Part shown: one piece after another, positions 1 through 64,000 of the stretch | How positions within the stretch are numbered: the first letter of the stretch is position 1 | How the letters are laid out: every line of letters starts with the position of its first letter | NCBI GenBank assembly: GCA_040754655.1 | Contig: JBFMCE010000002.1 | Coordinates: 5,777-69,776 of the forward strand | Reading direction: 5' to 3' | Source: Bdellovibrionota bacterium | Lineage (GTDB): Bacteria; Bdellovibrionota; UBA1018; UBA923 | DNA: 64,000 nt | Notes under the pieces: generated by a model | The model's input: only the letters and a program-made list of their open reading frames with translations | Told to the model about the DNA's origin: nothing | The model's database searches: none | Position numbers and translations under genes: made by a program

Positions 1-1430
1 TACCCGCTGTAAGTGTTCGCAAGACCACCGATAACGACGTGATCCACTCCCGCGCCTCGCAGAGCATCGGCGACAGTCTTACGAAGCCTGCGTCCTGCCA
101 TCGTGGTCACTTCACCAGGTACGCCAATCAAGGCCAGGCGCCCGATGCGAAAAACCTGAAAAGGCAAAACCTCAGCCGACCATGCGGGATTTTGATCACC
201 CGGCGCAACCAGAATAGGCTTAGGAAAGTGGCAACGTTCATCTTGCTCATCTCCTCCCACGAACAAACGCAGAAACTCGACTCCTAGGTTTAGGAATATT
301 GGTAGCGGAAGCTTTTGGCCTTGCAGCATGCCCTCGTGAAAACCAGGCAGTTCGCTCGGACCGTCTTCCGCTCCGGCCGCAAACGAATACCCCATCGCGG
401 CACGGCACAAGCGTGCAGGTCCCGCAGCGGAAAAGCGCCGTTCGACCAGAAAACCCGGCATCCTCACCCATGCATGCGCGTATTGCAGCGGTCCCTGCAA
501 TGGCTCTAAATCGCTAGAAGAAAGCGCCCTTGCCTTCGCGTACTGCAACTCGCCGATATACGAAGCGCGAAAAAGCTCTTCTTCAAAACCTTGGGCATTT
601 TGCCCAAAAACATTCGGAGAGACATCTCCTTCGTCGCTATTGGCAAAAGCAGCGACAACGCCCGGAGTTTCTTTCTCGAACCTTTGGGCCGCAAAACCTT
701 TGTGGTCTGAGCTGATCAATTTATTTTCTTTACCCATCGAAGTATTGTGCACTGCGAACCAGTTCACCACTCCAACCAAGCTTCCATCAAGTTTCTCAAA
801 CTTTAAAAGCGTCATGAGTTTGTTGGTGGAGCCCTCTGAAAAACCACTTTCAGGATTGGCACGGTAAGCCGAAAGAGAGCGATTGACGCTTGCACCTTCC
901 AACTCGCCTTGAGTCAGACCGAGACGCACAGGCTGCAGGCGATGATGGGCGCTTTCAATCGAATGAGAGATTCCGGAGACGATCTTTTCAAAGTTCGCAC
1001 GGTCAAACCCAAGCGTGGTGATGTTGTAAAGAGTGAAGTGCGAATACCCGCCAGGGCCTGAGTGCGTGTGGGTTGCCGTCAGCATGACATTTGAGTCGGT
1101 GTACATCGAACCAAAGCGGGATTTTAGTCGATCAATGACGGCAAGCTTTACGGCCTGAGTGATCATGCCAAGATCGGCGCTTACGAAAACCACGCGCCTT
1201 GAGGAACAAGAGTCTTCAATGACAAAGGCTCTTGAACTCAGTCGCAAGTGGATGCCCGTAGTTTTTTGTGCTGGGTTCGCGTACCCCATCATGCCGAGCT
1301 CGGCTGCCGGACCCGTCAAGTCTGAGCGCCCAGCACCGGCGTTGAAGCCGCATGGGTTTTGGGCGAAAGCATGCTGTGCGACGAAAACCAAAGGTGAGCC
1401 CACGACCAGGAAAAAAATAACCCGCACCAT
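1..1430 (-). CDS. Neutral/alkaline ceramidase (N-terminal ~476 aa; the gene runs off the window start, so the C-terminus is missing)
   Basis: Manual minus-strand translation from the ATG at 1430 gives MVRVIFFLVVGSPLVFVAQHAFAQNPCGF (sec signal) followed by GMMGYANPAQKTTGIHLRLSSRAFVIED...VFVSADLGMI...VMLTATHTHSGPGG. These are the conserved neutral-ceramidase N-domain motifs. The ORF is absent from the track because no stop falls inside the window. Confidence 0.8.
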   Translation of the reverse strand, partial: MVRVIFFLVVGSPLVFVAQHAFAQNPCGFNAGAGRSDLTGPAAELGMMGYANPAQKTTGIHLRLSSRAFVIEDSCSSRRVVFVSADLGMITQAVKLAVIDRLKSRFGSMYTDSNVMLTATHTHSGPGGYSHFTLYNITTLGFDRANFEKIVSGISHSIESAHHRLQPVRLGLTQGELEGASVNRSLSAYRANPESGFSEGSTNKLMTLLKFEKLDGSLVGVVNWFAVHNTSMGKENKLISSDHKGFAAQRFEKETPGVVAAFANSDEGDVSPNVFGQNAQGFEEELFRASYIGELQYAKARALSSSDLEPLQGPLQYAHAWVRMPGFLVERRFSAAGPARLCRAAMGYSFAAGAEDGPSELPGFHEGMLQGQKLPLPIFLNLGVEFLRLFVGGDEQDERCHFPKPILVAPGDQNPAWSAEVLPFQVFRIGRLALIGVPGEVTTMAGRRLRKTVADALRGAGVDHVVIGGLANTYSG

Positions 1431-1625
1431 GGCCAAAGACGCGGGGATTGAAAAAACCAAGTGCATCTTAAGTAACGTTTCGGCATAAACCCGACGAAGC
1501 TTTACCGTTTCAAAACGGCTCTAGAGGCCGATTTACAGGCGAAAATCACCTCTCGCCAAAGATGCGAGTCCACCCGTGATTTGGCTTCCGAAACCACGCC
1601 ACAGGGTGTTATAGCTTGGGCCATC

Positions 1626-2894
1626 ATGCCAAAGGTTCAACGCACCAACGCACAAGAGCTGCTCTCATTCATGTCAGAATATGGCAGGGCTTATTTGCAA
1701 AGCGGTGGCCCGACCTCGCGCCTCGAAGAAGCGCTCTCATCACTGGGACGCAAGTTTGACCATCCGTCTGAGGTCTTCGCGACGCCGACCGGAATCTTCA
1801 CAAGTTGCATCGACGAAACGGGGCACACCCACACAAGCCTTTCGCGAATCAAGGAGACTGGCATGAACCTTGGCAGGTTATGCTGGCTTGAGAATATTTT
1901 TGAAGATGTCTATTCGCGAAAAATCACCATCGCTCAGGCAAACAAGATCTTGAACAGCAAGGTCGTGCAGAAGTCGCCCTACCCCTTCTGGCAAAATGTT
2001 CTCGCAGCTTTGGTGCTTGGTTTCTCATTGAGCTTTTCGGCCTTTCAAAGCTTTACTGCCGCGGTAGCAAGCGGTCTGATTTCAATGGCGACGTGGTGGA
2101 TCAGTGGCCCTGGCCTGAAGTCTCAGATCTCAAGTTCAATCTTTCGAGACTTCGTCGGGTGCACCGTGACGCTGGGCCTTGCGGCTCTCTTTCAAATGCT
2201 GAGACCAGCCCCCTTTGAAGCGTATACGATCGGCGGCATCATCGTTCTAGTGCCAGGGCTTGCACTCACGACAGCGATCGCAGAGCTTGCCGATCAAAAC
2301 CTGGTCTCAGGCACGGCGAAACTCATGCAAGCAATCCTCACGCTTCTTGCCCTAGGGCTTGCCTACATGCTCTTTCAAGAACTCTCGGCTTCGATGGGTC
2401 TAATGCCAGCCCCTTCTTCTGGTCCAAGACCCGTCTCAATTTTGGCAGGCATGGCAGGCGTGCTGGTCGCGGTGACGTGTTTTGGGGTTCTTTTCAAGGT
2501 TCCGATGAAATCGTTGCCTTGGGCAGCGCTCACCGGAGTGCTGGGATGGCTTGTCTTGCGCTCGTTTTCGGCCACGCCTTATTACGTATCGGCTTCCTAC
2601 CTCGCATCTTTCACCGTTGGCACGGTCAGCCTGTGGATCGCGAACCGTTATAAAGTTCCCAGCCAATTGTTCTCGGTTCCCGGCATCTTGGCGATGCTTC
2701 CCGGAATGCTTGCTCTGAACTCGATGCGATCCTTCGCCTTAGGCCATGACGCCAGTGGATTAGACCTTGGCGTTCGCGTCATTCTCACCGCAGGAAGCAT
2801 CGTGTTTGGACTCTTCACGGCACGCATCCCGTTTGCGCTGCAATTCAATCCGTTCAAGCGGATGTTCCGTGCGGCGCAAGGCTCGAATGAGTGA
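1626..2894 (+). CDS. ThrE-family (threonine/serine exporter-like, YjjP/YjjB-type fused) inner-membrane protein
   Basis: 437-aa track ORF. The N-terminal soluble region (ELLSFMSEYGRAYLQSGGPTSRLEEAL) matches the ThrE N-domain pattern and is followed by about 10 TM helices. The track start at 1581 is TTG, and the first ATG at 1626 (MPKVQRT) is preferred. Confidence 0.6.
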   Translation: MPKVQRTNAQELLSFMSEYGRAYLQSGGPTSRLEEALSSLGRKFDHPSEVFATPTGIFTSCIDETGHTHTSLSRIKETGMNLGRLCWLENIFEDVYSRKITIAQANKILNSKVVQKSPYPFWQNVLAALVLGFSLSFSAFQSFTAAVASGLISMATWWISGPGLKSQISSSIFRDFVGCTVTLGLAALFQMLRPAPFEAYTIGGIIVLVPGLALTTAIAELADQNLVSGTAKLMQAILTLLALGLAYMLFQELSASMGLMPAPSSGPRPVSILAGMAGVLVAVTCFGVLFKVPMKSLPWAALTGVLGWLVLRSFSATPYYVSASYLASFTVGTVSLWIANRYKVPSQLFSVPGILAMLPGMLALNSMRSFALGHDASGLDLGVRVILTAGSIVFGLFTARIPFALQFNPFKRMFRAAQGSNE

Positions 2895-3615
2895 CGATGC
2901 CCTCTTTATTCAAAGTGTAGATATTAAAGACGTGACGGATCACGTGTTGCGCGACGTTTCGAACTGGCACGCCCCCAGGCGTTTCACCTCGTTCAACCCC
3001 GCGATGGGCATGGCCGTGAAAGACGATGTCGGCTCCGACCGCATCGATCGCTTCCCCGAGCAGGTAACTTCCTAGAAACGGATAGATCTCTCGTTTCTCG
3101 CCGTGAAGGGTGTCTTCAATGGGCGAATAGTGCATCAACACGATTTTATAGTCGGTATTCAACGCCTCGAGATGCTCACGCAAAACTTTGGCGTGCCCTT
3201 TGGTGTGCCGAATGAATGCCTTCATTTCAGGCTCGCCAAAATCGCTGCCAGACGCGCCTACAAATCCACCGCCAAACCCTTTTAAGCCCACGATCCCGAC
3301 AGTGCAGCCCTGCAGCGAGAGTTGAAGATTCTCTTTCTCAAGCACATGCACTCCGGCGTTTTTAAGCGACTCGCAAATATAGCTTTCGTGATCAAGATGA
3401 TAATCATGATTGCCCAACACGGCAACGACTGGAATCGGGCAGTCATAGAGGTCTGAGGCGAGAACCTCGCCTTCGGCGGAGTGGCCTGTTTGAGTAAGAT
3501 CACCTGCAAGCAACAGCACATCCGCTCGGCCTTCGAGCAACTTTAGATACTTGCGAAGCCTGCCGGCAGAGTTCCGGTCAAAGTGAACATCTCCTGCGGC
3601 AGCGATTCGTATCAC
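2854..3615 (-). CDS. Calcineurin-like metallophosphoesterase
   Basis: Metallophosphoesterase motifs GDVHFD, LLAGDL, LGNHD and GHAH are present. It uses a GTG start that overlaps the upstream gene's stop as GTGA. Confidence 0.8.
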   Translation of the reverse strand: MIRIAAAGDVHFDRNSAGRLRKYLKLLEGRADVLLLAGDLTQTGHSAEGEVLASDLYDCPIPVVAVLGNHDYHLDHESYICESLKNAGVHVLEKENLQLSLQGCTVGIVGLKGFGGGFVGASGSDFGEPEMKAFIRHTKGHAKVLREHLEALNTDYKIVLMHYSPIEDTLHGEKREIYPFLGSYLLGEAIDAVGADIVFHGHAHRGVERGETPGGVPVRNVAQHVIRHVFNIYTLNKEGIVTHSSLAPHGTSA

Positions 3616-4619
3616 GCAACGTCCTCCTCCCCTTCCGGAGCAGAAAGTTTTGAGATCGTAACCTTGTTGTCAATCTCGTACTGAGGCGCATTTTCATGCA
3701 CCACTTCTTCTATGGCACGGCGCTGCTCTTCAGTTTGGGCCTCACCGCGAATAAGCAGATGATTTCCTTCAACCATGATCTTGAGGTCTTGCTGCCCGGT
3801 TCTCGCATCTTGAGTCAGGGCGTCTTTCACCTTGCCGACTACATAAGTCGTGGGTTGTTTGCGAGAAGCATGTTGCTCCGTATTTATGCGCGCAGGTTGA
3901 GGCTCGGGCGCCGCTTTGACCTGAGTATCTTTGGATGAGATGCTCGTAGGACCAAAACTTGTGGAAGAGCTGAAGGTCGAGTCGCCAAAGATCGTCTTGA
4001 ACAGTTCAAAAATAATCTTATTTGGCACCCAGATGTCGTTCGACTGCGCATAAAACAAAAGCGCAAGCAAACGGCGGGGCGCCCTTCTGGCTCGTTTCAA
4101 GAGATAATCCCAATCCAGTGTCGCGTGAGAGAGAATGGCCAAAGCGTCGTGCCAATGGTGAGGGCCAATTTCATCATGCACGGCGCATTTGATGATGATC
4201 AAATCTTCAGGGCTCACGGTGCGCACTTCACGTCCGTGATACTCAACCGGACGCGCCCGTTGATGCATCTCCGTATCGAAGTAAATGTCTCCGCGCGATC
4301 TGAAGATGATATCGACCAAGATTTCTTCCCGAAACCCTTTGAAGAGCCAGTTGAAATCTGTTTTTTCGGTGCGAAAACCCTTCTTTTCCAGCGCCTCTAA
4401 CGCTGCACCGGCATCTTCGGGCCTCACAAAAATATCAATATCATGAGTTGAACGAGGACGACCAAGTCCGCTAGAAGCGACCCCACCAATAAGAGCGTAA
4501 CCGATTTTCCTTTCCTCAAGGGAGTCGAGCGCGGCAAAGAGCGTTCGATTGAATCTCTCCCCGACTTCAGTGTTGCGTGCGCTTTGCAATAAAGACGGAT
4601 CGGCCTTGGCTGTCTGCAT
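3612..4619 (-). CDS. Pol-beta-superfamily minimal nucleotidyltransferase fused to a C-terminal BON domain
   Basis: NTase motif IGYALIGGVASSGLGRPRSTHDIDIFV. The C-terminus (KIMVEGNHLLIRGEAQTEEQRRAIEEVV) is BON-like. A strong SD (AAGGGGGG) lies 7 nt upstream of the ATG. Confidence 0.6.
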   Translation of the reverse strand: MQTAKADPSLLQSARNTEVGERFNRTLFAALDSLEERKIGYALIGGVASSGLGRPRSTHDIDIFVRPEDAGAALEALEKKGFRTEKTDFNWLFKGFREEILVDIIFRSRGDIYFDTEMHQRARPVEYHGREVRTVSPEDLIIIKCAVHDEIGPHHWHDALAILSHATLDWDYLLKRARRAPRRLLALLFYAQSNDIWVPNKIIFELFKTIFGDSTFSSSTSFGPTSISSKDTQVKAAPEPQPARINTEQHASRKQPTTYVVGKVKDALTQDARTGQQDLKIMVEGNHLLIRGEAQTEEQRRAIEEVVHENAPQYEIDNKVTISKLSAPEGEEDVA

Positions 4620-4811
4620 GAAATCCCCCCTTTGAACGCCAGATCAAGGCCTTGAATCAAGTTTCAGGCCAACTCCCGTCAATACACAGAAATCCCACTG
4701 TTCGACTGCTTAGGTTAAACGCGGCCCATAATTTGCTAAGGAATCAGCCTTTGAGGGTTAGTGGTGCCAGACCACTCGTAATGTCCCGTCAGTCCAATAA
4801 GGAGATAAACA

Positions 4812-5114
4812 ATGGCTAAGAAGAAAAGCTCGCGCTCAAAGAAGTCTTCACGTTCGCCTTTAGGATCGACTTTAAGCAAAGCTCGATCGAAAAAGAAAAG
4901 CCCACGCAGTCGTGAACACTTTTCTGAAATGGGGAAAAAAGGCGGCCGAACATCGCTCGGCGGTTCACGCCGTTCGGCAGCCAAGCCGTCGTCTTCGTCT
5001 TCATCTGCGCGTTCACGCAGCCGCACGCGTAAAATGGAGCCCACTCGTGAACTGCTTGCCGACATCAGCAAAATCGGCAAATCGATTCGCAAAAGAGTAA
5101 AACAAGCACTTTGA
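4812..5114 (+). CDS. Small highly basic KGG-motif stress-protein-like protein
   Basis: Near-perfect SD AAGGAGATAAACAATG. The sequence HFSEMGKKGGRTS resembles the KGG stress-protein repeat. The protein is Lys/Arg/Ser-rich and low-complexity. Confidence 0.6.
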   Translation: MAKKKSSRSKKSSRSPLGSTLSKARSKKKSPRSREHFSEMGKKGGRTSLGGSRRSAAKPSSSSSSARSRSRTRKMEPTRELLADISKIGKSIRKRVKQAL

Positions 5115-5194
5115 GAGTTTTTCGGGCGCCCCGGCAGCATTTGATTTTGCTCGGTGGCGCCCAGTGCAAATTGCCTGATGGAGGCGTTTGAAGC

Positions 5195-5590
5195 GTGGCA
5201 CAACAGAAGATGCTTTTGGTCGAAGATGAAGACGACTTGCGCACTCTTCTTGAAGAATACTTGAAAGACAATGGTTTGGATGTGATCTCATTCGGTTCGG
5301 CAGACAAAGCTCTGCCTTATTGGCGGCGGCATGCCGATGAAATTGATCTCATTCTTACTGACATGCGCATGCCCGGGAACATTGACGGAATTGGACTCGC
5401 CCAAGAAGTGCGGTCGCGCACGGGCCACCAACCAGCCATCGTCATGATCTCAGGATTTGAACCGCCTCCAGAAAGATTGTTGCAACAACTCTCGATTACC
5501 GAGTTTATTTCAAAACCCTTCCGAATCTCAGAGCTTTCCAAGCTCTGCCAGAAAAAGATCGATCAACAGAGCGCCGAAGGCTCGGCTTAA
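5195..5590 (+). CDS. Single-domain response regulator (CheY-like receiver)
   Basis: Receiver motifs LLVEDEDD, DLILTDMRMPG and FISKPF. The GTG start has GGAGG 9 nt upstream; an alternative ATG lies at 5210. Confidence 0.75.
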   Translation: MAQQKMLLVEDEDDLRTLLEEYLKDNGLDVISFGSADKALPYWRRHADEIDLILTDMRMPGNIDGIGLAQEVRSRTGHQPAIVMISGFEPPPERLLQQLSITEFISKPFRISELSKLCQKKIDQQSAEGSA

Positions 5591-5597
5591 GCTGAAA

Positions 5598-6143
5598 TCA
5601 CAGGAAGATCGGTTTGAAGTGCCGAGGCAGGTGGAAGTCTGGTTTTTCTTGCGCAGGCAGGAACAAACTCCAGTAAGACCGGGGCTTGCCCAGAATCGCG
5701 AAGGCGTTTCCTTGAAGATCCTCTTTGGCCCCTGTCCATCCCAACTTCTTTAGTGGAATGCCGAATTCCGCTTCCCAAGCCGTCTCACTCAAGACCTTTG
5801 AAGAATGGGTGAATCCCGAAGAAAAGTCTTTATTGAACTTCTTGCGCGGTTTGAAGATCTCAAGCTCAAAATACTGGCCCAAAGGGCTGATCTGGAACTC
5901 GTAGTACGTAGGCTGAGGAGAGGCGCGTAAAAACACCTCGACTACATCCCATTCCCAAAGCCCCCAGGCTGATGCACCCATTGGCAACTTTGAATTCGTA
6001 AAAGATGGGACGCCGTCCACCTTGAACTTTGCCTTTAAAAGCGCCGCCCTTGAATCGAGGTCAAATTCAACTTTGACTTGAGTTTTTTCAAGCCCTGAAC
6101 TCCCCGACTCAGAGTGTACAATCTTGAGACTCTGGATCGCCAT
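5598..6143 (-). CDS. Hypothetical protein (181 aa)
   Basis: This is the last gene of a co-directional minus-strand cluster. No confident family assignment. Confidence 0.4.
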   Translation of the reverse strand: MAIQSLKIVHSESGSSGLEKTQVKVEFDLDSRAALLKAKFKVDGVPSFTNSKLPMGASAWGLWEWDVVEVFLRASPQPTYYEFQISPLGQYFELEIFKPRKKFNKDFSSGFTHSSKVLSETAWEAEFGIPLKKLGWTGAKEDLQGNAFAILGKPRSYWSLFLPAQEKPDFHLPRHFKPIFL

Positions 6144-7134
6144 CGTCTAAAACCTGCACCTGAGGGACATTGCTCAATTTTGCTACGCCTTCACGCTCGA
6201 GCACCCCATCTCGATAACGGTCCATATCGCCCTGATACTGCTCACAGTTCCTATTCGCGCCCACTTTATTGCATGAGAGCCTAAACTTATAGACCTCGCC
6301 TGGCGCCGTCACGACCTCAAAACGCAACTCTCCCCCATTGGATTCATAACTGGTATTGTAAATGGTTCCCGTTTCTGGCGTGTGGCTGATCCCTTTGAGG
6401 GGCCAATCGATCAAATGGATGTCAAAGCGGCCGTCAGGATAAATGTTCAAGACCACTTTTTCAGGCTTGCCATCCATGTACTCGGTGTTTTCTTTGACCG
6501 CCCTCACGAAATCCGTCGATTCATCGCTGTTTTTAAGATTCTCTTGCTGTTTCTTAGACCAATTTCCATAGATCAGTTCACGTTCCTTGAGGAGTTGTTG
6601 GGCTTCGTCCGGGGCCTTCTTCAGCGTCTCTTGATACTCCGCAAGTTCAGTCTCTAGCTGCGTGGCCACTTCCCGTTCTTTTTCGTCTCGCGCCTCTGTC
6701 AAAGGCAGCTCACCCAGGCTTTTCATCACGGCCGCAAAGTTCTCAGCTGCAGACGCAAGATCCGCATCAACGGGTTCAAGAAGTTGCTTGAGCTTCTCGT
6801 CAATCTTTCCAAGCTTTCGGTCATAACAGCCTAGCAGCGCCGATATTCTTCCAGCTCGCGCATCGGCTTGATCGATGTCTTTCGCTTTTCTTCGAACGGT
6901 AGCGATCTGATTGGGATGGGGTTTTTCTTTCCACAAAAAGAACGAGTTCTTCGTAAACATCGCCTCGGTTCCGCCAGGCAGGCTTTCAAGCCTTGCAGGC
7001 TCGATGTTTTCTTTCGGCGCCTTGCGATTTTCGGCACGAAAACACCCGCTGCCCGCAAGAATCACCGCGAACAGCACAAGTACAAGTGGAGTATTTTTCG
7101 ACACGCCCTTTTTTTTCATGTCTTGCCTCACCAT
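6109..7134 (-). CDS. Lipoprotein with a coiled-coil region
   Basis: Signal peptide plus lipobox (VILAGSGC). The central region is charged and coiled-coil. Confidence 0.55.
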   Translation of the reverse strand: MVRQDMKKKGVSKNTPLVLVLFAVILAGSGCFRAENRKAPKENIEPARLESLPGGTEAMFTKNSFFLWKEKPHPNQIATVRRKAKDIDQADARAGRISALLGCYDRKLGKIDEKLKQLLEPVDADLASAAENFAAVMKSLGELPLTEARDEKEREVATQLETELAEYQETLKKAPDEAQQLLKERELIYGNWSKKQQENLKNSDESTDFVRAVKENTEYMDGKPEKVVLNIYPDGRFDIHLIDWPLKGISHTPETGTIYNTSYESNGGELRFEVVTAPGEVYKFRLSCNKVGANRNCEQYQGDMDRYRDGVLEREGVAKLSNVPQVQVLDDGDPESQDCTL

Positions 7135-7142
7135 TAAAGAAA

Positions 7143-8411
7143 TCAGAAAAACAACACGACTTCCACCGCGACAAAATCATTCTTCACAACGTTATATCCC
7201 GCAAAGGGTTTGCAATAAGCCAGATTGAGTTGAAACGGAACCGGCGTCTCTTTGGCTCGGTACATCTCGACCGTCGAAAAACCCAGGCCGAAGGTCGCGC
7301 TGTGCAGCATCTGGCGCGTATCTCGCGAAAGCAAGCTGTAGCGGTGAGGTTGAAACTTGCTTCCTCTATAAGAGGCCGGAGTCATGTATTGAAAACCGTA
7401 GGCCGCGCCAAAGTTCAATCCAAACGGAAGCTCATAGGTCAACGCAGCGCCTGAACTCACGCTATCACCCAGATCGCGGTCTACTCTTTCGACATCTCGA
7501 GAAAGAAGCTCAGTCTCAGACTCTGGGATGCGCCGGTCGATTTCATCTGGAAGCTGGGCCGTATAGCCCGCGTAAAGGTTTGCCCTAAAACGGTGAGGTT
7601 CATCGAGGAAACGGTCGTAAATCACCATCGCGCCGATGTCAGCTTGGCCGTCGCCCGTCGGAACATCAAGGGCTTTGTTCGCATTCGGCGGAGTTCCTGT
7701 AGGAAGAGTGAGTTCACTCTTGAAAGTGACGGCATCGTCCCTATTTTCAACTACGCGGTATTTGCCCACGACTTTCACATCGCCGATGTTTGAAATGCGC
7801 TCAGACTTGATGGGCTCGTAACCCAGTCGTTTGAGCTTCGTATTCACGGCATCGTTGAGTTTCTGGGCCGCTCGATTGCATTCAGCCGGGTCGGTTTCGC
7901 AAATGCTTTTCACAAAAGCCTCGCCCTGGGCGCTTTTGATGAGACCTGTATCCGCATTCACCTGCACATCAACCACGGGCACCGCCACCGCCATCGTGAG
8001 TTTTTCGGTAACCCCCATCGCAAAGACCGGAACCTTTACATTGGCGTAAGTGTTCACCACGCCGGTAGATGCTCCGGCCGCCTCGTCATTGCCAAAATTG
8101 AGGTCTCGAAGAACGCCTTCCACTTTCGCTTTCTTGAAGTCGTTCTCTTGGCCGTCGATCACGTCTTGCCAGGTGATCGTTTTATTGAGTTTGCCGCCAA
8201 GCGGTTCGATGCCGCCTGTGTCGCCATATTTTTCATCCATGAACAAGATCAGGTCTTTGAACCGGGGATTGCGCACCCCTTTGGGAAGCACCGCCGTGGT
8301 TTCAAAGTCAAAAGGGGCTCTGAGATCCGCTGCGGATGCAGAATCAAGAGAGGTGCCTGGCAGCGCCAAGCTTCCGATCGCTAGAATAAAGGTCATCACT
8401 ACGACTTGCAT
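7143..8411 (-). CDS. Putative outer-membrane beta-barrel protein
   Basis: N-terminal signal peptide (ILAIGSLALPGTSLDSASA). C-terminal alternating beta-strands end in ...VVLFF, the terminal-Phe OMP signature. Confidence 0.55.
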   Translation of the reverse strand: MQVVVMTFILAIGSLALPGTSLDSASAADLRAPFDFETTAVLPKGVRNPRFKDLILFMDEKYGDTGGIEPLGGKLNKTITWQDVIDGQENDFKKAKVEGVLRDLNFGNDEAAGASTGVVNTYANVKVPVFAMGVTEKLTMAVAVPVVDVQVNADTGLIKSAQGEAFVKSICETDPAECNRAAQKLNDAVNTKLKRLGYEPIKSERISNIGDVKVVGKYRVVENRDDAVTFKSELTLPTGTPPNANKALDVPTGDGQADIGAMVIYDRFLDEPHRFRANLYAGYTAQLPDEIDRRIPESETELLSRDVERVDRDLGDSVSSGAALTYELPFGLNFGAAYGFQYMTPASYRGSKFQPHRYSLLSRDTRQMLHSATFGLGFSTVEMYRAKETPVPFQLNLAYCKPFAGYNVVKNDFVAVEVVLFF

Positions 8412-8452
8412 GGTACGACTCCGGACGGTATCGGGCGGTTACTGTTACGGGT

Positions 8453-9298
8453 CTAATTGCCCAGGCTTTTCCGAAAAATCTTGGCGTCGCGAATGTCCAT
8501 TCGCGTTTCGGGCACACGTTCCGGATTGTACGCCGCAGGATTGCCCTCAAAACGGATCAGTTCATCAAGCACTTGTTTTGCTTTCTCTTTCTGACCTCGA
8601 TCCACGAGAACTGTTGAGTAGTAAATGACGTTAAGGGAATTGGGATATTGTTTCTTCTTTGGATCAGCATTGCAATTCTCGTAGGCCTTTCCAAGCAGAT
8701 CAAGGGCAGCGGCCTTATTGCCATCGTGGGTGATCGGAAGTTTGAAATACATCCAACCCAATGTTCTTGCGGGCCCCCAACAATCGATCTCGCGGCCTAC
8801 GACCGTCTTGCCATCGATGATCGCTTTCTTTCGCATCGCCGTTTCTGCCGCGCGTTTCAAATCCGTGCGTTCCTCGAGAACGTTGTCTACACCCGCCGCC
8901 AGACCATAACGACCGTGGTTGATCGCCAGGTAATAATGCCCTTCAGCGCGGTTGGGCTCGACCTTCAAGGCTTCTTTTGCGGCGTTCATGCCACGTTCGT
9001 GCACAGCCATCTTGGGCCTGTTTGGAGTTTCCGCCTCAGGAACAAGCATGCCTTCGTAATACAGGCAGCGTGATTCAAGGATGAAAGCCTCAAACTGCAC
9101 TTCTTTATCGCCGGCGTCTACCGCGGCATTGGCAGCACGCCTTGCCGTCGACACGCAGTTCCTGGTGGTCTCAACACCTCTTTCCCGGTCTAGAAACAAC
9201 TGCCAGGCCTGTTCATATAATTTTTTTTGCGGAGTATTGGCGAGAACGGTTGGCACAGTCACTAGAAATGTAACTATCGAAAATAGTACACGATTCAT
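8453..9298 (-). CDS. Secreted helical-repeat (TPR-like) protein
   Basis: The start is reassigned to the internal ATG (MNRVLFSIVTFLVTVPTVLA signal peptide), which has a strong SD (AGGGGGAG) 6-8 nt upstream. The track start at 9388 lacks an RBS. Confidence 0.55.
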   Translation of the reverse strand: MNRVLFSIVTFLVTVPTVLANTPQKKLYEQAWQLFLDRERGVETTRNCVSTARRAANAAVDAGDKEVQFEAFILESRCLYYEGMLVPEAETPNRPKMAVHERGMNAAKEALKVEPNRAEGHYYLAINHGRYGLAAGVDNVLEERTDLKRAAETAMRKKAIIDGKTVVGREIDCWGPARTLGWMYFKLPITHDGNKAAALDLLGKAYENCNADPKKKQYPNSLNVIYYSTVLVDRGQKEKAKQVLDELIRFEGNPAAYNPERVPETRMDIRDAKIFRKSLGN

Positions 9299-9439
9299 TG
9301 CTCCCCCTTGCTTATTAAAGCCCCTTGCCTGCAAAGCTGCGGCTCTTTTATGTGGAGCGTTAGAAGGTGGCAATACGCACCGCGTCATGGCTTTTACAAT
9401 GACGTCTTTTTAAAGACCGTTCACTTAAATAAATTAAAT

Positions 9440-10408
9440 CTATTTAGCCAGGCTTCCGAGCTTTCGCGCAAGCGCGACGAAAGTCTGCGCTTCCGTCTTG
9501 AGCTCGCCTTGCAAAGAGGGCAACGTCTTCTCAAGCTCTCGCACGGTCGCGACATAGTCTTTCTGAAAGGCAAAAAGTTTTCCAAGATTGTGCCTTGCCA
9601 TCGGCGCCGCAGGATCTAGCCTCAGGCAATCCTTGCAGAGATCGACGCACCGCTCGATATACAGCCGAACCATCTCCACTAAACGATCTGGGTTTAGCGG
9701 AGAAATGGAATGCGCCTTCTTGAAACATTCCTCTGCCTTGTCCAAATCGTGTCGCGCCAGATAAAGACTGCCAAGCGCCCAAATCGCCCGCGTGTAGTCT
9801 GGCTTGAGGCTGACAGCCTTTTTCAACAAGGTTTCCGCGACGGGATAATCAGGTTTCGTAAGATAGTATTGGCCCACTTTAAAAAGTGCGATGGGGTTGG
9901 TGGGAGCGCTCGCGATTGCGCTCTTGAAATTTTCTTCGGCCTCCCTGAACTTTTTCTCGCGAACCGCCAAATGAGCTTCCCTGAGCAAGAGCCTCCAAGG
10001 TTCCTTTGGCATCGCCCTCCAGGCCTTATACTTTTCGAGCTGGGCCTTGATATCAGCTGCCGCGAAAGGCTTCACCAAGATCGAATGGGCCTCGATCTCT
10101 TCGGCCAGAGCCAAAAGGATTGGGCTTCGCTCTTCAAGGGCCAGGATGACATACAAATCATCGTCAGCGGTACCTCCCAACGACTGAACCAGCCGGTACG
10201 CCGAGCCATCGCCTAAATCAATTTCACTGATGATCAACTGGATGGGGTTCTCTTTGTAAGCCCGCAGCGCCGATCCCATGGTGGGAGCATAGAAAGTCTT
10301 GTAATCCCCCAACGTGCGCACGTACTGGTCCATCGTGTCTTTCAGAAGGATCTTCGTGCCTACGTTGAGCAAGTTGATGCGGCCTTCGGCCTCGAGTTGA
10401 TCTGGCAT
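9440..10408 (-). CDS. Atypical receiver-domain plus TPR-repeat protein
   Basis: Receiver-like core (KILLKD...LIISEIDLGDG...ILVKPF) with a degenerate N-terminal acidic pocket, followed by TPR repeats (KAEECFKKAHSISPLNPD...). The start is placed at the internal ATG at 10408 because the track start is TTG. Confidence 0.5.
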   Translation of the reverse strand: MPDQLEAEGRINLLNVGTKILLKDTMDQYVRTLGDYKTFYAPTMGSALRAYKENPIQLIISEIDLGDGSAYRLVQSLGGTADDDLYVILALEERSPILLALAEEIEAHSILVKPFAAADIKAQLEKYKAWRAMPKEPWRLLLREAHLAVREKKFREAEENFKSAIASAPTNPIALFKVGQYYLTKPDYPVAETLLKKAVSLKPDYTRAIWALGSLYLARHDLDKAEECFKKAHSISPLNPDRLVEMVRLYIERCVDLCKDCLRLDPAAPMARHNLGKLFAFQKDYVATVRELEKTLPSLQGELKTEAQTFVALARKLGSLAK

Positions 10409-10608
10409 GTAGATTTTATTTTGAATCAACCCCTGAAAAACGGAAGAAATAAAATGCCCGAGCGAGGCCAATTCCGAGAATTTTGAGGTAGGAAAAAATA
10501 TCCACTTTTTTGTAGCATTGCAGCATGGCTGCTTATAATATACCGAAATTGTCAACGTACATACTAAAGTGATTTAGCCGGCCTCAAACAAAAGTCTAAG
10601 GAGACTCC

Positions 10609-12777
10609 ATGGCTCAAACGCAAAAAGAACACAAATCCTATGTAGCCGACTCGGCTAATATGCGTGAACTGACTCCGATCGCTCTCGTCATGGGATCGAT
10701 CCTGGGGATCATTTTTGGCGCCTCATCGCTTTACCTTGCCCTGAAAGTCGGAATGACGGTCAGCGCATCCATTCCGGTAGCGGTTCTTTCAATAACTCTG
10801 TTTCGCGCCTTTTCGAAAGTTTTTCATGTCAGACGCGCGACGATCCTTGAGAACAATATCGTCCAGACCACTGGGAGCGCCGGTGAATCGATTGCGTTTG
10901 GCGTTGCCGTGACCATGCCGGCCCTTTTGATCTTGGGTTATGACATGGAAGTCGGGCGCACGATGCTGATCGCGGTTTTAGGCGGAATCTTGGGTATCTT
11001 GATGATGATTCCGTTGCGTTACGCATTGATCGTCAAAGAACATGGCAAACTCGCGTATCCTGAAGGCACGGCTTGCGCAGAGGTTTTGATCGTAGGTGAA
11101 GAAGGCGGGACGAGCGCAAAGACCGTCTTCACGGGCTTTTTCATCGGGCTTCTCTATAAAGTGGCAAACGTCGGACTCAAGCTTTGGACGGACGTGGCTG
11201 AGAAGGCCATCTCTTGGTTCAAAGGCGCATCCGTGGCCGCCGAAGTGTCGCCTGAACTCTTGGGCGTAGGCTATATCATCGGCCCTCGCATCGCTTCGAT
11301 CATGGTCGCAGGCGGAGTGCTCTCGAGCTGGGTCTTGATCCCAGCCATCAAGTTGTTCGGAGATGGATTGGCTCAGCCCTTGTTTCCGGCCACAAAGCTG
11401 ATTTCCGAGATGGGACCGCACGAGGTCTGGAAAAACTACGTCCTCTACATCGGAGCGGGAGCCGTAGCCGCCGGCGGCATCATTAGCCTTATCCAAAGCC
11501 TTCCGACCATCGTTCAGTCGGCTGCCGCGGGTTTCGGAAGTTTGAAGAATACGGGCATCCGGGGCATCAGCAACAAACGCACTGAGCGGGATCTTCCGCT
11601 GAAGTTCGTTTTCATGGGCCTGGTGTTGCTGATCGTCGCGATCTGGCTCACCCCTTCACTGAAGATGAACTTGCTCGGAGCATTGCTCATCATTGGTTTT
11701 GGTTTCTTATTTGTAACAGTGAGTTCTCGGTTGACAGGCACCATCGGTTCTTCGTCAAACCCGATCTCGGGAATGACGGTAGCGACCCTGCTTCTGACAA
11801 GCTTGATTTTTCTGCTCTTGGGATGGGTTGGAGCGGACTATCGGGTGACAGCTCTCAGCGTCGCAGCGATCGTCTGTGTTGCTGCTTCGAACGGCGGCAC
11901 GACCTCGCAAGATCTTAAGACTGGCTTCTTGGTCGGGGGCACTCCGAAGTCGCAGCAAATCGCGATCTTGGTTGGCGCGTTCACCTCTGCACTGGTCATC
12001 GGTTACACTCTCAACGTGCTCAATGACGCTTCAACGATTTACTCGAAGAAAGACCTTCCAAGAAATCGAATCGATGTTTCCACTTTGACTCGAAAGGAAA
12101 AGATCAAAGGACCTGAAGCGATCGAAGATAGCAAGCTCTACCACGTCTTGCAATTGGGAGAGACTCAGAAGACTGGCCCTCTTGCCGGCATCGCAGCAGG
12201 CAAGTACCTGGTCGACGAATCAGGCCACATTCGATACGTGGTTGATCCAGGCATCAATGGAACGCTCAAGACCCGCGACAACGGGGCTTCCGTTCAAAAG
12301 TATGAAGCGCCTAAAGCGCGCCTGATGTCGATGATCATCGATGGCATCTTGACCCAACAACTTCCCTGGGGACTGGTTCTCTTGGGTGTCGCGATTGCCG
12401 TCTTGATGGAACTCTGCGGCGTTTCAGCTTTGCCATTCGCCGTCGGAGTTTACTTGCCGATGTCGAGCTCGATGCCGATCTTCATTGGCGGCGTGGTACG
12501 CTGGCTCTCTGATCGTAGGAACAAATCTTCGGCAGCCGAGTCTGAAAGCAGCCCCGGCGTTCTTGCATCCTCAGGCCTCATTGCTGGTGGAGCGATCGCA
12601 GGTATCGTGCTTGCTCTCATGTCTGTGAATGAGAACATTGGCTCCTTCCTAGACCTGAGCAAAGTATTTCCAGGAATCGCAGGAAGCATGACCACCGCAG
12701 TAGTAATGTTCGGGCTGCTGTGTGCATTCTTGTATCTCACGGCCGTCGGAAAATTCGGGAAAGCAAAGCGTAAATAA
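10609..12777 (+). CDS. OPT-superfamily oligopeptide transporter
   Basis: 722 aa with about 16 TM segments. The OPT-family N-terminal region is [31 protein letters not shown]. Confidence 0.75.
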
Positions 12778-12810
12778 GCCCGGCTTCTTAAAGAACGGAC
12801 TTTAGACGGA

Positions 12811-12860
12811 AAAGCCCGGTATAACGTGGGTGATCACTTTATACCGGGCTTTCGTATTTT
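12811..12860 (+). terminator. Rho-independent terminator between the convergent OPT and OMP genes
   Basis: A 14-bp perfect stem (AAAGCCCGGTATAA / TTATACCGGGCTTT) with a 14-nt loop is followed by CGTATTTTT. Confidence 0.55.
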
Positions 12861-12956
12861 TCTGGCTTTGCTCAAAATAGGCGGGCAGCGACCGACGGAA
12901 CCGCAGCACACAAAATACGCCGCCACGAGGACGCAGATTACCCAACAACACAGATG

Positions 12957-14162
12957 TTAAAACGCTTTGAATCGGATCGTGCCAGTGGCAAGCACCGCGC
13001 CCCGGAAAGATTCCCTCACTTGGCTCATGTCCATCCGTTTGGGATTCTTGATCACGTTGCTGTCGTATTCTGCCCTAGCTTGGGCACCCAAGAAAAACTT
13101 TAGGGCATCTGACCTGAATACTTCATAGTTTACGCTCCCACGAGCGCCCACGCTGTGCCCCATAAATCCTCGTGAACTGAGGCCAAGTGAGTCTGACGTA
13201 TTCTCAATCACCGTGCCGTACCCGCTATAGTCGTAGCTCACAGGATCACAATAATAAGCACCTTCGCTATACCTGTCGTAACAGGTGTGCCAGGCCACGT
13301 TTGAATAACTGACATTTCCTCTGAAACGATCGCTGTATTCGTTGTTTCTGCGCACTGCCTCTGAGCCTATGCGCAAGGTGTAATAAGCCACTGCTTCAAT
13401 AACCAAGCGCTTGTCACCGCTACGGTACTTATACTCAATCGAAACCGGCAGACGAAAACTGCGTTCCGCGATCTCGTAGCGAGTGTCAACCGTGCGCTCA
13501 AGCGTTCCGCCGCCAAAGTAGACCTCGCTGTTGTCAGCTCGCGTATTGTCTGCGCGAGAATTGTGGGCATACTCGGGCTCACCATCAATTTTGGCATAAT
13601 CAGGTTCGTAAAAAACCCCGGGTGGCACAAGCACCGCATCTGAACGCGTTTGAGAGCTCTCAAAAGAGCTTTCATAGGTGCGCTTGGTGTAGGGGTTGAT
13701 CCCTATACGGGCAAGCAATTCTTGGTCTTTCGATTTGTGCATTTTAGCCACTACGCTCACTTCGATAAGTGAAAGCTCTAAATAACGATCTGCTTCGACT
13801 CCCTTGCCGGGCAGCCCCACAATTCCCGGAAAGCCTGTAAGTTCAATTCCCCAAGTCTTGTTGAAGAAATACCGACCTTTCGCCGAGACTTCCCACTCTG
13901 CGATCGATGCTCGTTGGTCGCGTATACCAGCCATAAAGCCCATATCAATGCGCCCACTCAAACGATCTGGATCACCAATCATCAACACACCCTTAAGATC
14001 AACCACACCTCGAGTAGAACCCTCTGTGTAGCCAGAAGCGTGGTAAGTGCCGGTGCCCACTTTGGTATCAAAGATAAGATCACTGTCTGCTTGAGAGAAG
14101 GGTGCCGTCAGCACAGCGCCACAAGTGACCATCAACATGCCAAGAAGCTGCTTTGTATTCAT
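12957..14162 (-). CDS. Outer-membrane beta-barrel protein (hypothetical)
   Basis: Signal peptide MNTKQLLGMLMVTCGAVLTAPFSQA. Amphipathic beta-strands end in ...RFKAF (C-terminal Phe). Confidence 0.55.
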   Translation of the reverse strand: MNTKQLLGMLMVTCGAVLTAPFSQADSDLIFDTKVGTGTYHASGYTEGSTRGVVDLKGVLMIGDPDRLSGRIDMGFMAGIRDQRASIAEWEVSAKGRYFFNKTWGIELTGFPGIVGLPGKGVEADRYLELSLIEVSVVAKMHKSKDQELLARIGINPYTKRTYESSFESSQTRSDAVLVPPGVFYEPDYAKIDGEPEYAHNSRADNTRADNSEVYFGGGTLERTVDTRYEIAERSFRLPVSIEYKYRSGDKRLVIEAVAYYTLRIGSEAVRRNNEYSDRFRGNVSYSNVAWHTCYDRYSEGAYYCDPVSYDYSGYGTVIENTSDSLGLSSRGFMGHSVGARGSVNYEVFRSDALKFFLGAQARAEYDSNVIKNPKRMDMSQVRESFRGAVLATGTIRFKAF

Positions 14163-14272
14163 GAAAACCCCCGGTCGCCTTATTAGAGGGGGTGTTCAGA
14201 CCTGACAAGGAGCGGTGCGGCATTTGTTTTTTAAATCACTGTATTTAATGAGAGCAGTCTAGCTGTTCTCAC

Positions 14273-15055
14273 TCACTGAGAAGCGCGATCTTTCTTAGTC
14301 TTTTGTTCGGCCACATTACGAGCTCGTTTTGCGGCCTTTCGTTTGCCGTTTTTGCTGCCAGATACAGGTTGCTCAGCCACCGCAGTACTTGAAGTATGGA
14401 TAGCCTTGATGCCTTGAAGACCCGCTTCGAGTTGCGCGACCCTTTCGTAGAGGTCTTGCCTGGCAAGTATTTCGTCTTGCGCCTGAAGCTTTCCTTCCAA
14501 GGCTTTTACCTTTGCCTCGAGCTCGGCGATTTTCGCCATCGCCGCCTCGTGCTCTTTATTGGCTAACCTGCGTTCTTGATCGACCATATCGGCATATTCA
14601 ATTTCATCCATTTGGATATGGATGCCTGAACATTCTTCTTTCGGTATGTTTGAAACCTGGCTTTGAGCCCACTGAGCTTCCATACTGAATTTATTGCCAC
14701 GCGTAGCATTTATTTTTAAATCCACCCGCGACCTTGCAAAGATTTCATCAAAATCTCTATCCAAAAACTGAACGTGGCAGCGGTTGTCATCACCCACGAA
14801 GCGCTGCTCTAAAAGAGTCTGACCTTTCTGAGCACAAATCTTGTCATCAACGGTTTTGCCAAACAATTGTTTGGTTTCAGGGTCAAGCACTTCGACACGA
14901 TACTCAATGCAATCGCCGTTGAGGGTGGTGTACATTTTATGGCCTGACTTGTACGGCATGTTTCGAAAACCCACGGGCTTTTGACCTGCCATCACAGTTG
15001 AGGCGATCGCAAGAGTCGCACAAGCTAGAATCAAATTTTGGGTGGAAAATTTCAT
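14273..15055 (-). CDS. Secreted Cys-containing coiled-coil protein, paralog 1 of 3
   Basis: SD AAGGAG 7 nt upstream of the ATG. Signal peptide, then an N-domain with conserved Cys (NRCHVQF...), then a coiled-coil (AKIAELEAKVKALEGKLQAQ) and a Lys/Arg-rich tail. Confidence 0.65.
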   Translation of the reverse strand: MKFSTQNLILACATLAIASTVMAGQKPVGFRNMPYKSGHKMYTTLNGDCIEYRVEVLDPETKQLFGKTVDDKICAQKGQTLLEQRFVGDDNRCHVQFLDRDFDEIFARSRVDLKINATRGNKFSMEAQWAQSQVSNIPKEECSGIHIQMDEIEYADMVDQERRLANKEHEAAMAKIAELEAKVKALEGKLQAQDEILARQDLYERVAQLEAGLQGIKAIHTSSTAVAEQPVSGSKNGKRKAAKRARNVAEQKTKKDRASQ

Positions 15056-15067
15056 GGGGTTACTCCT

Positions 15068-15841
15068 TTAAGGCTTTAGCGACAAGGGTTTTAAGGAAAC
15101 AGAAGAAGTTTTGATCACAAGCTGCTGTTGGCCATCGCGCCTACGGGCGCTGCGAAGTTCAGCTTCAAGCTTTGCGATACGGCGGGCAGAACGTTTTTCT
15201 TTGGCTTTCAGCTCAGAGATCTGAGCTGAAAGGGCATCAAGTCTTGCAACGACATCAGACAAAGACTTTTCATTCTTTGAGTCTTTGACCATTTGCAGGT
15301 ATCCATTCTTACTAATAACCCAGTAACCTTTGCATTGGCTCGATTCGCCGGGATTCGTGACTTCTGAGACAGTAAGAGGTTCCCAAGAATCAATGGACGA
15401 AGAGTTTCTTGAGTAAAGTTCACGGTATTTAATTCGGTTTTCAAAACTTGAAATCAACTCGACATGGCACTGATTGCCTTCCAGTCGTTTTCGAACGATT
15501 CGGTCTTCGCGTTCTTCTTCACAGTCGTCGTTTTCCATTTGGCGATCAACTAGGATGAGGACATCAGGAGACTGGGGGTTTTGGAGATCGGCTTTTTTAG
15601 TTTCAACCCAGAGGCTATGACAACCGCCTTTCGAATCGACGAAACGCGCCGAACCTTCAAAGGTTGCAGAATCTAACGGGCTCATCAGCTCTTGCGCCTT
15701 GGCTGAGTCTTCGTAATAAGCGAGTAAAAAAACCGCTAGCGCCAGCTTCTTGAAAATCATGAAGGCTAAAAACGCCTTGCGATGCCGGGAAGCAGCCTTG
15801 ATCAAGCCTTGAATTTTACTATCGAGATTAAATTCAATCAT
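15068..15841 (-). CDS. Secreted/anchored Cys-containing coiled-coil protein, paralog 2 of 3
   Basis: Same architecture (GNQCHVELISSFENR, then coiled-coil ISELKAKEKRSARRIAKLEAELR). The ATG overlaps the upstream paralog's stop as ATGA. An alternative start at 15760 would give a classical signal peptide (MIFKKLALAVFLLAYY). Confidence 0.6.
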   Translation of the reverse strand: MIEFNLDSKIQGLIKAASRHRKAFLAFMIFKKLALAVFLLAYYEDSAKAQELMSPLDSATFEGSARFVDSKGGCHSLWVETKKADLQNPQSPDVLILVDRQMENDDCEEEREDRIVRKRLEGNQCHVELISSFENRIKYRELYSRNSSSIDSWEPLTVSEVTNPGESSQCKGYWVISKNGYLQMVKDSKNEKSLSDVVARLDALSAQISELKAKEKRSARRIAKLEAELRSARRRDGQQQLVIKTSSVSLKPLSLKP

Positions 15842-16551
15842 TTCTTTTTCGCACCCTTTTCTGAGAGCTTGCGAGAATACGGTACTTTCCTAACGGAAGC
15901 CCCGTCTTCGTAAGTCTTGCTTGCGATTATGGCCCTCGCCTTCAACAAAAGATCAGTTCGATCATCTTCAAGTTGCTGCAAGCGCGTGAGTGCTTCGTTT
16001 GTAGCGCCACCCCTCATCGATCCATTCTGATCAGCGTTCTCAATGGTCTTTCTTACATCATTGATGTCAGTATCGATTTGGGCGAGCCTCGCAATTTGCT
16101 CATAGGTGTCGTAGATCGAGGCATCTAGGGTAAAGATGCCATCGCAGACGCTCTTGTTCATAAAACTGATCGGACCAACGTGTTCCCACTCTAAAGGAGA
16201 ACTAAACGCAGAAAGATGCTGCAATTGGTCCGGCCTGAAACTTTCAAGTAAACCTCGGATAGAGTACATTTGACACTTTTCATTTTCGACCCTGTATTGA
16301 ACTAGGTACCGAACAGAAATAGAGTCGCAGGCCGAGCCCTTATCTACCCTGCCTGCCAGTTCGTCGTTTTTCTCGGCATCCTTCCTGATCTCGTAGCTGA
16401 CACAAAGACCTGTATCCGTCTTGCTGTGGATTCTAGTGCCATTGTCATACCTTTGAAACAACGACTCAGACTCAGATTCACCTTGAGCGGTATCAATCAA
16501 TATTATTGATAGAAGGGCCATTCCAATCGCCCGATAAGCGTTTTTTTTCAT
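15838..16551 (-). CDS. Secreted Cys-containing coiled-coil protein, paralog 3 of 3
   Basis: The start is reassigned to MKKNAYRAIGMALLSIILIDTAQG (signal peptide). It has the NEKCQMYSIRGLLESF motif and a C-terminal coiled-coil. Confidence 0.6.
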   Translation of the reverse strand: MKKNAYRAIGMALLSIILIDTAQGESESESLFQRYDNGTRIHSKTDTGLCVSYEIRKDAEKNDELAGRVDKGSACDSISVRYLVQYRVENEKCQMYSIRGLLESFRPDQLQHLSAFSSPLEWEHVGPISFMNKSVCDGIFTLDASIYDTYEQIARLAQIDTDINDVRKTIENADQNGSMRGGATNEALTRLQQLEDDRTDLLLKARAIIASKTYEDGASVRKVPYSRKLSEKGAKKK

Positions 16552-16964
16552 TTCATCTCTCTCTATAAAGAGAGATAACTGCAACCTTGGTACCAGCAAA
16601 AACACAACCTAAGTCATTGAAACCATTCGGTGATGTAGGTCTGACACACCCTAAAAACATTGTTCAATGTAAACGCCTTCGACACCCCGAGAGAGCCTCT
16701 TTCGCTATTTAGGATAGTTCCTGTACCGCCACCCGTGGGTGGTGAGTCTCAAAACTTATCGGTTATTTTCTTTTTGCCCAAGCTGACGAAAGTTTCTTAT
16801 CGAGAGTTATGAGTTCAAGATTCAGTTCGTTCGCCAGCCAGAAATAGCTAGCATTTTGCTTATGGAAAGTAGGCACTTTTTTCCTCTCTCATACGGCCAA
16901 ATACGCAAACGTACTCAAGTTATCTCACCCCCCAGCCGAAACGAGTGTTGAGAGAGAATAAATC

Positions 16965-17975
16965 ATGCCAAAAATCACACGTAAAAAGAGAACCAGATCG
17001 AAACGAAGTGCCTTTGCGGGGTTATTTTCGCAATTTTCGCAATTCGCCCGGGCGATTGCGACTACTAAGAAGCGTCGATCGAGAAAACGGTCGCACCAAG
17101 ATCACCTGCAACCGTTGACCTGGATTCTTCCCACCCTGCTTCTTGCGATCACGCTGGGCATCGTGATCAAATACAATAAAAATTCCGTGAAGCATCCGGT
17201 GGCCATCACTTCGGCGAAACTCATCCACTTGTTTGAGGACGCGCAGAATCACCCACTGGGCGAAAAGGTCGCTTTTTGGAGCGAAAAACTGCTCAAAAAC
17301 CCAAACTTACTCGTACCCATAGGTTCAGGACCCGAAGTGAGTGATACAGCCCCTTTGTTTCCCCGCGGTTATGATTGCACGACTTACGTTGAAATCGTAG
17401 GTGCCCTGGCTCGAAGCGAAAGTGGCGAACAACTGGCTGATCGCGTGATCGAGATCCGGTACCGCAATGGCGAAGTTTCTTACGCCACAAGGAATCATTT
17501 CCCTGAAGCCGACTGGATCCCAAACAACGAAAAAGCCGGCGTGTTGAAAGACATCACCATTCAAGTCGCTCGCAAGTCAGGTTTTGTCGCTGGTTTCGTG
17601 AACAAAGACATCGACAGACTTGCCTGGTTCAAAGGGCAAGGAAATGAGCATGCTAAGCGCATTATCGCAAGATCACCGACTTCAGAAGAATCCAAAACTG
17701 TAAGGCTTGCTTACATCCCGGCTGAAAAAATGATGGCTAGCCTTCAACATATTCCGCAGGGCGCCGTGATCAACGTCGTGCGCGAGAACAAGGCGCGCCA
17801 ACCCGTTTTGATCACCCATCAAGGTTTTCTGATCTGGAAAAAAGGCGTTGCTTACTTCCGTCATGCGTCACGCAACAAAGAAATCACCGAGATGCCTTTA
17901 ACGACGTATTTAAGACAAGTAAGCCGCATGCCTTGGCGCGTTCTTGGTTTCAATGTGAACGCTTTTCAAGGTTAA
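16965..17975 (+). CDS. DUF1460-like (papain/NlpC-like fold) membrane-anchored protein
   Basis: Basic N-tail plus TM, then the motifs GYDCTTYVEIVGALARS, IRYRNGEVSYATRNHF and DWIPNN. It is paralogous to the protein at 61946-62875. Confidence 0.55.
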   Translation: MPKITRKKRTRSKRSAFAGLFSQFSQFARAIATTKKRRSRKRSHQDHLQPLTWILPTLLLAITLGIVIKYNKNSVKHPVAITSAKLIHLFEDAQNHPLGEKVAFWSEKLLKNPNLLVPIGSGPEVSDTAPLFPRGYDCTTYVEIVGALARSESGEQLADRVIEIRYRNGEVSYATRNHFPEADWIPNNEKAGVLKDITIQVARKSGFVAGFVNKDIDRLAWFKGQGNEHAKRIIARSPTSEESKTVRLAYIPAEKMMASLQHIPQGAVINVVRENKARQPVLITHQGFLIWKKGVAYFRHASRNKEITEMPLTTYLRQVSRMPWRVLGFNVNAFQG

Positions 17976-18032
17976 TTATAACTAACTACTGCTAAAATAT
18001 CGCGCGATCTGAAACTGTGGTAGAAGAAGGTC

Positions 18033-19022
18033 ATGGAGCACTTCTTTACCCTCACTCCTGAGCGCATGCTAGACTCGGTCGAGCGCGCGCTAAGATCAAA
18101 TCAAACTGGCGTGCGAGCCACTGGCAGATGCCTGGCGCTGAATAGCATGGAAAATCGCGTTTACGAAATCGAGCTCGACAACGAAACCAGCGTTGTAACC
18201 AAGTTCTATCGGCCCGGCCGATGGACTAAGGAAGCGATACTGGACGAACACCAGTTCATCCGCCAACTCGCCGAGGCCGAGGTACCCGCTGTCACCCCGC
18301 TGATTTTGGCGAATGACACGACTCTTGAGCAGTCAGAAGATGGGATCTACTTTGCGGTCTTTCCAAAAGTTCGTGGAAGGATCTTGCAAGAACTTGACGA
18401 CTTGCAACTCGCGCAAATGGGGCGCCTTTTGGGAAGGCTGCATAACGTCGGCGAGAAACAAGCTGCTCCTCACCGCGTGACGCTCAGTATTGAAACTTAT
18501 GGCAAACAGAGTTTGAATTTCATTGAGAACTCTGGCCTTCTCCACCCGAACTTCAAATCGCGTTATCTTGAGGTGGTGCAAGCCCTTCTTGCCGAAATTG
18601 AGCCGCTGCTCGCAGGAGTAAGAGCGTTCAGGGTTCATGGCGATTGCCATCTTGGAAATGTGCTCTGGCAACCTAATGGCCCTTTTTTCATCGATTTTGA
18701 TGACATGGTGGTTGCACCGGCGGTGCAAGACATTTGGATGGCGGTAAGAGGACGAGGATCCGAAGCCGACCGCCAACGCGATGTCTTGCTTGCAGGTTAT
18801 GAACAAATGCGCGCTTTTGATCGAGGGACATTGGTACTCGTAGAACCGCTGCGCTCACTGAGAATGATTCACTATGCTGCGTGGATTGCGCGAAGGTGGG
18901 ATGACCCGACCTTCAAAAACGCTTTTCCAGATTTCGGCACGACGAAGTACTGGCAAGAAGAGATCGTGGATTTGAGTGAGCAATTGCAAATCATTAGGGA
19001 ACGGCAAACGCAGTGGAATTGA
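18033..19022 (+). CDS. srkA: Stress response Ser/Thr kinase SrkA (RdoA/YihE family)
   Basis: Collinear with E. coli SrkA: NSMENRVYEIEL...FYRPGRWT...ILDEHQF...FRVHGDCHLGNVLW...PFFIDFDD...PAVQDIWM. 329 aa. Confidence 0.85.
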   Translation: MEHFFTLTPERMLDSVERALRSNQTGVRATGRCLALNSMENRVYEIELDNETSVVTKFYRPGRWTKEAILDEHQFIRQLAEAEVPAVTPLILANDTTLEQSEDGIYFAVFPKVRGRILQELDDLQLAQMGRLLGRLHNVGEKQAAPHRVTLSIETYGKQSLNFIENSGLLHPNFKSRYLEVVQALLAEIEPLLAGVRAFRVHGDCHLGNVLWQPNGPFFIDFDDMVVAPAVQDIWMAVRGRGSEADRQRDVLLAGYEQMRAFDRGTLVLVEPLRSLRMIHYAAWIARRWDDPTFKNAFPDFGTTKYWQEEIVDLSEQLQIIRERQTQWN

Positions 19023-19043
19023 GTTGCAGGCGCTCCAGAAACA

Positions 19044-19073
19044 GAATCGGGCACCGTTAACCGCTAACGGCTA
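19044..19073. repeat. 30-nt direct repeat, copy A (GAATCGGGCACCGTTAACCGCTAACGGCTA)
   Basis: Identical to copy B at 19794-19823. It contains the imperfect palindrome CCGTTAACCGCTAACGG. Confidence 0.8.
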
Positions 19074-19083
19074 ACAGCACAAC

Positions 19084-19380
19084 TCACCTGGGATGAACCA
19101 ATCGATAAACGATTGCACCAAGCCTATCGGCAATAGAAAACACTTCTTTCTGATCAAGGATTTGCAGAATACTTTGAGTCTCTCTGAGTGACCCCAACGC
19201 AATGGCATAAAACCTTCTTTGTTCAGGTTGAGTCGTTTTTGCAGAACCTTCGCTGAGATTTAAAACCACACTCAAGCTTGCCCGATCAAGTTGGTCTTTC
19301 AGATGGCGTTTTGCTTTCAACTTCTCACATTGCTTGTAGAGCGTAAGCGCTAATTCATAGGCTTGAAAATTTTTGAGCAT
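19084..19380 (-). CDS. Four-helix-bundle protein (23S rRNA intervening-sequence protein / Avd-like family)
   Basis: Family pattern FQAYELAL.LY......K..L.DQL.RAS.SVVLNL.EGSAK......F..IA.GS..E. The ATG sits with AAGGAGG inside the intergenic inverted repeat. Confidence 0.75.
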   Translation of the reverse strand: MLKNFQAYELALTLYKQCEKLKAKRHLKDQLDRASLSVVLNLSEGSAKTTQPEQRRFYAIALGSLRETQSILQILDQKEVFSIADRLGAIVYRLVHPR

Positions 19381-19387
19381 AAGGTCT

Positions 19388-19459
19388 TTCCTCCTTCATT
19401 TTGAAAAAATTGAGTTCTCATCGTGGTGTGAACTCAATTTTTTCAAAATGAAGGAGGAA
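19388..19459. repeat. Perfect 30-bp inverted repeat with a 12-nt spacer between the divergent paralogs
   Basis: The arm TTCCTCCTTCATTTTGAAAAAATTGAGTTC pairs with GAACTCAATTTTTTCAAAATGAAGGAGGAA. Each arm carries the SD of one flanking gene. Candidate operator or RBS-sequestering hairpin. Confidence 0.8.
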
Positions 19460-19467
19460 CAATAAAG

Positions 19468-19785
19468 ATGATTCAAAATTTTCAAGCCTATGAATTGGCA
19501 TTACAACTCTACCGCAAGGTTGAGACGATCGAATTAAAACACCATCTGAAAGACCAACTCCTGAGAGCAAGTCAGAGTGTCGTGCTTAATCTTGCAGAAG
19601 GTTCCGCAAAACCGACTTGGAAAGACAAAACAAGGTTTTATGCCATTGCGTTTGGATCAATGAGAGAAGTTCAAGCCGTGTTTGATCTCATCTTGTTAGA
19701 AGATGCTGAAACACTAAAACTTGCTGATCGTATTGCAGCTTGTCTTTACCGTCTCACTTACCGCAACCGGCCACCGGATCGGTGA
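19468..19785 (+). CDS. Four-helix-bundle protein (23S rRNA IVS / Avd-like family), diverged paralog
   Basis: About 55% identical to the divergent neighbour, with the same family pattern. SD AAGGAGG 8 nt upstream. Confidence 0.75.
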   Translation: MIQNFQAYELALQLYRKVETIELKHHLKDQLLRASQSVVLNLAEGSAKPTWKDKTRFYAIAFGSMREVQAVFDLILLEDAETLKLADRIAACLYRLTYRNRPPDR

Positions 19786-19793
19786 CCGATTCG

Positions 19794-19823
19794 GAATCGG
19801 GCACCGTTAACCGCTAACGGCTA
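19794..19823. repeat. 30-nt direct repeat, copy B. It also forms a hairpin followed by a T-run, so it can act as a terminator.
   Basis: Identical to 19044-19073. It is followed by CTATCCGTTTTTT and could terminate the + paralog; the convergent MFS gene ends at 19832. Confidence 0.7.
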
Positions 19824-19831
19824 TCCGTTTT

Positions 19832-21187
19832 TTAATGCCCTGCTGCTGCCTTTGCCGTCTTCGGTCTCGCATTCCAAAGAGTGAGCATCAACAAACCACC
19901 GACGACCGCAAAACCGATCATCGAAGGTCCCCAAGCCGCCCAGCCAAAACGATCGAGAAGATAACCCATTCCAATGCCAACAAAAGCGCCGCCAATGTAT
20001 TGCATCCCATCAAACATTCCGGCTGCAGTAGCCGCGGCTTTCTTGCCGCCAAAATCCATCGAGGCGGTCCCTGAAAGCATTGAATGCACAACGCTAATCG
20101 AGAAGGAATTCAAAACAAAGGCCGCGATAATCCAGCCCAAGCTTGGCGCCTTCCAAATAACAGCAAGACAAGCCACTTGAACGAAGTAACCCAAGAATGC
20201 GACCGGAGTGCGACGACCTTTGAAAACCCAGTCTGAAATCGTTCCCGCAAAAAAAGCGCCCGCGATACCGGCAATGACCACGGCCGCAGCCCCCTTTTGA
20301 AAAACACCGGATTCCAGAGGAAGTTTTTGCGCCTCGATCATGTAACGTGGAAACCACTGCTCAAACCCATGTCGCACAAAGCCCGTGCAAAACTCGGCAG
20401 CCGCGATCGTCAGTGTTACCGGATTGGTGAAGACTTTCTTAAAAACATATTTAAAACTGACCTTCTCGGTATCGCCGCTGGAAGCATCTTGGACATCAAG
20501 CGCGGGCAAGCCGCACTCGTCAGGTCCATTGCGCACGAACCGGTAGGTCAAGTACGCCATGACAGCCACGACGATCGAAGGGACAAAAAAGACCCACTGC
20601 CACGGAAGGATGGTCACTAAAACCCCGCCGATGAAAAAGATCAAAGCCCGCCCGCTTTGAATCATGCTGCCGAAGATCGCCGAGAACACGCCGCGCTCGC
20701 TGATGTGGAACCAACCTGAGTTCACCTTGATCAAAGCCAAAGCGCTGTAAGATTGAAAGTACGAGTTCATCGACCAAACTACGGTGAAATACAAAAGAAG
20801 AAATTCGCCTGTTCCCAGAAAACCAAGATAAGCGCCCAAACCAAAAAGAAAGTTAAAAACAACCGTGCCTGTCGCGCCAATGAGCATTGCGCGCCTTCCA
20901 CCGATCTTATCCGCGATAGGCCCGTTGAAAAGCGCTGAAAGACCATAAATCATCAGGGCAGAACTGATGATGGTCCCCACTTGGGTCTTATCCCACCCGT
21001 ACTGCGTAGAAAGAGACTTGTTTGCAAACGAGAGATTGTACCTGCCCATGTACATCGCCGCATAGGTGAACCCCAAGGTCAGCCAGTTGATACCCCGCCT
21101 GCGTCGAAATGCCATCGTATAACTGTCCGTAAAACGCGCTGGCTTTCGAATGGCGGCTCCGTTCATTGTGGCAGAAGTGTTTGACAT
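19832..21187 (-). CDS. MFS organophosphate:phosphate antiporter (GlpT/UhpC-like, OPA family)
   Basis: 12-TM MFS protein. GlpT-like motifs include GRYNLSFA, G..DKIGGRR and PRYMIE. The start is chosen at MSNTSAT because SD AGAGGGGA lies 7 nt upstream. Confidence 0.7.
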   Translation of the reverse strand: MSNTSATMNGAAIRKPARFTDSYTMAFRRRRGINWLTLGFTYAAMYMGRYNLSFANKSLSTQYGWDKTQVGTIISSALMIYGLSALFNGPIADKIGGRRAMLIGATGTVVFNFLFGLGAYLGFLGTGEFLLLYFTVVWSMNSYFQSYSALALIKVNSGWFHISERGVFSAIFGSMIQSGRALIFFIGGVLVTILPWQWVFFVPSIVVAVMAYLTYRFVRNGPDECGLPALDVQDASSGDTEKVSFKYVFKKVFTNPVTLTIAAAEFCTGFVRHGFEQWFPRYMIEAQKLPLESGVFQKGAAAVVIAGIAGAFFAGTISDWVFKGRRTPVAFLGYFVQVACLAVIWKAPSLGWIIAAFVLNSFSISVVHSMLSGTASMDFGGKKAAATAAGMFDGMQYIGGAFVGIGMGYLLDRFGWAAWGPSMIGFAVVGGLLMLTLWNARPKTAKAAAGH

Positions 21188-21286
21188 AAAGCTTCCCCTC
21201 TTTGACTTGCGACTTCCCCGAGCAGGAAACAACTAACGAGGGCGCTTTCAAGTGTCAACGGTATACGCCTTGCATTTTCCGCTCTC

Positions 21287-21796
21287 ATGTTGATCTACAA
21301 GAGTCGGGTGTTTGACCTTTACACTACAAACGTAGGATCACGACAGGTTCCATTCGAATACGTGGGGCACCGCGGAAGCTGCGCCGCGCTCATCCTCAAC
21401 CCCAATGAAGAGATTGGGCTTTTGCCCCACACGAGGCCCGCGATCGGAAAGACTTTATTTGAACTTCCGGCCGGAACGCTTGACCTTGAACTCTCGTCTG
21501 AAGACACGATGATCCAAGAGCTTAAAGAAGAGGCGGGTCTGTGCATTTCAAAGCAACAGATTCGACGCTTGACGTCACTCTATACTTCCCCAGGTTACAC
21601 TTCTGAACTTCTGGCTCTTTTTTTAGTGCGCCTTCGCAAAGAACAAGCATCGGGCAACGAAAGCCTGCGGTGGTTCAGCCTCGATGAATTGGGCAAGCTG
21701 ATCTGCAAAGAACAGATCGTCGATATGAAAACCGTAGCCGCAATCAGCCTCTATCAGGCCTTGCCGTGGGAGGAGAATTTGGATGAAAGCGCGTAA
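21287..21796 (+). CDS. NUDIX hydrolase
   Basis: Nudix-box-like segment ELPAGTLDLELSSEDTMIQELKEEAGL. Confidence 0.6.
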   Translation: MLIYKSRVFDLYTTNVGSRQVPFEYVGHRGSCAALILNPNEEIGLLPHTRPAIGKTLFELPAGTLDLELSSEDTMIQELKEEAGLCISKQQIRRLTSLYTSPGYTSELLALFLVRLRKEQASGNESLRWFSLDELGKLICKEQIVDMKTVAAISLYQALPWEENLDESA

Positions 21797-22484
21797 ACAA
21801 AAAGAATGGTGCGATTTCTCTCACATGGCTTTTGACATAGATGGAACCTTGCTCAACAGCAACATTGCTCATGTTTGGGCCTGGCAAGACGCCATAGAAA
21901 AAGAGAACCTCTTTTTGCCGCATACCACGTTGTTCCTTCAGATGGGACTTCCCGGAAACCAGATCCTCGAAAAATTTTCATATGTATTTAAAGACAAAAT
22001 CGTGGCGAAACGGATCGGCGAGAACGCCGCAAAGTTCTATATAGAGAAATATGTCGACCTGATCGCGCCCTACGACGGCGTCTATGATTTTCTCTCTCTG
22101 CTCAAATCAAACCGCCGCAAGATCTATGCGCTCACCTCAGCCTCAAGCGGCGAAGCAAACTCAATGCTCAAGAGGTTCAAACTCAACCCATATTTCGATC
22201 TCGTGCTTACGAAAGAAGACCTGGGCGCAGGCAAGCCCACTGCGGAACCTTTCCTAAAACTGCGTGAAAGGCTGGGAACAAAGGCGGATCTGATTTCTTT
22301 TGGGGACAGCCCTTTTGACCTCAAGGCTTCATCGGCGGCCGGAGTGCCCTTTGTCTACCTTGGCCACGGGGGTTTTCCCCGCGAATGGTTTTCAAAAGCG
22401 CGGGCCTGCTTTTTCAACATCAACCACATCCTAGAAAGCTTCAAAGCACGTGAAAAAGCATCGATGAAAACGGCCGCCGCCTAA
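21783..22484 (+). CDS. HAD-superfamily hydrolase (subfamily IA-like)
   Basis: Motif I FDIDGTLLNS. SD GAGGAG 7 nt upstream of the ATG. It overlaps the NUDIX gene by 14 nt. Confidence 0.7.
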   Translation: MKARKQKEWCDFSHMAFDIDGTLLNSNIAHVWAWQDAIEKENLFLPHTTLFLQMGLPGNQILEKFSYVFKDKIVAKRIGENAAKFYIEKYVDLIAPYDGVYDFLSLLKSNRRKIYALTSASSGEANSMLKRFKLNPYFDLVLTKEDLGAGKPTAEPFLKLRERLGTKADLISFGDSPFDLKASSAAGVPFVYLGHGGFPREWFSKARACFFNINHILESFKAREKASMKTAAA

Positions 22485-22528
22485 GCGAAGCAGAGCGGAC
22501 TTCATTTCAACGGGGCAGAGAGCTCTCA

Positions 22529-23197
22529 TTACTTTACCTTGACCGCCATGGTGAGCCCCTCACCGGTGGGTAGAATGGTGGAACGAAACCTTCCTCCTTG
22601 GGCTGCCATCTGATTGAACTCGCGAAGACCCAGAACCGACTTTTGGGTTTCGGGCTCTTCAATCGCCTCATCGGTAATGCGCCCCCAGGCAAAGGTATTG
22701 TCGCCCAGAACAACCCCGCCGATGCGAAGGTTTTCCGCAGCCCATTTCAAGTAATAAGGATAGGTTTCCTTGTCGGCATCAATGAAGACCAAGTCAAAAG
22801 GTCCTTGAGACTTGATCTTAGGAAGGTTTGCCAAAGCGGAGCCCACATAAATCTCAACACGATCTGCGAACCCTGCATTTTCAAAAGATTTTTTCGCGAC
22901 TTCCGCATGCAAAGGGACATATTCGAAAGTGTAGAGCTTACCTTGAGGCGACATTCCGCGCAAAATCGAAACGCCCGAGTACCCTCCAAGAGTTCCGATT
23001 TCAACTGCCTTCTGCGCTCCGATGGCCCTAGTGATCACTTCAAGGTGAAGCGCGTCCATCGAACCCACTTGAATCGCGGGCAATCCTTTTCGCTCGCACT
23101 CGATGCGAACCTCTCGTAAAATCGCATCTTCCGGACGGAATAACTTTTCCACGTAATCGACGATCTTAGGATCGTTCTGGCCAAAATTCTTGTTCAT
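22529..23197 (-). CDS. Class I SAM-dependent O-methyltransferase (family 3, caffeoyl-CoA OMT-like)
   Basis: Motifs VEIGTLGGYS, DLVFIDADK and ENLRIGGVV. Confidence 0.75.
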   Translation of the reverse strand: MNKNFGQNDPKIVDYVEKLFRPEDAILREVRIECERKGLPAIQVGSMDALHLEVITRAIGAQKAVEIGTLGGYSGVSILRGMSPQGKLYTFEYVPLHAEVAKKSFENAGFADRVEIYVGSALANLPKIKSQGPFDLVFIDADKETYPYYLKWAAENLRIGGVVLGDNTFAWGRITDEAIEEPETQKSVLGLREFNQMAAQGGRFRSTILPTGEGLTMAVKVK

Positions 23198-23521
23198 GTC
23201 CTGTCGGTAGTACCTTGCCTCAGGCTGTTGCGCAAGTTACTAGGCGATCATTCGATGCTTCGAATTCGGAATCCTTCTCGTTCGCTCATGCGAATAGACG
23301 GAGCTCCTACCGCAAAGCGCGGAAGCGTAGGTTTGCGTTCAGTTTCACAACGTTGGTTCATCGCCATAGTTTTCCCCCCGGTAGCCACAGCACTAAGATG
23401 TGCGAGTGATATGAGCAAGCAGCGTGCCAATAGACCCTAAGCTTGAGTCATAAGTATTTTGTTGCGTTTCCTGAAAATGGCCCAGCAATTTTGCATGACC
23501 TCGTGTGCAAATTGCAGTGCT

Positions 23522-24253
23522 TCAAGGCCATTCCAGCTCTGCAAGCAATGCGGCATGGTCTGAAAGGTTCGCCCAGATATCGGAATGCAGGCAGCGCGCC
23601 GCGCGTATTTCAAAACCATGGTAATAAATTCGGTCTAAACGAAGAATCGGCATGCGCGCAGGAAATGTGCGTGCGTGCCTTTTGTGACGGCGGTGATAGG
23701 CTTCTTCCAGGCCCAGCTCCTTCTTGAAGAATTTTGAGAGCCGCAGAGCCCAGTCATTGAAATCACCGGCGACCACCAACCCGTGCCCGAAAGCGACCTT
23801 CTGCTTGATGCGTTCGCAGAGCAATGCCGCTTGCAATTGCCTGTCGCGTTCGAACAATCCGAAATGCACGCACAGCAAATGCATCTCGGGCCGAGACTCA
23901 AAAGGTTTGATCACGGCATGCAAAAGCCCTCGCCTCTCAAGAGAACTCGTAGACACGTCTTGGTTTTCCCAATGCAAGATCGGATATTTGCTTAAGATCG
24001 CATTGCCATGGTGGCCACCTTGGTAAACGGCGTTTTTCCCATACGCAAAATGCGGCCAGATAGAGTCGGCCATGAATTCAAACTGCGGCTCCATCTCGCC
24101 CTGCTTCTCGCCCATGACCTCTTGAAGGAACACCACATCCGGCGAGACCGTACGAATGGCCTCTCGGATCTCGCTCAATACATAGGCGCGATTACGCACG
24201 GTAAAACCCTTGTGGATGTTGTAGGAAAGAATCCTCAAATATTTTGCGCTCAT
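23522..24253 (-). CDS. Endonuclease/exonuclease/phosphatase (EEP) family protein, YbhP-like
   Basis: EEP motifs LSYNIHKG, VVFLQE, GDFND and SDH. The start MSAKYL is reassigned; its ATG overlaps the upstream cls-fusion stop as ATGA. Confidence 0.75.
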   Translation of the reverse strand: MSAKYLRILSYNIHKGFTVRNRAYVLSEIREAIRTVSPDVVFLQEVMGEKQGEMEPQFEFMADSIWPHFAYGKNAVYQGGHHGNAILSKYPILHWENQDVSTSSLERRGLLHAVIKPFESRPEMHLLCVHFGLFERDRQLQAALLCERIKQKVAFGHGLVVAGDFNDWALRLSKFFKKELGLEEAYHRRHKRHARTFPARMPILRLDRIYYHGFEIRAARCLHSDIWANLSDHAALLAELEWP

Positions 24254-26346
24254 CTCAAGCGAAACACTCCGACGCCGACAGTAGCAACAATGTAGAAAAC
24301 AAAAAACCCGATGCCGCCATTGAAACCCAGGGTCTCCGATACTATCCCGCTCAAATAAGAAAGCCCGGCATACAACGACGACAACCATACTCCCGAGGCC
24401 AGAAACCACCGTACCGGAAAAGAAAACACTCCTTGATAACCGATCTTCGACTGAAAACCGATCCTGGGATCTGCCATCACCAAGAGCAGAAGCCAGAAAT
24501 TTCTCAGCCCGAAAGTGCGGTGCAGCCTTTCAGAAGAAGCCTTGCGATAAAAAACCCGAGCCACGGTAGGAAAGATTCTGGCAAACGTATATCCGGCCAG
24601 GGCAGACGAAAAGAGCGCGAAAAAAGAAGTGAGTCCCCCTGCCCTCGGCCCGAATTGGAGACCCGCTGCAATCACCCCCAGGCCCACAGGCAACGGCACA
24701 AGCCAGCTGGCGCTTAAGAACAAGATATAGAGCACGGCCCAGGCGAGGGGCTGGGGCTGAAAGGTAGGGCCAAGGGCTTTCATGGCTGAACCCAGCGCCA
24801 CGAACGCCAAACCATGGGTAAACAATAGCGCACCCCAAGTCAGAAACGGAAGCGCTCGCCTCATCCTCTTGCTGCGCTCAACAGAAAGACGCGCCTTCAA
24901 GAAAAAAGCCCATGGAACATTGGGATCAAAGAGCCTGCCTATCGGCAGATGCTTGGCGAGCCATGCCTCAAAGGTGCGGAAATAAGGCAACCAAGCCTCG
25001 CGAAAGTGCTTCAGATAGACATGAGGTTCGGTTCGAAACTCGCGCACATGAATGGTCTCTTCCGGATAGAACAGGCTGAACGTCTTTTGCCCCCAATGCG
25101 CGACGATGCGTTTGGCAAGGCGGGCGATGCGCAAGCGCGTCTCTTCAGTTTCGCCCACTAAAGTGAGGTTGAGCTCAGTGTCGAGCCGAAACGCGCGGTT
25201 ATTGAGGTTGGCAGAGCCTATCGCCATGTAGCGGTCATCAACGATCGCGACCTTTGAGTGCACGTAAATGCTCTTCTCATCAGAGAGGTCCGGAGCCAGA
25301 GCATACGGGCATCCCGCGACAAACAACGTCCGCGTTTCTTTTGCGACCTTCTCAAGGCGTTCTAAAAGCGCTGTCTGTAAAACTCCCATCATTCGAAATG
25401 CCGTCGACCCATTGAGTGGCGCCGGAACGACAAGTAGAATTTTCAAGCCCGTTCCCGCCCGCGCTCGCATCAAAGTTGAAAGTTCATCATTGATTTGCGG
25501 CGACCAGTAGTACTGGTTCTCAATCACCAACTGGTGGCGCACCGACCGGATAAGGTCGTGGATGAGAAACTCGCTTTCCCTCACCAAGAGCGGACGACGC
25601 AAATCGACCGAAGCCCGGGTTCGGCTGATCAACAGCCGGTATTTTCCCGCTCCTTCCAAACGCGCCATCCGCGGCCGTTCGGGAAACGGAATCGAACTGA
25701 TCGCTCGCCAACGCGCTCCGATGTACTCAACCAGGTCTACGGCCACCTCTCCCCGCACTTCAACCGTCATGTCGTGGTAAGGGCGATGTTCTTCTTTTTC
25801 GTGATCCAGCGAACGCCTGCTATCGGAATAGAAATGTTGGGGAGAATCCCAACGGTCATCGCAGATATCGACCCCGCCCACAAAGGCGGTTTCACCATCA
25901 ATGATGACGAATTTTTCATGATGCGATCCTCCGAGCGGGTGCCGGTTATCAAAGACGAAATGCAGGCGCTCGTGCAGCCCCTCCCAAACCCAGCTTTGCA
26001 GGATCTCGCGTTCGAAGACATAAAAATACGCATAGTCCCAGACGAGAAAGTAGATGTGGAAGTCAGGCTTTTCGGCGCACAAACGCACGAGAAATTCCCT
26101 AAAGCTCTCATGACGCGACGTCGAAAGCTCGATGCGCGAATCGAGCTGCCACCCTACGAAAATCGCATAAGAATAGGCCTTGCCCAAACACTCTTGAAGA
26201 CGCTCATAATAAGGGCCGGCTTCCCAAATCGGCTCCCAGACCTCACTCGTCGTTTGACGATAGTAGGCGCGCTGAGAGAGTTCTTCTTTCCAGTGAAGTG
26301 GTCCGGGCTTCTCTGTCTTTGCCCGCAACGCGCTTTGAAATTTCAT
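24250..26346 (-). CDS. Cardiolipin synthase / phospholipase D (two HKD motifs) fused to a C-terminal YbhN/UPF0104-like membrane domain
   Basis: HKD motif 1 is HHEKFVIIDGETAFVGGVDI and HKD motif 2 is YVHSKVAIVDDRYMAIGSANLNNRA. The C-terminal ~200 aa is polytopic. Confidence 0.75.
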   Translation of the reverse strand: MKFQSALRAKTEKPGPLHWKEELSQRAYYRQTTSEVWEPIWEAGPYYERLQECLGKAYSYAIFVGWQLDSRIELSTSRHESFREFLVRLCAEKPDFHIYFLVWDYAYFYVFEREILQSWVWEGLHERLHFVFDNRHPLGGSHHEKFVIIDGETAFVGGVDICDDRWDSPQHFYSDSRRSLDHEKEEHRPYHDMTVEVRGEVAVDLVEYIGARWRAISSIPFPERPRMARLEGAGKYRLLISRTRASVDLRRPLLVRESEFLIHDLIRSVRHQLVIENQYYWSPQINDELSTLMRARAGTGLKILLVVPAPLNGSTAFRMMGVLQTALLERLEKVAKETRTLFVAGCPYALAPDLSDEKSIYVHSKVAIVDDRYMAIGSANLNNRAFRLDTELNLTLVGETEETRLRIARLAKRIVAHWGQKTFSLFYPEETIHVREFRTEPHVYLKHFREAWLPYFRTFEAWLAKHLPIGRLFDPNVPWAFFLKARLSVERSKRMRRALPFLTWGALLFTHGLAFVALGSAMKALGPTFQPQPLAWAVLYILFLSASWLVPLPVGLGVIAAGLQFGPRAGGLTSFFALFSSALAGYTFARIFPTVARVFYRKASSERLHRTFGLRNFWLLLLVMADPRIGFQSKIGYQGVFSFPVRWFLASGVWLSSLYAGLSYLSGIVSETLGFNGGIGFFVFYIVATVGVGVFRLR

Positions 26347-26405
26347 AGCCGCAAAGGGGGCTGCAAGTCATAGACCAGGCGCGCTTTGTGCATGACTTTG
26401 GTCGC

Positions 26406-26906
26406 ATGAATGCTCAACCAAAACCGCAACAACACCTCTCGGCGCTAGACTTTGTATTCAGCCAACATGATCAGCTTAATCTTGAACTCAAACTTCTTCT
26501 TAAACTGACCGCATTATGCGGCAGGCCAAGTGAAAACCGAGATCAAATCGAAGCAGAGTGGAATGAGATGAGAAAACTTGTGGCGAGGGTGCATCACTAT
26601 GTAAACGGGTTGTTACCAGACCATCAGCGGTTTGAGGAAAAAAAGATCTTCGAGGTGGCACGACCAAGGCTGTCAACCCACGAGCAACGCCAAATGGAAG
26701 AATTGATCCAAGAACACCGCAGCATGGAACCTCTCATTGAGCGTCTTTCAGGCTCACTGAAACAATGGATGAATTTCGCCCAAGCTCCTTCGAGCGAAGA
26801 ACTTTTGCGATTCAATTGGCTCGCAGATGAATTTCGTTTTCACGTCGAGGGCCACGAGAAAAAAGAAGAGGCGGTGCTCTCATTGCTTGGAACCGCTATA
26901 GGCTAG
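26406..26906 (+). CDS. Hypothetical protein, possibly hemerythrin-like (HHE)
   Basis: His/Glu-rich helical segments (LLPDHQRFEEKKIFEV; FHVEGHEKKEEAVLSLL). Start set to the first in-frame ATG after the GTG at 26388. Confidence 0.4.
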   Translation: MNAQPKPQQHLSALDFVFSQHDQLNLELKLLLKLTALCGRPSENRDQIEAEWNEMRKLVARVHHYVNGLLPDHQRFEEKKIFEVARPRLSTHEQRQMEELIQEHRSMEPLIERLSGSLKQWMNFAQAPSSEELLRFNWLADEFRFHVEGHEKKEEAVLSLLGTAIG

Positions 26907-26916
26907 CGTTTCGCAT

Positions 26917-28776
26917 TCAAGTGTTTCGCACGACCGAGCGGCGATTGCCTTCAAGGATCTTTTTCCGGATGCGAACGCTCTCAGGCGTCACTTCAACCCA
27001 CTCGTCCTCATCGATCCACTCTAAGCATTCTTCGAGCGACATATTGCGAACACCGCGTAGAGTAACCAAAACCTCCGCGTGAGCGGCGCGAATATTCGTG
27101 AGCTTCTTCTCCCGGCAAGGATTGACGTTGAGATCGTTGTCACGGTTGTTTTCGCCAATGACCATTCCTTCGTATACAGGGGCGCCCGGTTTCACGAAAA
27201 GAATGCCCCGGTCCTCGAGTCCTAGCAGACCATACTCAACAGCCTCGCCTGTTCTATCGCTCACAAGAGCGCCATTCACGCGATGCACGAGCGTGCCGCG
27301 CCACGGGCGATAATCCTCGAACTGAGTATTGAAGATGCCTTCACCACGAGTTTCCGTAAGATAGCGTGAGCGGATTCCAATCAGTCCACGAGTGGGGATG
27401 ACGAATTCAAGCCGAACCCTGCCCTCATGCTCTGTTTTGTATTCGAGCAATTGGCCCTTGCGGGTTTGAAAGAGGTCTGTCACCGCTCCAACGTAGGTTT
27501 GAGGAAGGTCAAGGATAGCCCGCTCATGAGGTTCTTGCTTTTGGCCATCGATCTCTTGAACAACGACCATGGGTTTTCCGACCATGAACTCGTAACCCTC
27601 TCGCCGCATCTGTTCGATCAAGATGGCAAGCTGCAACTCGCCTCTGCCCAAAACCCTGAACTGCTCTGAACTCTCGGTCGGCTCCATGCGAAGCGCGACA
27701 TTTCCGCGGGTTTCTCGTTCAAGCCGTTCTTTGAGTTTTCGCGACTGGATCGGTTCGCCTTCTTTTCCTGAAAGCGGCGAGGTGTTCACTGAGAACACCA
27801 TGCTGATCGTCGGTGGATCGACTTTGATCCGAGGCAAAGCCACGGGTTGCGTGCCTGGTTCCGGTAAAGTTACCAGGGTGTCGCCAATTTCTACCGACTC
27901 ATTGCCTGCGAAAACCCCGATGTCGCCCGCGACAAGCTCCGCGACTTCGATCTGTTTGAGGCCTTCGAAAGTATAAAGGGCCGACAGATTGAAAGTCTCT
28001 GTCTTTCCATTGTCACCCAGACGCATCAGGCGCGCGCCTTTTTTGACCCGTCCCTGCGTAACGCGCCCGATGGAAAGGCGTCCCACGTATTCGCTGTACG
28101 AGAGATTGCTCACCAAGACTTGAAATGGGCGATCGAGATCGCGCTTTGGCGGGGAAACATCGCGCAGGATCACGTCGAATAAAGGACGAAGGCCAGCCCC
28201 CTTCGTTTTTCCCGCAAGCAACTCTTCAAGATCGTCGTGATTCTCGGTGCACCACCCCTGGCGAGCACAGGCATAGACGATCGGAAAATCTGCTTGGCGT
28301 TCATCCGCGCCAAGATCCATGAATAAATCGAAGGTCGCATTGACGACATGGTCTACCCTGGCGTCAGGACGATCGACCTTGTTTACGACCAGAATGATGC
28401 GCAACCCCTGCTTCAGCGCCTTTGAGAGCACAAACCTTGTTTGAGGAAGGGGTCCTTCCGCGGCATCCACGAGCAGAAGCGCCCCGTCGACCATGCCCAT
28501 GATGCGCTCTACCTCGCCTCCGAAGTCGGCGTGGCCAGGCGTATCGACGATGTTGATCTTGGTATCGCCCACCCGGACCGAGGTGTTTTTCGCCAAGATG
28601 GTGATTCCGCGCTCGCGCTCAAGGTCCATCGAATCCATGACGCGCTCGACAAGCGCCTCGTGGCTTGCGAAAGCCCCAGACTGCCTGAGCAAGCCGTCAA
28701 CTAAAGTTGTTTTACCATGATCGACGTGAGCGATGATGGCGACGTTCCGTATATCTTTAAATGGTATTTGTGACAC
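26917..28776 (-). CDS. typA: Translational GTPase TypA/BipA
   Basis: G-domain motifs AIIAHVDHGKTTL, DTPGHADF and NKVDR, then EF-G-like domains. 619 aa with a GTG start. Confidence 0.9.
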   Translation of the reverse strand: MSQIPFKDIRNVAIIAHVDHGKTTLVDGLLRQSGAFASHEALVERVMDSMDLERERGITILAKNTSVRVGDTKINIVDTPGHADFGGEVERIMGMVDGALLLVDAAEGPLPQTRFVLSKALKQGLRIILVVNKVDRPDARVDHVVNATFDLFMDLGADERQADFPIVYACARQGWCTENHDDLEELLAGKTKGAGLRPLFDVILRDVSPPKRDLDRPFQVLVSNLSYSEYVGRLSIGRVTQGRVKKGARLMRLGDNGKTETFNLSALYTFEGLKQIEVAELVAGDIGVFAGNESVEIGDTLVTLPEPGTQPVALPRIKVDPPTISMVFSVNTSPLSGKEGEPIQSRKLKERLERETRGNVALRMEPTESSEQFRVLGRGELQLAILIEQMRREGYEFMVGKPMVVVQEIDGQKQEPHERAILDLPQTYVGAVTDLFQTRKGQLLEYKTEHEGRVRLEFVIPTRGLIGIRSRYLTETRGEGIFNTQFEDYRPWRGTLVHRVNGALVSDRTGEAVEYGLLGLEDRGILFVKPGAPVYEGMVIGENNRDNDLNVNPCREKKLTNIRAAHAEVLVTLRGVRNMSLEECLEWIDEDEWVEVTPESVRIRKKILEGNRRSVVRNT

Positions 28777-29015
28777 GAAGCCAATCTACGCGGCGTGGGC
28801 GCCGTATGCAAGCGTAAGTAAGGTCAAGATCCATTAACAAGCAGTATTAGCCAAGATAAATCCGCGCTTTGCTTTTAAAGAAGGCCAGGAAAAGCCAGAT
28901 TGCATTGTCGCTCTAGAGAGGGGCACCACAATCCTAAAGAGAGGGTTTAGAGGGGTTTGCGCCAAACCAAGGTTCAATTTCAGTTATTCCTTTCGAGAAG
29001 CCGAGGAATTATCCG

Positions 29016-29044
29016 TTGACGCAAGCGATAAGGTTCATTATAAA
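29016..29044 (+). promoter_or_regulatory. Sigma70-type promoter for tRNA-Glu (TTGACG - 17 nt - TATAAA)
   Basis: Near-consensus -35 and -10 elements with a 17-nt spacer, about 45 nt upstream of the mature tRNA 5' end. Confidence 0.55.
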
Positions 29045-29087
29045 CAGCGATCTCTAGCATTTATTGCCGTTTGTTGACCCAATCGAC

Positions 29088-29163
29088 GTCCCCATCGTCT
29101 AGAGGCCTAGGACATCGCCCTTTCACGGCGGTAACCGGGGTTCGAATCCCCGTGGGGACGCCA
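29088..29163 (+). tRNA. tRNA-Glu (anticodon UUC), CCA encoded
   Basis: GTCCCCATCGTCTAGAGGCCTAGGACATCGCCCTTTCACGGCGGTAACCGGGGTTCGAATCCCCGTGGGGACGCCA is nearly identical to canonical bacterial tRNA-Glu, with 7-bp acceptor stem pairing. Confidence 0.9.
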
Positions 29164-29170
29164 AATAAAA

Positions 29171-29204
29171 AAAGCCCGCCACCTGCGGTGACGGGCTTTT
29201 TTTA
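29171..29204 (+). terminator. Rho-independent terminator after tRNA-Glu
   Basis: Stem AAAGCCCGCCACC / GGTGACGGGCTTT with loop TGC, followed by a T7 run. Confidence 0.7.
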
Positions 29205-29303
29205 TTTGATGTACTCATGTGGAGATGAGAACGCCGCGTAGCCGAAGGGGCGAGCACGCGAAGTGCGAGCCAATCCCCGTAAATGTTAGGTCAATAGCCG
29301 TGT

Positions 29304-29528
29304 ATGGTTGAGCGTAAATCTCAAACACCAGAAGAACTTGAAGCCCAACTCTTCGGAATCGATCTCAGCCTCATCGATCATAATTTAAATTTAACGATCG
29401 ACAAACGTCTTGAACAACACCAAGGCGCTCTAGAATTAGTCTTAGATTTACAAGAAGCAAAAAAACGTTTCGACAAAGAACAAGAAGACAATGAAAGATC
29501 TAAACTCTCTTCTAAAAATTCTAACTGA
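29304..29528 (+). CDS. Small acidic hypothetical protein (74 aa); may be the partner of the downstream nucleotidyltransferase
   Basis: Lies in the AT-rich islet and overlaps the next gene by 38 nt. Charged, helical, and with no family assigned. Confidence 0.3.
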   Translation: MVERKSQTPEELEAQLFGIDLSLIDHNLNLTIDKRLEQHQGALELVLDLQEAKKRFDKEQEDNERSKLSSKNSN

Positions 29529-29970
29529 TTCAGGCATCGATTTTGTACTAGTCGGCGGTTACGCCGCCACAGTGTACGGCTCAGCACTTATCACTCAAGA
29601 TCTCGACATTTGTGCAGTGATCACCAAAGAAAACGTCGATAAGCTTCGTACCTGTTTAAGAAACTATCATCCGACCCATCGAATGATCCCTAATCGAATT
29701 TCTTTTTTAACGCACCCATCAGATGTTACAGGATGGAATAATCTATATTTAGAAACAGACTTGGGAACAGTCGACGTACTTAATCAAATTACTGGTGTTG
29801 GCGACTATGAAAAAGTCGCGAAGAACGCAATTGAACTCAAGATCTTTGGGCAAAAATGCAAAGTAATCTCAATCGATGACCTTATTCTCGCCAAGCAAGC
29901 GATGGGTCGTCCTAAAGATTTACACACCATCAAAGAACTCGAAGTCATTCGGGCTAAAACAAAAAAATGA
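29491..29970 (+). CDS. Minimal nucleotidyltransferase (pol-beta superfamily) protein
   Basis: N-terminal NTase motif GIDFVLVGGYAATVYGSALITQDLDICAV. 159 aa in a low-GC context. Confidence 0.55.
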   Translation: MKDLNSLLKILTDSGIDFVLVGGYAATVYGSALITQDLDICAVITKENVDKLRTCLRNYHPTHRMIPNRISFLTHPSDVTGWNNLYLETDLGTVDVLNQITGVGDYEKVAKNAIELKIFGQKCKVISIDDLILAKQAMGRPKDLHTIKELEVIRAKTKK

Positions 29971-30240
29971 CCGCTATCGTCGTCTTTATTTCTACAAGCC
30001 CGATTGTTAGCATTGGCTAACGATCCAATTTCGCATGCAAATGCTTGTTTTCAGGGGTGCACTACAGTATCGACTGAAAAGGATGTTCTCCGCTTGAATT
30101 CATCTTCAATAATTGGATAAATAATTTTAGAAAATGCGCTAATCCAATAGATAGCGGTTATTGCGAACCCCTTCATTGGATTTGACAGATTCAGATTTAC
30201 ATTAAACTTACTTGTAGCTAGGGTCGTCTTCGGGGGTTTT

Positions 30241-31722
30241 ATGCCAAAACTGCCATTTTCATTAAGAGCGATTACAATACTGACAACATCATTCTTCGCA
30301 GCGCAAGCCGCCGATGCTTCTTCGATTGTCTTTAAATGCACGGTAAAGAACCAAGACGGCGTGATTTTCCTCGAGGACCACAGCTTTGCAGCACCTTCCA
30401 ATAAACTTCATTTTGAAATTGAAGAAAAATCTTACGCCCTCACCCTACACCAGCCAGCACCAAATACTCCTACGACTCCATTTAAGATGGAAATCCAAGC
30501 GGCGACGGTAGAGCACGGAGAAGGCGTAGACGCTCATGCGGCTGACCGTGACGTTTATCGCATCACCCGGGATGCATCGCAGAAGCCGCTGCTTGAAGCC
30601 ACAATCATAAAAGAAGCGCTCACCGAAGACGGAATCTTTGGCAGTTTTTTCTTGAAGAGCGGCTTGTTTAAGAAAAACCGCTCTATACATGCCTCGTGCA
30701 AACCCCTTGGTTTTGGCAAAAAAGCGCAGAATGACAAAGCGCTAGACGTATTGAAAAAAGGCAATGGCGGCAACCTTGCCGAGCTCATCGAGGTTCTAAA
30801 AGAAGCTAGCCCCATTCATGAAATCTTCGATGAAGACGGACGTCCTCTGCTTCATCTTGCGGCTGAAAAAGAAGGCGCGGCGGTGTTTTCTTTTTTAACG
30901 AAGGTGATGACCCAGCAACCCGCTAGACTAGAAGTTCCTAGCCCAATGGGAGGCGATGCACTTTATCTTATTGCGGCCTTGAAGGAACCTTACCAAAAAG
31001 AAATATACAAGGCTGACCTGCTTATGGATGAGGGAGCGAGAGCGAACCGTATTCAGAAAATCAGGCTTCCAAGTGGCAACTTTTACTATCAAAGCGCTCT
31101 TGAACGAGCCAAAGAGATCCACCCTAAACTAGCTGGCAGTATGGAATGGAGAATTGAAAACCGCTCAACTCATCCGAGCCCTCCAGATCGACTCCATAAA
31201 CAAAAAGGAGAGCTCAATTGTGGAAATGAACCCATTGCGGCTGAGACCAATCCTGACCTTACAGGCGTTTGGAGCGGAGAAGGGCGATGTGAGTGTGCGA
31301 GTGATGGCCTACCTAAGCCTGCGCCACGTGGCATGCGATGTGGCATTAGGCTTGAGCTCTTCAGCACAGGCTCGGAATTCAGCATCGTTGAAGCCGGAGT
31401 TTTTGGTAGCGGCCTAGGGGTCTTTCAACCCGGTGTATCGACCATCAAAGCAGGCAATCGTTTGGTACCGGTTGGTTATCAAATCCCCCAATCTTTCGGA
31501 GAAATGTCTAAGCGCTGGATTTATGATTCGTGCTTCAACTCAAATTCGGTGAAATTGAAGTTTGAACGCTTGACTGAAAACCCAGTTCACCCTGACCTTT
31601 TTCAAGTGATGGAATTTCGTCTGAGCGACGACAAACAGTCGCTTCACTTCGAAGTCAGTCATGGAATTTATTCCTCAAGTTGTTGGGTAGCGGGCACGCT
31701 GTCGAAAAAGACTTCAGACTGA
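30241..31722 (+). CDS. Secreted protein with ankyrin-like repeats
   Basis: Signal peptide MPKLPFSLRAITILTTSFFAAQA. Ankyrin-like segments DGRPLLHLAAEKEGAAVFSFL, GGDALYLIAALKE and LLMDEGARAN. Cys-rich C-terminal region. Confidence 0.55.
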   Translation: MPKLPFSLRAITILTTSFFAAQAADASSIVFKCTVKNQDGVIFLEDHSFAAPSNKLHFEIEEKSYALTLHQPAPNTPTTPFKMEIQAATVEHGEGVDAHAADRDVYRITRDASQKPLLEATIIKEALTEDGIFGSFFLKSGLFKKNRSIHASCKPLGFGKKAQNDKALDVLKKGNGGNLAELIEVLKEASPIHEIFDEDGRPLLHLAAEKEGAAVFSFLTKVMTQQPARLEVPSPMGGDALYLIAALKEPYQKEIYKADLLMDEGARANRIQKIRLPSGNFYYQSALERAKEIHPKLAGSMEWRIENRSTHPSPPDRLHKQKGELNCGNEPIAAETNPDLTGVWSGEGRCECASDGLPKPAPRGMRCGIRLELFSTGSEFSIVEAGVFGSGLGVFQPGVSTIKAGNRLVPVGYQIPQSFGEMSKRWIYDSCFNSNSVKLKFERLTENPVHPDLFQVMEFRLSDDKQSLHFEVSHGIYSSSCWVAGTLSKKTSD

Positions 31723-31728
31723 AGATCG

Positions 31729-33123
31729 TTAAGGAGTCCAAATCCAACGAATCTTTTCGCCTGAAAGATCTTGCACTCCAATACCCCAGACTGCCGGAGC
31801 GCTTGGAGCGGGGCCCTTAGCCCCATCATTGGTCGAGCCGAGCACGATCATCTTGCGAAGCCCTATAATATCGCTCCCATTATTTTCAGATGCGTACTCG
31901 AGCACATGAAGTTCCCACTCACGAATGGCGTTGATTTTCTCACGGGTGTAACCCGCGAGTTTGGCGTTGGGGAGAAGTGCAGGAATTTCTTGACCGTAAA
32001 GCGTTCCTCCGCTCGAGAGCGCTCTAGCGATTTCATCAAAAAAGTGCTGATTGTTTTCTGATACACCCATTCCCTGGACTCCATGGACGGCGTCCTTCAA
32101 CTGGGTAATCTCTGGTTTGACTGCGCCGCTTGAGAAAAGGTCGCGCACTTGTTGACCAAACTCTGAAGAATAAGCAAAGGCGGGTTCTGCGGTCATAATT
32201 TCTTTATTGTGCACAGAAGGGTTGATGTCTTCGATGACAGCGCGCAGATGTTTTTTCAAGTAAGGGACCTTTGGCGCCTCGATTCCCGGAAAAACGTTCG
32301 AATAAATGAGGCGTTTGTCTTTCCAAATAGCGAGCGACGGATCCGCATCGAGCACGTTGTTCGCATAAGCTTCGTTAGCGGTTTGAATGACGATGCCAAT
32401 GATTTCGTACGATGGCAACCCGCCTCCTTCGATGCGAAGAACCGTGCGCTTCAAAGAGCGTCCTTCGGCCTCGCCCAATCCCATGAAGTCCTCTATGACT
32501 TTTTCACGCAAGCTTGAGCTCGAAATACAACCCCAACCACGACAAAGGGTTGGTATCTCGGGCTGATCCAAGAACCTGTCTTTTCCGAGCCAGGTGGAAC
32601 TGCCGAGATGCCAAGTGAGGAGGCCAAGCACGCGTGGTGAATACAACACCATCGCATTGAGATTCACGTTGGGTTCTACCCTACGACGATTTGCAGAAGC
32701 ATGGTTGTGCGAGGGAAGACTATCGATCTTCGCATCGTCGCGAAAAAGGATGTTCAGGCCGCCAAGCTCCGTCGCAATGGGTCTGCCGATACTGTGATGA
32801 TTTACAAGATTCAAAATGGCGGTACGGGCCGTTCGAGGAGTTTCAGATTGAAAGTCTGGAAGATACCGCGCATTTAAGAGTTGAGGAAGCTTCGCGATCG
32901 GCACGACCATGTAAAAGTACGGAAGCCCTGACGCAACAGCGAGGTCGCCCAACTCTTCACGTTCTCGAGCTACCTCGAAACCACCGTACGGATCAAAACC
33001 CGCAGTTTGCGCAAGAAGCTTCTCACAAAGTAAACCACTCTTCTTTTGACCAGCGCCGTGAGTTATTACAGAAGTCAAAATCAGCCCTAAAACAACAAGT
33101 AGTTGAGCGACAAATTTGTTCAT
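31729..33123 (-). CDS. Secreted hypothetical protein (464 aa)
   Basis: Signal peptide MNKFVAQLLVVLGLILTSVITHGA. No family recognised. Convergent with the ankyrin gene. Confidence 0.5.
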   Translation of the reverse strand: MNKFVAQLLVVLGLILTSVITHGAGQKKSGLLCEKLLAQTAGFDPYGGFEVAREREELGDLAVASGLPYFYMVVPIAKLPQLLNARYLPDFQSETPRTARTAILNLVNHHSIGRPIATELGGLNILFRDDAKIDSLPSHNHASANRRRVEPNVNLNAMVLYSPRVLGLLTWHLGSSTWLGKDRFLDQPEIPTLCRGWGCISSSSLREKVIEDFMGLGEAEGRSLKRTVLRIEGGGLPSYEIIGIVIQTANEAYANNVLDADPSLAIWKDKRLIYSNVFPGIEAPKVPYLKKHLRAVIEDINPSVHNKEIMTAEPAFAYSSEFGQQVRDLFSSGAVKPEITQLKDAVHGVQGMGVSENNQHFFDEIARALSSGGTLYGQEIPALLPNAKLAGYTREKINAIREWELHVLEYASENNGSDIIGLRKMIVLGSTNDGAKGPAPSAPAVWGIGVQDLSGEKIRWIWTP

Positions 33124-33249
33124 AGAGGCTTAGGCGGCTACCATGAGTTGACAATTACAGTCAACTAAAAAGAACTGTTTGTGGGACTCAGGGTTCACGC
33201 CGACCCAGAAACCCACCACGCCCCAAAAAGCATCGATGCAAGCCTTCCT

Positions 33250-33621
33250 TCAGTATTTTACTACTGGTTTGAAACCACCCCAAAACATCCTCATCCCATC
33301 GAAGGGCATGGCGTCAGGATCCATCTGATCCGCCAGTCGAGGATCTGACATGACTTTCTTCAACACCTTGTCTCGATGGGCTCTCGACTTGTACGTAATC
33401 CATGAAAAGAAAACCACTTCCCCCTTCTTGAGCTTCACGCTCTGAGGAAAGGACGTGACTTTGCCGCTCTTCACGTCGTCGGCAATGCACTCGACATAAT
33501 CAATGGCTCCATGGTCGAGCCAGACTTTTGCTGCGAGTGTCGCCATTTTCTTGTATGCCGCGATATTCTTCCTCGGAATGGGCAATACGAATCCATCTAC
33601 ATAGTTATAAGACTTTGCCAT
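33250..33621 (-). CDS. DUF1428 (YbaA-like) protein
   Basis: N-terminus SYNYVDGFVLPIPRKNIAAYKKMA matches the DUF1428 pattern. 123 aa. Confidence 0.6.
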   Translation of the reverse strand: MAKSYNYVDGFVLPIPRKNIAAYKKMATLAAKVWLDHGAIDYVECIADDVKSGKVTSFPQSVKLKKGEVVFFSWITYKSRAHRDKVLKKVMSDPRLADQMDPDAMPFDGMRMFWGGFKPVVKY

Positions 33622-33643
33622 TTTTGTTCCTCCTCAATTGATT

Positions 33644-34177
33644 TCAATTAGACTTTTCAACTAACGCCTTTAGATTTGAAAGACCCTTTTCAAACATCCC
33701 GCCGACCATTTTGTCCCTATTCATGAAAAGACACATCAGATTTCCCATGAAATTGTTCTTACCCTGTACTCGCCAGGTCACTTCGCTTTGGTTGCCCGAT
33801 GACTTCACCAGATATTCAGAATCCTGGGTCATGTTCATGGGTTTCACGTACTCAAGCTTGATGCCGACCTTCTGATTGGGCACGCTATCCACGATAGTCG
33901 CACTTCCCGTTCCGAGCCTTCCGCCGCTTTCCCAACTCGTGCGAGACCCTACTCCCGCGTCCGGGCCCGAGTAGACCATCTTCGCTTGAGGATCAACCTC
34001 AAGCCACGGCCCCCATTGCTCGGCTAATCTCGAATTGTTCAAATAGGGAAAAATTTTTTCCGCAGGCGCATTGATCGTGATCTTTCTTGAGATCACATAA
34101 TCCGCGGGTTGAAGCGCTGCGTACCCTAGAAGCATTACAACGATCGCCAAAATAACTAGGCTGATTTTCTTAGCCAT
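33644..34177 (-). CDS. SRPBCC (polyketide cyclase/START-like) protein with an N-terminal anchor
   Basis: N-terminal TM/signal segment followed by a START/Bet v1-like segment with a conserved Trp pattern. Confidence 0.5.
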   Translation of the reverse strand: MAKKISLVILAIVVMLLGYAALQPADYVISRKITINAPAEKIFPYLNNSRLAEQWGPWLEVDPQAKMVYSGPDAGVGSRTSWESGGRLGTGSATIVDSVPNQKVGIKLEYVKPMNMTQDSEYLVKSSGNQSEVTWRVQGKNNFMGNLMCLFMNRDKMVGGMFEKGLSNLKALVEKSN

Positions 34178-34186
34178 CTCTTCTCC

Positions 34187-34834
34187 TTATCGAGCTGTTA
34201 ATTTTAGTTTCCTTCTTTTTTTAAGGTTGCTTGGTTCGAACAAAAACTCGAGATACTGGCGTAGATGTGTGACGCTCTCAGCGGCGATATCCGCGTCTTG
34301 TTTCGCTTTGGCAAGAATGAACGCCCCTTGGATCACCGCCTGAATATGGAGTGCGAGGCTCTCTGCAGTCCACTTGGAGTCAGGAGCATAACGTTTTTTT
34401 GCTAACTGAATATCTTTAGCCACTTCAGCCGCGTGCCCAAAAATGCTCTCTTGGCAGGCTTTGCGGATGGAAGGATTGGTGTCAAAGACCTCTTGAACCA
34501 TCGTCCCCACAAGACAAGTGAATTCAGGAAGTTTTCCCCGAAGGATCTCTTTGCGGAAATCGACATATCCAAAAACGCGCTCCAATGGATCGGAGAGGCG
34601 CCGATACGGAGCATTTTCAAAAAACTCATTGGTCACTGATGACCAATGGCGTGCGGCCGAAACCGCTAAGTCTTCTTTGCTCTTGAAGTGATGGAAAAAA
34701 GCGCCCTTAGTCACTCCTGCCGACGCGCAAAGCTCATCGAGCGTAGTCGCTGCATAACCCTTGCTGCGAATGACAGACAACGCGGCGTCGAGGATTTTGT
34801 GTTTCACAGGGGTCTTGGCTGCGCTCTTTTTCAT
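34187..34834 (-). CDS. TetR/AcrR family transcriptional regulator
   Basis: HTH region ILDAALSVIRSKGYAATTLDELCASAGVTKGAFFHHFKSKEDL. The track start is TTG, and the internal ATG (MKKSAAK) is preferred. Confidence 0.75.
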   Translation of the reverse strand: MKKSAAKTPVKHKILDAALSVIRSKGYAATTLDELCASAGVTKGAFFHHFKSKEDLAVSAARHWSSVTNEFFENAPYRRLSDPLERVFGYVDFRKEILRGKLPEFTCLVGTMVQEVFDTNPSIRKACQESIFGHAAEVAKDIQLAKKRYAPDSKWTAESLALHIQAVIQGAFILAKAKQDADIAAESVTHLRQYLEFLFEPSNLKKRRKLKLTAR

Positions 34835-34916
34835 AGGTTTGTGTTCTTGATCTAACCATACCAACCAGTTGGTATGGTGTCAATGACTATCACGCCTTGA
34901 ATTAAAGCCCACCTTC

Positions 34917-35633
34917 TCAAAGGCTCAGATGAATCCCAAAAACTGGGCGAATGCTTTGGGTACCGAATTGAACGGCCTGCGGCAGCTTCCCGGAACTGGT
35001 GCGATCAAAATAAAGAAAACGATATTCTATTCTCAAAGACATCGCCATGCTCTCTGAAAGATCAATCCACATCCCCGGATGAAAAAGCCATGCTCTTAAT
35101 GGGTGAACCCAGAGAAGCCCTTTACTCCCCGCGATCTCGTCTGAACGCGAGTCGCTTCGAATTCCAAAAGCAATATAAGAAAGATCAAGAAACAGCGCCT
35201 TCCATTTCACTCTCCCCGTGGGGCCCAAAAAGTATTGATGATACCGCGTCGAACTGCAGGCCGAGGGCGAAATGCTAGAGCTCACATATCCACATTCACG
35301 ATGCTTTCCGTACTCATAAGACGAAAATATTCCAGCTGCAAAAACCGGGGCAATTTCTCGCGCGACTGCGATGCGCGGCGCTACCGCCCATTGGTCAAAG
35401 AGAGGCCCTTGGCTCTCGCCAGAGGCATCACGAACCTGTTCCTTTTGGTTAAAGAATCCCAACGCTACCTCACCCCTCCATAACGCTGGTGCCGGCTCTG
35501 AAAGTTGAAGTGCCTCCTTCGAATTAACAACGTCGGCAAAACTGAAACCAGCGTGCAAAAACAAGAAGGACAAAAGACAGGGAAGAATGTTTTTCACGGG
35601 ACATATCGTTTTCTCTTCTGAAAGAGTAGTCAA
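34917..35633 (-). CDS. Hypothetical exported protein, possibly OMP-like
   Basis: The TTG track start has no RBS. An internal GTG at ~35597 would give the signal peptide (M)KNILPCLLSFLFLHAGFSFA. Beta-rich C-terminus. Confidence 0.4.
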   Translation of the reverse strand: MTTLSEEKTICPVKNILPCLLSFLFLHAGFSFADVVNSKEALQLSEPAPALWRGEVALGFFNQKEQVRDASGESQGPLFDQWAVAPRIAVAREIAPVFAAGIFSSYEYGKHRECGYVSSSISPSACSSTRYHQYFLGPTGRVKWKALFLDLSYIAFGIRSDSRSDEIAGSKGLLWVHPLRAWLFHPGMWIDLSESMAMSLRIEYRFLYFDRTSSGKLPQAVQFGTQSIRPVFGIHLSL

Positions 35634-35725
35634 GGAGGATACTTATTTCGCTCCGAGTCATACTATAGTGATCTATTTGCGTTCTTGACTAGTTTGCTAC
35701 TTAAGGTCAATGTGCTCTCAAAGTT

Positions 35726-36997
35726 ATGCCCGAACCGATAAAAGCCCGAAACAAGCTGCCCGCCGAGGCTGTGAAGCGGCGGAACGTCGAGCTCGCTCTA
35801 AGCAATGCGGAACAGATTTTTCGATTGCTTGTAGACGCAGTGTCGGACTACGCCATCTTTGCGCTCGATCCCAATGGATACGTGCTCACCTGGAATAGGG
35901 GCGCGGAAAGATTTAAAGGTTACAAGGCTAACGAAATCGTCGGCCAGCATTTCTCGCGCTTTTACATGAGGAGCGACATTGAAAATGGCAAGCCTGACAT
36001 GGAACTCCGGGTCGCTGCCGATGAGGGACGCTACGAAGAAGAAGGGTGGCGCGTTCGAAAGGACGGAAGCCTCTTTTGGGCCAACGTCGTCATCACGGCC
36101 CTGCGCGACCAGAGCGGAGTGCTCCGCGGCTTCGCGAAAGTGACGCGCGACCTTACCGAGCGAAAGCGCGCCGAAGAGAACCTGCAACAACTCAATGAGA
36201 ACCTTGAAAAGAAAGTCCGGGAAAGGACGGAAGATTTGATCAAGGCCGCGGAACGCCTTGAAACAGCCGTGAAGTCTAGAGACGAATTCCTCTCGATCGC
36301 CTCTCATGAGCTCAAGACACCTTTGACCTCGCTTAAACTGCAAGTACAGATGCGAAAGCGCGCCATCGAAAAACAAGGCGCCCAGGCTCCCTTCACTTTG
36401 GAAAGACTCAGACAAATGGTCGAAGACGATGAGAAGCAGATCAATCGGCTCAATCAGCTCGTAGACGACATGCTCGACATCACGCGCATCACAGCCGGCA
36501 AACTCACGCTGCAGACGGAGCTCGTAGACCTGTGCGCGCTCATTCAAGAAGTGACTGATCGCTTTGCCCCTCAGCTTGAAGCTGCGGGTTGCCAGGTTTT
36601 TTTCGATGCCGATTGCAAAGTCGAAGGCCAGTGGGACTTGTACAGAATCGAACAAGTCTTCATCAATTTGCTGACGAATGCCATGAAGTACGGCGCGGGA
36701 AAACCGATTCAAATAAAGGTGAGCGCGGCTGACGGCATCGCGAAACTTGCCGTTCGAGACTATGGCGTGGGGATCGCCGCAGAAGACCACGAGAGAATCT
36801 TCCTGCAATTTGAACGCGCGATATCAGCCAGCGAGGTCAGCGGCCTTGGCCTTGGGCTCTACATCGTCCGTCAAATCGTAGAAGCGCATGGCGGAAGGAT
36901 ACTGCTCGAAAGCAAGCTTGGCGAAGGCTCGCTTTTCAAGGTTGAACTTCCGATCGCAAATGAACCCGCGCGGCGGCAAAGTCATCAGAGCCGCTGA
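35726..36997 (+). CDS. PAS-domain sensor histidine kinase
   Basis: PAS domain (YVLTWNRGAERFKGYKANEIVGQHF), H-box SIASHELKTPLTSL, and HATPase_c N/G boxes (NLLTNAMKYG; GLGLGLYIV). Confidence 0.85.
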   Translation: MPEPIKARNKLPAEAVKRRNVELALSNAEQIFRLLVDAVSDYAIFALDPNGYVLTWNRGAERFKGYKANEIVGQHFSRFYMRSDIENGKPDMELRVAADEGRYEEEGWRVRKDGSLFWANVVITALRDQSGVLRGFAKVTRDLTERKRAEENLQQLNENLEKKVRERTEDLIKAAERLETAVKSRDEFLSIASHELKTPLTSLKLQVQMRKRAIEKQGAQAPFTLERLRQMVEDDEKQINRLNQLVDDMLDITRITAGKLTLQTELVDLCALIQEVTDRFAPQLEAAGCQVFFDADCKVEGQWDLYRIEQVFINLLTNAMKYGAGKPIQIKVSAADGIAKLAVRDYGVGIAAEDHERIFLQFERAISASEVSGLGLGLYIVRQIVEAHGGRILLESKLGEGSLFKVELPIANEPARRQSHQSR

Positions 36998-37006
36998 AAA
37001 AGCCGC

Positions 37007-38728
37007 TCATCCTGAATTCTGGCTTGAGGCCTGGCAAAAGAGTGACGCTCTTTTCTTTTGCATTCGAATCAACAAGGCGCTCAATCCGTACCCGCAAACC
37101 AGCGCCGCGAGATGGTGCAGGCTGAGCCAACTTTGGCGAGCGAAGCATAAAAACAAACCGTTGAGAGCGAATGGCGTGAGCAACAAGCCGGGGCGTTTCA
37201 GCAGAGGCGCGAGCGCGCCCACCACCGCGTACACCGCGTTTGAAGAACCATAATCGATCTCAGCCAAAAATCGATGGAATTGCGAGGATGAATAATATTT
37301 CAGGAAAATGGCATTCAATGCCCACGCGAGAGGATTCGAGAGCCATAAACCGGCGCTGACAACGAGCCCGCAGAATATTGGTCCCAAAACCAACTCCAAC
37401 GCGCCGGCAAAGACCAGGAACGAAACCAGATCCCCTGCGAAATGGTAGTGATTGTTGTGAAACAACGGGGCCAGAAAGTGACCCAAGGCACTGTAAGATC
37501 CGGCCGTGAAGGGATAGAGATCGTAAAGTTCCTGCACCTCGGGAAAAACGTTTCGCGAGACATGAAGCGATGAAAAGAGAACGGCAAAAGACAGGGTGAG
37601 CCTTTGACGGCGAAAGATCTCTGCAACGCTTTCAGGCCATGACTGCAGCTTCACGCTAGGGTTGAGATGGGGCCGCATTTTGCGCGCAAGATAGGTGGCT
37701 GAGGCGTTCATCAGTCCACCGGGGAAATGAACTCGGGCCAACTCAACGACAGTATCGACTCTAAAACCAGGCTTGCTGACTAGAAACAAGGGTTGCCACG
37801 ACGTGGGCTGAAACTTCGCTTTGAACCTATAGACTGATTTGAAGTTCAGCGGAAAACGGAGGTGGTGAAACGCAAAAACCATCAGTCCCACAAATACCCT
37901 CTCTGCTAGACCATGCTCACCTTGGGCTTTCGCGTCCGCGAAAGGACAGAGCCCCAAGCGTACTTCAAGGTAACCTTGATTCAAAAGGATTCTCATCGCC
38001 TCAACGAATAAGAGCTCTACAGTCCCTGGCCTCGCCGCTTGATCGCGAATATAGTCTGCGAAAAAGAAACCCGCTTTCGGGAAAATAGGAACCGCAAACA
38101 AGAAGGCGGTGACTTTGCCTCGATATTCAACCACGAAGAGTTTCTTATGTTCGCTCAAGTGCCATGGGTCGATTTGATTCAAGAATCCCAATGGCACCGT
38201 TGCACGCGAACCGACCCAATTCTCTAAGAGCTGATTCAACTGCGCCTTGAGCCCTTCGTCGTACTCGTTGGCAGAGACCTCTTTGACCACCGCTCCCCTT
38301 CTCAAAAGAGATCTTGCATGTGGAAATCGATCGAGAGGATCTCGAACCCCTGAAAAATACTTCGCCAAATCAAAGAGAGGTTCGCTTCCGATGGGCAGGC
38401 GTTGGTATCCCCGCTCAAGGAGCTTCTCCGAGAACCCTTGAGTGACCGGAGTCATGATCACGGACTTTCGTTGTTCACGAGCGGCTTGATCAAAGCCTTC
38501 GAAGATTGCAGGCCGCTCTTCAAAGCTAGCTAGGGGTTCGGTCGCCGCAACCCAAGCGCGCTTGGTTTCCATGTAACGAATCTGGCCTGCACAAGAATCT
38601 TGAGGACGATAGGTTCTGAAGCCAGGATAACTTGTCATGAATGAACTGGTGCGGTCGCCGAATTGACGCAAATCAGAAAGAAGGTCTTGGTTCGAATTCA
38701 AAGGTTTTGACGAAATTTCGCTATCCAT
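37007..38728 (-). CDS. Fusion protein: N-terminal aminoacyl-phosphatidylglycerol-synthase-C-like (DUF2156-like) domain plus C-terminal rhomboid-family intramembrane protease-like domain
   Basis: N-half segments such as FVVEYRGKVTAFLFAVP and VELLFVEAMRILLNQGYLEVRLGLCPFA resemble the MprF-C/DUF2156 pattern. The C-half has rhomboid-like motifs: HYHFAGDLVSFLVFAGALELVLG (HxxxN/GGAxE region), YGSSNAVYAVVG (GxSG-like) and SLHHLAALVCG (catalytic-His helix). Confidence 0.5.
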   Translation of the reverse strand: MDSEISSKPLNSNQDLLSDLRQFGDRTSSFMTSYPGFRTYRPQDSCAGQIRYMETKRAWVAATEPLASFEERPAIFEGFDQAAREQRKSVIMTPVTQGFSEKLLERGYQRLPIGSEPLFDLAKYFSGVRDPLDRFPHARSLLRRGAVVKEVSANEYDEGLKAQLNQLLENWVGSRATVPLGFLNQIDPWHLSEHKKLFVVEYRGKVTAFLFAVPIFPKAGFFFADYIRDQAARPGTVELLFVEAMRILLNQGYLEVRLGLCPFADAKAQGEHGLAERVFVGLMVFAFHHLRFPLNFKSVYRFKAKFQPTSWQPLFLVSKPGFRVDTVVELARVHFPGGLMNASATYLARKMRPHLNPSVKLQSWPESVAEIFRRQRLTLSFAVLFSSLHVSRNVFPEVQELYDLYPFTAGSYSALGHFLAPLFHNNHYHFAGDLVSFLVFAGALELVLGPIFCGLVVSAGLWLSNPLAWALNAIFLKYYSSSQFHRFLAEIDYGSSNAVYAVVGALAPLLKRPGLLLTPFALNGLFLCFARQSWLSLHHLAALVCGYGLSALLIRMQKKRASLFCQASSQNSG

Positions 38729-38906
38729 GGCGCTTTAGGCACTCTTGCATCCGTGGTCCCGACCTCTATCTTAACGCGGCCAAGCCAACGCTGCCTAAAA
38801 CTTGGCGTTAAGGCTAAAGATTTTGCCGATCTCTTCATCCGCCCGAACTGAGAAAACCTCTAGGCTCGACAAGAAGCGACGCTTCAAGCATTGTTGGCCA
38901 ACATCG

Positions 38907-39656
38907 ATGGAATACAAGGACCTCTTTAGCAAACAAGCTCTCGACTATTCTCGTTTCCGGCCGAAGTACCCTTCCGAGCTCTTCGATTATCTCGCGGGAT
39001 TATGCGCGCAAAGAGAGTCTGCATGGGATTGCGGCACCGGCAACGGACAGGCTGCGGTTGAGCTGGCGAGAAGGTTCCACAAGGTGTTCGCAACGGACCC
39101 AAGCGCCAAACAAATTTCAAATGCGACGCCTTTAAAGAACATCGAATACAGGAAAACGACGGCCGAAGACTCTAAACTCGCTGATCATAGCAGTGATCTC
39201 ATTACCGCTGCTCAGGCGTTTCACTGGTTTGGCCACGAGAGGTTTTACGCTGAAGTACGCCGAGTAACGCGCGGCCAAGGGGTGCTCGCTCTCTGGTGTT
39301 ACGGGCTGCACAAGATCTGTTCCCAAGTGGATCAGACGATTTTAAAACTGTATCAAGACATCCTGGGGAACTACTGGGAAAAAGAAAGAAGAATGGTGGA
39401 AGACGGCTACCGAAGCATCGCCGTGCCTTTTGAAGAGATTACGCCGCCGCGCTTTCTCATGAGAGCGACCTGGTCGATTGAAGATTTACTGGGATATCTC
39501 GGCACTTGGTCTGCCCTGCAAAGTTATGTTTCGCGAAACGGACAGGATCCGCGTGACGAAATCGCTGAGGATCTCAAAAGAGCGTGGGGAGAAACCGCGA
39601 CACGTGAAATCCGATGGGACATCAACCTTCGAGTCTTTCGCGTGAACCCTCAATAA
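38907..39656 (+). CDS. Class I SAM-dependent methyltransferase (Methyltransf_11-like)
   Basis: Motif I AWDCGTGNGQAAVELA. Starts at an internal ATG (MEYKDL) because the track start is TTG. Confidence 0.65.
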   Translation: MEYKDLFSKQALDYSRFRPKYPSELFDYLAGLCAQRESAWDCGTGNGQAAVELARRFHKVFATDPSAKQISNATPLKNIEYRKTTAEDSKLADHSSDLITAAQAFHWFGHERFYAEVRRVTRGQGVLALWCYGLHKICSQVDQTILKLYQDILGNYWEKERRMVEDGYRSIAVPFEEITPPRFLMRATWSIEDLLGYLGTWSALQSYVSRNGQDPRDEIAEDLKRAWGETATREIRWDINLRVFRVNPQ

Positions 39657-42079
39657 AAAGGCAGTGACACAGTGAAAACCGACCCCTTGCCGAGTTCACT
39701 TTCCACTGCAATTGTTCCTCCGTGCAATTCGACAATCTGTTTGCTGATGTAGAGCCCGAGACCGAGGCCGCTGATGCGGCCTGTTGAGAGCGCACGTTCA
39801 TAGCGCTTGAAGATGCGCTCGAGGTCTTCATTCGCGATGCCCAGACCGTGGTCTTTGACCGAAATCCGGGCGTTGGTTTCGTCTAAACTGACTTGCACTT
39901 CAATAGGAGTGCCCGCCCCATACTTGATGGCGTTTGAAATCAGATTCGCCACTACTTGTTCGATCCGAGCCCTGTCCCATCGCCCTTGAACCGCCCCATC
40001 AAACAAGACCCGGCACTGGCATCCGGCAAACCGCAAGGGTTCCGAAAAACGTTCGACAACTTCTTGAACCACTTCAACCAGGTCAATATATTCACGTTCG
40101 ATCGGCAATTTGCCATGCTCAAGCCTCGAGATATCAAGCATGTCTTCAACGAGCCGAGTGATTCGATCCACCTGTTTATCGACCGAAGAAATGAAACGCT
40201 CTAAGTGCGTGACGTCAGTGGCCAGCGGCTCCCTTCGTTTCAGTCGACGCATCTGCACTTCAGCCTGCAGTTTCATCGAGGTGATCGGGGTTTTCAGCTC
40301 ATGGCTTGCAATGGAAAGGAATTCATCTCTTGCGCGCACTGCCTCGCGCAGATCTTCTTCCAGCTTCTTCCTCTGGCTCATGTCCCGGTTGATGATTGAA
40401 AAGCCCTTGAGAGCTCCTGATTCCTCATAAAGCGCGGTCAAAACCATGCTCGCCCAAAAACGATTTCCGAACTTGCAAACCCGCCAGCCTTCTTCTTCGT
40501 ACTTGCCCTGCCTTGCCGCGATTTCAAGGTGTTGATCTGGCCTACCTTCTCCGCGCGCCTCTTTCGGATAAAAAACAGAAAAATGCTGCCCAATAATCTC
40601 TTCAGCCTTGTAAGCCTTCAACCGTTCAGCGCCTTCATTCCAAGTTGCGACGTAACCATTGCGATCAAGAAGGAAAATAGCGTAATCCTTCACCCCTTGA
40701 ATCAGCGACCGAAACCTCTCTTCGCTTTCGTGCACAGCCCGCTCGGCGAGTACACGATCGGTCACGTCGTCATGGATCAAGACGACTTCGATCACTTCTC
40801 CCTTATGGTTCTTGACCGGATAAGCGAGCGCCTCGATCCAGCGCGACCTTCCGGGATTGCCGTTTTCGCTCGGGTCATAAAGCGACGCCGGAATTTTCAC
40901 GAATTCCCCTTGAAAAGCCCGTTTCAGGTAAGACGCCACGCCTTTTGCTTTAAGTTGCGGGTCTTCAAGGATGTTGTATTCACGAAAAATGTAATCAGCG
41001 ATGAAGCTTTCCGGTAAACAGAAGAGCTTCTTCCAGCCTGCGTTCACGCCTCGAGTGAAACCCTCGGGGCTCAGCAACTGTATGCTGAGCGGAGCTTGCT
41101 CAAACAATGCTCTGAAACGGTTCTCGGAAGACCGCACGCGTTCTTCCGCGTTTTTCCGTTCCATAAACAAACCAATTTGCCCGCCAAGAGTCAAAAGGGT
41201 CTTCAAAAGCGATTCGTTTCGATCAAAATGGCGCTGGCTGAAGAAATCAATCACACCAGTGATCTTTCCTGACGCCGTGATCGGAAACCCAACCCCTCCA
41301 TGCAATCCTTCTGAGCGAGCGACGCGGCCCCTCGGATAGACGAAGTCTTTACTGATGTCTTGCACCCACTCGGGTTGTCCTTTTTGCCAAACCAGACCCG
41401 GCAGGCCCTCGCCTTTCCTCAGCCGAGCGTTCCGAGTGGCCTCAAGAAACAAGGGGGCGGATACTTTATTTGAATTCCAAGTATAAAAGGGCCTGAGCGT
41501 CTGCAAGTTCGGATCGACAACCCAGAGCGTGCCGATATCCCATTCCAATGTTTTTCCAATCGACTCAAGAATGCGAGGGGTCGCTTCTTCAAGCGAAAGC
41601 TCTTCAACCAGAGCAGTCATCACCCCGTACTGCACGCCGAGGTTCTGCGTCGCCTCAAGAAGCAATCTCTCGGCATTCTTGCGTTCAGTGATATCGCGAA
41701 TGAAAGAGTAAAACAGATGCCCGCTTTCCAACGATATTGGGATGATCGCCAGCTCGATCTCGATTCGTTTTCCATTGCGATGCAAGGCGGGCACTTCAAC
41801 TCTTTTATTTAAAAGAGGACCTATGTTTTCTTCGAGAAAACGTTTCATTCCTTGAATGTGTCGCTGCCGATATTCGGGTGGGATAATGAGATCCTGTAAC
41901 TTTCTTCCAATGGCCTCAGCTTTCGTCCAACCAAACGTAAGCTCTGCTTCATGATTCCAGTCAATGATTGTATGGTTCTGATCAATACCCACTACTGCAT
42001 CTAAGGCGTTCTCAAGAACGACTTTGCGCCAAGGATCCAGGGTAACGGTCGGACGGTGGCTACGGCTAATGATGGGCAT
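39650..42079 (-). CDS. Multi-sensor (PAS-GAF-PAS-PAS) histidine kinase
   Basis: Repeated PAS signatures, a GAF-like segment, H-box SIASHELKTPITSM, and HATPase_c (NLISNAIKYG; GLGLGLYISKQIVELHGG). Confidence 0.85.
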   Translation of the reverse strand: MPIISRSHRPTVTLDPWRKVVLENALDAVVGIDQNHTIIDWNHEAELTFGWTKAEAIGRKLQDLIIPPEYRQRHIQGMKRFLEENIGPLLNKRVEVPALHRNGKRIEIELAIIPISLESGHLFYSFIRDITERKNAERLLLEATQNLGVQYGVMTALVEELSLEEATPRILESIGKTLEWDIGTLWVVDPNLQTLRPFYTWNSNKVSAPLFLEATRNARLRKGEGLPGLVWQKGQPEWVQDISKDFVYPRGRVARSEGLHGGVGFPITASGKITGVIDFFSQRHFDRNESLLKTLLTLGGQIGLFMERKNAEERVRSSENRFRALFEQAPLSIQLLSPEGFTRGVNAGWKKLFCLPESFIADYIFREYNILEDPQLKAKGVASYLKRAFQGEFVKIPASLYDPSENGNPGRSRWIEALAYPVKNHKGEVIEVVLIHDDVTDRVLAERAVHESEERFRSLIQGVKDYAIFLLDRNGYVATWNEGAERLKAYKAEEIIGQHFSVFYPKEARGEGRPDQHLEIAARQGKYEEEGWRVCKFGNRFWASMVLTALYEESGALKGFSIINRDMSQRKKLEEDLREAVRARDEFLSIASHELKTPITSMKLQAEVQMRRLKRREPLATDVTHLERFISSVDKQVDRITRLVEDMLDISRLEHGKLPIEREYIDLVEVVQEVVERFSEPLRFAGCQCRVLFDGAVQGRWDRARIEQVVANLISNAIKYGAGTPIEVQVSLDETNARISVKDHGLGIANEDLERIFKRYERALSTGRISGLGLGLYISKQIVELHGGTIAVESELGKGSVFTVSLPFY

Positions 42080-42124
42080 GCGATTATTGCTTAAAGACTC
42101 CCCAAGGCCCTTCTAACCGTGATG

Positions 42125-42622
42125 TTAACGAACTGCAAGGGGTCGCGCTTTTTCTTGCCACCGCTTCGGGTCGTGCCAAAGGTCTGCTAGAGCCTCTCGC
42201 ACCCTTTCTCGAACATTGTCATAAGAATGTTGAGCCACATCTTTATTGAGGCTACCAACCACACGACCTAAAAGATTTGGGCTGAAACCCGCTTTGAGTT
42301 TACCCATAACCCTCGGCCCAGCAATCAAGAAAAGCTCATCAAAATTCTGCTGGCCTGCTTGAGAGAGTAGCCACTGCTCAACTTCTCTTACGAATACATC
42401 GACCTCATGGTCGCGCGCATCCTGAGGAGAGCTAAAAGCATGGCGTACGTTGCCAAGGCTGGCGAAAGTTCTACCGGGTCGATCCGTCGTCAGGTCGCGT
42501 TCTCGCATCCGAGCAGCTGAATGCCGAATGATATGCACTTGCCGCGGCCCATCCTCGGGGCCGGTGCATTCGTAAATTGTCGCTTCACTTTGGTTTGCTA
42601 CAATCACCCAGACTCTGCTCAT
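42125..42622 (-). CDS. Host-attachment-protein family protein
   Basis: The pattern W.IVAN...A.IYE...DRPGR...F.ELFLIAGPR.MGKL...KD matches the family pattern. Start reassigned to MSRVWVIV. Confidence 0.6.
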   Translation of the reverse strand: MSRVWVIVANQSEATIYECTGPEDGPRQVHIIRHSAARMRERDLTTDRPGRTFASLGNVRHAFSSPQDARDHEVDVFVREVEQWLLSQAGQQNFDELFLIAGPRVMGKLKAGFSPNLLGRVVGSLNKDVAQHSYDNVRERVREALADLWHDPKRWQEKARPLAVR

Positions 42623-42758
42623 CGTGACCTCACGGGAAGAACGAAATGCAATTCTCTCGCCACGAACCTCACCCAACATTTTCTCAGACGTTCAAGGCAT
42701 GACACTTGCATCGATGGCTGCGCACTTGAAGTCAAACCTTTTACAGGAGAGAAATGAG

Positions 42759-43196
42759 ATGGATGCAATCGAGCTACTCAAAGACGATCATGAAAACGTA
42801 AAGAATCTGTTCGATCAAGTCAGAACGGCAGATGGCGTTGACGAGAAACGAGAACTCTTCGAAGAAATCCGAGACGAGTTGCTCTTGCACGCTCACATTG
42901 AAGAAACGATTTTTTATCCGGTGTTTCAAAACAGGGATGGCTTCCAAGAGATCGTGAAGGAAGCCATTGAAGAACACCAAGAGATGAAAAAGCTTCTTCG
43001 TGAAATCAGCGACACCGAAGATGACGAGGAAATGGAAAGCATGCTCGAAGACTTGATCGAGTGCGTAGAACACCATGTTGAGGAAGAAGAGACCGAATTT
43101 TTCCCCAAAGTCAAAAAGAGCCTCGATCAGACCGAAATCAATGAACTGGGATCAAAACTCGAGCAAGAAAAAAAGAAGAAACCGCTGGCTGCCTGA
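42759..43196 (+). CDS. Hemerythrin HHE cation-binding domain protein
   Basis: Motifs LLKDDHENVKNLF, HAHIEETIFYP, EHQEMKKLL and HHVEEEETEFFP. SD AGGAGA 8 nt upstream of the ATG at 42759. Confidence 0.7.
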   Translation: MDAIELLKDDHENVKNLFDQVRTADGVDEKRELFEEIRDELLLHAHIEETIFYPVFQNRDGFQEIVKEAIEEHQEMKKLLREISDTEDDEEMESMLEDLIECVEHHVEEEETEFFPKVKKSLDQTEINELGSKLEQEKKKKPLAA

Positions 43197-43325
43197 ACAC
43201 AGTCAGAACAAGGTTACCGGAGGAGCCAAGCCATTGGCTCTTCCTTCCCTTGATTTCTAAAGACAGACGCGCGCTAAATCGGTAGCATGAAGCCGTACTG
43301 GACGGTACGATAAGAGAGTCGCGTC

Positions 43326-44117
43326 ATGCCTATTAGAAGTAAGAAAAAAGAACTTTGGGTCGTGAAGTCTGGGAGCAATTTGATTTGCACCGGCGGTCCC
43401 CTGCTCATTCGCGCATGGATGCAGCAAGTCGCTGAACTCAAAAAGCGCAAGCGGATTTCAATCGTGTGGGTCACTTCAGGCGCCATCGCCTCGGCCATTG
43501 AACGCACCGGCCGCAGGAAAAAAAAGAAGCTCTCAGAGAAACAAGCTTTAAGCGCTATTGGCCAACCGATTGTGATGGAGTTGTATGATTTGGCCCTGCG
43601 GGCCAATGGATTACTGGGTGCGCAAATTTTGCTGACTTATGACGACCTGGCAAACGAGAAGCGACGCCAGAACTTCAAGAATACCGTATTTCAGCTGCTC
43701 GATTGGGGCATCATCCCTGTCTTGAATGAGAACGATGCTATTTCAACCGAAGAAATTCAGTTTGGAGACAACGATTCGCTCTCTGCTCGCGTGGCCGCAA
43801 CGCTTCGAGCTGACCGCCTCGTCATCTTAACTGATGTCGAAGGCCTCTACGAATCGGATCCCGCGAAAAACCCGAAGGCCAGGCTCATCGAATCGCTTCC
43901 AAGCGTAACTCAAGAGGTCTTGAGAAAAGCCTCACCGAGCTCGCACTCAGGCCGAGGCCGAGGAGGAATGTTCTCCAAGGTGAAAGCCGCGCAATTTGCG
44001 AGCCGAAATGGAGTCACGAGCTGGATCGTGCGCGGAGACAAGAACGCGGCTCTTTTACGAATAGCGGAAGATGCCGCTATCGGAACGAAGATCAGCCGGC
44101 AAAGGGCCAAGCGATGA
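43326..44117 (+). CDS. proB: Glutamate 5-kinase (short form lacking the PUA domain)
   Basis: Collinear with the ProB kinase domain (VVKSGSNL..GG; VTSGAIA; NENDA; GDNDSLSA; GTGGM). 263 aa. Confidence 0.85.
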   Translation: MPIRSKKKELWVVKSGSNLICTGGPLLIRAWMQQVAELKKRKRISIVWVTSGAIASAIERTGRRKKKKLSEKQALSAIGQPIVMELYDLALRANGLLGAQILLTYDDLANEKRRQNFKNTVFQLLDWGIIPVLNENDAISTEEIQFGDNDSLSARVAATLRADRLVILTDVEGLYESDPAKNPKARLIESLPSVTQEVLRKASPSSHSGRGRGGMFSKVKAAQFASRNGVTSWIVRGDKNAALLRIAEDAAIGTKISRQRAKR

Positions 44118-45397
44118 CACGGCGGGATTCAGCCAGCGTTTCGACGGACGAAACGGAAACACGTTTGATTGAGCTGAGAGAAGCTTGGCGCAGCCTCAAC
44201 AAAGCCGAGACGTCGCGCAAAAACTTAGCGCTTCAAACCGTGGCAACGCAAATCGCGCAAAATAGAAGTAAACTGCTTGCCGCGAACCAGGCAGACTTAG
44301 AGGCCTTGCCCAAACAAACGACATCTGCATTTCGAGATCGCCTTGAACTCAATGAGGAACGCCTCAAGAATCTCATTGAAGGCCTTGAACAAGTAAGCGC
44401 GCTTGAAGATCCCCTAGGGGAGGCGGTAGAAGAGAAGCGGCTCGGCAACGGGCTTGAACTCAGACGCGTACGGGCGGCACTCGGAGTTCTATTCTTGATT
44501 TTCGAATCCAGGCCCAATGTCGCCATCGAGTCGTTCGCTCTCGCCTTCAAATCAGGCAACGGCCTGATCCTGCGGGGCGGTTCCGAATCGATGCGCACGG
44601 TCGGCGTGCTCTATTCTGCAATTAAAACTGCTTTGGAAGAAACGGGTTTTGACCCAAACGTCGTTTGGGGAATCACCGATGCTGACCGAGGCATCATCTC
44701 GACGCTTTTAAAATCTCAGAAGTGGATTGACGTGGTCATTCCGCGAGGGGGCGAAGGCCTGATCAAATTCGTGCAAGAAAACTCGGCTATTCCCATTTTA
44801 AAAAATGACCGAGGCCTGTGCCACACCTATGTTCATGAGGACGCTGACCTTGAAATGGCCCTCAATATCGTTGAAAACGCCAAGGTCCACCGCCCCGGGG
44901 TTTGCAATTCCTTAGAAACCGTACTCGTTCATCAAAAGATCGCAGCCGGTTTCTTGCCTCAACTCGCTCTGCGTTTGGAAAAACACCATGTTCAATGGTT
45001 TGGATGCTCGCGCACCTGTTCAGTCTTGAAGGGAAGGAAAGATCTTTCACTCGCTCAAGAGCAAAACTGGGATACCGAATACCTTGATTATAAAATAAAC
45101 TGCCGCATCGTGAATGATCTCGAAGAGGCCTTGGCTCATATTGAGAAACATGGTTCGAGGCATTCCGAGGCGATTGTTACAGCGTCACATGCCGCTGCCG
45201 CTAGGTTTCAGGCAGAAGTCGATGCCGCGGTGGTGTATTGGAATGCTTCAACCCGTTTCACCGACGGCTTTGAATTCGGGCTCGGCGGGGAAATAGGGAT
45301 CAGCACTCAGAAACTTCATGTCCGCGGCCCTATCGGCTTGCGAGAACTCACGAGCAGCCGCTGGATCATCAAGGGGACCGGACAGATCCGCTCTTAA
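44114..45397 (+). CDS. proA: Gamma-glutamyl phosphate reductase
   Basis: ATGA overlap with proB. Aldehyde-dehydrogenase-like core with catalytic Cys region NGLCHTYVHE. Confidence 0.85.
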   Translation: MTRRDSASVSTDETETRLIELREAWRSLNKAETSRKNLALQTVATQIAQNRSKLLAANQADLEALPKQTTSAFRDRLELNEERLKNLIEGLEQVSALEDPLGEAVEEKRLGNGLELRRVRAALGVLFLIFESRPNVAIESFALAFKSGNGLILRGGSESMRTVGVLYSAIKTALEETGFDPNVVWGITDADRGIISTLLKSQKWIDVVIPRGGEGLIKFVQENSAIPILKNDRGLCHTYVHEDADLEMALNIVENAKVHRPGVCNSLETVLVHQKIAAGFLPQLALRLEKHHVQWFGCSRTCSVLKGRKDLSLAQEQNWDTEYLDYKINCRIVNDLEEALAHIEKHGSRHSEAIVTASHAAAARFQAEVDAAVVYWNASTRFTDGFEFGLGGEIGISTQKLHVRGPIGLRELTSSRWIIKGTGQIRS

Positions 45398-45414
45398 GCA
45401 GCGAGGAGATAAGG

Positions 45415-46227
45415 ATGAATTCTACTATTGGAATCCTAGGCGTAGGGAAAATGGGCGAAGCCCTTGCGGCTGGGCTTATTGCTGCAAAGAAAGGCTATAA
45501 AATCATTGGCACCACGCGCTCTCAAGCGACGGCAGCCGAGATCAAAAAGCGCCTTGGCATTGAATGCACCACCGACAATCGAGATCTCGTGAAAAAGGCG
45601 AAGGTCCTTATTCTCTGCGTGAAGCCCAATGATGCACGCCCTGTACTTGAATCGTTGGCGCCTCAACTGACCAAAGACCATCTGATCATCTCGACATGCG
45701 CCTCGATCCAAACCGAGGCGCTTTCAAAGTGGGCCAGGCAAAAAACGCCGGTCATTCGAGCCATGCCAAACACCCCCTGCCTTATTCGAGAAGGCATGAC
45801 GATTCTTGTCGCGGGCGCCTCGGCGAAAGCCTCGCACCTTGAGCATGCCGAAAAGATTTTCAACACCATCGGACGAACCACCGTGATCGATGAAACGTTG
45901 ATGGATGGGGCAACAGGGCTCAGCGGATGCGGACCCGCCTATGTTTACCTGATCATCGAGGCTTTGAGTGAAGCCGGGGTGAAAGTAGGATTGTCTCGTG
46001 ATCTTGCCACGCAACTCGCCGCCCAAACTCTGATGGGCGCGGCAAAAATGGTCTTAGAGCGCGGAGTGCATCCTGCTGCATTGAAAGACGAAGTGACCAC
46101 GCCAGCAGGGTGCACGATCGATGGCCTAATGGCGCTGGAAGAGGGAAAAATTCGAGTCACCCTGATCAAAGCCGTTCTTGCGGCGACGAAACGAAGCGAA
46201 AAATTGAGGAAGAACGCGCGGAAGTAG
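45415..46227 (+). CDS. proC: Pyrroline-5-carboxylate reductase
   Basis: Rossmann motif IGILGVGKMGEALAAGL and the ProC C-terminal dimerisation region. Completes the proBAC operon. Confidence 0.85.
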   Translation: MNSTIGILGVGKMGEALAAGLIAAKKGYKIIGTTRSQATAAEIKKRLGIECTTDNRDLVKKAKVLILCVKPNDARPVLESLAPQLTKDHLIISTCASIQTEALSKWARQKTPVIRAMPNTPCLIREGMTILVAGASAKASHLEHAEKIFNTIGRTTVIDETLMDGATGLSGCGPAYVYLIIEALSEAGVKVGLSRDLATQLAAQTLMGAAKMVLERGVHPAALKDEVTTPAGCTIDGLMALEEGKIRVTLIKAVLAATKRSEKLRKNARK

Positions 46228-46295
46228 CTCAGCCGGTTATAAGAATCGCCCTCCCCTTCCGATAAGAAAGAGAAGGGGTGCGCTTCGTGCCGACC

Positions 46296-47492
46296 ATGTT
46301 TTGGGGTTTAAGAAAATTAAGACTGGAACTTGCTCTTGCGACCGTCGTCGCATGCGGCATTTTGTGCCCACTGGCTTGGTCATCGAAAGTCGATCCCCCC
46401 TTATGCATGACATCCGCACTCCATTCAACCCGCAAATCTTTGCTCAGTGATGCCATCGGCAAGCTAGCCAGGCTTAAGATGAAAGAAGAGCGCACACGCA
46501 TTCGCGCAGAGCTTGAGCGATCGAAGTTCGAGCGAGCGATGCAGCAGCCTGATCGGAAAGATATCGCAAGGCTACTTGAACCCCTGAGTGAAGCGCAAAA
46601 AGCGGAAACAGCCGCGGCAAAAGAGTTTGACGACACGGTGAATGAGATCGCTCACCTTGCCGACGTGCTCTTGAAAGACATGCAAAGCTCGCAAGAAGCA
46701 GGAATGATCACGGTCTTCATCAGAAAAAATCTCGAGGACGGAAACCCCGTTCCCGTGACCGGCCGATACATCGGCCTGAGCGATTCCAAACCTCGGCGTT
46801 GCCGGATGGAAGTGCAAAAGGAAGACGGAACCCCTAAAGCAATTTCTTTTCACCCTTCCCTTCTCTCGCTTGAAGCGGCGCACTTCACCGGCGAGCGATA
46901 TCCAGAGCTTGCATTGCCTGATCCTAGCGGCGCTACCCAGCTGCCTGACGTTGTCGCGGAAAAAGCACGGGCCGCTCGCGAGCAAAAGCAGCGCAATGAG
47001 CCAAGGGCAAAACACTTCATTGTGGATGATGAAGCGGCCGAACCGGATGCTGAGCACACCAAGGTCAATCGCCCCTCTGTGCTGATTGCAGAGCCGCCAA
47101 AGCCCGCCGCTCCGATTCGCAATGAACAAGATTTCAAGAAGGCCTCTAGAAGCGCCGCTACCGTCGCAGAGAGGCCTAATCCGCAGGCCGAAATTCCTAA
47201 ACGCCTCGACACAATGGTCATGCGAGTAAGACAACGACCACCTCGGCCCGCAGCGCTTTCACAAAAATCGGTTGAGGACCTCTTTGCGAAAGCACGAGCT
47301 CAAAACAAGGATGGAAAAGGATTGCATGCTTTTCAACTGAAAACAGGCGAAAAAATTGTGGCAGAGACCTTGGTACGCGAAGGCCATGTCTTGATTCTTT
47401 TAAAGAACGTCGCGAGAAGTCCACAAATTCCTTCGATCCGAAGGATCGATTTCCAGGAAATTGACTTCTCAAAACCTATTTTATTTGAATGA
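46296..47492 (+). CDS. Hypothetical exported protein
   Basis: Signal peptide or anchor MFWGLRKLRLELALATVVACGILCPLAWS. Charged, Pro/Ala-rich middle region. The track start is an upstream GTG at 46278. Confidence 0.45.
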   Translation: MFWGLRKLRLELALATVVACGILCPLAWSSKVDPPLCMTSALHSTRKSLLSDAIGKLARLKMKEERTRIRAELERSKFERAMQQPDRKDIARLLEPLSEAQKAETAAAKEFDDTVNEIAHLADVLLKDMQSSQEAGMITVFIRKNLEDGNPVPVTGRYIGLSDSKPRRCRMEVQKEDGTPKAISFHPSLLSLEAAHFTGERYPELALPDPSGATQLPDVVAEKARAAREQKQRNEPRAKHFIVDDEAAEPDAEHTKVNRPSVLIAEPPKPAAPIRNEQDFKKASRSAATVAERPNPQAEIPKRLDTMVMRVRQRPPRPAALSQKSVEDLFAKARAQNKDGKGLHAFQLKTGEKIVAETLVREGHVLILLKNVARSPQIPSIRRIDFQEIDFSKPILFE

Positions 47493-47498
47493 CCTCTC

Positions 47499-49193
47499 TT
47501 ATTGCGCTGCTTGGGAACAAACGCTCGGATCAAGCTTTTGTCCAATTTCATAAATCCTGAAATTGGCATTTTGAAATGCCAATCCATAACGGCATCGAAA
47601 ATAGGCCTCATCGGCCCGAAATTCGCGCAATTCAGAGGGGCCGATCGCGACATACTTGATTTGGTGCAAGCTTAAGAGTCGTTCGGTATCAGGCGCGCCG
47701 CGGAATATACTTTCAATCTCACGGGCGCGTTGCTGATAATCAAACCCGTAGTTGTTCACCCAACCCGGGTACCCCATCAAGACCGGACGCACTGCCCACA
47801 TCATGATGGGATGGTTGTGAATGGTCGCGGTAAGAAAAACGTCCGTTGGCCGGGTCTTCTCGCGGATCTCTTTCGACAAACGGATATCAGCGTCGTCACT
47901 CAAACGAAATGTATGGCGTTCGACCCGGGCGAGCCTGTACACTTCAAGAACTCCGGTGAGCGTCAGGCACAAAAGAACGATCACTGAACTCGATTTCAAA
48001 CCCCAATGCGGGTGACTGAACCCGCGCGCAAGCATCGAGGCCGCCACGACTGAGAAACCAAAGTAAGACCAGAAGAAGAGTTTTGAGTTGTCCCAATCGG
48101 TGGGTTGAAAAAGAATAATATTCGCGAGCGCAAAGGTAAGGAACAAACCCAGAATCAAGAGCCTCGAATGCCGAGAAGGTTGGTTTTTGAAATAGAAAAC
48201 CAGCCCTACGAGCGCTACCGGCGCCATCAAACCCCAGATCCTCAACCACATCGCCATCCAGTCCAAAAAACCGCCTTTGACGGTCCATCCCCAGAAAATC
48301 TTCATGAAATTTGAATTGGCGATCCCGCCTGAGATGAACTTCAAATAAAGCATGAGCGCCAGCGCGCCAGCGGGTACTGCGCACCACAACCATGCTCTCC
48401 AGAAACGCAAGTTCCCTAGACATGCCAAAACGAGGCCCGGTGCGATTGCGATCAGGCTGTGCACATGAATCACGGGCAATGCACCCAATAAAATCGCGGA
48501 AGACAGGAAACGCCTCTTGGCTGACCGAGGCCGAGCCTTAAGCAAATCAAAGCCCCTTAAAAACAAAAACAGAGCCCAACTTGAGACCGTCATTCCAAGC
48601 AAGCCCGCGCGTTGAGGCACGAGGATAGCGACCAAGACATTGCCAGCCAACCACGAATAACCCTCGATGCGCGTGTAATCTTTCGGGGGATAGGCGATCA
48701 AATCCCAACTGAAACTCTGTGATGCATGCCTGACAAAATCAAAAAAACCCAGCCCAGACGAGAGAAGAAAGATCGAAATCGCAAGAAAGGCCTGCCAGCC
48801 CGAATTCAAAAGCCTTCGGCACAAGAAATAGAATCCGCACAAACATCCGATCGCGTAAAGGATCGAACTCAACTTCATCGCGCTGGGCAAATCAAGGCCC
48901 AACCGCATCAACAGCCCCGGAATCAGGTTCGTGACGAAGGGATAGGTGAATTTCCCCCCTGCATACATCGGATGGTAGGCGAACCACTGACTGGGCTCTT
49001 TGAGAGCAAAGATATTCGCCATGCCAATGTGAAGCGCCCAATCTGACCAGACGTTTTCATGGCCCACGTACAACCCATCGTCCTTAAACCCAATGATCCG
49101 TGCAAAAAGCAAAACAAGATACGCTCCCCAACTGCAGAGTAAGAGGAAAAGCGGCGCATGTTCTTGCTTGAGGATTCGTTTTAAGCTGAACAT
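47499..49193 (-). CDS. GT-C fold polytopic membrane glycosyltransferase-like protein (ArnT/PMT-like)
   Basis: 564 aa with more than 12 TM segments and a periplasmic C-terminal region. Divergent from the PMT-like gene. Confidence 0.45.
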   Translation of the reverse strand: MFSLKRILKQEHAPLFLLLCSWGAYLVLLFARIIGFKDDGLYVGHENVWSDWALHIGMANIFALKEPSQWFAYHPMYAGGKFTYPFVTNLIPGLLMRLGLDLPSAMKLSSILYAIGCLCGFYFLCRRLLNSGWQAFLAISIFLLSSGLGFFDFVRHASQSFSWDLIAYPPKDYTRIEGYSWLAGNVLVAILVPQRAGLLGMTVSSWALFLFLRGFDLLKARPRSAKRRFLSSAILLGALPVIHVHSLIAIAPGLVLACLGNLRFWRAWLWCAVPAGALALMLYLKFISGGIANSNFMKIFWGWTVKGGFLDWMAMWLRIWGLMAPVALVGLVFYFKNQPSRHSRLLILGLFLTFALANIILFQPTDWDNSKLFFWSYFGFSVVAASMLARGFSHPHWGLKSSSVIVLLCLTLTGVLEVYRLARVERHTFRLSDDADIRLSKEIREKTRPTDVFLTATIHNHPIMMWAVRPVLMGYPGWVNNYGFDYQQRAREIESIFRGAPDTERLLSLHQIKYVAIGPSELREFRADEAYFRCRYGLAFQNANFRIYEIGQKLDPSVCSQAAQ

Positions 49194-49236
49194 AATAGGT
49201 TACGTGTTCAAGTCTAACATAAGCTCTAAAGATTGG

Positions 49237-50481
49237 ATGTGGTTCTATCTTATCCTCACTCTCGCGCTAGGGTTGAAACTCTTTCGACTGGGCGAGCCTA
49301 AAGCCTATGTCTTCGATGAGGTTTATCACGGATTCACTGCGCAAGAGCTCGTGAAAGGCAACGTGTCGACCTATGACCCTTGGGCTAAACCTCCGGAAGG
49401 GATGGCCTATGAATGGACGCATCCTCCTCTCGGCAAAATCTTGATGTCTGCTGCGATAAAGCTTACCGGTGATGGTTTTTTTGGGATGCGACTCAGCTCG
49501 GCGATCTTCGGGACCCTCGTCATCGCGCTCACTTTTTTGATCGGGATAGAACTCCTGGGCTCAACCAGAGCGGCCCTCATCTCAATTTTTCTCTTGAGCA
49601 TCGAAGGACTTGCCTTCGTGCAATCAAGGGTCGCGATGATTGACTCGCATTTTCTCGCGTTTGGCTTGCTTGGTTTGCTCTTCTACATCAAATGGAGAAA
49701 AGACAGGGAGAGGAAACTCTTCTTATCTTTGGCAGCGCTAGCCTTAGGCCTAGCGCTAGCCACCAAATGGAGCGCCATTTACCTCTTCGGCCTGCTCGGA
49801 GCCGACATTGTCTTGTTATGGTTCAATGCGCCGAGACGCCCCAAAGTTCGCACCGTTCTAAGCTGGTGGCTGGTTTTGTTCGGCATCCCGCCAATCATTT
49901 ACCTGATTTCCTATTCACAATTTTTTTCATTTGGGTACAACTGGGCTCAGTTCGTTGAACTGCAACGGCAAATGTGGTGGTACCACACGAACCTCGACAA
50001 GACCCACAGTTACCAATCGGTGCCATGGCAATGGGTTTTGAACCTCAGACCCGTTTGGATGTACGTCAATCGCCCCAGCGAAAGCCAGACCGCCAATATT
50101 TATAACCTCGGGAATCCCGTCATTTTTTATTTTGGTCTCTATGCCATTTATCGATTGGCCAAGGATTTCAGGGCAACATGGAAATGGGAATACGGATTCA
50201 TGCTGGGTGCGTATTTCATCTTATGGTTGCCTTGGGTGTTCTCGCCTCGAATCATGTTTTTGTACCACTATTTGCCTGCGGTGCCTTGGTTGTGTTTGGC
50301 GTCGGGCTGGGTACTTGAAAAATGGAGCCTTGATGCCGAGCTTTCTCGAAGGAAAAAATTTCGCGTGACGATCGGGCTGGCGGCGCTATGGTTCGCAGTT
50401 TTTTATCCGCATTTGACCGCCCTACCTGTTCCGGTAAAGTTCGCGGATTCGGTCTATTTTTTTCTTTCAAGCTGGAGATAG
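49237..50481 (+). CDS. Dolichyl-phosphate-mannose protein mannosyltransferase-like (GT39/PMT_2) membrane glycosyltransferase
   Basis: N-loop motif YVFDEVYHGFTAQE...HPPLGKILMSA (PMT DE motif) and multiple TMs. Start at MWFYLIL avoids a 100-nt overlap with the divergent gene. Confidence 0.6.
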   Translation: MWFYLILTLALGLKLFRLGEPKAYVFDEVYHGFTAQELVKGNVSTYDPWAKPPEGMAYEWTHPPLGKILMSAAIKLTGDGFFGMRLSSAIFGTLVIALTFLIGIELLGSTRAALISIFLLSIEGLAFVQSRVAMIDSHFLAFGLLGLLFYIKWRKDRERKLFLSLAALALGLALATKWSAIYLFGLLGADIVLLWFNAPRRPKVRTVLSWWLVLFGIPPIIYLISYSQFFSFGYNWAQFVELQRQMWWYHTNLDKTHSYQSVPWQWVLNLRPVWMYVNRPSESQTANIYNLGNPVIFYFGLYAIYRLAKDFRATWKWEYGFMLGAYFILWLPWVFSPRIMFLYHYLPAVPWLCLASGWVLEKWSLDAELSRRKKFRVTIGLAALWFAVFYPHLTALPVPVKFADSVYFFLSSWR

Positions 50482-50880
50482 CTGCTGTTGTCCGAAGCCC
50501 TGTTGTTTTGAGCGTATTTGGTATTTACGAACCACTTCCAGCAAGGGATCCAGTCCGATGGGTTTCTTTATGAAATCATCGGCTCCAGCGTTACGAGTGG
50601 CTTCGATATTGTTCCGGGTGGCAGAAAAGACAACGACCGGAACGCCCGCAAGAATCGAATGGTCTTTTCGCGCTGCCAAGAACTCCCAACCGTCCATGAT
50701 GGGCATGGTGAGATCGAGTAAAATCATGAACGGGTATGGACCCTCGATCGCGAGCTCAAGGCCTTCTTTTCCGTTAGCCGCAGCTAATACAGAATATCCT
50801 TCAAGCTCAAGAATTTCTTGTAAAGAAGACCTAATGTCTTGTTCATCTTCTATGATCAGAATTCTGTCATTATCCGCCAT
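50467..50880 (-). CDS. Single-domain response regulator
   Basis: Receiver motifs ILIIEDEQD, ILLDLTMPIMDG and FIKKP. SD GGAGGT 8 nt upstream of the ATG at 50880. Confidence 0.75.
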   Translation of the reverse strand: MADNDRILIIEDEQDIRSSLQEILELEGYSVLAAANGKEGLELAIEGPYPFMILLDLTMPIMDGWEFLAARKDHSILAGVPVVVFSATRNNIEATRNAGADDFIKKPIGLDPLLEVVRKYQIRSKQQGFGQQQLSPA

Positions 50881-51030
50881 GCTTATGACCTCCGGTTTGG
50901 GCCCAAGATTCATAGAGACTTAGCTGAATTCTTTTCCGATTTCTAGACACATCGCGAAATATGATGAGACCGCTTATACTCAATCACTGCGGGCTCGCGA
51001 AATAAGGGCTCTGGCGTATAATCATTAGAA

Positions 51031-51369
51031 ATGAAACTTTTATCCACATTCATGGCCTCCGGACTGTTTTTGTCACAATTGTTGTTTGCTCAAACCCCTG
51101 CCGAACTTGCTGAAACGGTAAAACAGCTAAAGAAAGACGTGGCCGAGCTTCGGCAAGAAGTACAAGCCTTGAAAGCCCAACGAATGAGTCCCGCCGCCGG
51201 CTTGAAGACTGAAGATTTGAACCATCGAACGTTTGACGGCGCGCAAAACCGACAAGGCTTCGGTCAAGGTCAGATGAGTTCGGAACAGCGAGAAGAGATG
51301 ATGAAGAAAATGGAATCGCTCAAAAAGCTCTTGGACGAACGCGACGAAGCGCTGAAATCGATCGAGTAA
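51031..51369 (+). CDS. Small secreted coiled-coil protein
   Basis: Signal peptide MKLLSTFMASGLFLSQLLFAQT, then an amphipathic helix. Confidence 0.5.
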   Translation: MKLLSTFMASGLFLSQLLFAQTPAELAETVKQLKKDVAELRQEVQALKAQRMSPAAGLKTEDLNHRTFDGAQNRQGFGQGQMSSEQREEMMKKMESLKKLLDERDEALKSIE

Positions 51370-51373
51370 TTTC

Positions 51374-52060
51374 GTGTTGAACCTCATTTTCTCATTGGTT
51401 TTCATTTTATCGGCGATCCATGGCGACTCGAATGCAAAGCCCAAAAGCATCGCCGAATCATTTCCCCCGGGTTCGGGTTCGAAATTCCTGCTTTCGATGG
51501 CAGATGGAACCTCGGCCAACCTTATCATTTCAATCGCCTCGTCTTCGTCATCACGCGTCGCCGTTGAATATTATTTCTCGTCAACCGATGCCCCGATAGA
51601 ACTCTGGCAGCAATTCATCATCGAGGGGGCTGGGACGGCGCGCCTCCGAGTGGCCGAAGGGTATATTTACGCCAAAGAACTGAAGCACCCTGAACGCATT
51701 CCCAAAGATCACCTGACGGGAATCGACGAGACTGAGATCAATGAATTCTTATTCAGCACATCGATTCAATCGGCTGAGTTTAGAGTCGGCGAAGACGTCG
51801 TGCAAGTGCCCGCGGGGCAAGTCAGCGCGAAGAGATTCAAGAAACAGAGAGAGGGAGCGACCCTCGAGTATTGGATCAGTGAGCAGGCAAGCCCGCTTGG
51901 CCTGGTGAAGCTCGTTTCAAAAGGGCCGAAGCCGGAACAGAATTATACGATTGTGCTTGGCTCGCTGGTAAAAAACGTAAAACCCAAGATCGATCCCTCT
52001 GCGGCCGAACCCCTCTCTGCAACTGGAAGAGGATTCCTTGCTCCTTTGAAAAAGCGTTAA
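51374..52060 (+). CDS. Secreted hypothetical protein (228 aa)
   Basis: Signal peptide. Follows the preceding gene after a 4-nt gap. Confidence 0.45.
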   Translation: MLNLIFSLVFILSAIHGDSNAKPKSIAESFPPGSGSKFLLSMADGTSANLIISIASSSSSRVAVEYYFSSTDAPIELWQQFIIEGAGTARLRVAEGYIYAKELKHPERIPKDHLTGIDETEINEFLFSTSIQSAEFRVGEDVVQVPAGQVSAKRFKKQREGATLEYWISEQASPLGLVKLVSKGPKPEQNYTIVLGSLVKNVKPKIDPSAAEPLSATGRGFLAPLKKR

Positions 52061-52129
52061 TTCTTCGTGAAGACATCGTGAAGCCGCCGGGCATGTCAAT
52101 TGCTTGGTTCAAACGAGAAGGGGGTATAT

Positions 52130-52312
52130 ATGCTTCGAGCGGCTATATTCTTTTTTATACTAGGATTGGTTGCGATGTTTCTCGGCATCAACAACATCGC
52201 AGGAGTTTCAATTGAACTCGGAAAGCTTCTCCTATTCGTATTCTTGGGACTCGCGGTGGTATCCATTGTCGTCTCTTTGGTCACAGGAAGAAGAAGCGGT
52301 CCACCGGTTTAA
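52130..52312 (+). CDS. DUF1328 (UPF0391/YtjA-like) small membrane protein
   Basis: MLRAAIFFFILGLVAMFLGINNIAGVSIELGKLLLFVFLGLAVVSIV matches the DUF1328 pattern. SD GAGAAGGGGG upstream. Confidence 0.65.
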   Translation: MLRAAIFFFILGLVAMFLGINNIAGVSIELGKLLLFVFLGLAVVSIVVSLVTGRRSGPPV

Positions 52313-52446
52313 GATGGACGCGCCTCAAAAATCCCCACCGATCGCCCTCGCGTCCGGGGTTTTTGAGGCGCGAAATCCAGTCCTTCACATTTTTACAACG
52401 CCCTAAACTCGTTGACAAAAATGGATGCGGTTCTAAACCCTAATTC

Positions 52447-54318
52447 ATGCACGATGATTTCGATCAGCTCTTACCGCTCTTGGAAACCGAATGGTTGGTT
52501 GCCGATCGCCAAGGCTTGTTTGCGATGGGCACGGCGTCAGGAACCCGTACCCGCAAGTACCATTCTTTTCTTTCAAGCATCGCCGGACGGTTGGAAACCA
52601 ACTTCCTGGCCCACCTTGATTTGATTTGCAATGATCAGGGGCTTTGGACCCACGCCTATTCGTCTGAAAATCATTTTGTTCACCACCCGGAAGGTTACAA
52701 GCATCTTACAGGATTCAAAGCCGAGCCCTTCCCCGAATGGAGTTGGTCGCTTGAGGATGGCAAACTCTCAGCACTGCTGACTCCCCAAGACTCGGGCGGC
52801 TTTGAGCTGGCTCTGCTTTGGCGAGGCAAAAGGCCAGCGAATATCCTCGTTCGTCCGCTCTGGGCCATGCGCGCTCTGCACGAGCTTGGGAGCAAGCACG
52901 CCGAGCTTTATAAACGCCCTTCGGGTTATGAGTTTAGAACTCCAGAGACTGGCGCTTCTGTTTGGATCCACTGCTCTGATTCGCGGCTTGAATGGATCGA
53001 AAATGAAACGTGGTACCGCGGCTTCTTTTATCAGGAAGAGAAAGAACGCGGTTATGACGCGACAGAAGATCTTTTTTGCAAAGGCCACTTCGCCCTGAAC
53101 TTGCCTGACGAAAAACAAGTTTCCTTTCGTTTCGACCTCAAACCCGATGCAGCTCCGTTGAAATCACCAAGCCCAAGGACGAAAGAGAAAGACGCCCTGC
53201 AAAGTTACGTCTTGAACAATCCTCCAGGCCTCGTCGCTGGTTTCCCATGGTTCGGTGAATGGGGCAGAGATACTTTCATCGCGTTGCCGGGCATTGCTGC
53301 CGGGCTCATGGAAAAAACCTCAAGCTCGAAAGAAGCGCGCGGCGTGGCCGAGTGGACCTTTGGGGTTCTTGAGAGATGGGGCAACTGGATCTTGACCCAC
53401 CACATGCTCCCAAATCTGATTTCCAAAAATGGGCCTCAATGGAACTCAGCCGACGCCACCCTTTGGTGGATCCACTCGCTCTCGTCTCTCTGGGTTTTTG
53501 GAAGGACGGACAATAAATTCAAACTATTCAATCAGATCAAAGACAGGTTCGTCGGGCTTCTTTCGTCTGCGATTGAGGCGATCGCAAATGGCAGGCATCG
53601 GCATTTGAAAGTGAATCCCGCAGGCCTCGTCGAAGTGTTGACGCCCCACTCTACTTGGATGGACGCGCAAGTCGATGAGTGCGCGGTCACGCCGAGAACG
53701 GGGTTGCTGCCTGAAATCAACGCACTCTGGGTGCAAGCCGCGGCGCTCGAAGCAATTTGGCTTGGACGGCCGCTGGCGAGATGGATCCCGAAGGCCGCCT
53801 TGGAGATGCCTCAAGAAAGCAACCGACCCAATATCGTCTTCCTGCACAGCATACCGTTTGCACCTTCCTTGTTGATCCACGATAGGAAAAGTATGGAACG
53901 CGATGCTTCACTTCTGCGAAACGCATTCTGGACTCCGGTGGGCCTGCGAACATTGGCCCCGGGCTCGCCGGATTATATCGCCATTTATGAAGGACCTCAT
54001 TCAAAACGCGATCGATGTTACCATCAAGGCCCCGCATGGGGTTGGTTGAAGGGGCACTTCGACATGGCGGACGAGCGATTTGATCGTTTTGAAATAGTTG
54101 AAAGCCAATCTCGAAGAAACACCTCTAAAAACGATTCGCAGCGGCGGCTTTCTACGATTGAAGGACATGTAGCGGAGCTCTATGACGCCGAGCCTCCATG
54201 GCGCCCGCGTGGCGCTCCGGCTCAGGCGTGGAGCCTTGCATGCGCCGAAGAAGCCAGGCTGCGTGTTCAATACAAATTTGACCAACACCTGTCGCAACTT
54301 CTTCAGGAGATCCCATGA
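52447..54318 (+). CDS. Glycogen-debranching-enzyme-like amylo-alpha-1,6-glucosidase (GDE_N + GDE_C, GH133)
   Basis: N-domain GTASGTRTRKYHSFL. C-domain GFPWFGEWGRDTFIALPG (conserved GDE_C motif). Confidence 0.75.
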   Translation: MHDDFDQLLPLLETEWLVADRQGLFAMGTASGTRTRKYHSFLSSIAGRLETNFLAHLDLICNDQGLWTHAYSSENHFVHHPEGYKHLTGFKAEPFPEWSWSLEDGKLSALLTPQDSGGFELALLWRGKRPANILVRPLWAMRALHELGSKHAELYKRPSGYEFRTPETGASVWIHCSDSRLEWIENETWYRGFFYQEEKERGYDATEDLFCKGHFALNLPDEKQVSFRFDLKPDAAPLKSPSPRTKEKDALQSYVLNNPPGLVAGFPWFGEWGRDTFIALPGIAAGLMEKTSSSKEARGVAEWTFGVLERWGNWILTHHMLPNLISKNGPQWNSADATLWWIHSLSSLWVFGRTDNKFKLFNQIKDRFVGLLSSAIEAIANGRHRHLKVNPAGLVEVLTPHSTWMDAQVDECAVTPRTGLLPEINALWVQAAALEAIWLGRPLARWIPKAALEMPQESNRPNIVFLHSIPFAPSLLIHDRKSMERDASLLRNAFWTPVGLRTLAPGSPDYIAIYEGPHSKRDRCYHQGPAWGWLKGHFDMADERFDRFEIVESQSRRNTSKNDSQRRLSTIEGHVAELYDAEPPWRPRGAPAQAWSLACAEEARLRVQYKFDQHLSQLLQEIP

Positions 54319-55757
54319 GCGCAAGCGTAAGCGTGTCTTTCAAGAAACCCGTGCAAGTCTTAATGCTAGGATGGGAATACCCTCCGCGATTCGCCGGCGG
54401 GCTTGGCAAAGCGTGCTCGGGCCTTTCACAAGCGATGGCATCGCTCGGTTGCCAGATCACCTTCGTGCTGCCCACTTTCCCGAAACGCATCGTTGAATCG
54501 CACCTTCGCGTCGTGGGGGCGCGAGAGCTCTTAGTGGAATCAGGCTGGCCCAAGGAATTGCAGATCCACTCGCATGTGCAACGCGAGGCCGTGCAAAGCC
54601 CGGGCAACATCGTTCGGATCGAGACTGAAGCGAAACTTTTTCCTTACGGAAAACATCCTACCGGGGAACTCCCCCCGAGCGTGTTGCGAATGCTGGGAGA
54701 AACATTTGAGCGCGTCACGAAAAAACTTGGCGTAGAACGCCAGACGTTTCAAAAAGAGTGGGCCTCAACTGAGCCGGAACCTTACGTTCCCCCGCTCCCC
54801 AATCCAAGGAAAGAAGAGAAAGAAGAGATTTACGGCAGCAATATGTGGGAGGAAATCGAGCGCTATTGCTTCGCGGTCAGGCAGCTTGGCAAATCGCATG
54901 AGGTTGACGTTGTGCACGCCCACGACTGGATGAGCTTTCCGGCCGCGCTCGAATACAAACGCATGAATCCGCGCGCGCCTGTCTTCATGCATGTTCACGC
55001 GACCGAATACGACAGGTCAGGTGAAAACGTGAATACCGACGTCTTTCGCGTAGAACGAGAAGGCTTTAGAGCCGCGACCCACATCTTCGCCGTCAGCAGG
55101 TACACCGCCGGGATCATAGAAAAGCTCTACGGAATCCCGCGAGAGAAGATAACCGTGGTCTACAACGCCCCCGATGAAGGCGCGAAACAGATGATCAGTA
55201 GTCCTAAAGCGCAGCGCAGCCCGCATGTCGTGTTCTTAGGAAGGCTCACCTTTCAGAAAGGCCCCGACCATTTCCTGGAAGCCGCGAAAATGGTGATCGA
55301 TGCGGCTCCGAAGCGCCTGGGCAAAGTGCAATTCATTTTCTGCGGAACAGGCGACATGCTCGATAAATTACGCTCGCAAGCCTTCCGCCTGGGAATCGAG
55401 GACCGGGTGCATTTCGCCGGATTCGTCGAGCCGCGCCACGTCGACCAGATCTTGATGAAATCACGGGTCCTTGTGATGCCAAGCGTTTCAGAACCCTTTG
55501 GCCTCGTAGCGCTTGAGGCCATCCACTGCGGCATTCCCGTGATCTTGTCGAAGCAGTCGGGCGTAAGAGAGGTGTTGCACCGCGCGCTCCAGGTTGATTT
55601 TTGGGATCATGAAAAACTCGCCGATCAGATCCTTGCAGCCCTGCGGCTCAAAGAACTTTCCCGGCAACTCGTAGACGAGGGCATGGAGCAAATACGCGCG
55701 CTAAGCTGGGAGAAATCAGCTCACACTGTCATCAACTCATACCGGAGATACCTATGA
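54315..55757 (+). CDS. GT4-family glycosyltransferase (archaeal-type glycogen synthase-like)
   Basis: ATGA overlap with the upstream gene. GT-B fold with EPFGLVALEA (E-x7-E region). Confidence 0.65.
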   Translation: MSASVSVSFKKPVQVLMLGWEYPPRFAGGLGKACSGLSQAMASLGCQITFVLPTFPKRIVESHLRVVGARELLVESGWPKELQIHSHVQREAVQSPGNIVRIETEAKLFPYGKHPTGELPPSVLRMLGETFERVTKKLGVERQTFQKEWASTEPEPYVPPLPNPRKEEKEEIYGSNMWEEIERYCFAVRQLGKSHEVDVVHAHDWMSFPAALEYKRMNPRAPVFMHVHATEYDRSGENVNTDVFRVEREGFRAATHIFAVSRYTAGIIEKLYGIPREKITVVYNAPDEGAKQMISSPKAQRSPHVVFLGRLTFQKGPDHFLEAAKMVIDAAPKRLGKVQFIFCGTGDMLDKLRSQAFRLGIEDRVHFAGFVEPRHVDQILMKSRVLVMPSVSEPFGLVALEAIHCGIPVILSKQSGVREVLHRALQVDFWDHEKLADQILAALRLKELSRQLVDEGMEQIRALSWEKSAHTVINSYRRYL

Positions 55758-56992
55758 CCAATCTTTGCTTCTACTTTCAGGTTCATCAACCATGGCGCCT
55801 GAGACATTACCGTTACGTGGAAGTGGGTCACAACCATGACTATTTCGATCATGACAAGAACGCCCAGGTCATGCGCAAAGTCGCCGACAAATGCTACCTC
55901 CCCATGAACAACCTCTTGCTCGACTTGATCTCTGACCTCGATGGGAGCTTCAAAGCGAGTTTCTCGATCTCTGGCGTGTTCTTGCAGCAAGCGGAAGAAT
56001 ACGCCCCTGAGGTCATTCATTCCTTCAAGCGCCTCATCGAAACGGGATGCGTCGAGGTCTTGTCAGAAACATCGCACCATAGCCTGACCTCGCTCTTCAG
56101 CCCCGAAGAGTTTGTTGAACAAGTGAACATCCATCGCGAGTTGTGCTCGCGCCTGCTCAAGACCCCCGGAAAGACTTTTCGCAACACCGAATTGATCACG
56201 AGCAATGCGATCGCAAGCGAAGTGGCGAAGATGGGCTATAGAGCGATGTTGATGGAGGGAGCCGATCGCGTCCTAGGGTGGCGCAGCCCCTTGTTTGGTT
56301 ATCACTTGAAAAACAGCCCGAATCTCTTGATGCTTTTGAAAAACTATCGTTTGAGCGATGACATCGCTTTTCGGTTTTCTGACCGGGGATGGGCGGAGTG
56401 GCCGCTGACCTCTGAGAAGTTCACGCACTGGCTCAAGATGATCGAGCTTGAAAACCCAGTCTCAGCCAAGGGACAGGATCCGTTCGTGGGGCTTTTCATG
56501 GATTACGAGACTTTTGGCGAGCACCAGTGGAAAAGCACGGGCATCTTTGACTTCATGCGCGCCCTCCCTTTGCGCCTTTTGGATACCGGTTCCGTTCGTT
56601 TCGTGACTCCATCGGAAGCCGCTGAAACCATGCAACCTAGCGCTGAGCTGGATGTGCATTCCCCTGTTTCTTGGGCAGACATAGAGAGAGACCTGTCGGC
56701 ATGGGTTGGAAACCCGATCCAAGACTCTGCAATCCGAGCCATTTACCGCCTGGAAGGGGCCGTCAAAAAAACGAAAGACGCATCACTGATTGAAACCTGG
56801 CGCAGGCTCACCACAAGCGACCACTTCTACTACATGTGCACGAAATACTTCGCCGATGGGGACGTGCACAAGTACTTCAATCCTTATGAAAGCCCTTATG
56901 ACGCTCATATTTATTTTATGAACACGGTCGCCGACCTTGAACAACGCCTAGGCCTCGCCCCTGTGGAAGATGAAGAAAGGATACCGGCGTAA
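55754..56992 (+). CDS. GH57-family glycoside hydrolase (alpha-amylase / 4-alpha-glucanotransferase-like)
   Basis: N-terminal FYFQVHQPWRL (GH57 HQP region). ATGA overlap with the upstream gene. Confidence 0.7.
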   Translation: MTNLCFYFQVHQPWRLRHYRYVEVGHNHDYFDHDKNAQVMRKVADKCYLPMNNLLLDLISDLDGSFKASFSISGVFLQQAEEYAPEVIHSFKRLIETGCVEVLSETSHHSLTSLFSPEEFVEQVNIHRELCSRLLKTPGKTFRNTELITSNAIASEVAKMGYRAMLMEGADRVLGWRSPLFGYHLKNSPNLLMLLKNYRLSDDIAFRFSDRGWAEWPLTSEKFTHWLKMIELENPVSAKGQDPFVGLFMDYETFGEHQWKSTGIFDFMRALPLRLLDTGSVRFVTPSEAAETMQPSAELDVHSPVSWADIERDLSAWVGNPIQDSAIRAIYRLEGAVKKTKDASLIETWRRLTTSDHFYYMCTKYFADGDVHKYFNPYESPYDAHIYFMNTVADLEQRLGLAPVEDEERIPA

Positions 56993-56995
56993 GCT

Positions 56996-58951
56996 ATGAG
57001 TTGGGAGACGCGCCCACCCGGGGAAGTTCTTTTAGGAAATGGCAGGCTTCTAACCGTGCTTGACGGCTTCGGTGAGATTGACCAACTCTTTTCACCTCAC
57101 ATCGATGCGTTACAGGGCCGCTTGAGCAGTTTTCGCACTCATGTCTTGATTCCCCATCCTTCCGGCTCTTCACCTGAGATGATCGTGGTGGGTCCGGACG
57201 CTTTCGACATCAGGTTGCACCTGATGAACGGCGGGCAGATCTTAAAAACAGAGTATCACCATAAAAGCAGGCCGCTCAAATTGATCCGCACTCTGGCGAT
57301 CCATCCGGTAGATGCGTGCCTGCTTGATTCGTGGCAAGTGCTTGGCGAGAGCGCGGGCCTGATCCACTCTTCAGTGCCTTGGATGGGAACCGCGACCGCT
57401 GGTCACTGCTCGCTCTACCATCCCATCTTCAATGGCCTGGTTCATCACCGAGGCAGGCGCTGGCTTGCCATTGTCGGGCGCAAGACGGCCCACTGGGTTC
57501 GCGTGGGGCATCTTCCTGAGAGCGATCGACGCCGGATGTGGGATGGGGAGAAAGTCTGGGTTCCGGTCGGGGCAGGCGACCTGCACGGCTATCCGGGGCA
57601 ACCTGTCGTGATGGGTTGGGACCACGTGGTTCAAGGCCCCGCGACTTTCGGGGCACTCGCCATGCCGCCCGTGAATGCCGGTGAGTGCATTGATTTCTTC
57701 ATCGTCGGCGCTGAAAGCGAAGCAAGCTTGCACACGCTTCTGCAACGAACGCGCTTGATCGAAACTCCTCGTTTCGTGAACATGGTTGAGCGCTTTTCGA
57801 TGCGCAACCTCGATCCTGCGATGCCACTCTTGTCTAAGATCCAAAACCCCCACGTGCAATCGCTTGCACAGAGATCAATTGAAGTCTTGCTCGCATTGCA
57901 AGACGGAGAAACGGGCGCACTCATCGCCGCGGCCGAAGCAGATCCCCATTCTCGCGTGTCAGGCGGCTACGGTTACAGCTGGCCTCGCGACGGCGCTTAT
58001 CTCGCAAGCGCGCTTGGAGCCTATGGTTACCGTGACAGGGTTGAAAAGTATTTCGAGTTCTTGAAAAACACCCAAGACCTTTCGACAGGCGCATGGTTTC
58101 AGCGCTATCTTGCCACGGGACATGCCGGTCCCAGTTGGGGCCGAATCCAAATCGACGAACCCGCCACCGTGATTGGCGCAGCTTGGATGCATTATCGAAA
58201 CACCCAAGATCTTTATTGGCTCGAACGGATCTGGCCTACGATCAAGCTTGGTTTGAATTTCTTGGAAGAGTTTCATGGTGAAAAATATCCGATGGGCCAA
58301 GACTCGCATGACCTTTGGGAAGAACGCATGGGTGTCCACGCTTACAGCTTGGCGGCGGTGATCGCGGCATTCATGGCCGGAGCCTACATGGCCGGAGAAC
58401 TCGCCAACCGTTCGTTGCAACAACATTATCATTCGATCGCGACGAGGCTCAATCGGTTGTTGCGCGAGAACTTCGTCGTCGATGGCGGTCCGATACGGCG
58501 TTCCTGGGTCGCCGATGGCCGCGGGGGCCATTGGTGGGATGAAACCCCCGACGTTTCAATGCTTGGCTTGATCGCTCCTTTCGGGGTGCTTCACCGACGC
58601 GATCCGGTCGCAGGAAGAATCTTGAACCTCGTGCACGAAAGACTTTGGGCGCCATCCGTTGGCGGGATCTACCGTTACATCGGCGACACCTATCGCGGAG
58701 GCAATCCGTGGATTCTCACCACGCTTTGGCTCGCGATCGTGGATCTGAGCCTTGGCAGGCTGGATCAAGCCCGCGAGTCGTTTCAATGGGCGATGTCAAA
58801 GACGACGCCGCTTGGGATGTTCGCTGAACAAGTGCACAAAGAAACGGGCCGCCCGTTTTGGGTGATTCCTTTGGGTTGGTCGCACGCGATGTACCTTCTG
58901 TTCGTGCGCGACGTGATCCGAAGGGGAGTGGGGAAAGAAATCTGGGGATAG
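56996..58951 (+). CDS. GH15-family glucoamylase / glucodextranase-like
   Basis: YGYSWPRDGAYLASALG (GH15 catalytic-region motif) within an (alpha/alpha)6 domain. Confidence 0.7.
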   Translation: MSWETRPPGEVLLGNGRLLTVLDGFGEIDQLFSPHIDALQGRLSSFRTHVLIPHPSGSSPEMIVVGPDAFDIRLHLMNGGQILKTEYHHKSRPLKLIRTLAIHPVDACLLDSWQVLGESAGLIHSSVPWMGTATAGHCSLYHPIFNGLVHHRGRRWLAIVGRKTAHWVRVGHLPESDRRRMWDGEKVWVPVGAGDLHGYPGQPVVMGWDHVVQGPATFGALAMPPVNAGECIDFFIVGAESEASLHTLLQRTRLIETPRFVNMVERFSMRNLDPAMPLLSKIQNPHVQSLAQRSIEVLLALQDGETGALIAAAEADPHSRVSGGYGYSWPRDGAYLASALGAYGYRDRVEKYFEFLKNTQDLSTGAWFQRYLATGHAGPSWGRIQIDEPATVIGAAWMHYRNTQDLYWLERIWPTIKLGLNFLEEFHGEKYPMGQDSHDLWEERMGVHAYSLAAVIAAFMAGAYMAGELANRSLQQHYHSIATRLNRLLRENFVVDGGPIRRSWVADGRGGHWWDETPDVSMLGLIAPFGVLHRRDPVAGRILNLVHERLWAPSVGGIYRYIGDTYRGGNPWILTTLWLAIVDLSLGRLDQARESFQWAMSKTTPLGMFAEQVHKETGRPFWVIPLGWSHAMYLLFVRDVIRRGVGKEIWG

Positions 58952-58983
58952 CTCGCGGCTATAGGAGTAGGATTCGTTTACGG

Positions 58984-61668
58984 TTAACAATTGACCGTCA
59001 ACTGCGACTTTTGATCGATCGCCGCATTGAGGGGAAACACCAGGGTGAAAGCCGATCCTTTTCCCTGTTTCGAGACGAGGCTGATCTGGCCTCCCAATGC
59101 CTTGACCAAAGCTTTCACCAACGGCAGCCCCAACCCCAAACCTTGGTACTGTTTTTGATAAACAGAAATCATTTGTTGGAACGGTTCAAAAAGCCTGCTT
59201 TCAAGTTCCCGAGAAATCCCGGGTCCTGTATCTTCAATAGTCACGGCAACGGAACCTTCCCCTCGCCGATCCACACGAACCTCAACGCTTCCCTTCTCGG
59301 TGAATTTGATCGCGTTGCCAATCAACTGCACCAGAACCATCTTGAGCAACCTCGGATCGGTGTTCACTTCGGGCAAGCCTTCACCAATCTCAACTCGAAG
59401 TTCGAGCCCCTTGAGGCTCGCCTTTTGTTTCATTTGAGAACCCGTGGACGTCACCAACTCAGAAAGATTAGTAATGGTGAGATTCACTTCCGAATCCCCG
59501 CTTTCAACCTTCACGTATTCAAAGATTGAACTCACCAACTCGACCATTCTATCTGACGCGCTGATCATCATGCGCAGAAGCTTTTCTAGGGTTTGATCGG
59601 AAGAGACCGCCAAATGACGCCCAAGAAGATGGATCGACGTCGTCAAAGCCGTGAGAGGCGTTCGCAATTCATGCGAAACAAGATCCAAGAACAGCCCCCT
59701 TGTCTGATTGATCTTCCGGATCTCGCCGCCCGACGTTTTAATGAAAGACTCAACCGTTTCGAGTTCGCGCGCCTTCGACAGCAGTTTTTGGGTCAATGCT
59801 TCGATGCTTTGGGTCTTCTCTTGCACCTGTTCTCTGAGATCTTGCTTTACTTTCCGCTCAATCGCTAAATTGCTTACGCGGGTGCGCAATTCGCCGGGAA
59901 GGAACGGTTTCACGAGGCAGTCTTGAGCCCCTTCGCTCAAAAGCCTTATTCGAAGCTCATCATCAACTTTGGCGGTGAGCAAAAGAATCGAGACATCGCT
60001 CAACTCCTGGTAGTCTTTCCTGATGATCTTTAGCATCTGCTCACCGCTCATCCCCGGCATCATCAAATCGGTCACGATGACGTCGGGTTTGAACTCCCTG
60101 GCTTTCCGCAAACCTTCCTGGCCGTTGGTGGCAAGAAGAACTTGGAACTCACGACCCAAGATCTCGGCGATAAACTCGCGCATATCGGCATGGTCTTCCA
60201 CCACCAGGACTCGCGGCCTGTGCGAATCAGCAGCTAGATGATGCTCAATACCCTGCGACAAGGTTCTTTGGAGCCCGTTCGAGCGACAATCAAATAAATC
60301 TCGCAACGAGAGGTCCGCCTCAACTGGCTTCCCTTGAAGCTCACCAATGGGTATTTGCACGATAAAGCTTGCCCCTCCCCCTGGGGTGTCTTCGATTCGA
60401 ACCGTGCCCTCATGCAATTCCACAAACTCCTTCACGATCGACAATCCGAGGCCAGTGCCCTCAAAGCGCCGCGCGTCTCCCGAATCTATTTGCTTGAAGC
60501 GCTCAAACACCCACTGACGCGCCTTTTGATCGATGCCAGGCCCCGTATCGGAAACCTTGATCTCGAAGCTGTCTTCCCGCCTCTTTGAGAGCGAGATCCC
60601 TATCCTCGAATGATCGGGAGAGAATTTAAAGGCATTCGAAAGCAAGTTCAACAAAATGCGCTGCAACTTCTGAGGATCAACCGCCGCCTGCAGACCCCGA
60701 GGAACATCGACTGAAAATATTATGCTTCTTTCTTTCGCCTGAATTTCAAAAAGCGAGGCTGTAACGCTTACAATTTTACCGACATCGACAATCAAGCGCT
60801 CAATCTGCATCTTCCCCGACTCAAGCTTTGCGACATCGAGCAGGTCATTCACATGTTCAAGAAGAACCCTGGCATTGCGTTCAATGACCGTAACCTTTCC
60901 CTGTAGAGGTTCCTGCAGTTCTCGGCCTTTCTGGAGGACTGAATCCGCTATACCTAAAATCAGCGTGAGAGGAGTTCGAAGTTCATGGCTCACATTGGCG
61001 AAGAACTGCGATTTCAAGCGATCAAATTCCTTAAGTTTTTCATGAGCATTGTTCAATTCGCTCTTGGCCCGTTCAGTCTCGATCAATTGAAGAAAGGATT
61101 GCCTCTTTAGCGACTCTCGAAGATTTGAGTCCAAAAACGCCACCAAACAAACGATCAGACAGACAAAGCCAAAGCGCACAAGCGCTTCCTGGTCCTTGAT
61201 CTCGAAACCATCCAATCCCAAAGAAATCCCAAGATACAGTGTGAGCATCAAAGCCAAGTGACCGAGCACCTTCCAAGAACCATAAGGCAGCACCGTAGCG
61301 CCCGTGGCCATGAATAGAACGATCTCAATCGACTGCAGGCTGGTGTAACCGCCGTGAAGGGAGTTATTGAGAGCGATGCCTATGCTTCCCAAGGCTGAAA
61401 AAAACCAAAGCACCGTTGAGGCTTCGATCTTGAACCAACCTCGAAAATAGCCCGTGAACAAGATCATGCAAGGAACCATGACCAGCCAGCGGGAGAGAAG
61501 GTAGAAATACCAATCAGATCTATTTGTAAGCAGGTCTAAGATCACCGTCGCAGGATAACCGAGGTACACAAAAAAAATGGGTGGCCTTCGAACGATGAAT
61601 TTTTCGCTTTCCTTGATCTGTTCTTGATATCGTTTTTCGAGCTCTGGCGCCCACTTTGAGGCTTTCAT
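58984..61668 (-). CDS. Hybrid sensor histidine kinase with two kinase cores (TM - HisKA/HATPase - receiver - HisKA/HATPase)
   Basis: Polytopic N-terminus. H-box 1 is VSHELRTPLTLILG with HATPase N/G boxes (LLSNAFKFS; GTGLGLSIV). The receiver is LVVEDHADM...DLMMPGMSG...LVKPF. H-box 2 is VSHELRTPLTAL with a second HATPase (GNAIKFT; GLGLGLPLV). Confidence 0.85.
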   Translation of the reverse strand: MKASKWAPELEKRYQEQIKESEKFIVRRPPIFFVYLGYPATVILDLLTNRSDWYFYLLSRWLVMVPCMILFTGYFRGWFKIEASTVLWFFSALGSIGIALNNSLHGGYTSLQSIEIVLFMATGATVLPYGSWKVLGHLALMLTLYLGISLGLDGFEIKDQEALVRFGFVCLIVCLVAFLDSNLRESLKRQSFLQLIETERAKSELNNAHEKLKEFDRLKSQFFANVSHELRTPLTLILGIADSVLQKGRELQEPLQGKVTVIERNARVLLEHVNDLLDVAKLESGKMQIERLIVDVGKIVSVTASLFEIQAKERSIIFSVDVPRGLQAAVDPQKLQRILLNLLSNAFKFSPDHSRIGISLSKRREDSFEIKVSDTGPGIDQKARQWVFERFKQIDSGDARRFEGTGLGLSIVKEFVELHEGTVRIEDTPGGGASFIVQIPIGELQGKPVEADLSLRDLFDCRSNGLQRTLSQGIEHHLAADSHRPRVLVVEDHADMREFIAEILGREFQVLLATNGQEGLRKAREFKPDVIVTDLMMPGMSGEQMLKIIRKDYQELSDVSILLLTAKVDDELRIRLLSEGAQDCLVKPFLPGELRTRVSNLAIERKVKQDLREQVQEKTQSIEALTQKLLSKARELETVESFIKTSGGEIRKINQTRGLFLDLVSHELRTPLTALTTSIHLLGRHLAVSSDQTLEKLLRMMISASDRMVELVSSIFEYVKVESGDSEVNLTITNLSELVTSTGSQMKQKASLKGLELRVEIGEGLPEVNTDPRLLKMVLVQLIGNAIKFTEKGSVEVRVDRRGEGSVAVTIEDTGPGISRELESRLFEPFQQMISVYQKQYQGLGLGLPLVKALVKALGGQISLVSKQGKGSAFTLVFPLNAAIDQKSQLTVNC

Positions 61669-61752
61669 TTATAAAGCCTCATTACAATGAACGAAGTAAG
61701 AAAGAAACCCCTTGCGGGGGATCGGCTATTTTCTTTATAGTGCGCATTTCAT

Positions 61753-61962
61753 ATGAATAAGACCGGTCAAAAACAAACAGGCGTCGATGCGAGGTCGCTG
61801 AAACAAGCGGCCCACGATCTAGGTTCGCCTGTCGCCGCGCTCAAGATGCTTTGCAAAAACGCGCGCGCCCTGACCGATGAAGAAAGGCAGATTCTCCAGG
61901 GTTCAATTGAAAGAATTGAGATCGTGGCGAGGAAACTGAGCGAATATGCGAAAAACAAATAA
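61753..61962 (+). CDS. Small ORF with a histidine-kinase H-box-like motif (standalone DHp-like peptide?)
   Basis: AAHDLGSPVAALKML resembles the HisKA phospho-His helix. 69 aa, overlapping the next gene by 17 nt. It may not be expressed. Confidence 0.3.
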   Translation: MNKTGQKQTGVDARSLKQAAHDLGSPVAALKMLCKNARALTDEERQILQGSIERIEIVARKLSEYAKNK

Positions 61963-62875
61963 ATTGATTCTTTTTTTCCTGGCTCTCCTCCTTCTTGGCC
62001 AGTCCCTGGCTGCTTCAGAAGAAGGTCTGGGTGGGAATGCCGCTACCGATACTGAAGCAAGCACGCTGCTGAATGGTTCGATCGAGCACATTACTGAGGC
62101 CCTTCTGGGACGAAGGTATGTAGGGGGCCCCTTGGGCGAAGGTTCTTCGGGCCTTCACGACAACGACCCACGGTACAGGTTGGACCAATTTGATTGCACC
62201 ACCTTTGTTGAGACCGTTCTTGCGCTCTCGCTTTCAAAGAGCCTTGAACAGTTCACGGTCAATATGGATCGTATTCGCTATAAAAATGGGGATGTCAGTT
62301 TCTTGAGCCGCAATCACTTTCCTAGCCTTGACTGGATTCCGAACAACTCATGGCTGCTTGAAGACATCACCCCGAACTTTCTCGCCGAGACTGAAGTAAG
62401 GCTCGCCAGAGCCGTGATCGACAAGGCGGCCTGGGTATTAAGCCTGACTTCAAAAGAGATCACGCGCCCTGATTTGAATGATGAGCAAAAACAAGCGCTC
62501 GCCAAGCAACTACACGCCGAGGCAAAAAACTTTTCACCTCAAACTATCTCGATCGCTTATTTGCCTGTTGAAGCTCTTGAGCAAAACCCCGCGGTACTGT
62601 CAAAAATCCCGTCAGGTTCAATCTTCAACATTGTTCGAGAAAACTACAAGCCCGGCGCCACGGCAATGAATGTTTCGCACCAAGGATTTGTGATTCAACA
62701 ACGCGGGGTCACCCTTATTCGTCATGCATCTGTCGGCACCGCTGTGAAAGACGATGTTTTATTGCCCTATTTGGTCGAGCAGAAAAAGAAAAAACCAAGC
62801 GTCGTGGGAATCAACTTGCTCTTTGTCAGCGAAAAATCCAGATCAGGCCCACTGCGCACGACCAAAGCCCCATAA
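61946..62875 (+). CDS. DUF1460-like (papain/NlpC-like fold) secreted protein, paralog of 16965-17975
   Basis: Signal peptide. Shares the motifs RYVGGPLGEG, FDCTTFVETVLALS, IRYKNGDVSFLSRNHF and DWIPNN with the other paralog. Confidence 0.6.
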   Translation: MRKTNKLILFFLALLLLGQSLAASEEGLGGNAATDTEASTLLNGSIEHITEALLGRRYVGGPLGEGSSGLHDNDPRYRLDQFDCTTFVETVLALSLSKSLEQFTVNMDRIRYKNGDVSFLSRNHFPSLDWIPNNSWLLEDITPNFLAETEVRLARAVIDKAAWVLSLTSKEITRPDLNDEQKQALAKQLHAEAKNFSPQTISIAYLPVEALEQNPAVLSKIPSGSIFNIVRENYKPGATAMNVSHQGFVIQQRGVTLIRHASVGTAVKDDVLLPYLVEQKKKKPSVVGINLLFVSEKSRSGPLRTTKAP

Positions 62876-63401
62876 GCGTTCGAGTCCCTCTGCCTAACGC
62901 GTTTTCTGCGAGATTCTTTGTTCCTAAAATCCCGCCCAAAACTCCGGCATAGAGAACGGTGGAGGTAAGAATTCCCGCGCCAAAAGCCAAGGCATATCCC
63001 GCCACCGCGACAAGGCCCGAAGAGAATACCACCAACGAAGCGCCCGCGAAGGCCGCAGTTCCGGCGACCCCGTGCAGAATTCCCATCCAAAAAGGCCCTT
63101 GGTGTTTAAATCCCTCCAACCTTTGGCTTCCCATCGCCTTAATCAGAGTCAAACCACCAACCCCAACAAGTGCGATCCCAACCAGCCTTTCCATCCAATG
63201 AGCAAATGAGTCTGAAAGAACAAGTTTAAATGAAAACAAGATCAAGCAAAACACAAGCAGGCTCAGGCCATGTCCGAGCGCCCACTTTGCTCCGTAGAGC
63301 GCGGCATCGCGGGGCCTGGGCCCAGTCGCTACGAAAGCGCTGACCGCCGCCAAATGATCAACCTCAAAAGCATGAACGATGCCTAAACCAAAACTCGACA
63401 T
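62826..63401 (-). CDS. NicO/HoxN-like nickel/cobalt transporter-family membrane protein
   Basis: GLGIVHAFEVDHLAAV matches the HAxDADH signature and the protein has 6 TM segments. The ATG at 63401 overlaps the upstream gene's TGA (TGATG). Confidence 0.55.
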   Translation of the reverse strand: MSSFGLGIVHAFEVDHLAAVSAFVATGPRPRDAALYGAKWALGHGLSLLVFCLILFSFKLVLSDSFAHWMERLVGIALVGVGGLTLIKAMGSQRLEGFKHQGPFWMGILHGVAGTAAFAGASLVVFSSGLVAVAGYALAFGAGILTSTVLYAGVLGGILGTKNLAENALGRGTRTLMGLWSCAVGLIWIFR

Positions 63402-64000
63402 CAAGAGGAATGTTGTTTCAAAAGTCTCCACAGCCGCTGATCCTCCAATTTCACCATGAGGGTTTTATTGCCAGTGTAGGTCACTAAAAACTTCTCGCCC
63501 TTGCCTCCAGGCACCCTCTTCACGTTCTTCCGGAAGGTGTAATCCACCTCGACTTTATTGCCAACCGAAACTCCCGAATAGTGCGCAACAAGGGTCGCCG
63601 CGTCGAGCATCGTTTCAAGAGAGGCTGATTTTTCGCGCGGAAGCTGAATCACGGCGTGCGCGCCAGGCTTGCCCTTGAGGTGCATCCACAAATCGTTGCC
63701 TCTGGCCAATCGAATCACCAGTTCTTCGTTCTCAGCATGATTGCGTCCTATCCATATCGAAAGGCCTTCCTGCGACTTGAATTCGCGTAGCCCAGAGCTC
63801 TTCCACTTCTGATCGGTCTTTTTTTCTTTCTTGGGCTTTCCGCCGTCTTCCAACGGCTGGGTTGAAAGTGTTTTCAGGCCGGTGGCTTCAAGAAGTTTCC
63901 TAAGACGCGCGTGGGTCGCTCTGAACCCCTCTCCTTCCAAGGCCTCGAACTGGCGTATTTTAGCGATGGCCGAGGTAGCAGACTTGAGTTCTTCCTCGAC
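63401..64000 (-). CDS. RqcH/FbpA-like protein, C-terminal NFACT-R (DUF814) domain; the 5' end lies beyond the window
   Basis: GKPGAHAVIQL plus the surrounding pattern matches NFACT-R. The frame stays open upstream of the TTG track start through position 64000. Confidence 0.55.
   Translation of the reverse strand, partial: VEEELKSATSAIAKIRQFEALEGEGFRATHARLRKLLEATGLKTLSTQPLEDGGKPKKEKKTDQKWKSSGLREFKSQEGLSIWIGRNHAENEELVIRLARGNDLWMHLKGKPGAHAVIQLPREKSASLETMLDAATLVAHYSGVSVGNKVEVDYTFRKNVKRVPGGKGEKFLVTYTGNKTLMVKLEDQRLWRLLKQHSS

Follow-up and report, generated by a model that had tools for sequence, protein, structure and literature searches.

A lineage-specific four-gene block of a Bdellovibrionota bacterium encodes three probably paralogous four-cysteine proteins with export signals and a putative outer-membrane protein

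In Salmonella, SadB is a trimeric inner-membrane lipoprotein encoded together with the trimeric autotransporter SadA (PMC3953254), and it assists this outer-membrane protein of its own operon. SlpA/OmpM-type proteins carry a coiled-coil stalk together with a beta-barrel and an SLH domain (PMC9388160). Here we describe, in a window of 64,000 nucleotides (the whole stretch of DNA that was analyzed) from the metagenome-assembled genome (MAG) of a Bdellovibrionota bacterium, three consecutive genes encoding proteins P1, P2 and P3, accompanied by the gene of a 401-aa protein resembling outer-membrane proteins (OMP-like protein; Table 1). As for SadB, the products of the triplet would be small envelope proteins associating a coiled coil with an all-beta head and encoded in an operon with an outer-membrane protein, which is here putative. 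With Braun's lipoprotein Lpp and the SlpA/OmpM-type proteins, they have in common a helical stalk accompanying a beta protein of the outer membrane, charged ends which could touch the cell wall or the membrane, and the general notion of an envelope module on a stalk. However, SadB is built in the order coiled coil then head, while the triplet has the reverse order (head then helix), and SadB is typified by a lipobox Cys whereas P1–P3 contain no lipobox and have SPase-I type sites instead. Indeed, the only Cys located before a cleavage site, C12 of P1, is inside the hydrophobic core and too close to the N-terminus for a lipobox. SadB (4c47) was among the Foldseek matches obtained for the P1 model, beside other MATH/TRAF-type beta domains, with E-values of 3–4 and TM-scores of 0.17–0.20; with this insignificant fold match, the reversed domain order, no lipobox and no sequence similarity, a SadB-like class was rejected for the triplet. 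No autotransporter anchor was detected, because neither Pfam nor NCBIfam has a family matching the 401-aa protein. Regarding Lpp and SlpA/OmpM-type proteins, the triplet differs from them by having no SLH domain, no Pfam or NCBIfam match and no sign of peptidoglycan attachment, and by its Cys-containing beta head, which is absent from both; moreover, stalk and barrel are fused in SlpA/OmpM, whereas here separate genes encode stalk and presumed barrel. We consider, with moderate confidence, that the four genes constitute, over about 4 kb, an operon-like block specific to the lineage and encoding cell-envelope proteins, in which the triplet would correspond to old, diverged tandem duplicates forming a complex associated with the OMP-like protein.

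Table 1. Features of the four-gene block and its borders (positions in the window)
Feature	Residues	Position	Strand	Remark
OMP-like protein gene (MEW6055068.1)	401 aa	12957-14162	-	From the ORF listing
P1 gene (MEW6055069.1)	260 aa	14273-15055	-	From the ORF listing
P2 gene (MEW6055070.1)	257 aa	15068-15841	-	From the ORF listing
P3 gene (MEW6055071.1)	237 aa	15838-16551	-	Likely ATG at 16551, same as NCBI annotation
P1, four-Cys N-domain	25-155	14591-14983	-	
P2, four-Cys N-domain	50-185	15287-15694	-	
P3, four-Cys all-beta N-domain	25-148	16108-16479	-	
11-bp hairpin, palindrome UUAUCUCUCUU-UAUA-GAGAGAGAUGA		16553-16578	-	5' leader fold z = -2.4
Inverted repeat, 18-nt arms, 94% complementary		12811-12852		Intergenic; OPT and OMP-like genes converge on it

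The earlier note on this DNA had described tandem, tightly coupled and co-oriented genes, and this layout is borne out. The start codon of P2 and the stop codon of P3 overlap (4 nt, ATGA), P2 and P1 are separated by 12 nt with an AAGGAG Shine-Dalgarno sequence preceding the ATG of P1, and all are on the minus strand. The OMP-like gene is found 110 nt downstream of P1; this intergenic region contains no convincing terminator, terminator-like hairpins being present only past the OMP-like gene. From the spacing of the genes, the four are predicted to be co-transcribed as one operon-like unit. At its proximal end, the ORF of P3 is open further upstream, up to a GTG at 16605 (ORF 15838-16605, minus strand), and an 11-bp hairpin stops 1 nt short of the P3 ATG and spans a purine-rich putative ribosome-binding site; this element may act on translation or as an operator of the operon. 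At the other end, the inverted repeat that separates the OMP-like gene from OPT is a candidate bidirectional terminator which would mark the distal edge of the block. A scan of the 12–18 kb region with Rfam gave no match, and no further copy of the triplet was found elsewhere in the window. Codon-usage log-odds are above zero in the annotated frame alone for each of the four genes, which have host-like codons. That one or more of these ORFs would not be expressed, being annotation artefacts or decaying pseudogenes, is very improbable, even if homologues are absent from all searches and the codon score of P3 is the weakest of the four (0.12): frames of 237–260 codons stay open in DNA of 46–47% GC, the codon signal is positive and frame-specific, Shine-Dalgarno and translational coupling are present, signal peptides and Cys framework form a coherent picture, and the N-domain of P3 gives an AlphaFold2 (AF2) model with a pLDDT of 78.7.

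A link between the four genes comes from comparison with relatives. In two syntenic loci (L001 and L003), the order BstC-like/TPR/OPT/AmiA-like/APH-kinase is kept at 34–71% amino acid identity (56–71% for every kept gene except BstC-like), OPT directly adjoins AmiA-like, and neither the triplet nor the OMP-like gene is present. As OPT abuts AmiA-like in these two relatives, the OMP-like gene and the triplet have been gained or lost together; they are one lineage-specific indel of about 4 kb, and this joint absence binds the four genes together better than their shared orientation does. Among OPT-anchored loci from genomes and metagenomes, the block was never present; in locus L002, there is no synteny downstream of OPT. 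The GC content is 0.46–0.47 for the triplet and 0.51 for the OMP-like gene, the flanking genes having values of 0.49–0.53, while the GC3 of the four genes is 0.45–0.53 versus 0.58 ± 0.05 for 20 reference genes of the window. A degraded mobile element or prophage might have brought the block as cargo (e.g., proteins for surface modification or exclusion) to its site between OPT and AmiA-like, an origin compatible with the presence of the block here and its absence from the corresponding site of two relatives, with GC and GC3 below those of the flanks and with the singleton status of its four proteins in the collection searched. We nevertheless regard this origin as decidedly improbable, since no integrase, transposase, tRNA or flanking direct or inverted repeat was found around the block, no PHROG or PADLOC match is meaningful, tblastn of the OMP-like protein against phage and plasmid collections gave no match, the triplet profile found no relative among IMG/VR viral contigs, and codon usage is host-like.

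Regarding the proteins themselves, signal sequences and cleavage sites were assigned by reading the sequence, and the heptads of the C-regions were read by eye. The N-termini of P1, P2, P3 and the OMP-like protein are all of Sec type, small residues occupying positions -3/-1, and none of the four has an additional hydrophobic segment past the signal. The signal peptide covers residues 1–24 in P1 (MKFSTQNLILACATLAIASTVMA↓GQ) and in P3 (MKKNAYRAIGMALLSIILIDTAQG↓ES), while P2 has a hydrophobic core, LALAVFLLAYY, within residues 28–49, the SPase-I type sites being VMA↓G (P1), AKA↓Q (P2) and AQG↓E (P3). Should translation begin at the ATGA-coupled start, P2 would carry a 27-residue extension ahead of this core; its N-terminus may act either as signal peptide or as signal anchor. 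The four-Cys N-domain is followed in P1 by a long helix (about residues 151–223, mature residues 127–199 in the AF2 model) and a Lys/Arg-rich tail, in P2 by a heptad-repeat helix (about residues 190–235) and a basic tail, and in P3 by two short amphipathic helices parted by a Gly-rich loop, as read from the sequence, and a basic tail ending in KGAKKK. Over the last 30 residues, these tails have a pI of 10.1–11.6. The shared architecture previously put forward (signal sequence, Cys-containing N-domain, helical C-region and basic tail) is thus retained with two corrections: each mature protein has exactly four Cys instead of two to four, and the C-terminal coiled coil attributed to P3 is replaced by the two short helices and their loop.

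The four Cys of the mature part are found at positions 49/74/93/142 in P1, 74/107/125/170 in P2 and 50/75/93/136 in P3, with first, second and third spacings of 25/33/25, 19/18/18 and 49/45/43, respectively (P1/P2/P3); random placement would produce such a concordance about once in 10,000. MAFFT lines up these four Cys, one Trp and two Gly across the three proteins, which have in common the collinear contexts G-x-C, N/E-x-C-H/Q-V/M and C-x-G-I/Y. Pairwise BLASTP gives E-values of 0.002, 0.21 and 1.7, leave-one-out HMMs retrieve the third member without significance, at E 0.1–0.3, or miss it, and the semi-global sum-of-pairs score (z = 4.2) drops to z = -0.7 with Cys masked, the similarity of the N-domains beyond the Cys framework being at chance level. 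Such values would fit P1–P3 being not paralogues but unrelated small exported proteins alike by chance in their size, their four Cys and their helical C-termini, a reading that we judge improbable because of the concordant Cys spacing, the motifs and the Trp being collinear in 3/3 proteins, the same domain order in adjacent and coupled genes, and the coherent model (pTM 0.71) obtained from a three-sequence alignment. The paralogy advanced in the earlier note is consequently maintained as probable, the case for it consisting almost wholly of the Cys framework, to which the common architecture and the adjacency of the genes are added. Its suggestion of paralog switching is not, as no significant direct or inverted DNA repeat between the triplet genes and no invertible element were found. 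The only candidate simple-sequence tract for phase variation is the A8 stretch that follows the ATG of P3.

Searches against Pfam-A, NCBIfam, PHROGs, PADLOC and PDB sequences returned nothing specific for the triplet and no match over the N-domain of P1–P3, in agreement with the initial remark that no Pfam family was recognised. Sub-threshold matches in the helical C-regions (e.g., DUF7310, 17.7 bits for a cutoff of 40) were discarded as coiled-coil noise. Among 5.8 billion protein clusters searched by word index, P1, P2 and P3 each found only themselves; the three proteins and the OMP-like protein are singleton clusters in this collection. When 1.84 billion representatives were searched exhaustively with the N-domain profile (HMMER), no credible relative was added. 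The sole non-self HMMER matches were two giant Big_3_5 (PF16640) repeat proteins, which align at profile positions 6–41 with a Tyr/Gly/Cys beta-hairpin motif. These matches were dismissed as a local motif likeness because their E-values are inflated by 6–9 near-identical repeats; homology with these Ig-like repeats was likewise rejected, with about 31 columns aligned, an hhalign probability of 36% and no PF16640 match for P1–P3 in Pfam. With no real homologue in the word-indexed and exhaustive searches, the proposal of a novel family stands, and the best reading is that the triplet is a real orphan family, restricted to its lineage.

Structure predictions are consistent with a common head. The AF2 model of the P3 N-domain, of acceptable quality (pLDDT 78.7, pTM 0.71), is all-beta with nine strands, and the full-length model of P1 (pLDDT 63) has an all-beta N-domain followed by a long helix. 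The Cys occupy equivalent places relative to the strands in both models, an agreement which is not independent because both were built on one three-sequence alignment. Most likely, the four conserved Cys of each head would form two disulfides. Foldseek gave no significant match for the full P1 model against the PDB (best E 1.1) nor for the P3 N-domain against the PDB (best E 0.38) or BFVD (best E 0.19), and TM-scores were below 0.35 throughout among the matches listed. MATH/TRAF/SadB and FABP-type folds recur in these lists, none of them being significant. Across all searches, no homologue, domain or fold match provided a functional handle.

The 401-aa protein had been presented as an outer-membrane barrel. 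It possesses a signal peptide (ending in PFSQA↓DS), its mature part contains no hydrophobic helix (maximum 19-residue hydropathy of 0.76) and about ten period-2 amphipathic beta segments can be recognized, features which fit an outer-membrane beta-barrel; it is rich in G (9.7%), S (9.2%) and Y (6.5%). A canonical C-terminal beta-signal ends in Phe, its third-last and fifth-last residues being hydrophobic. The C-terminus of the OMP-like protein, GTIRFKAF, has the terminal Phe but Lys/Arg at these two positions. The protein matches no family in Pfam, NCBIfam, PHROGs, PADLOC or PDB sequences, and it found no match in metagenomes. Of the original assignment, the signal peptide, the amphipathic beta segments and the C-terminal Phe are thus retained, while membership of an OMP family is not found and the register of the terminal motif is atypical; the protein is possibly an outer-membrane protein, and we designate it as putative.

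On this basis, we propose that P1–P3 would have arisen as old, heavily diverged tandem duplicates, and that each would reach the oxidising periplasm by Sec and fold there into a small all-beta head, most likely with two disulfides. The C-terminal amphipathic helical stalk of each would suit homo- or hetero-oligomerisation, a simple 1:1:1 coiled coil being little favoured by the helix lengths, which differ among the three proteins, and binding of the Lys/Arg-rich tail to an anionic surface (e.g., membrane lipid, LPS, peptidoglycan or the partner protein) is conceivable. P1–P3 are unlikely to be enzymes; they would most likely be a structural or accessory complex, probably a disulfide-stabilised envelope module working with the co-inherited OMP-like protein. 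An extracellular location is conceivable, P1–P3 being released from the cell or exposed on its surface and acting as adhesins or as prey- or competitor-directed factors which diverged rapidly under selection, while the OMP-like protein would be dedicated to exporting or anchoring them. Fast-evolving secreted disulfide-rich proteins typically keep their Cys framework and diverge elsewhere, as the triplet did; Bdellovibrionota are often predatory (a trait of the lineage), the block is lineage-specific with a slightly lower GC, and the 401-aa gene is co-inherited with the triplet. We hold this alternative to be unlikely, as Pfam, NCBIfam and PADLOC revealed no secretion-system component, TPS, autotransporter, toxin or adhesin domain, and no orthologues were found on which selection could be gauged. 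Staying with an envelope complex, a more daring version, which we consider doubtful, is that P1, P2 and P3 would join by their C-terminal helices into a hetero-oligomeric stalk carrying three different disulfide-locked beta heads of unseen fold and docked to a dedicated novel outer-membrane barrel; this would be a new envelope or surface appendage, for instance a recognition or tethering device, confined to one Bdellovibrionota lineage.

Finally, while the practical importance of this block, one singleton locus in one MAG that offers no functional handle, is limited for now, the triplet is a well-documented orphan family suited to structural genomics, and it illustrates how a family may keep its Cys framework alone, the remaining sequence having diverged past detection. 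If real and functional, the module would provide a structurally new disulfide-rich beta domain and, for a phylum whose way of life centres on surface recognition, a new case of oligomeric envelope proteins which bear a stalk and are coupled to an outer-membrane protein.

The window belongs to a Bdellovibrionota MAG. The four genes between its OPT transporter and AmiA-like genes encode an outer-membrane-protein (OMP)-like product of 401 residues and the triplet P1, P2 and P3 (260, 257 and 237 residues), and all four proteins (NCBI MEW6055068-71, locus tags AB1540_00510-00525) are labelled 'hypothetical protein'. They are real coding genes, since, of the six frames of each, only the annotated one has a positive host codon usage score, all others being negative; the notion that these ORFs are non-genes is hardly tenable. 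Terminator-like hairpins occur in this block only 3' of the 401-aa gene, and the inverted repeat between the convergent OPT and 401-aa genes is likely a bidirectional terminator common to both; the 110-nt spacer following P1 folds no better than shuffled sequence. At the P3 start, an 11-bp palindromic hairpin (16553-16578, minus strand) ends 1 nt before the start codon and spans the purine-rich GAGAGAGA, folding of the 5' leader scores z = -2.4, and an A8 run directly follows the ATG (16540-16548); this region may act in translational control or as an operator, or be a site of slippage.

Coordinates (window positions) of the block, its signals and its flanking genes
Feature	Position	Strand	Remarks
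OPT transporter (PF03169)	10609-12777	+	flanking gene
Inverted repeat	12811-12852		18-nt arms, 94% complementary; between convergent OPT and 401-aa (OMP-like) genes
Terminator-like hairpin	12935-12916		3' of 401-aa gene
401-aa gene	12957-14162	-	110 nt downstream of P1
P1	14273-15055	-	12 nt downstream of P2; AAGGAG before start
P2	15068-15841	-	start ATG overlaps P3 stop as ATGA
P3	15838-16551	-	frame open upstream to GTG at 16605
AmiA-like amidase-like protein (PF07313)	16965-17975	+	flanking gene

The three proteins all begin with a Sec-type signal, canonical in P1 and P3, while that of P2 combines a canonical core and an AKA|Q site with a 27-residue extension ahead of the core when translation begins at the coupled start. 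Exactly four Cys are present in every mature protein, all within the N-terminal ~130 residues, and their gaps (25/33/25, 19/18/18 and 49/45/43 across the triplet) show a concordance reached by random placement about once in 10,000. All four Cys, one Trp and two Gly line up in a MAFFT alignment, and the local contexts G-x-C, N/E-x-C-H/Q-V/M and C-x-G-I/Y are present throughout. By eye, the C-regions of P1 and P2 have heptad patterns and that of P3 has the appearance of a helix, a Gly-rich loop and a helix; the terminal 30 residues of all three are strongly basic (pI 10.1-11.6). The triplet described in the earlier note, secreted Cys-containing coiled-coil proteins in tandem, is confirmed. Regarding their paralogy, the evidence is narrower than that note assumed: BLASTP is weak (E = 0.002 for P1-P2, 0.21 for P2-P3 and 1.7 for P1-P3), the three-way N-domain score against shuffles falls from z = 4.2 to z = -0.7 with Cys masked, and HMMs trained on two members place the third first among non-members in two trials out of three, yet with E of only 0.1-0.3. 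Nevertheless, the three genes are coupled in tandem and their products share one Cys framework and one architecture, which argues for common descent; P1, P2 and P3 are probably paralogous, look-alikes devoid of homology being quite unlikely. Retention of a Cys framework amid otherwise diverged sequence is familiar in fast-evolving disulfide-rich secreted proteins. Paralog switching, also proposed, found no support: there are no DNA repeats between copies and no invertible element.

Structure predictions of P1 and P3 were both built from one three-sequence alignment. The P3 head is modelled as a nine-strand all-beta domain (pLDDT 78.7, pTM 0.71), and in mature P1 (pLDDT 62.7) the strands come in the same order, with a helix of 73 residues after them; the predicted Cys positions correspond between the two models with respect to the strands. 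Foldseek of the triplet models against PDB and BFVD gave no match at E <= 0.1, the matches listed having TM-scores < 0.35; weak MATH/TRAF/SadB and FABP-like matches recur among them, as a lead only. SadB combines a coiled coil and a beta head in an operon shared with an OMP (PMC3953254), and Lpp and SlpA/OmpM-type connectors are stalked envelope proteins (PMC9388160). The block resembles them by analogy only: the triplet is devoid of the lipobox of SadB and reverses its domain order, has no SLH domain in contrast to SlpA/OmpM-type proteins, and shares neither fold nor sequence match with any of the three, every testable membership feature having failed.

In word-indexed searches covering 5.8 billion protein clusters, each triplet protein retrieved nothing but itself, and Pfam, NCBIfam, PHROGs, PADLOC and PDB sequences gave coiled-coil noise only. 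The proposal of a novel family stands after the profile search named beforehand as its refutation test, no known family having been matched. In exhaustive HMMER with the head profile (1.84 billion representatives), the only extra matches were two Big_3_5 repeat proteins, matching 35 positions of the profile 6-9 times; their homology was rejected (hhalign probability 36% over 31 columns). The locus is a singleton orphan without a functional handle, as is common in MAGs.

The 401-aa protein, previously called an OMP barrel, is a plausible candidate for one: it has a signal peptide and a C-terminal Phe, its mature part contains no hydrophobic helix, its composition is rich in Gly, Ser and Tyr, and its amphipathic beta segments number about ten. 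However, no OMP family was matched in Pfam, NCBIfam or PDB sequences, and its terminal motif IRFKAF is atypical, with Lys and Arg at usually hydrophobic positions. Its only two mature Cys lie 11 residues apart in WHTCYDRYSEGAYYCDP (residues ~292-306; 13230-13290, minus strand), which suggests a loop closed by a disulfide.

Two loci from other genomes, L001 and L003, share with the window the gene order BstC-like/TPR/OPT/AmiA-like/kinase (34-71% aa identity; 56-71% without the BstC-like gene), the APH-family kinase gene following the AmiA-like gene in the window. Since OPT directly precedes AmiA-like in both (gap ~130-400 bp), the 401-aa gene and the triplet form one ~4-kb indel, a stronger functional tie between the four genes than their orientation would give by itself; the block is absent from all genome and metagenome loci recovered. 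GC is 0.46-0.47 in the triplet, 0.51 in the OMP-like gene and 0.49-0.53 in flanking genes, and GC3 of the block genes is 0.45-0.53 versus a mean of 0.58 +/- 0.05 (20 reference genes of the window). Such values might suit cargo of a mobile element, a decidedly unlikely reading: no integrase, tRNA or flanking repeats were found around the block, the OMP-like protein has no match in phage or plasmid collections, and the triplet profile has no relative in viral contigs.

Of note, L001 (JBBRLF010000165.1), a 10.7-kb contig labelled 'candidate division WWE3', is probably mis-binned; it is syntenic over five genes with the Bdellovibrionota window and L003 at 35-71% aa identity (58-71% without the BstC-like gene). 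The BstC-like gene (8453-9388, minus strand), conserved in both loci, encodes a 311-aa exported protein with a sub-threshold NCBIfam match (37 bits, the cutoff being 350; E 1.8e-9) to BstC, an outer-membrane sterol transporter protein. At 61946-62875 (plus strand) lies another AmiA-like (PF07313) gene, which shares 34% identity with the first, and a divergently oriented paralogous pair of the 23S_rRNA_IVP four-helix-bundle family (PF05635; 19084-19380, minus, and 19468-19785, plus) is set in a low-GC patch (0.39-0.42).

That the triplet proteins are extracellular or prey-directed factors we regard as rather unlikely. We give about even chances to the best-supported reading of the block, a lineage-restricted envelope module, in which three diverged, Sec-exported paralogues, each locked by two disulfides, would oligomerise through their C-terminal helices, offer their basic tails to an anionic partner and act together with the co-inherited OMP-like protein.

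Follow-up and report, generated by a model that had tools for sequence, protein, structure and literature searches.

Few small proteins of unknown function are as widespread as those of the PF05635 family, and their genes are found in rRNA intervening sequences (IVSs), in CRISPR and other operons, and in DGRs, where the family member is known as Avd. Avd binds structured RNA together with its reverse transcriptase (RT). Outside DGRs, we know of no explanation for the function of PF05635 proteins or for the scattered, selfish-like distribution of their genes. Stems are also formed by transcripts of the REP/REPIN, ERIC and Correia repeats; these may serve as RNase III substrates and alter how neighbouring genes are expressed.

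The locus described here lies in a 64-kb window (the whole stretch of DNA that was analysed) from a member of the Bdellovibrionota. It is probably one of many copies of an accessory cassette ~0.7–0.8 kb long, known so far only in the predatory Bdellovibrionota, which combines two Avd/IVS-like paralogs, a hairpin containing the Shine-Dalgarno (SD) sequences of both, and hairpin arms that are copied from each other as DNA. The cassette, apparently undescribed before, consists of a heptamer tract, an A-type PF05635 gene in reverse orientation, a palindromic leader, a B-type PF05635 gene in forward orientation, and a second heptamer tract.

The locus and its two genes

The features of the locus, numbered by position in the window, are the following:

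19023..19831, no strand: whole inserted segment of 809 nt, between the stops of srkA (19022) and MFS (19832), delimited by comparison with loci L163 and L164
19044..19073, no strand: left copy of the 30-nt direct repeat, which is the entire left heptamer (7-nt-period) tract; 100% identical to the right copy
19084..19380, minus strand: gene A, for a basic four-helix-bundle protein of 98 aa, the A-type paralog (PF05635 1.5e-17, TIGR02436 6.7e-18, pI 9.7)
19388..19417, no strand: left arm of the palindrome, with the minus-strand SD of gene A (complement CCTCCTT at 19390-19396); anti-SD for gene B transcripts
19418..19429, no strand: central spacer or loop of 12 nt, TCATCGTGGTGT, a weak mini-palindrome (CA..TG) inside which the fold adds 3 pairs
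19430..19459, no strand: right arm of the palindrome, with the gene B SD AAGGAGG at 19451-19457
19468..19785, plus strand: gene B, for a basic four-helix-bundle protein of 105 aa, the B-type paralog (PF05635 1.2e-14, AF2 pLDDT 92, 2gsc TM 0.76, pI 9.1)
19760..19829, no strand: right heptamer (CCG-N4) repeat tract, approximate coordinates, read from the sequence; period 7 flanks nearly all units
19794..19823, no strand: right copy of the 30-nt direct repeat, 100% identical to the left copy
19816..19835, plus strand: terminator-like hairpin AACGG-CTAT-CCGTT followed by a T-run, abutting the stop of the MFS gene

Both proteins belong to the 23S-IVS/four-helix-bundle family, as a preliminary description of this DNA had proposed. 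Their matches to PF05635 reach 64.1 bits (A) and 54.9 bits (B) against a curated cut-off of 33.8, those to TIGR02436 reach 64.9 (A) and 55 (B) bits against a cut-off of 24, and an AF2 model with a pLDDT of 92 has four helices. The best PDB matches by fold are 2gsc (E 5e-4, TM 0.76) and 2rld (TM 0.71–0.74), and a profile search against the PDB finds 2gsc at 9.6e-9. Of the likeness to Avd that had been drawn as well, what stands is a distant fold match: 4dwl ranks 17th in the fold search (E 0.28, TM 0.59), behind the closer 2gsc and 2rld, and a profile search gave no Avd hit at E ≤0.01. The two proteins are 57% identical (63% in codon-aligned DNA), close to the ~55% first estimated. Protein A is identical to P0112, from an NCBI Bdellovibrionota MAG, and protein B is 93% identical to P0001, an orthologous MAG copy; the right heptamer tract begins within gene B and there encodes the C-terminal tail (RNRPPDR) of protein B. 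Basic proteins are the rule in the cassette family, with a median pI of 9.6. A defence-system or phage protein was rejected, as PADLOC and PHROG searches with the proteins gave no matches and no PF05635 cassette genes were found in viral contigs. A tblastn search of plasmids for PF05635 genes of other phyla with a comparable hairpin yielded a single weak Nostoc match.

Since the protein family includes Avd and the fold distantly matches 4dwl and 8ub7, the locus could be regarded as a degenerate or non-canonical DGR in which one gene copy acts as template and the other as target. However, no RT is present within ~10 kb on either side (no RVT domain in ORFs of at least 160 aa, 8.4–28.8 kb) or as a recurrent neighbour of related loci, and Avd is not detected by sequence profile. 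The differences between A and B are spread over all codon positions and all four bases (A 30, C 29, T 26 and G 25 in gene A; A 32, C 33, T 25 and G 20 in gene B), with no adenine bias. This reading is therefore effectively refuted and has almost no probability left, in agreement with the earlier judgement that the locus is not a canonical DGR.

The region between the genes contains what had been reported, namely a perfect 30-bp inverted repeat with a 12-nt spacer and one SD in each arm, and shuffled sequences never reproduced the arms. An alternative reading gives arms of 33 nt at 97% identity around a 6-nt loop, and a weaker inverted repeat extends at 71% across 207 nt of each coding sequence. 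The RNA hairpin predicted at the locus has a dG of -47.8 kcal/mol (z -9.9). The claim that divergence begins inside codon 2 had to be corrected: arm identity stops 7–8 nt before each ATG, and the two SD-to-ATG spacers, AAGACCTT and CAATAAAG, are unrelated. A sigma-70 promoter in or around the palindrome was rejected, as the scan found none there. A known RNA family was also rejected, since a search of 18950–19900 gave no rRNA match and only sub-threshold, generic miRNA-precursor-like ones.

The two flanking 30-nt direct repeats were found again, 100% identical. TRF reports period 7 (ACCGCTA) at 19053–19075, and the right repeat closes a longer tract of the same 7-nt period (~19760–19829). Its supposed double role as a terminator holds in part: a terminator-like hairpin, AACGGCTATCCGTT, with a T-run is present at 19816–19829, but it overlaps the right repeat only partly. 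The suggestion that the 30-mer might be a genome-wide REP-like element, or a MITE-type repeat with sequence shared between copies, is rejected, since the window has two copies of it, both local, even with 3 mismatches allowed, an exact search with its 20-nt core found no match in 185,579 species genomes, and no other heptamer tracts occur in the 64 kb.

Recurrence and boundaries of the unit

The survey of related loci covered 161, all named ones being from Bdellovibrionota MAGs, with MAG or metagenome assemblies throughout. Among them are 63 head-to-head pairs, so the module, previously suspected of being undescribed, is also recurrent. Genomes carry many copies of the unit, and because the cassette hairpins break assemblies, units are under-counted in MAGs. 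The same design, i.e. an inverted repeat ending at most 35 nt from the start codon, is present in 142 of 211 testable genes (106/125 paired genes and 36/86 singletons). Each arm has a common layout, from outside in, of SD, A/T run and GC clamp, followed by a loop of ~13 nt; stems are 20–42 bp long, and the loop has a family-wide mode of 13 nt and a semi-conserved YCAC..GTGR pattern. The stem sequence is different at every locus, even within one MAG, and pairing is retained. Among the other singletons, many show this hairpin in degenerate form, with the SD/anti-SD ends retained and the middle decaying; singletons keep the anti-SD arm although no gene on that side needs one. Three lineages (L007, L074 and L162) have a heptamer tract in place of the palindrome and no longer possess the SDs, but their ORFs are undamaged, so that the hairpin can be dispensed with, at least for a short time. 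The order of A-run, stem and T-run seen in the window, L001, L003, L010 and L052 is reversed in L088, L100, L114, L031 and L110, and with polarity not fixed among loci a bidirectional terminator at the centre is not conserved.

Partners within pairs are 44–66% identical (median 57%), and 31 of 37 pairs consist of one A-like and one B-like gene, where typing is by relative bit scores and a midpoint-rooted NJ tree has no clean A/B split. As pairs are usually of this mixed composition, the A/B pair is an ancient, heterotypic duplication.

A comparison of the srkA–MFS junction in relatives, which the preliminary description had recommended, supports an accessory cassette. L163 and L164 have the same AmiA-srkA-MFS-NUDIX-HAD synteny, with a SrkA that is 70% identical and no unit at this junction; here srkA and the MFS gene share 4 nt, with no sequence in between. 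Compared with these related genomes, the cassette represents an insertion. At L165 a solo tract (CCGTTAACCGTAAACCGCTAGCC...) is found at the MFS end, and at L162 the unit is on the opposite side of srkA. Convergent host genes are in excess (29/62). A conserved partner gene was rejected: no neighbour gene is conserved over the 161 loci, the largest neighbour cluster being present in 7/161, and the top clusters are all housekeeping.

Degenerate heptamer tracts with a period of 7 flank nearly all units. In one MAG, two copies match at 85% identity across genes, hairpin and ~120 nt of tract, and beyond that they are unrelated; the CCGTTAACCG motif is common to L082, L083 and L162, whose genomic contexts differ. 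The heptamer tracts thus belong to the unit and travel along with the cassette. Long direct repeats of 25–60 nt lie inside the tracts at 11–12 of 40 units (inverted flanks at one) and are not detectable at 28/40; the usual target-site duplications are far shorter. The proposal that the 30-nt repeats are discrete recombination sites is not sustained, as they are segments of degenerate tracts and long direct repeats are limited to this minority of units. They may represent a portion of the flanking tracts duplicated or recombined at integration, and a recombination event joining them would remove the unit, with a solo tract left behind. At L010 an array-like order of repeat, unit, repeat, spacer and repeat is observed. 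The attack-phase sigma-28 (FliA) of Bdellovibrio has the consensus TTAAG-N16-CCGATA (PMC3627812). An interpretation of the CCGAT-like heptamers as arrays of sigma-28 -10 boxes was rejected, the pattern not being enriched (4/77 in sense versus 6/77 in the reversed control).

Units that are multi-copy, variably present and placed in unrelated contexts, about a quarter of them between direct repeats, invite the idea that hairpin and tracts are cis-acting sites for mobilisation or replication, e.g. by an HUH/Y1-type enzyme acting in trans on iteron-like heptamers, with the PF05635 genes as cargo or accessory. The GC-clamped stem and ~13-nt loop beside short iterated repeats are also reminiscent of rolling-circle origins. 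On the other hand, no RT, integrase, transposase or Rep recurs as a neighbour at the 161 loci, and no mobilising enzyme was found near the unit at these loci or in the window. The loop sequence is weakly conserved and its orientation flips, the SD is systematically inside the arms, where a pure DNA site does not need it, and viral contigs contain none of the units. Such a role is improbable. The cassette might also be a selfish element of a new kind spreading without a transposase of its own, in which the A and B proteins bind their own hairpin and heptamers, and movement proceeds by excision and re-integration at the repeat tracts or by copying that is primed by the hairpin or relies on template switching. 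This is unlikely; if true, it would give the PF05635 ‘IVS proteins’ a function and would explain related ORFs inside rRNA stems and in mid-operon positions in many phyla.

Maintenance and possible role of the palindrome

In 78 non-redundant hairpins, stem positions 1–18 are at least 88% Watson-Crick (at least 90% except at position 4), each stem position shows all four pair types, and G:T accounts for 0–4%. When units with coding sequences at least 80% identical were compared, 21 stem differences were mirrored on both arms and 7 were one-armed. The loop is reverse-complemented between the close relatives L015/L017 and L091/L092 (flagged by script), and also between L084/L096 and L037/L039 (read by eye). 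These mirrored changes and loop inversions bear out the conversion between arms that had been considered among several models at the outset: the arms are kept identical by DNA-level copying inside the palindrome, through intramolecular template switching or gene conversion, and this process inverts the spacer as well. Close to the start codons, where identity breaks off sharply, conversion runs up against purifying selection acting on the two diverged coding sequences. Mismatches in singleton stems, counted on the sense strand, comprise 11 C:A and 3 G:T; this lack of wobble enrichment is at odds with pure selection on RNA structure. The G:U enrichment that would mark RNA-level selection was sought and is absent both from the singleton stems and from the set of 78. 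The palindrome is an unusually clean natural case of concerted evolution, with mirrored substitutions and a spacer flip-flop, in which a non-coding region stays 100% symmetric while the flanking paralogs diverge to 57% identity.

It could be argued from the same data that the palindrome has no function, that it is simply the midpoint of a gene pair duplicated long ago in inverted orientation and kept perfect by quasipalindrome correction, and that the SDs are found there only since each gene needs one. Mirrored substitutions, loop inversion and exclusively Watson-Crick pairs point to copying over RNA selection, stems of singletons without wobble enrichment fit copying in the absence of hairpin function, and variants without a palindrome exist (L007, L074, L162). 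However, singletons retain a complete anti-SD arm that faces no gene, and the degenerate ones keep the SD/anti-SD ends. More than 100 loci of unrelated sequence share the layout of SD, A/T run, GC clamp and ~13-nt spacer. Furthermore, bacteria do not normally maintain long perfect palindromes stably, so that their persistence suggests a benefit. A palindrome devoid of function is rather unlikely.

Another possible role is that of a DNA operator, or of a promoter region serving both directions, to which a dimeric or oligomeric regulator (A/B perhaps) would bind symmetrically and so co-regulate both genes. This would suit the divergent geometry, the constant ~13-nt spacer, the semi-conserved YCAC..GTGR centre and the basic nature of the A and B proteins. 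An operator does not need 30–40 nt of strict complementarity, though, and the arm sequences are unrelated between loci, even in one genome; the hairpin occurs in singletons too, and no promoter-like hexamers were found. The shared-operator model that was among the first proposals finds no support in arms that differ at every locus, and there is little chance that it applies.

Sequestration of the SD in any transcript crossing the centre is the likely function, the SD being base-paired in the predicted folds of 92% of paired genes, 78% of singletons and 32% of neighbouring control genes. In an RNA running across the centre, the SD would be buried in a long perfect stem, which may be long enough for RNase III-type cleavage. 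This stem would keep translation of the two genes repressed or coupled for as long as it is not cut, opened or bypassed. An mRNA starting inside its own arm would form no RNA hairpin. Proteins A and B, both basic, might bind the hairpin or the repeats, as the analogy to Avd and to the stems of IVSs would suggest.

Comparison with known systems

The cassette provides PF05635 genes with a defined, repeated architecture, with testable cis elements (SD hairpin and heptamer tracts) and with clear empty and occupied sites, and several described systems share part of it. The IVSs of 23S rRNA (Leptospira, Coxiella and others) have in common with it a PF05635 protein, a small ORF tied to a long, near-perfect RNase III-type stem, and a sporadic occurrence resembling that of selfish elements. 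The IVS, however, is inside an rRNA gene (helix 25/45), whereas the cassette sits between the protein-coding genes srkA and MFS, with no rRNA match at 18950–19900. In addition, the cassette stem is upstream and contains the SD instead of bracketing the ORF, there are two divergent paralogs, and heptamer tracts are present. Avd (PDB 4DWL, 8UB7) is likewise a basic four-helix bundle of ~100 aa, with a fold match at TM 0.59, but the cassette has no RT, TR/VR or adenine-specific mutation pattern, and the sequences do not match.

Integron cassettes with their attC sites are also small, promoter-poor units bounded by repeats and present or absent at a locus, and L010 is array-like. Unlike integrons, the cassette has no integrase, its boundaries are degenerate 7-nt tandem repeats, and the units are dispersed, not gathered at one platform. 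With REP/REPIN, ERIC and Correia elements it shares multi-copy intergenic hairpins, often between convergent genes. In those families the stem sequence is conserved between copies, whereas the cassette conserves only pairing and layout; its hairpin, moreover, always accompanies one gene family, and no RAYT or transposase partner was found. Finally, quasipalindrome correction, as described for the hotspots in E. coli thyA and lacZ, would produce the pattern observed in the cassette, with joint change of the two arms, Watson-Crick pairs only, mirrored indels and possible spacer inversion. There it is a known mutational mechanism at arbitrary sites, whereas here it would recur on a conserved and likely functional element across a gene family.

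Gene pair and insertion site

The preliminary description of a divergent gene pair, a perfect palindrome and identical direct repeats is confirmed, and the unit lies between srkA (stop at 19022) and an MFS transporter gene (stop at 19832).

Features of the unit in the window
19044-19073: left 30-nt direct repeat
19084-19380, minus strand: gene A, 98 aa; PF05635 and TIGR02436, well over curated cut-offs
19388-19417: left palindrome arm, 30 nt, perfect; in the 87-nt intergenic region
19430-19459: right palindrome arm, 30 nt, perfect, after a 12-nt spacer
19468-19785, plus strand: gene B, 105 aa; PF05635 and TIGR02436, well over curated cut-offs
19794-19823: right 30-nt direct repeat, identical to the left; no further copy in the window

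Genes A and B share 57% identity as proteins and 63% as codon-aligned DNA. Past the arms the inverted repeat runs on at 71% for 207 nt into each gene; the entire unit is thus an inverted duplication of old date whose centre is still perfect. Divergence had been placed inside codon 2; arm identity already ends 7-8 nt short of each ATG. The right repeat had also been said to double as a terminator, which holds only in part, as a terminator-like hairpin (19816-19829) overlaps some of it; the repeat itself forms the end of a longer tract with a 7-nt period. As a single strand, the centre has a predicted fold of -47.8 kcal/mol as RNA (z = -9.9) and -33.8 kcal/mol as DNA. Elsewhere in the window, Pfam gave no match at E ≤ 1e-4 for four successive minus-strand ORFs at 12957-16605 (401, 260, 257 and 255 aa), and minus-strand Exo_endo_phos (23522-24409) and PLD-domain (24250-26346) ORFs overlap by ~160 nt, most likely through one over-extended start codon.

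Syntenic regions were found through SrkA homologs at 70% identity (L-numbers denote related loci in other genomes or metagenomes). L163 and L164 have the window's exact gene order (AmiA-like, srkA, MFS (minus), NUDIX, HAD) and lack the unit, the ends of srkA and MFS overlapping by 4 nt. In L165, the junction holds an unrelated 187-aa ORF (5041-5604) to which no family is assigned; after it, abutting the MFS stop, comes a solo heptamer tract (CCGTTAACCGTAAACCGCTAGCCGCTAGCC; 5610-5695) that shares its CCGTTAACCG type with the window repeat. In L162, a pair lies upstream of srkA and not at the srkA-MFS junction. Since these junctions lack the unit, the 809 nt at 19023-19831 are an insertion in comparison with these relatives. 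Recombination between flanking repeats would leave a solo tract, as found in L165; our confidence in any mobilisation mechanism is low. Units lie preferentially between convergent genes (29/62).

A family of paired PF05635 genes

Homologs of gene B come from Bdellovibrionota MAGs. L001, with a gene 77% identical to B, shows the same anatomy in different sequences: a divergent partner, present but truncated; a perfect inverted repeat of 38 nt around a 13-nt spacer; and CCGA-rich 24-nt direct repeats at the flanks. Family-alignment scans of metagenome and species-genome collections yielded 160 further loci, often several per MAG, those named being nearly all Bdellovibrionia, Bacteriovoracaceae, Oligoflexia or relatives.

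Census of the family
PF05635 genes: 245
Head-to-head pairs: 63
Start codon-to-start codon spacing: median 84 nt
Tail-to-tail pairs: 9
Genes without a divergent partner (singletons): 79

At E ≤ 1e-10 the family comes to 262 representatives of clusters at 50% identity. The literature notes PF05635 genes only inside cas loci and beside DGR reverse transcriptases, no paper was found describing pairs around a hairpin, and this recurrent, clade-wide element family built on the IVS/Avd protein fold is apparently undescribed. PADLOC and PHROG gave no matches for the PF05635 proteins of the units, viral contigs held no copies of the family, and Rfam had no matching RNA family.

Partner identity falls in a narrow band (44-66%, median 57%), each paired gene has closer relatives at other loci than its own partner, and 31 of 37 pairs combine one A-like and one B-like partner by score. 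The pair is thus an ancient heterotypic duo that multiplied as a unit, rather than the product of separate recent duplications. For the gene B protein, AF2 predicts a four-helix bundle (pLDDT 92) whose nearest structures are XCC0516 (2gsc) and BT_0352 (2rld), Avd being only a distant fold match; the 194 full-length members of the family are all basic (median pI 9.6). A DGR is effectively ruled out, as had been proposed for the canonical type: there is no reverse transcriptase within about 10 kb either side of the window unit, no recurrent neighbour gene across loci and no adenine bias in A-versus-B differences.

Several side observations concern the census itself. Tail-to-tail pairs with genes 25-40 nt apart occur at some loci (L013, L030, L043, L068, L078); several (e.g. 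L043, L068) carry an outward-facing Shine-Dalgarno (SD) hairpin per gene, the two being near-identical in L068. P0249 is a 1193-aa predicted protein with 10 separate PF05635-like stretches; it may be a genuine multi-domain protein, or else gene calling read through a tandem array in error. A run of N falls exactly at the palindrome of one MAG contig (L108:~3070-3200); assemblers and scaffolders break at such hairpins, so MAG copy numbers are probably too low. Several Bdellovibrionota-type units (L085-L087, L104, L146 in JBBRLF01; L097, L125 in JAZDIZ01) sit in MAGs labelled 'candidate division WWE3' and 'Pseudomonadota', which are probably mis-binned or mislabelled.

Flanking tracts and identical arms

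Degenerate tandem repeats of about 7 nt, of CCG-N4 or GGCA-N3 type, border nearly every unit on both sides, and the 30-mer of the window direct repeats (…CACCGTTAACCGCTAACGGCTA) is a segment of one of these tracts. The tracts are part of the unit, on three grounds: a single MAG has two copies that match at 85% through genes, hairpin and roughly 120 nt of tract but are unrelated further out; the CCGTTAACCG motif recurs beside related units in other genomic contexts; and the 64-kb window holds no other heptamer tract. Among 40 complete units, 11-12 have long flank-to-flank direct repeats (25-60 nt, 85-100% identical) and one has inverted flanks. In L010, a 67-nt heptamer-rich tract occurs three times (2528-2594, 3308-3374, 3442-3508) in the order repeat, unit, repeat, 67-nt spacer, repeat, an arrangement that looks array-like. 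Three lineages have a heptamer tract in place of the palindrome, L007 (936-1031), L162 (3321-3405) and L074 (pair centre), with both SDs gone and both ORFs intact; replacement in L007 is recent, since this locus is 97-99% identical to the palindrome-bearing L010 outside the replaced centre. Part of the L007 replacement matches DNA just outside the right repeat of L010.

Among 211 genes whose 5' end is intact and whose upstream sequence is long enough, 142 have a strong inverted repeat ending ≤35 nt from the start (106/125 paired, 36/86 singletons), and many singletons scored hairpin-less have a mismatched form of the same hairpin. Loop length peaks sharply at 13 nt. From outside to inside the layout is constant: SD (GGAG), A/T homopolymer run, GC clamp and then the spacer, frequently YCAC..GTGR. 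Stem sequences, however, differ at each locus. Across 78 non-redundant hairpins, Watson-Crick pairs make up ≥88% at each of stem positions 1-18 (≥90% except at position 4), and every position shows all four pair types, with G:T at just 0-4%. The proposed shared operator for a dimeric regulator does not explain such complementarity without sequence conservation. A terminator role of the centre does not hold generally, the polarity of the A/T run varying between loci. Singleton loops have fixed polarity, the sense strand being T-rich (T 167 vs A 99; e.g. L012, L013, L033, L048, L109) and the upstream heptamers CCGTTTT-type on that strand; loops of paired units lack net polarity and flip.

Between units with coding sequences ≥80% identical, 21 stem differences are mirrored on both arms, against 7 on one arm. 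By inspection of arm sequences, L127/L135 differ by a mirrored 1-nt indel, and L100 and L103 by a mirrored stem change with coding sequences 98% identical. Some relatives that are collinear in all else carry the spacer in opposite orientations, as its reverse complement, in L015/L017 and L091/L092 (script-flagged) and, by inspection, in L084/L096 and L037/L039. Mirrored changes, loop inversion and almost purely Watson-Crick stems, with no wobble bias in singleton mismatches, point to DNA-level copying rather than selection alone. Such a pattern is what intramolecular template switching or gene conversion within a palindrome produces, a mechanism known from E. coli quasipalindrome hotspots. Near the start codons, the abrupt end of arm identity may mark where conversion meets purifying selection on paralogs that need to stay different. 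The earlier suggestion of a cassette with conversion between arms thus gains support from the empty srkA-MFS sites, mirrored arm changes and loop inversion. Taken jointly, the family, its accessory status and DNA-level homogenisation are held with high confidence.

Possible role of the hairpin

Of 98 hairpins from paired genes, 64 have the SD within the perfect arm, as do 22 of the 33 from singletons.

SD fully paired to an upstream partner in predicted folds of -120 to +3, with median MFE
Paired genes: 92%; -54 kcal/mol
Singletons: 78%; -42 kcal/mol
Neighbouring genes (control): 32%; -26 kcal/mol

Singletons retain the complementary (anti-SD) arm though that side has no gene in need of an SD, and degenerate singleton hairpins keep the SD/anti-SD ends while the middle has decayed, which suggests that SD pairing matters. 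The favoured reading, which we hold tentatively and at slightly under even chances, is an SD-sequestering leader hairpin, a plausible idea already among the models first proposed: any transcript crossing the centre, for example by read-through from convergent host genes, would have translation of A and B silenced or coupled. Against this stand the failure of a search to find a promoter, the existence of hairpin-less variants and the lack of a wobble signal. The long perfect stem is also a plausible RNase III substrate, by likeness to the stem of rRNA intervening sequences that carry a PF05635-family protein.

What the first reader, a model, noticed from the sequence alone, without database searches (positions are those of the whole stretch)
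37007..38728. Unusual fusion: aminoacyl-phosphatidylglycerol-synthase-C-like domain plus rhomboid intramembrane protease domain
The 573-aa protein has a soluble N-terminal ~330 aa. Its segments (FVVEYRGKVTAFLFAVP..., VELLFVEAMRILLNQGYLEVRLGLCPFA) resemble the GNAT-like DUF2156 / MprF C-terminal aminoacyl-PG synthase domain. The C-terminal ~240 aa is polytopic and carries rhomboid-like hallmarks. These are a GGAxE-like loop (FAGALELVLG), a GxSG-like catalytic serine context (YGSSNAVYAVVG) and the catalytic-His helix (SLHHLAALVCG). In MprF the synthase domain is fused to a flippase. I know of no described fusion of this domain to a rhomboid protease. The window also contains a Cls-YbhN fusion and a ceramidase, so the region may carry a membrane-lipid remodelling theme.
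Basis: partly seen in the sequence, partly recalled or inferred. Interest (0 to 1): 0.6.

Follow-up and report, generated by a model that had tools for sequence, protein, structure and literature searches.

The report
Lipid aminoacyl-synthase fused to rhomboid hydrolase
This gene really does join a cytoplasmic MprF-type lipid-aminoacylating enzyme to a six-helix rhomboid-type Ser/His membrane hydrolase. It belongs to an unstudied family of about 170 sequence clusters in which this kind of rhomboid occurs almost only as such a fusion, which gives a testable clue to what a bacterial rhomboid does.

Summary
The 573-aa ORF (37007..38728, minus strand) is real and both domain calls hold.

- **N-terminal domain (residues 20-317):** an MprF/LpiA-type aminoacyl-phosphatidylglycerol synthase domain. 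Pfam PF09924 E=1.4e-26; AF2 model TM-score 0.80-0.85 to solved L-PGS, A-PGS and LpiA.
- **C-terminal domain (residues ~373-556):** a six-TM rhomboid fold. This protein is sub-threshold in Pfam (E=0.06). However, 42/48 close relatives hit PF01694, distant relatives score above the gathering threshold, and the AF2 model (pLDDT 96.7) matches only GlpG structures.
- **Catalytic residues:** the GlpG S201/H254 equivalents (S496, H539) are each kept in 171/172 representative domains. The pocket is altered: no WR motif, N154→D, G202→N, A253→H, plus clade-specific invariant D492 and N465.
- **Architecture:** an exhaustive search of 1.84 billion proteins finds only 176 relatives of this rhomboid domain, nearly all fused to the synthase domain. 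They occur in Bdellovibrionota, Myxococcota, Desulfobacterota and Nitrospirae.
- **Context and literature:** no conserved neighbours, and no paper describing the fusion.

Best reading: a self-contained MprF analogue in which a catalytically intact rhomboid replaces the flippase and probably acts on the aminoacyl-lipid. A classical protease role is not excluded. The "lipid-remodelling neighbourhood" idea is not supported.

The parts
37007..38728 (-). Complete ORF, 573 aa, two-domain membrane protein. It sits between a convergent and a divergent gene, so it is probably monocistronic.
37778..38671 (-). Residues 20-317: aminoacyl-phosphatidylglycerol-synthase-type tandem-GNAT domain (PF09924 / DUF2156), predicted cytoplasmic.
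   Evidence: Pfam E=1.4e-26. PDB sequence hits to LpiA, MprF, L-PGS and A-PGS. Foldseek TMt 0.80-0.85 to 4v36, 5vrv, 6lv0 and 4v35.
38045..38056 (-). D225-Y-I-R228: the DxxR motif shared with solved aaPGS domains.
   Evidence: Aligned to D..R in 5vrv, 6lv0, 7f47 and 4v36. D/E in 127/127 and R in 115/127 representatives.
37796..37825 (-). F302-K-A-K-F-Q-P-T-S-W311: the FKxKFxPxW motif shared with MprF synthases.
   Evidence: K303 in 126/127, K305 in 120/127, P308 in 125/127.
37613..37777 (-). Residues 318-372: helical linker (helices 324-334, 339-354, 368-374). It carries the near-invariant H334 and a basic stretch before TM1.
37061..37612 (-). Residues 373-556: six-TM rhomboid-fold domain, predicted N-in/C-in, with the active site facing the periplasm.
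   Evidence: AF2 pLDDT 96.7. The top 34 Foldseek PDB hits are all GlpG, TM-score 0.62-0.72. Profile hit to 2nr9 at E=6e-4. Positive-inside count.
37430..37459 (-). TM2 motif H424-NNHY-H429-FAG-D433, equivalent to GlpG H145-x4-H150-x3-N154.
   Evidence: H424 in 171/172, H429 in 165/172, position 433 is N in 90 and D in 82.
37217..37255 (-). TM4 motif D492-Y-G494-S-S496-N497-A-V-Y500-A-V-V-G504. S496 (codon 37241..37243) is the putative nucleophile, equivalent to GlpG S201. D492 is a clade-specific invariant.
   Evidence: G494 in 172/172, S496 in 171/172, D492 in 171/172. Same G-x-S-x3-Y-x3-G spacing as GlpG G199..G209.
37091..37117 (-). TM6 motif H538-H539-LAALVC-G546. H539 is the putative general base, equivalent to GlpG H254, and G546 matches G261.
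   Evidence: H539 in 171/172, G546 in 171/172. Position 538 is never A or G (H 87, N 60, D 13, Q 7, S 5).
37331..37336 (-). N465-P466 in TM3, a clade-specific conserved polar pair.
   Evidence: N465 in 164/172, P466 in 134/172.

Best explanation
The gene encodes a self-contained, two-module inner-membrane enzyme that is an analogue of MprF.

Module 1 (residues about 20-335, cytoplasmic) is an aminoacyl-tRNA-dependent lipid aminoacyl-transferase of the MprF/LpiA synthase type. It would charge phosphatidylglycerol, or a related lipid, at the inner leaflet.

Module 2 (residues about 373-556) takes the place of the MprF flippase. It is a six-TM rhomboid-fold domain with an intact Ser496/His539 dyad facing the periplasm.

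Shown: both folds, the topology, the near-absolute conservation of the catalytic constellations of both domains, and the almost obligate fusion.

Inferred:
(i) Both domains are active.
(ii) The rhomboid module anchors the synthase at a thinned patch of bilayer, which is a general rhomboid property.
(iii) Its re-tooled Ser/His site acts on the product of module 1, hydrolysing or transferring the aminoacyl ester of the lipid at the outer leaflet. That would build into one polypeptide the synthase-plus-periplasmic-hydrolase logic known from the lpiA-acvB and PA0920-PA0919 (VirJ) operons and the aaPGS-ahyD operon.
For: Domain identities.

The synthase core motifs shared with solved aaPGS domains are almost invariant over 127 representatives: G114 and G259 in 127/127, D/E225 in 127/127, K303 in 126/127, P65 in 126/127, W171 in 124/127.

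The rhomboid dyad and oxyanion-hole residues are almost invariant over 172 representatives that go down to about 20% identity: S496 171, H539 171, H424 171, H429 165, position 433 always N or D. That argues for catalysis and against a dead scaffold.

The pocket differs systematically from peptide-cleaving rhomboids. WR is absent. The residue before the catalytic His is never A or G. G202 is replaced by N or L. D492 and N465 are new invariants.

The rhomboid clade is tiny and almost always fused. There are 176 hits in 1.84e9 proteins. Of the 186 C-domain proteins analysed, 144 (127 full-length plus 17 N-truncated) carry the synthase domain, and most of the rest are fragments.

There is no conserved neighbouring gene that could encode a dedicated protein substrate.

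Topology is N-in/C-in by the positive-inside rule, supported by a relative that carries a C-terminal GGDEF domain.

The synthase domain needs a membrane domain to work in vivo (PMC8131360). aaPGS genes are habitually paired with structurally unrelated periplasmic Ser-type aa-PG hydrolases (PMC6103681). The rhomboid fold thins bilayers, and GlpG binds PE and PG tightly (PMC12615303).
Against: No rhomboid is known to act on a lipid, and every characterised catalytically intact rhomboid is a protease. An intact Ser/His dyad fits proteolysis just as well. Synthesis inside plus hydrolysis outside looks wasteful unless it serves homeostasis or transfer. I could not read model coordinates, so the Ser-His distance, the pocket geometry and the orientation of the synthase lipid tunnel relative to the TM2/TM5 gate were not measured. 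The amino-acid and lipid specificities are unknown. The co-variation between synthase and rhomboid subfamily residues can be explained by shared phylogeny alone.
Confidence: 0.42

Rival explanations
1. Classical bifunctional protein. The rhomboid module is an ordinary intramembrane serine protease that cleaves an unknown transmembrane protein. The synthase domain works independently, using the rhomboid only as a membrane anchor, or it regulates or is regulated by proteolysis, as the cytosolic N-domains of GlpG and YqgP modulate their proteases.
For: Rhomboid fold. A GxSx serine, the TM6 histidine, HxxxxHxxx(N/D), the Y205 equivalent and the E166 equivalent are all conserved. All characterised active rhomboids are proteases (PMC12615303). 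Other bacterial rhomboids carry cytoplasmic N-terminal domains.
Against: This does not explain why this rhomboid clade exists almost only as a fusion with DUF2156. It also does not explain why the pocket residues next to Ser and His are systematically non-canonical (position 538 is never A/G, WR is absent, D492 and N465 are new invariants). No candidate substrate gene is conserved nearby.
Confidence: 0.33
2. Non-catalytic membrane module. The rhomboid fold serves only as an anchor and a bilayer-thinning or lipid-scrambling device that replaces the MprF flippase. The Ser/His residues are kept for structural reasons.
For: The MprF membrane domain is a flippase or scramblase, and the synthase needs a membrane partner (PMC11980842 listed). 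Rhomboid folds, including pseudoproteases, thin membranes.
Against: 171/172 conservation of both Ser496 and His539, together with H424, H429, N/D433 and G494, over very divergent sequences is the signature of an active site. Known rhomboid pseudoproteases have lost these residues. No scramblase activity has been reported for rhomboids: the 2025 review contains no occurrence of 'scrambl'.
Confidence: 0.1
3. The N-domain is not a lipid synthase here. Instead it aminoacylates a peptide or protein, in the manner of FemX or L/F-transferase. One possibility is that it tags the cytoplasmic fragment produced by rhomboid cleavage.
For: The tandem-GNAT aa-tRNA transferase superfamily includes protein- and peptide-directed enzymes, and FemX and Sbb17 appear as weaker structural hits (PMC6103681).
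Against: The domain is far closer to aaPGS than to Fem enzymes (TMt 0.80-0.85 against 0.53-0.59). It also keeps the aaPGS-specific motifs FKxKFxPxW, DxxR and LGxxP.
Confidence: 0.08
4. Artefact: a chimeric assembly or a frameshift has joined two separate genes.
For: The window comes from a metagenome-assembled genome.
Against: 127 full-length two-domain representatives come from independent assemblies, including MAGs assigned to cultured species (Desulforapulum autotrophicum, Desulfosudis oleivorans, Desulfocicer vacuolatum). The AF2 full-length model has pTM 0.88.
Confidence: 0.01

Closest known systems
MprF / LpiA (bifunctional aminoacyl-PG synthase-flippase; solved: 7duw, 6lvf, 7f47, 9goe; soluble domains 4v36, 4v34/35, 5vrv, 6lv0)
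   Same: Same tandem-GNAT synthase domain, with a Pfam PF09924 hit, TM-score 0.80-0.85 and shared (D/E)P, GxE, W, FxL, DxxR, LGxxP and FKxKFxPxW motifs. Same logic of a cytoplasmic synthase covalently tied to a polytopic membrane domain.
   Different: The domain order is reversed, with the synthase N-terminal. The membrane domain is a 6-TM rhomboid fold with a Ser/His dyad, not the 14-TM PF03706 flippase. The NCBIfam MprF equivalog scores 67 bits against a 600-bit cut-off and matches only the synthase part. This subfamily has R257 where the solved synthases have the N of the 'NLGMAP' motif.
GlpG-type rhomboid intramembrane serine proteases (E. coli 2ic8/2irv, H. influenzae 2nr9; Pfam PF01694, MEROPS S54)
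   Same: Six-TM fold aligned over about 190 columns. Equivalents of H145, H150, N154 (as D), E166, G170, G199, S201, Y205, G209, H254 and G261. N-in/C-in topology with a cytoplasmic N-terminal domain.
   Different: 16-19% identity. No WR motif (G416 stands in place of R137). GSSN replaces GLSG, HH replaces AH, and D replaces N154. D492, N465 and H389 are extra invariants. The N-terminal domain is an enzyme of about 330 aa. Substrate unknown.
aaPGS plus aa-PG hydrolase operon pairs (lpiA-acvB/atvA in Agrobacterium and Rhizobium, PA0920-PA0919 (VirJ-type) in P. aeruginosa, mprF2-ahyD in Enterococcus, PesT)
   Same: A cytoplasmic synthase is genetically coupled to a Ser-type hydrolase that acts on the periplasmic or outer face. 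This is the functional model proposed here.
   Different: Those hydrolases are soluble or anchored alpha/beta or VirJ-type proteins encoded by separate genes. Here the candidate hydrolase is an unrelated intramembrane rhomboid fold fused in cis, and its activity on lipids is only inferred.
Other DUF2156 fusions: LysX (LysRS-MprF, mycobacteria and Corynebacterium) and fungal ErdS (AspRS-DUF2156)
   Same: They show that the DUF2156 transferase domain is modular and is recruited into fusions with the partner that supplies or handles its substrate.
   Different: The partner there is an aminoacyl-tRNA synthetase on the substrate-supply side. Here it is a membrane hydrolase on the product side.

Membership tests
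aaPGS synthase domain (PF09924 LPG_synthase_C / DUF2156) | Pfam profile match above the gathering score | tested here: met
   93.7 bits against 27.5, E=1.4e-26, residues 20-317 covering 4-297/298 of the profile. 48/48 relatives hit it.
aaPGS synthase domain (PF09924 LPG_synthase_C / DUF2156) | Tandem-GNAT fold superposable on solved L-PGS and A-PGS | tested here: met
   AF2 pLDDT 94.1. Foldseek hits 4v36, 5vrv, 6lv0 and 4v35 at E about 1e-16 with TMt 0.77-0.85. FemX is weaker at 0.52-0.57.
aaPGS synthase domain (PF09924 LPG_synthase_C / DUF2156) | Conservation of core motifs shared by the solved synthases ((D/E)P, GxE, W, FxL, DxxR, LGxxP, FKxKFxPxW) | tested here: met
   Identities in the HMMER alignments to 5vrv, 6lv0, 7f47, 6lvf and 4v36. 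90-100% conservation over 127 representatives. I could not retrieve the mutagenesis papers, so which of these residues are catalytic rests on the review's statement about an Arg and on memory.
aaPGS synthase domain (PF09924 LPG_synthase_C / DUF2156) | aa-tRNA-dependent aminoacylation of PG or another lipid | not testable with these tools
   Requires lipid analysis or an enzyme assay.
Bifunctional MprF (NCBIfam NF033480) | N-terminal PF03706-type flippase domain plus C-terminal synthase; equivalog score of at least 600 bits | tested here: not met
   67 bits. Only model positions 523-827/841 (the synthase part) match. No PF03706 hit.
Rhomboid family (PF01694, MEROPS S54) | Pfam profile match above the gathering score | tested here: not met
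   This protein scores 14 bits against 22.6 (E=0.06), although the match covers 8-137/143 of the profile. At family level 42/48 relatives hit at E<=1 (best 2.3e-7). Eight of ten distant same-architecture proteins scored above gathering at 26.6-42.4 bits, one just below at 22.2, and one had no hit.
Rhomboid family (PF01694, MEROPS S54) | Six-TM rhomboid core fold | tested here: met
   C-domain AF2 model pLDDT 96.7, pTM 0.91. Foldseek PDB ranks 1-34 are all GlpG, TMq 0.50-0.67, TMt 0.57-0.72, about 190 aligned columns, and iRhoms come next. Profile hit to 2nr9 at E=6e-4.
Active rhomboid protease | GxSx motif with the catalytic Ser at the top of TM4 | tested here: met
   G494-S-S496-N. G in 172/172 and S in 171/172. 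Criterion taken from PMC12615303.
Active rhomboid protease | (A/G)H motif with the catalytic His in TM6 | tested here: inconclusive
   H539 aligns to GlpG H254 and is present in 171/172. The preceding residue is H here and is never A or G in 172 representatives.
Active rhomboid protease | TM2 HxxxxHxxxN (oxyanion-hole residues H150 and N154 of GlpG; numbering from memory, checked against the sequence) | tested here: inconclusive
   H424 and H429 are present. N154 is replaced by D433 in this subfamily. Over the whole clade the position is N in 90 and D in 82.
Active rhomboid protease | WR motif in loop L1 (present in about 80% of rhomboids) | tested here: not met
   The position aligned to R137 is G416 (G 89, A 22, S 9, R 8 of 172), and no Trp precedes it.
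Active rhomboid protease | Ser-His within hydrogen-bonding distance in a periplasm-facing cavity | not testable with these tools
   Model coordinates are not exposed to the scripting tool. Only global superposition statistics are available.
Active rhomboid protease | Cleavage of a peptide bond in a transmembrane substrate | not testable with these tools
   Needs biochemistry.
Known aa-PG hydrolases (VirJ/AcvB, AhyD, PesT) | Sequence homology to the VirJ or alpha/beta-hydrolase families | tested here: not met
   Only PF09924 and PF01694 are found at E<=10. The resemblance is one of operon or fusion logic only.

The most novel reading that the evidence does not exclude
This clade of rhomboids is not a protease at all. 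It would be the first intramembrane Ser/His hydrolase or transacylase with a lipid substrate. It would take the aminoacyl ester made by its own fused synthase, after the lipid crosses the rhomboid-thinned bilayer. It would then either hydrolyse the ester (built-in homeostasis) or pass the aminoacyl group to a periplasmic or outer-membrane acceptor, so that the aminoacyl-lipid acts as a trans-membrane carrier, analogous in logic to the Dlt D-alanylation pathway.
Probability: 0.3. Interest if true: 0.85.

Novelty: new variant of a known kind. Interest (0 to 1): 0.62.

Why it matters
The physiological roles of bacterial rhomboids are still largely unknown, and every known active rhomboid cleaves proteins. 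Here a whole rhomboid clade, with an intact dyad and a re-tooled pocket, is welded to a lipid-aminoacylating enzyme. That points to a specific pathway that can be tested directly by expressing wild type and S496A/H539A mutants in E. coli and analysing the lipids.

For the lipid-aminoacylation field it is a third way of embedding the synthase in the membrane, alongside MprF and LysX. It occurs in predatory and sulfate-reducing Gram-negative lineages where aminoacyl-lipids have hardly been studied. It may also reveal how such lipids are translocated or turned over without an MprF flippase or an AcvB-type hydrolase.

Tried and rejected
1. **Gene neighbourhood.** I annotated ±6 kb in the window, three metagenomic homologue loci, and clustered all ORFs of 30 genome loci plus the window. 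The only recurring neighbours are local synteny among Desulfovibrionaceae. A 5-locus cluster was made of antisense ORFs overlapping the target gene. No partner or substrate gene emerged.

2. **Split-gene test.** Stand-alone relatives of about 225 aa (P0092, P0095, P0099) each have a same-strand upstream gene of 186-322 aa. These upstream genes are not DUF2156 (Pfam and hhalign) and are not related to each other. This was a dead end.

3. **Sequence-only comparison with PDB.** It reaches GlpG only over TM1-TM3.

5. **Literature.** No paper contains both 'rhomboid' and 'DUF2156'. Searches combining rhomboid with MprF, aaPGS or lysyltransferase found only incidental co-mentions. The aaPGS structure and mutagenesis paper (PNAS 2015) and the Kinch & Grishin 2013 rhomboid survey are not held. 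An earlier passing mention of this architecture therefore cannot be excluded.

6. **'Lipid theme' of the window.** The PLD/Cls-like protein has no PF03706 hit, only a weak VTT-like match. No ceramidase was found among the ORFs scanned (not exhaustive).

7. **Co-variation.** Rhomboid pocket type tracks synthase residues R26, R51 and R257 strongly (69/7 against 3/57). I do not count this as evidence of coupling, because it is what two old clades would show anyway.
Full report
**Observation.** An ATG-initiated ORF of 573 codons lies at exactly 37007..38728 on the minus strand. The gene sits between a convergent PAS histidine-kinase gene (35726..36997, +) and a divergent methyltransferase gene (38802..39656, +), so it is probably transcribed alone. 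The identical protein is in NCBI as 'phosphatidylglycerol lysyltransferase domain-containing protein' from a Bdellovibrionota MAG.

**N-terminal domain.**
- Pfam PF09924 (LPG_synthase_C/DUF2156) matches residues 20-317 at E=1.4e-26, covering 4-297 of 298 profile positions.
- NCBIfam finds only the synthase part of the MprF equivalog, at 67 bits against a cut-off of 600.
- phmmer against PDB sequences finds LpiA/MprF synthase domains (5vrv, 6lv0, 7f47, 6lvf) and the L-PGS and A-PGS crystal structures (4v36, 4v34).
- A full-length AF2 model built on 48 family members has mean pLDDT 94.1 and pTM 0.88. Its best PDB matches are these same synthase domains (E about 1e-16, target-normalised TM-score 0.77-0.85). 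FemX-type transferases are clearly weaker.
- The residues that this protein shares with all aligned solved synthases are E64-P65, G114-x-E116, W171, F182-L183, D225-x-x-R228, G235, L258-G259-x-x-P262 and F302-K303-x-K305-F-x-P308-x-x-W311. They are 90-100% conserved across 127 full-length representatives of the wider family.
- The domain therefore looks like a functional aa-tRNA-dependent transferase of the lipid-directed (aaPGS) type. The catalytic role of individual residues could not be checked against the primary mutagenesis literature, which is not held. The review PMC6103681 states that an Arg contacting the alpha-carbonyl is proposed to act in catalysis.

**C-terminal domain.**
- For this single sequence PF01694 (Rhomboid) is below threshold (E=0.06, 14 bits against 22.6), although the match spans 8-137 of 143 profile positions.
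- At family level the assignment is solid. 42 of 48 close relatives hit PF01694, best E=2.3e-7.
- A profile of the C-domains finds H. influenzae GlpG at E=6e-4.
- Of ten more distant same-architecture proteins scanned, eight score above the Pfam gathering threshold at 26.6-42.4 bits, one is just below at 22.2 bits, and one has no Rhomboid hit.
- An AF2 model of residues 372-573 has pLDDT 96.7 and pTM 0.91 with six TM helices. Its 34 best Foldseek matches in the PDB are all GlpG rhomboid proteases (TM-score 0.50-0.72, about 190 aligned columns), followed by iRhoms.

**Alignment to GlpG.** I aligned a family HMM locally to E. coli GlpG. The correspondences are:

| This protein | GlpG |
|---|---|
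| H424 | H145 |
| H429 | H150 |
| D433 | N154 |
| E445 | E166 |
| G449 | G170 |
| H538-H539 | A253-H254 |
| G546 | G261 |

The TM4 motif G494-S-S496-N-A-V-Y500-A-V-V-G504 has the same spacing as G199-L-S201-G-V-V-Y205-A-L-M-G209.

**Topology.** Predicted cytoplasmic segments (pre-TM1, L2, L4 and the C-tail) carry on average 8.4 Lys+Arg in about 39 residues. Predicted periplasmic loops (L1, L3 and L5) carry 3.4 in about 57 residues. This is the N-in/C-in topology of GlpG. It places the synthase in the cytoplasm, where aa-tRNA is available, and the Ser/His site on the periplasmic side. One relative carries an additional C-terminal GGDEF domain, which must be cytoplasmic, and this agrees with an even number of TM helices.

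**The family.**
- An exhaustive HMMER search of 1.84 billion representative proteins with the C-domain profile returns only 176 proteins at E<=1e-3, of which 57 are at E<=1e-30. The very large population of canonical rhomboids is not retrieved.
- Of 186 proteins with this domain that I could analyse, 127 have a complete synthase domain in front of it and 17 are N-terminally truncated versions of the same architecture. Most of the 42 'C only' entries are short gene fragments. About ten look like genuine stand-alone proteins of about 225 aa.
- Over 172 essentially complete C-domains the conservation is: S496 171, H539 171, H424 171, H429 165, G494 172, E445 170, G546 171. Position 433 is always N (90) or D (82). 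Conservation of this kind down to about 20% identity argues for a working active site.
- The clade also departs consistently from the criteria listed for active rhomboid proteases in PMC12615303. The WR motif is absent, with G416 in place of R137. The residue before the catalytic His is never A or G (H 87, N 60, D 13, Q 7, S 5). There are clade-specific invariants: D492, four residues before the nucleophile (171/172), and N465 in TM3 (164/172).
- Two subfamilies exist. The window protein belongs to 'Hx4Hx3D / G(S/T)SN / HH'. The other is 'Hx4Hx3N / GxSL / (N/D)H'. Rhomboid pocket type tracks subfamily-specific synthase residues (R26, R51, R257; 69/7 against 3/57). This shows that the fusion is old and has not been shuffled, but it is not independent evidence for coupling.

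**Distribution and context.** A scan of one genome per species found 30 loci:
- Bdellovibrionota: Bacteriovoracaceae, Bacteriovorax, Oligoflexia.
- Myxococcota: Bradymonadia, Myxococcales.
- Desulfobacterota: Desulfovibrio, Humidesulfovibrio, Desulfocurvus, Desulfosudis oleivorans, Desulforapulum autotrophicum, Desulfocicer vacuolatum, Syntrophaceae.
- Nitrospirae.

Neighbouring genes are not conserved beyond close relatives. The unit of function is therefore the fusion protein itself.

**How it most likely works.**

Shown: two folds, both with conserved catalytic constellations; the topology; the near-obligate fusion; the absence of a conserved partner.

From established knowledge:
- The MprF synthase domain is inactive in vivo without a membrane domain that positions it at the bilayer (PMC8131360).
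- The MprF membrane domain handles the product lipid.
- aaPGS genes are typically co-transcribed with structurally unrelated Ser-type hydrolases that deacylate aa-PG on the periplasmic side, namely VirJ/AcvB, AhyD and PesT (PMC6103681).
- Rhomboid folds thin the bilayer, and GlpG binds PE and PG tightly (PMC12615303).

Inference: the synthase aminoacylates PG, or a related lipid, at the inner leaflet. The rhomboid module anchors it and, with a pocket re-tooled away from the peptide-cleaving consensus, acts on the aminoacyl-lipid at the outer leaflet by hydrolysis or acyl transfer. I give this about 0.4.

The main rival (about 0.33) is that the rhomboid is a conventional intramembrane protease with an unknown protein substrate. 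A purely structural or scramblase role is unlikely given the conservation of the dyad. A peptide-directed N-domain is unlikely given its aaPGS-specific motifs. An assembly artefact is excluded.

**Comparison and novelty.** The protein is a member of the aaPGS synthase-domain family. It is not an MprF, because it has no PF03706 flippase and fails the equivalog cut-off. Its C-domain belongs to the rhomboid superfamily by fold and by dyad. It fails or only partly meets three of the sequence criteria of canonical active rhomboid proteases: WR, (A/G)H, and N154 in this subfamily. Automated annotations call such proteins 'phosphatidylglycerol lysyltransferase domain-containing', 'DUF2156 domain-containing', 'hypothetical' or 'membrane associated rhomboid family serine protease'. 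None names both domains. I found no paper that mentions the combination. The Kinch & Grishin 2013 survey could not be read. I rate it as a new variant of known kinds: an uncharacterised, phylogenetically broad domain architecture with a distinctive rhomboid subfamily.

**Side claim.** The window does not show a coherent lipid-remodelling neighbourhood around the gene.

Noticed in passing
window 24250..26346 (-) and 23522..24409 (-): A 698-aa PLD/cardiolipin-synthase-like protein has two PLDc motifs and a C-terminal membrane region of about 300 aa. That region gives only a weak, sub-threshold VTT/DedA-like hit (PF09335, E=0.0037) and no PF03706/YbhN hit. It is followed by an Exo_endo_phos (YbhP-like) gene, an arrangement that recalls the E. 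coli ybhP-clsB-ybhN cluster (from memory). A PLD plus VTT-like fusion could itself be worth a look.
   Followed up: partly
window 35726..36997 (+) and 39650..42079 (-): The two PAS histidine kinases flanking the target gene share a nearly identical PAS stretch (DYAIF.LD.NGYV.TWN.GAER.K.YKA.EI.GQHFS.FY), so they are paralogues in opposite orientation on either side of the gene.
   Followed up: no
window 14273..16605 (-): Three consecutive ORFs of 255-260 aa (14273..15055, 15068..15841, 15838..16605) have no Pfam match. They may be tandem paralogues of unknown function.
   Followed up: no
P0154 (776 aa), P0161 (880 aa), P0187 (820 aa); relatives, not in the window: Some distant family members extend the architecture. 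P0154 is LPG_synthase_C + Rhomboid + a C-terminal GGDEF domain. P0161 (Bdellovibrionales MAG, OFZ83406.1) and P0187 have long unannotated C-terminal extensions. This hints at a regulatory or signalling link.
   Followed up: partly
P0077, P0092, P0095, P0099, P0101 (loci L036-L040): These are stand-alone proteins of about 225 aa from the same rhomboid clade, with Hx4Hx3N, GASN and QH motifs. Each has a same-strand gene immediately upstream, abutting in L036. Those upstream genes are neither DUF2156 nor related to each other.
   Followed up: yes
window 30241..31722 (+), 31729..33123 (-), 46278..47492 (+), 47499..49193 (-), 12957..14162 (-): Five large ORFs of 401-564 aa have no Pfam family at the thresholds used.
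   Followed up: no
window 42125..42679 (-): A Host_attach / baeRF family 12 protein (a release-factor-like family) is encoded next to the large PAS/GAF histidine kinase.
   Followed up: no
window 16965..17975 (+) and 61946..62875 (+): Two AmiA-like N-acetylmuramoyl-L-alanine amidase family genes lie in one 64-kb window, which fits a predatory Bdellovibrionota lifestyle.
   Followed up: no
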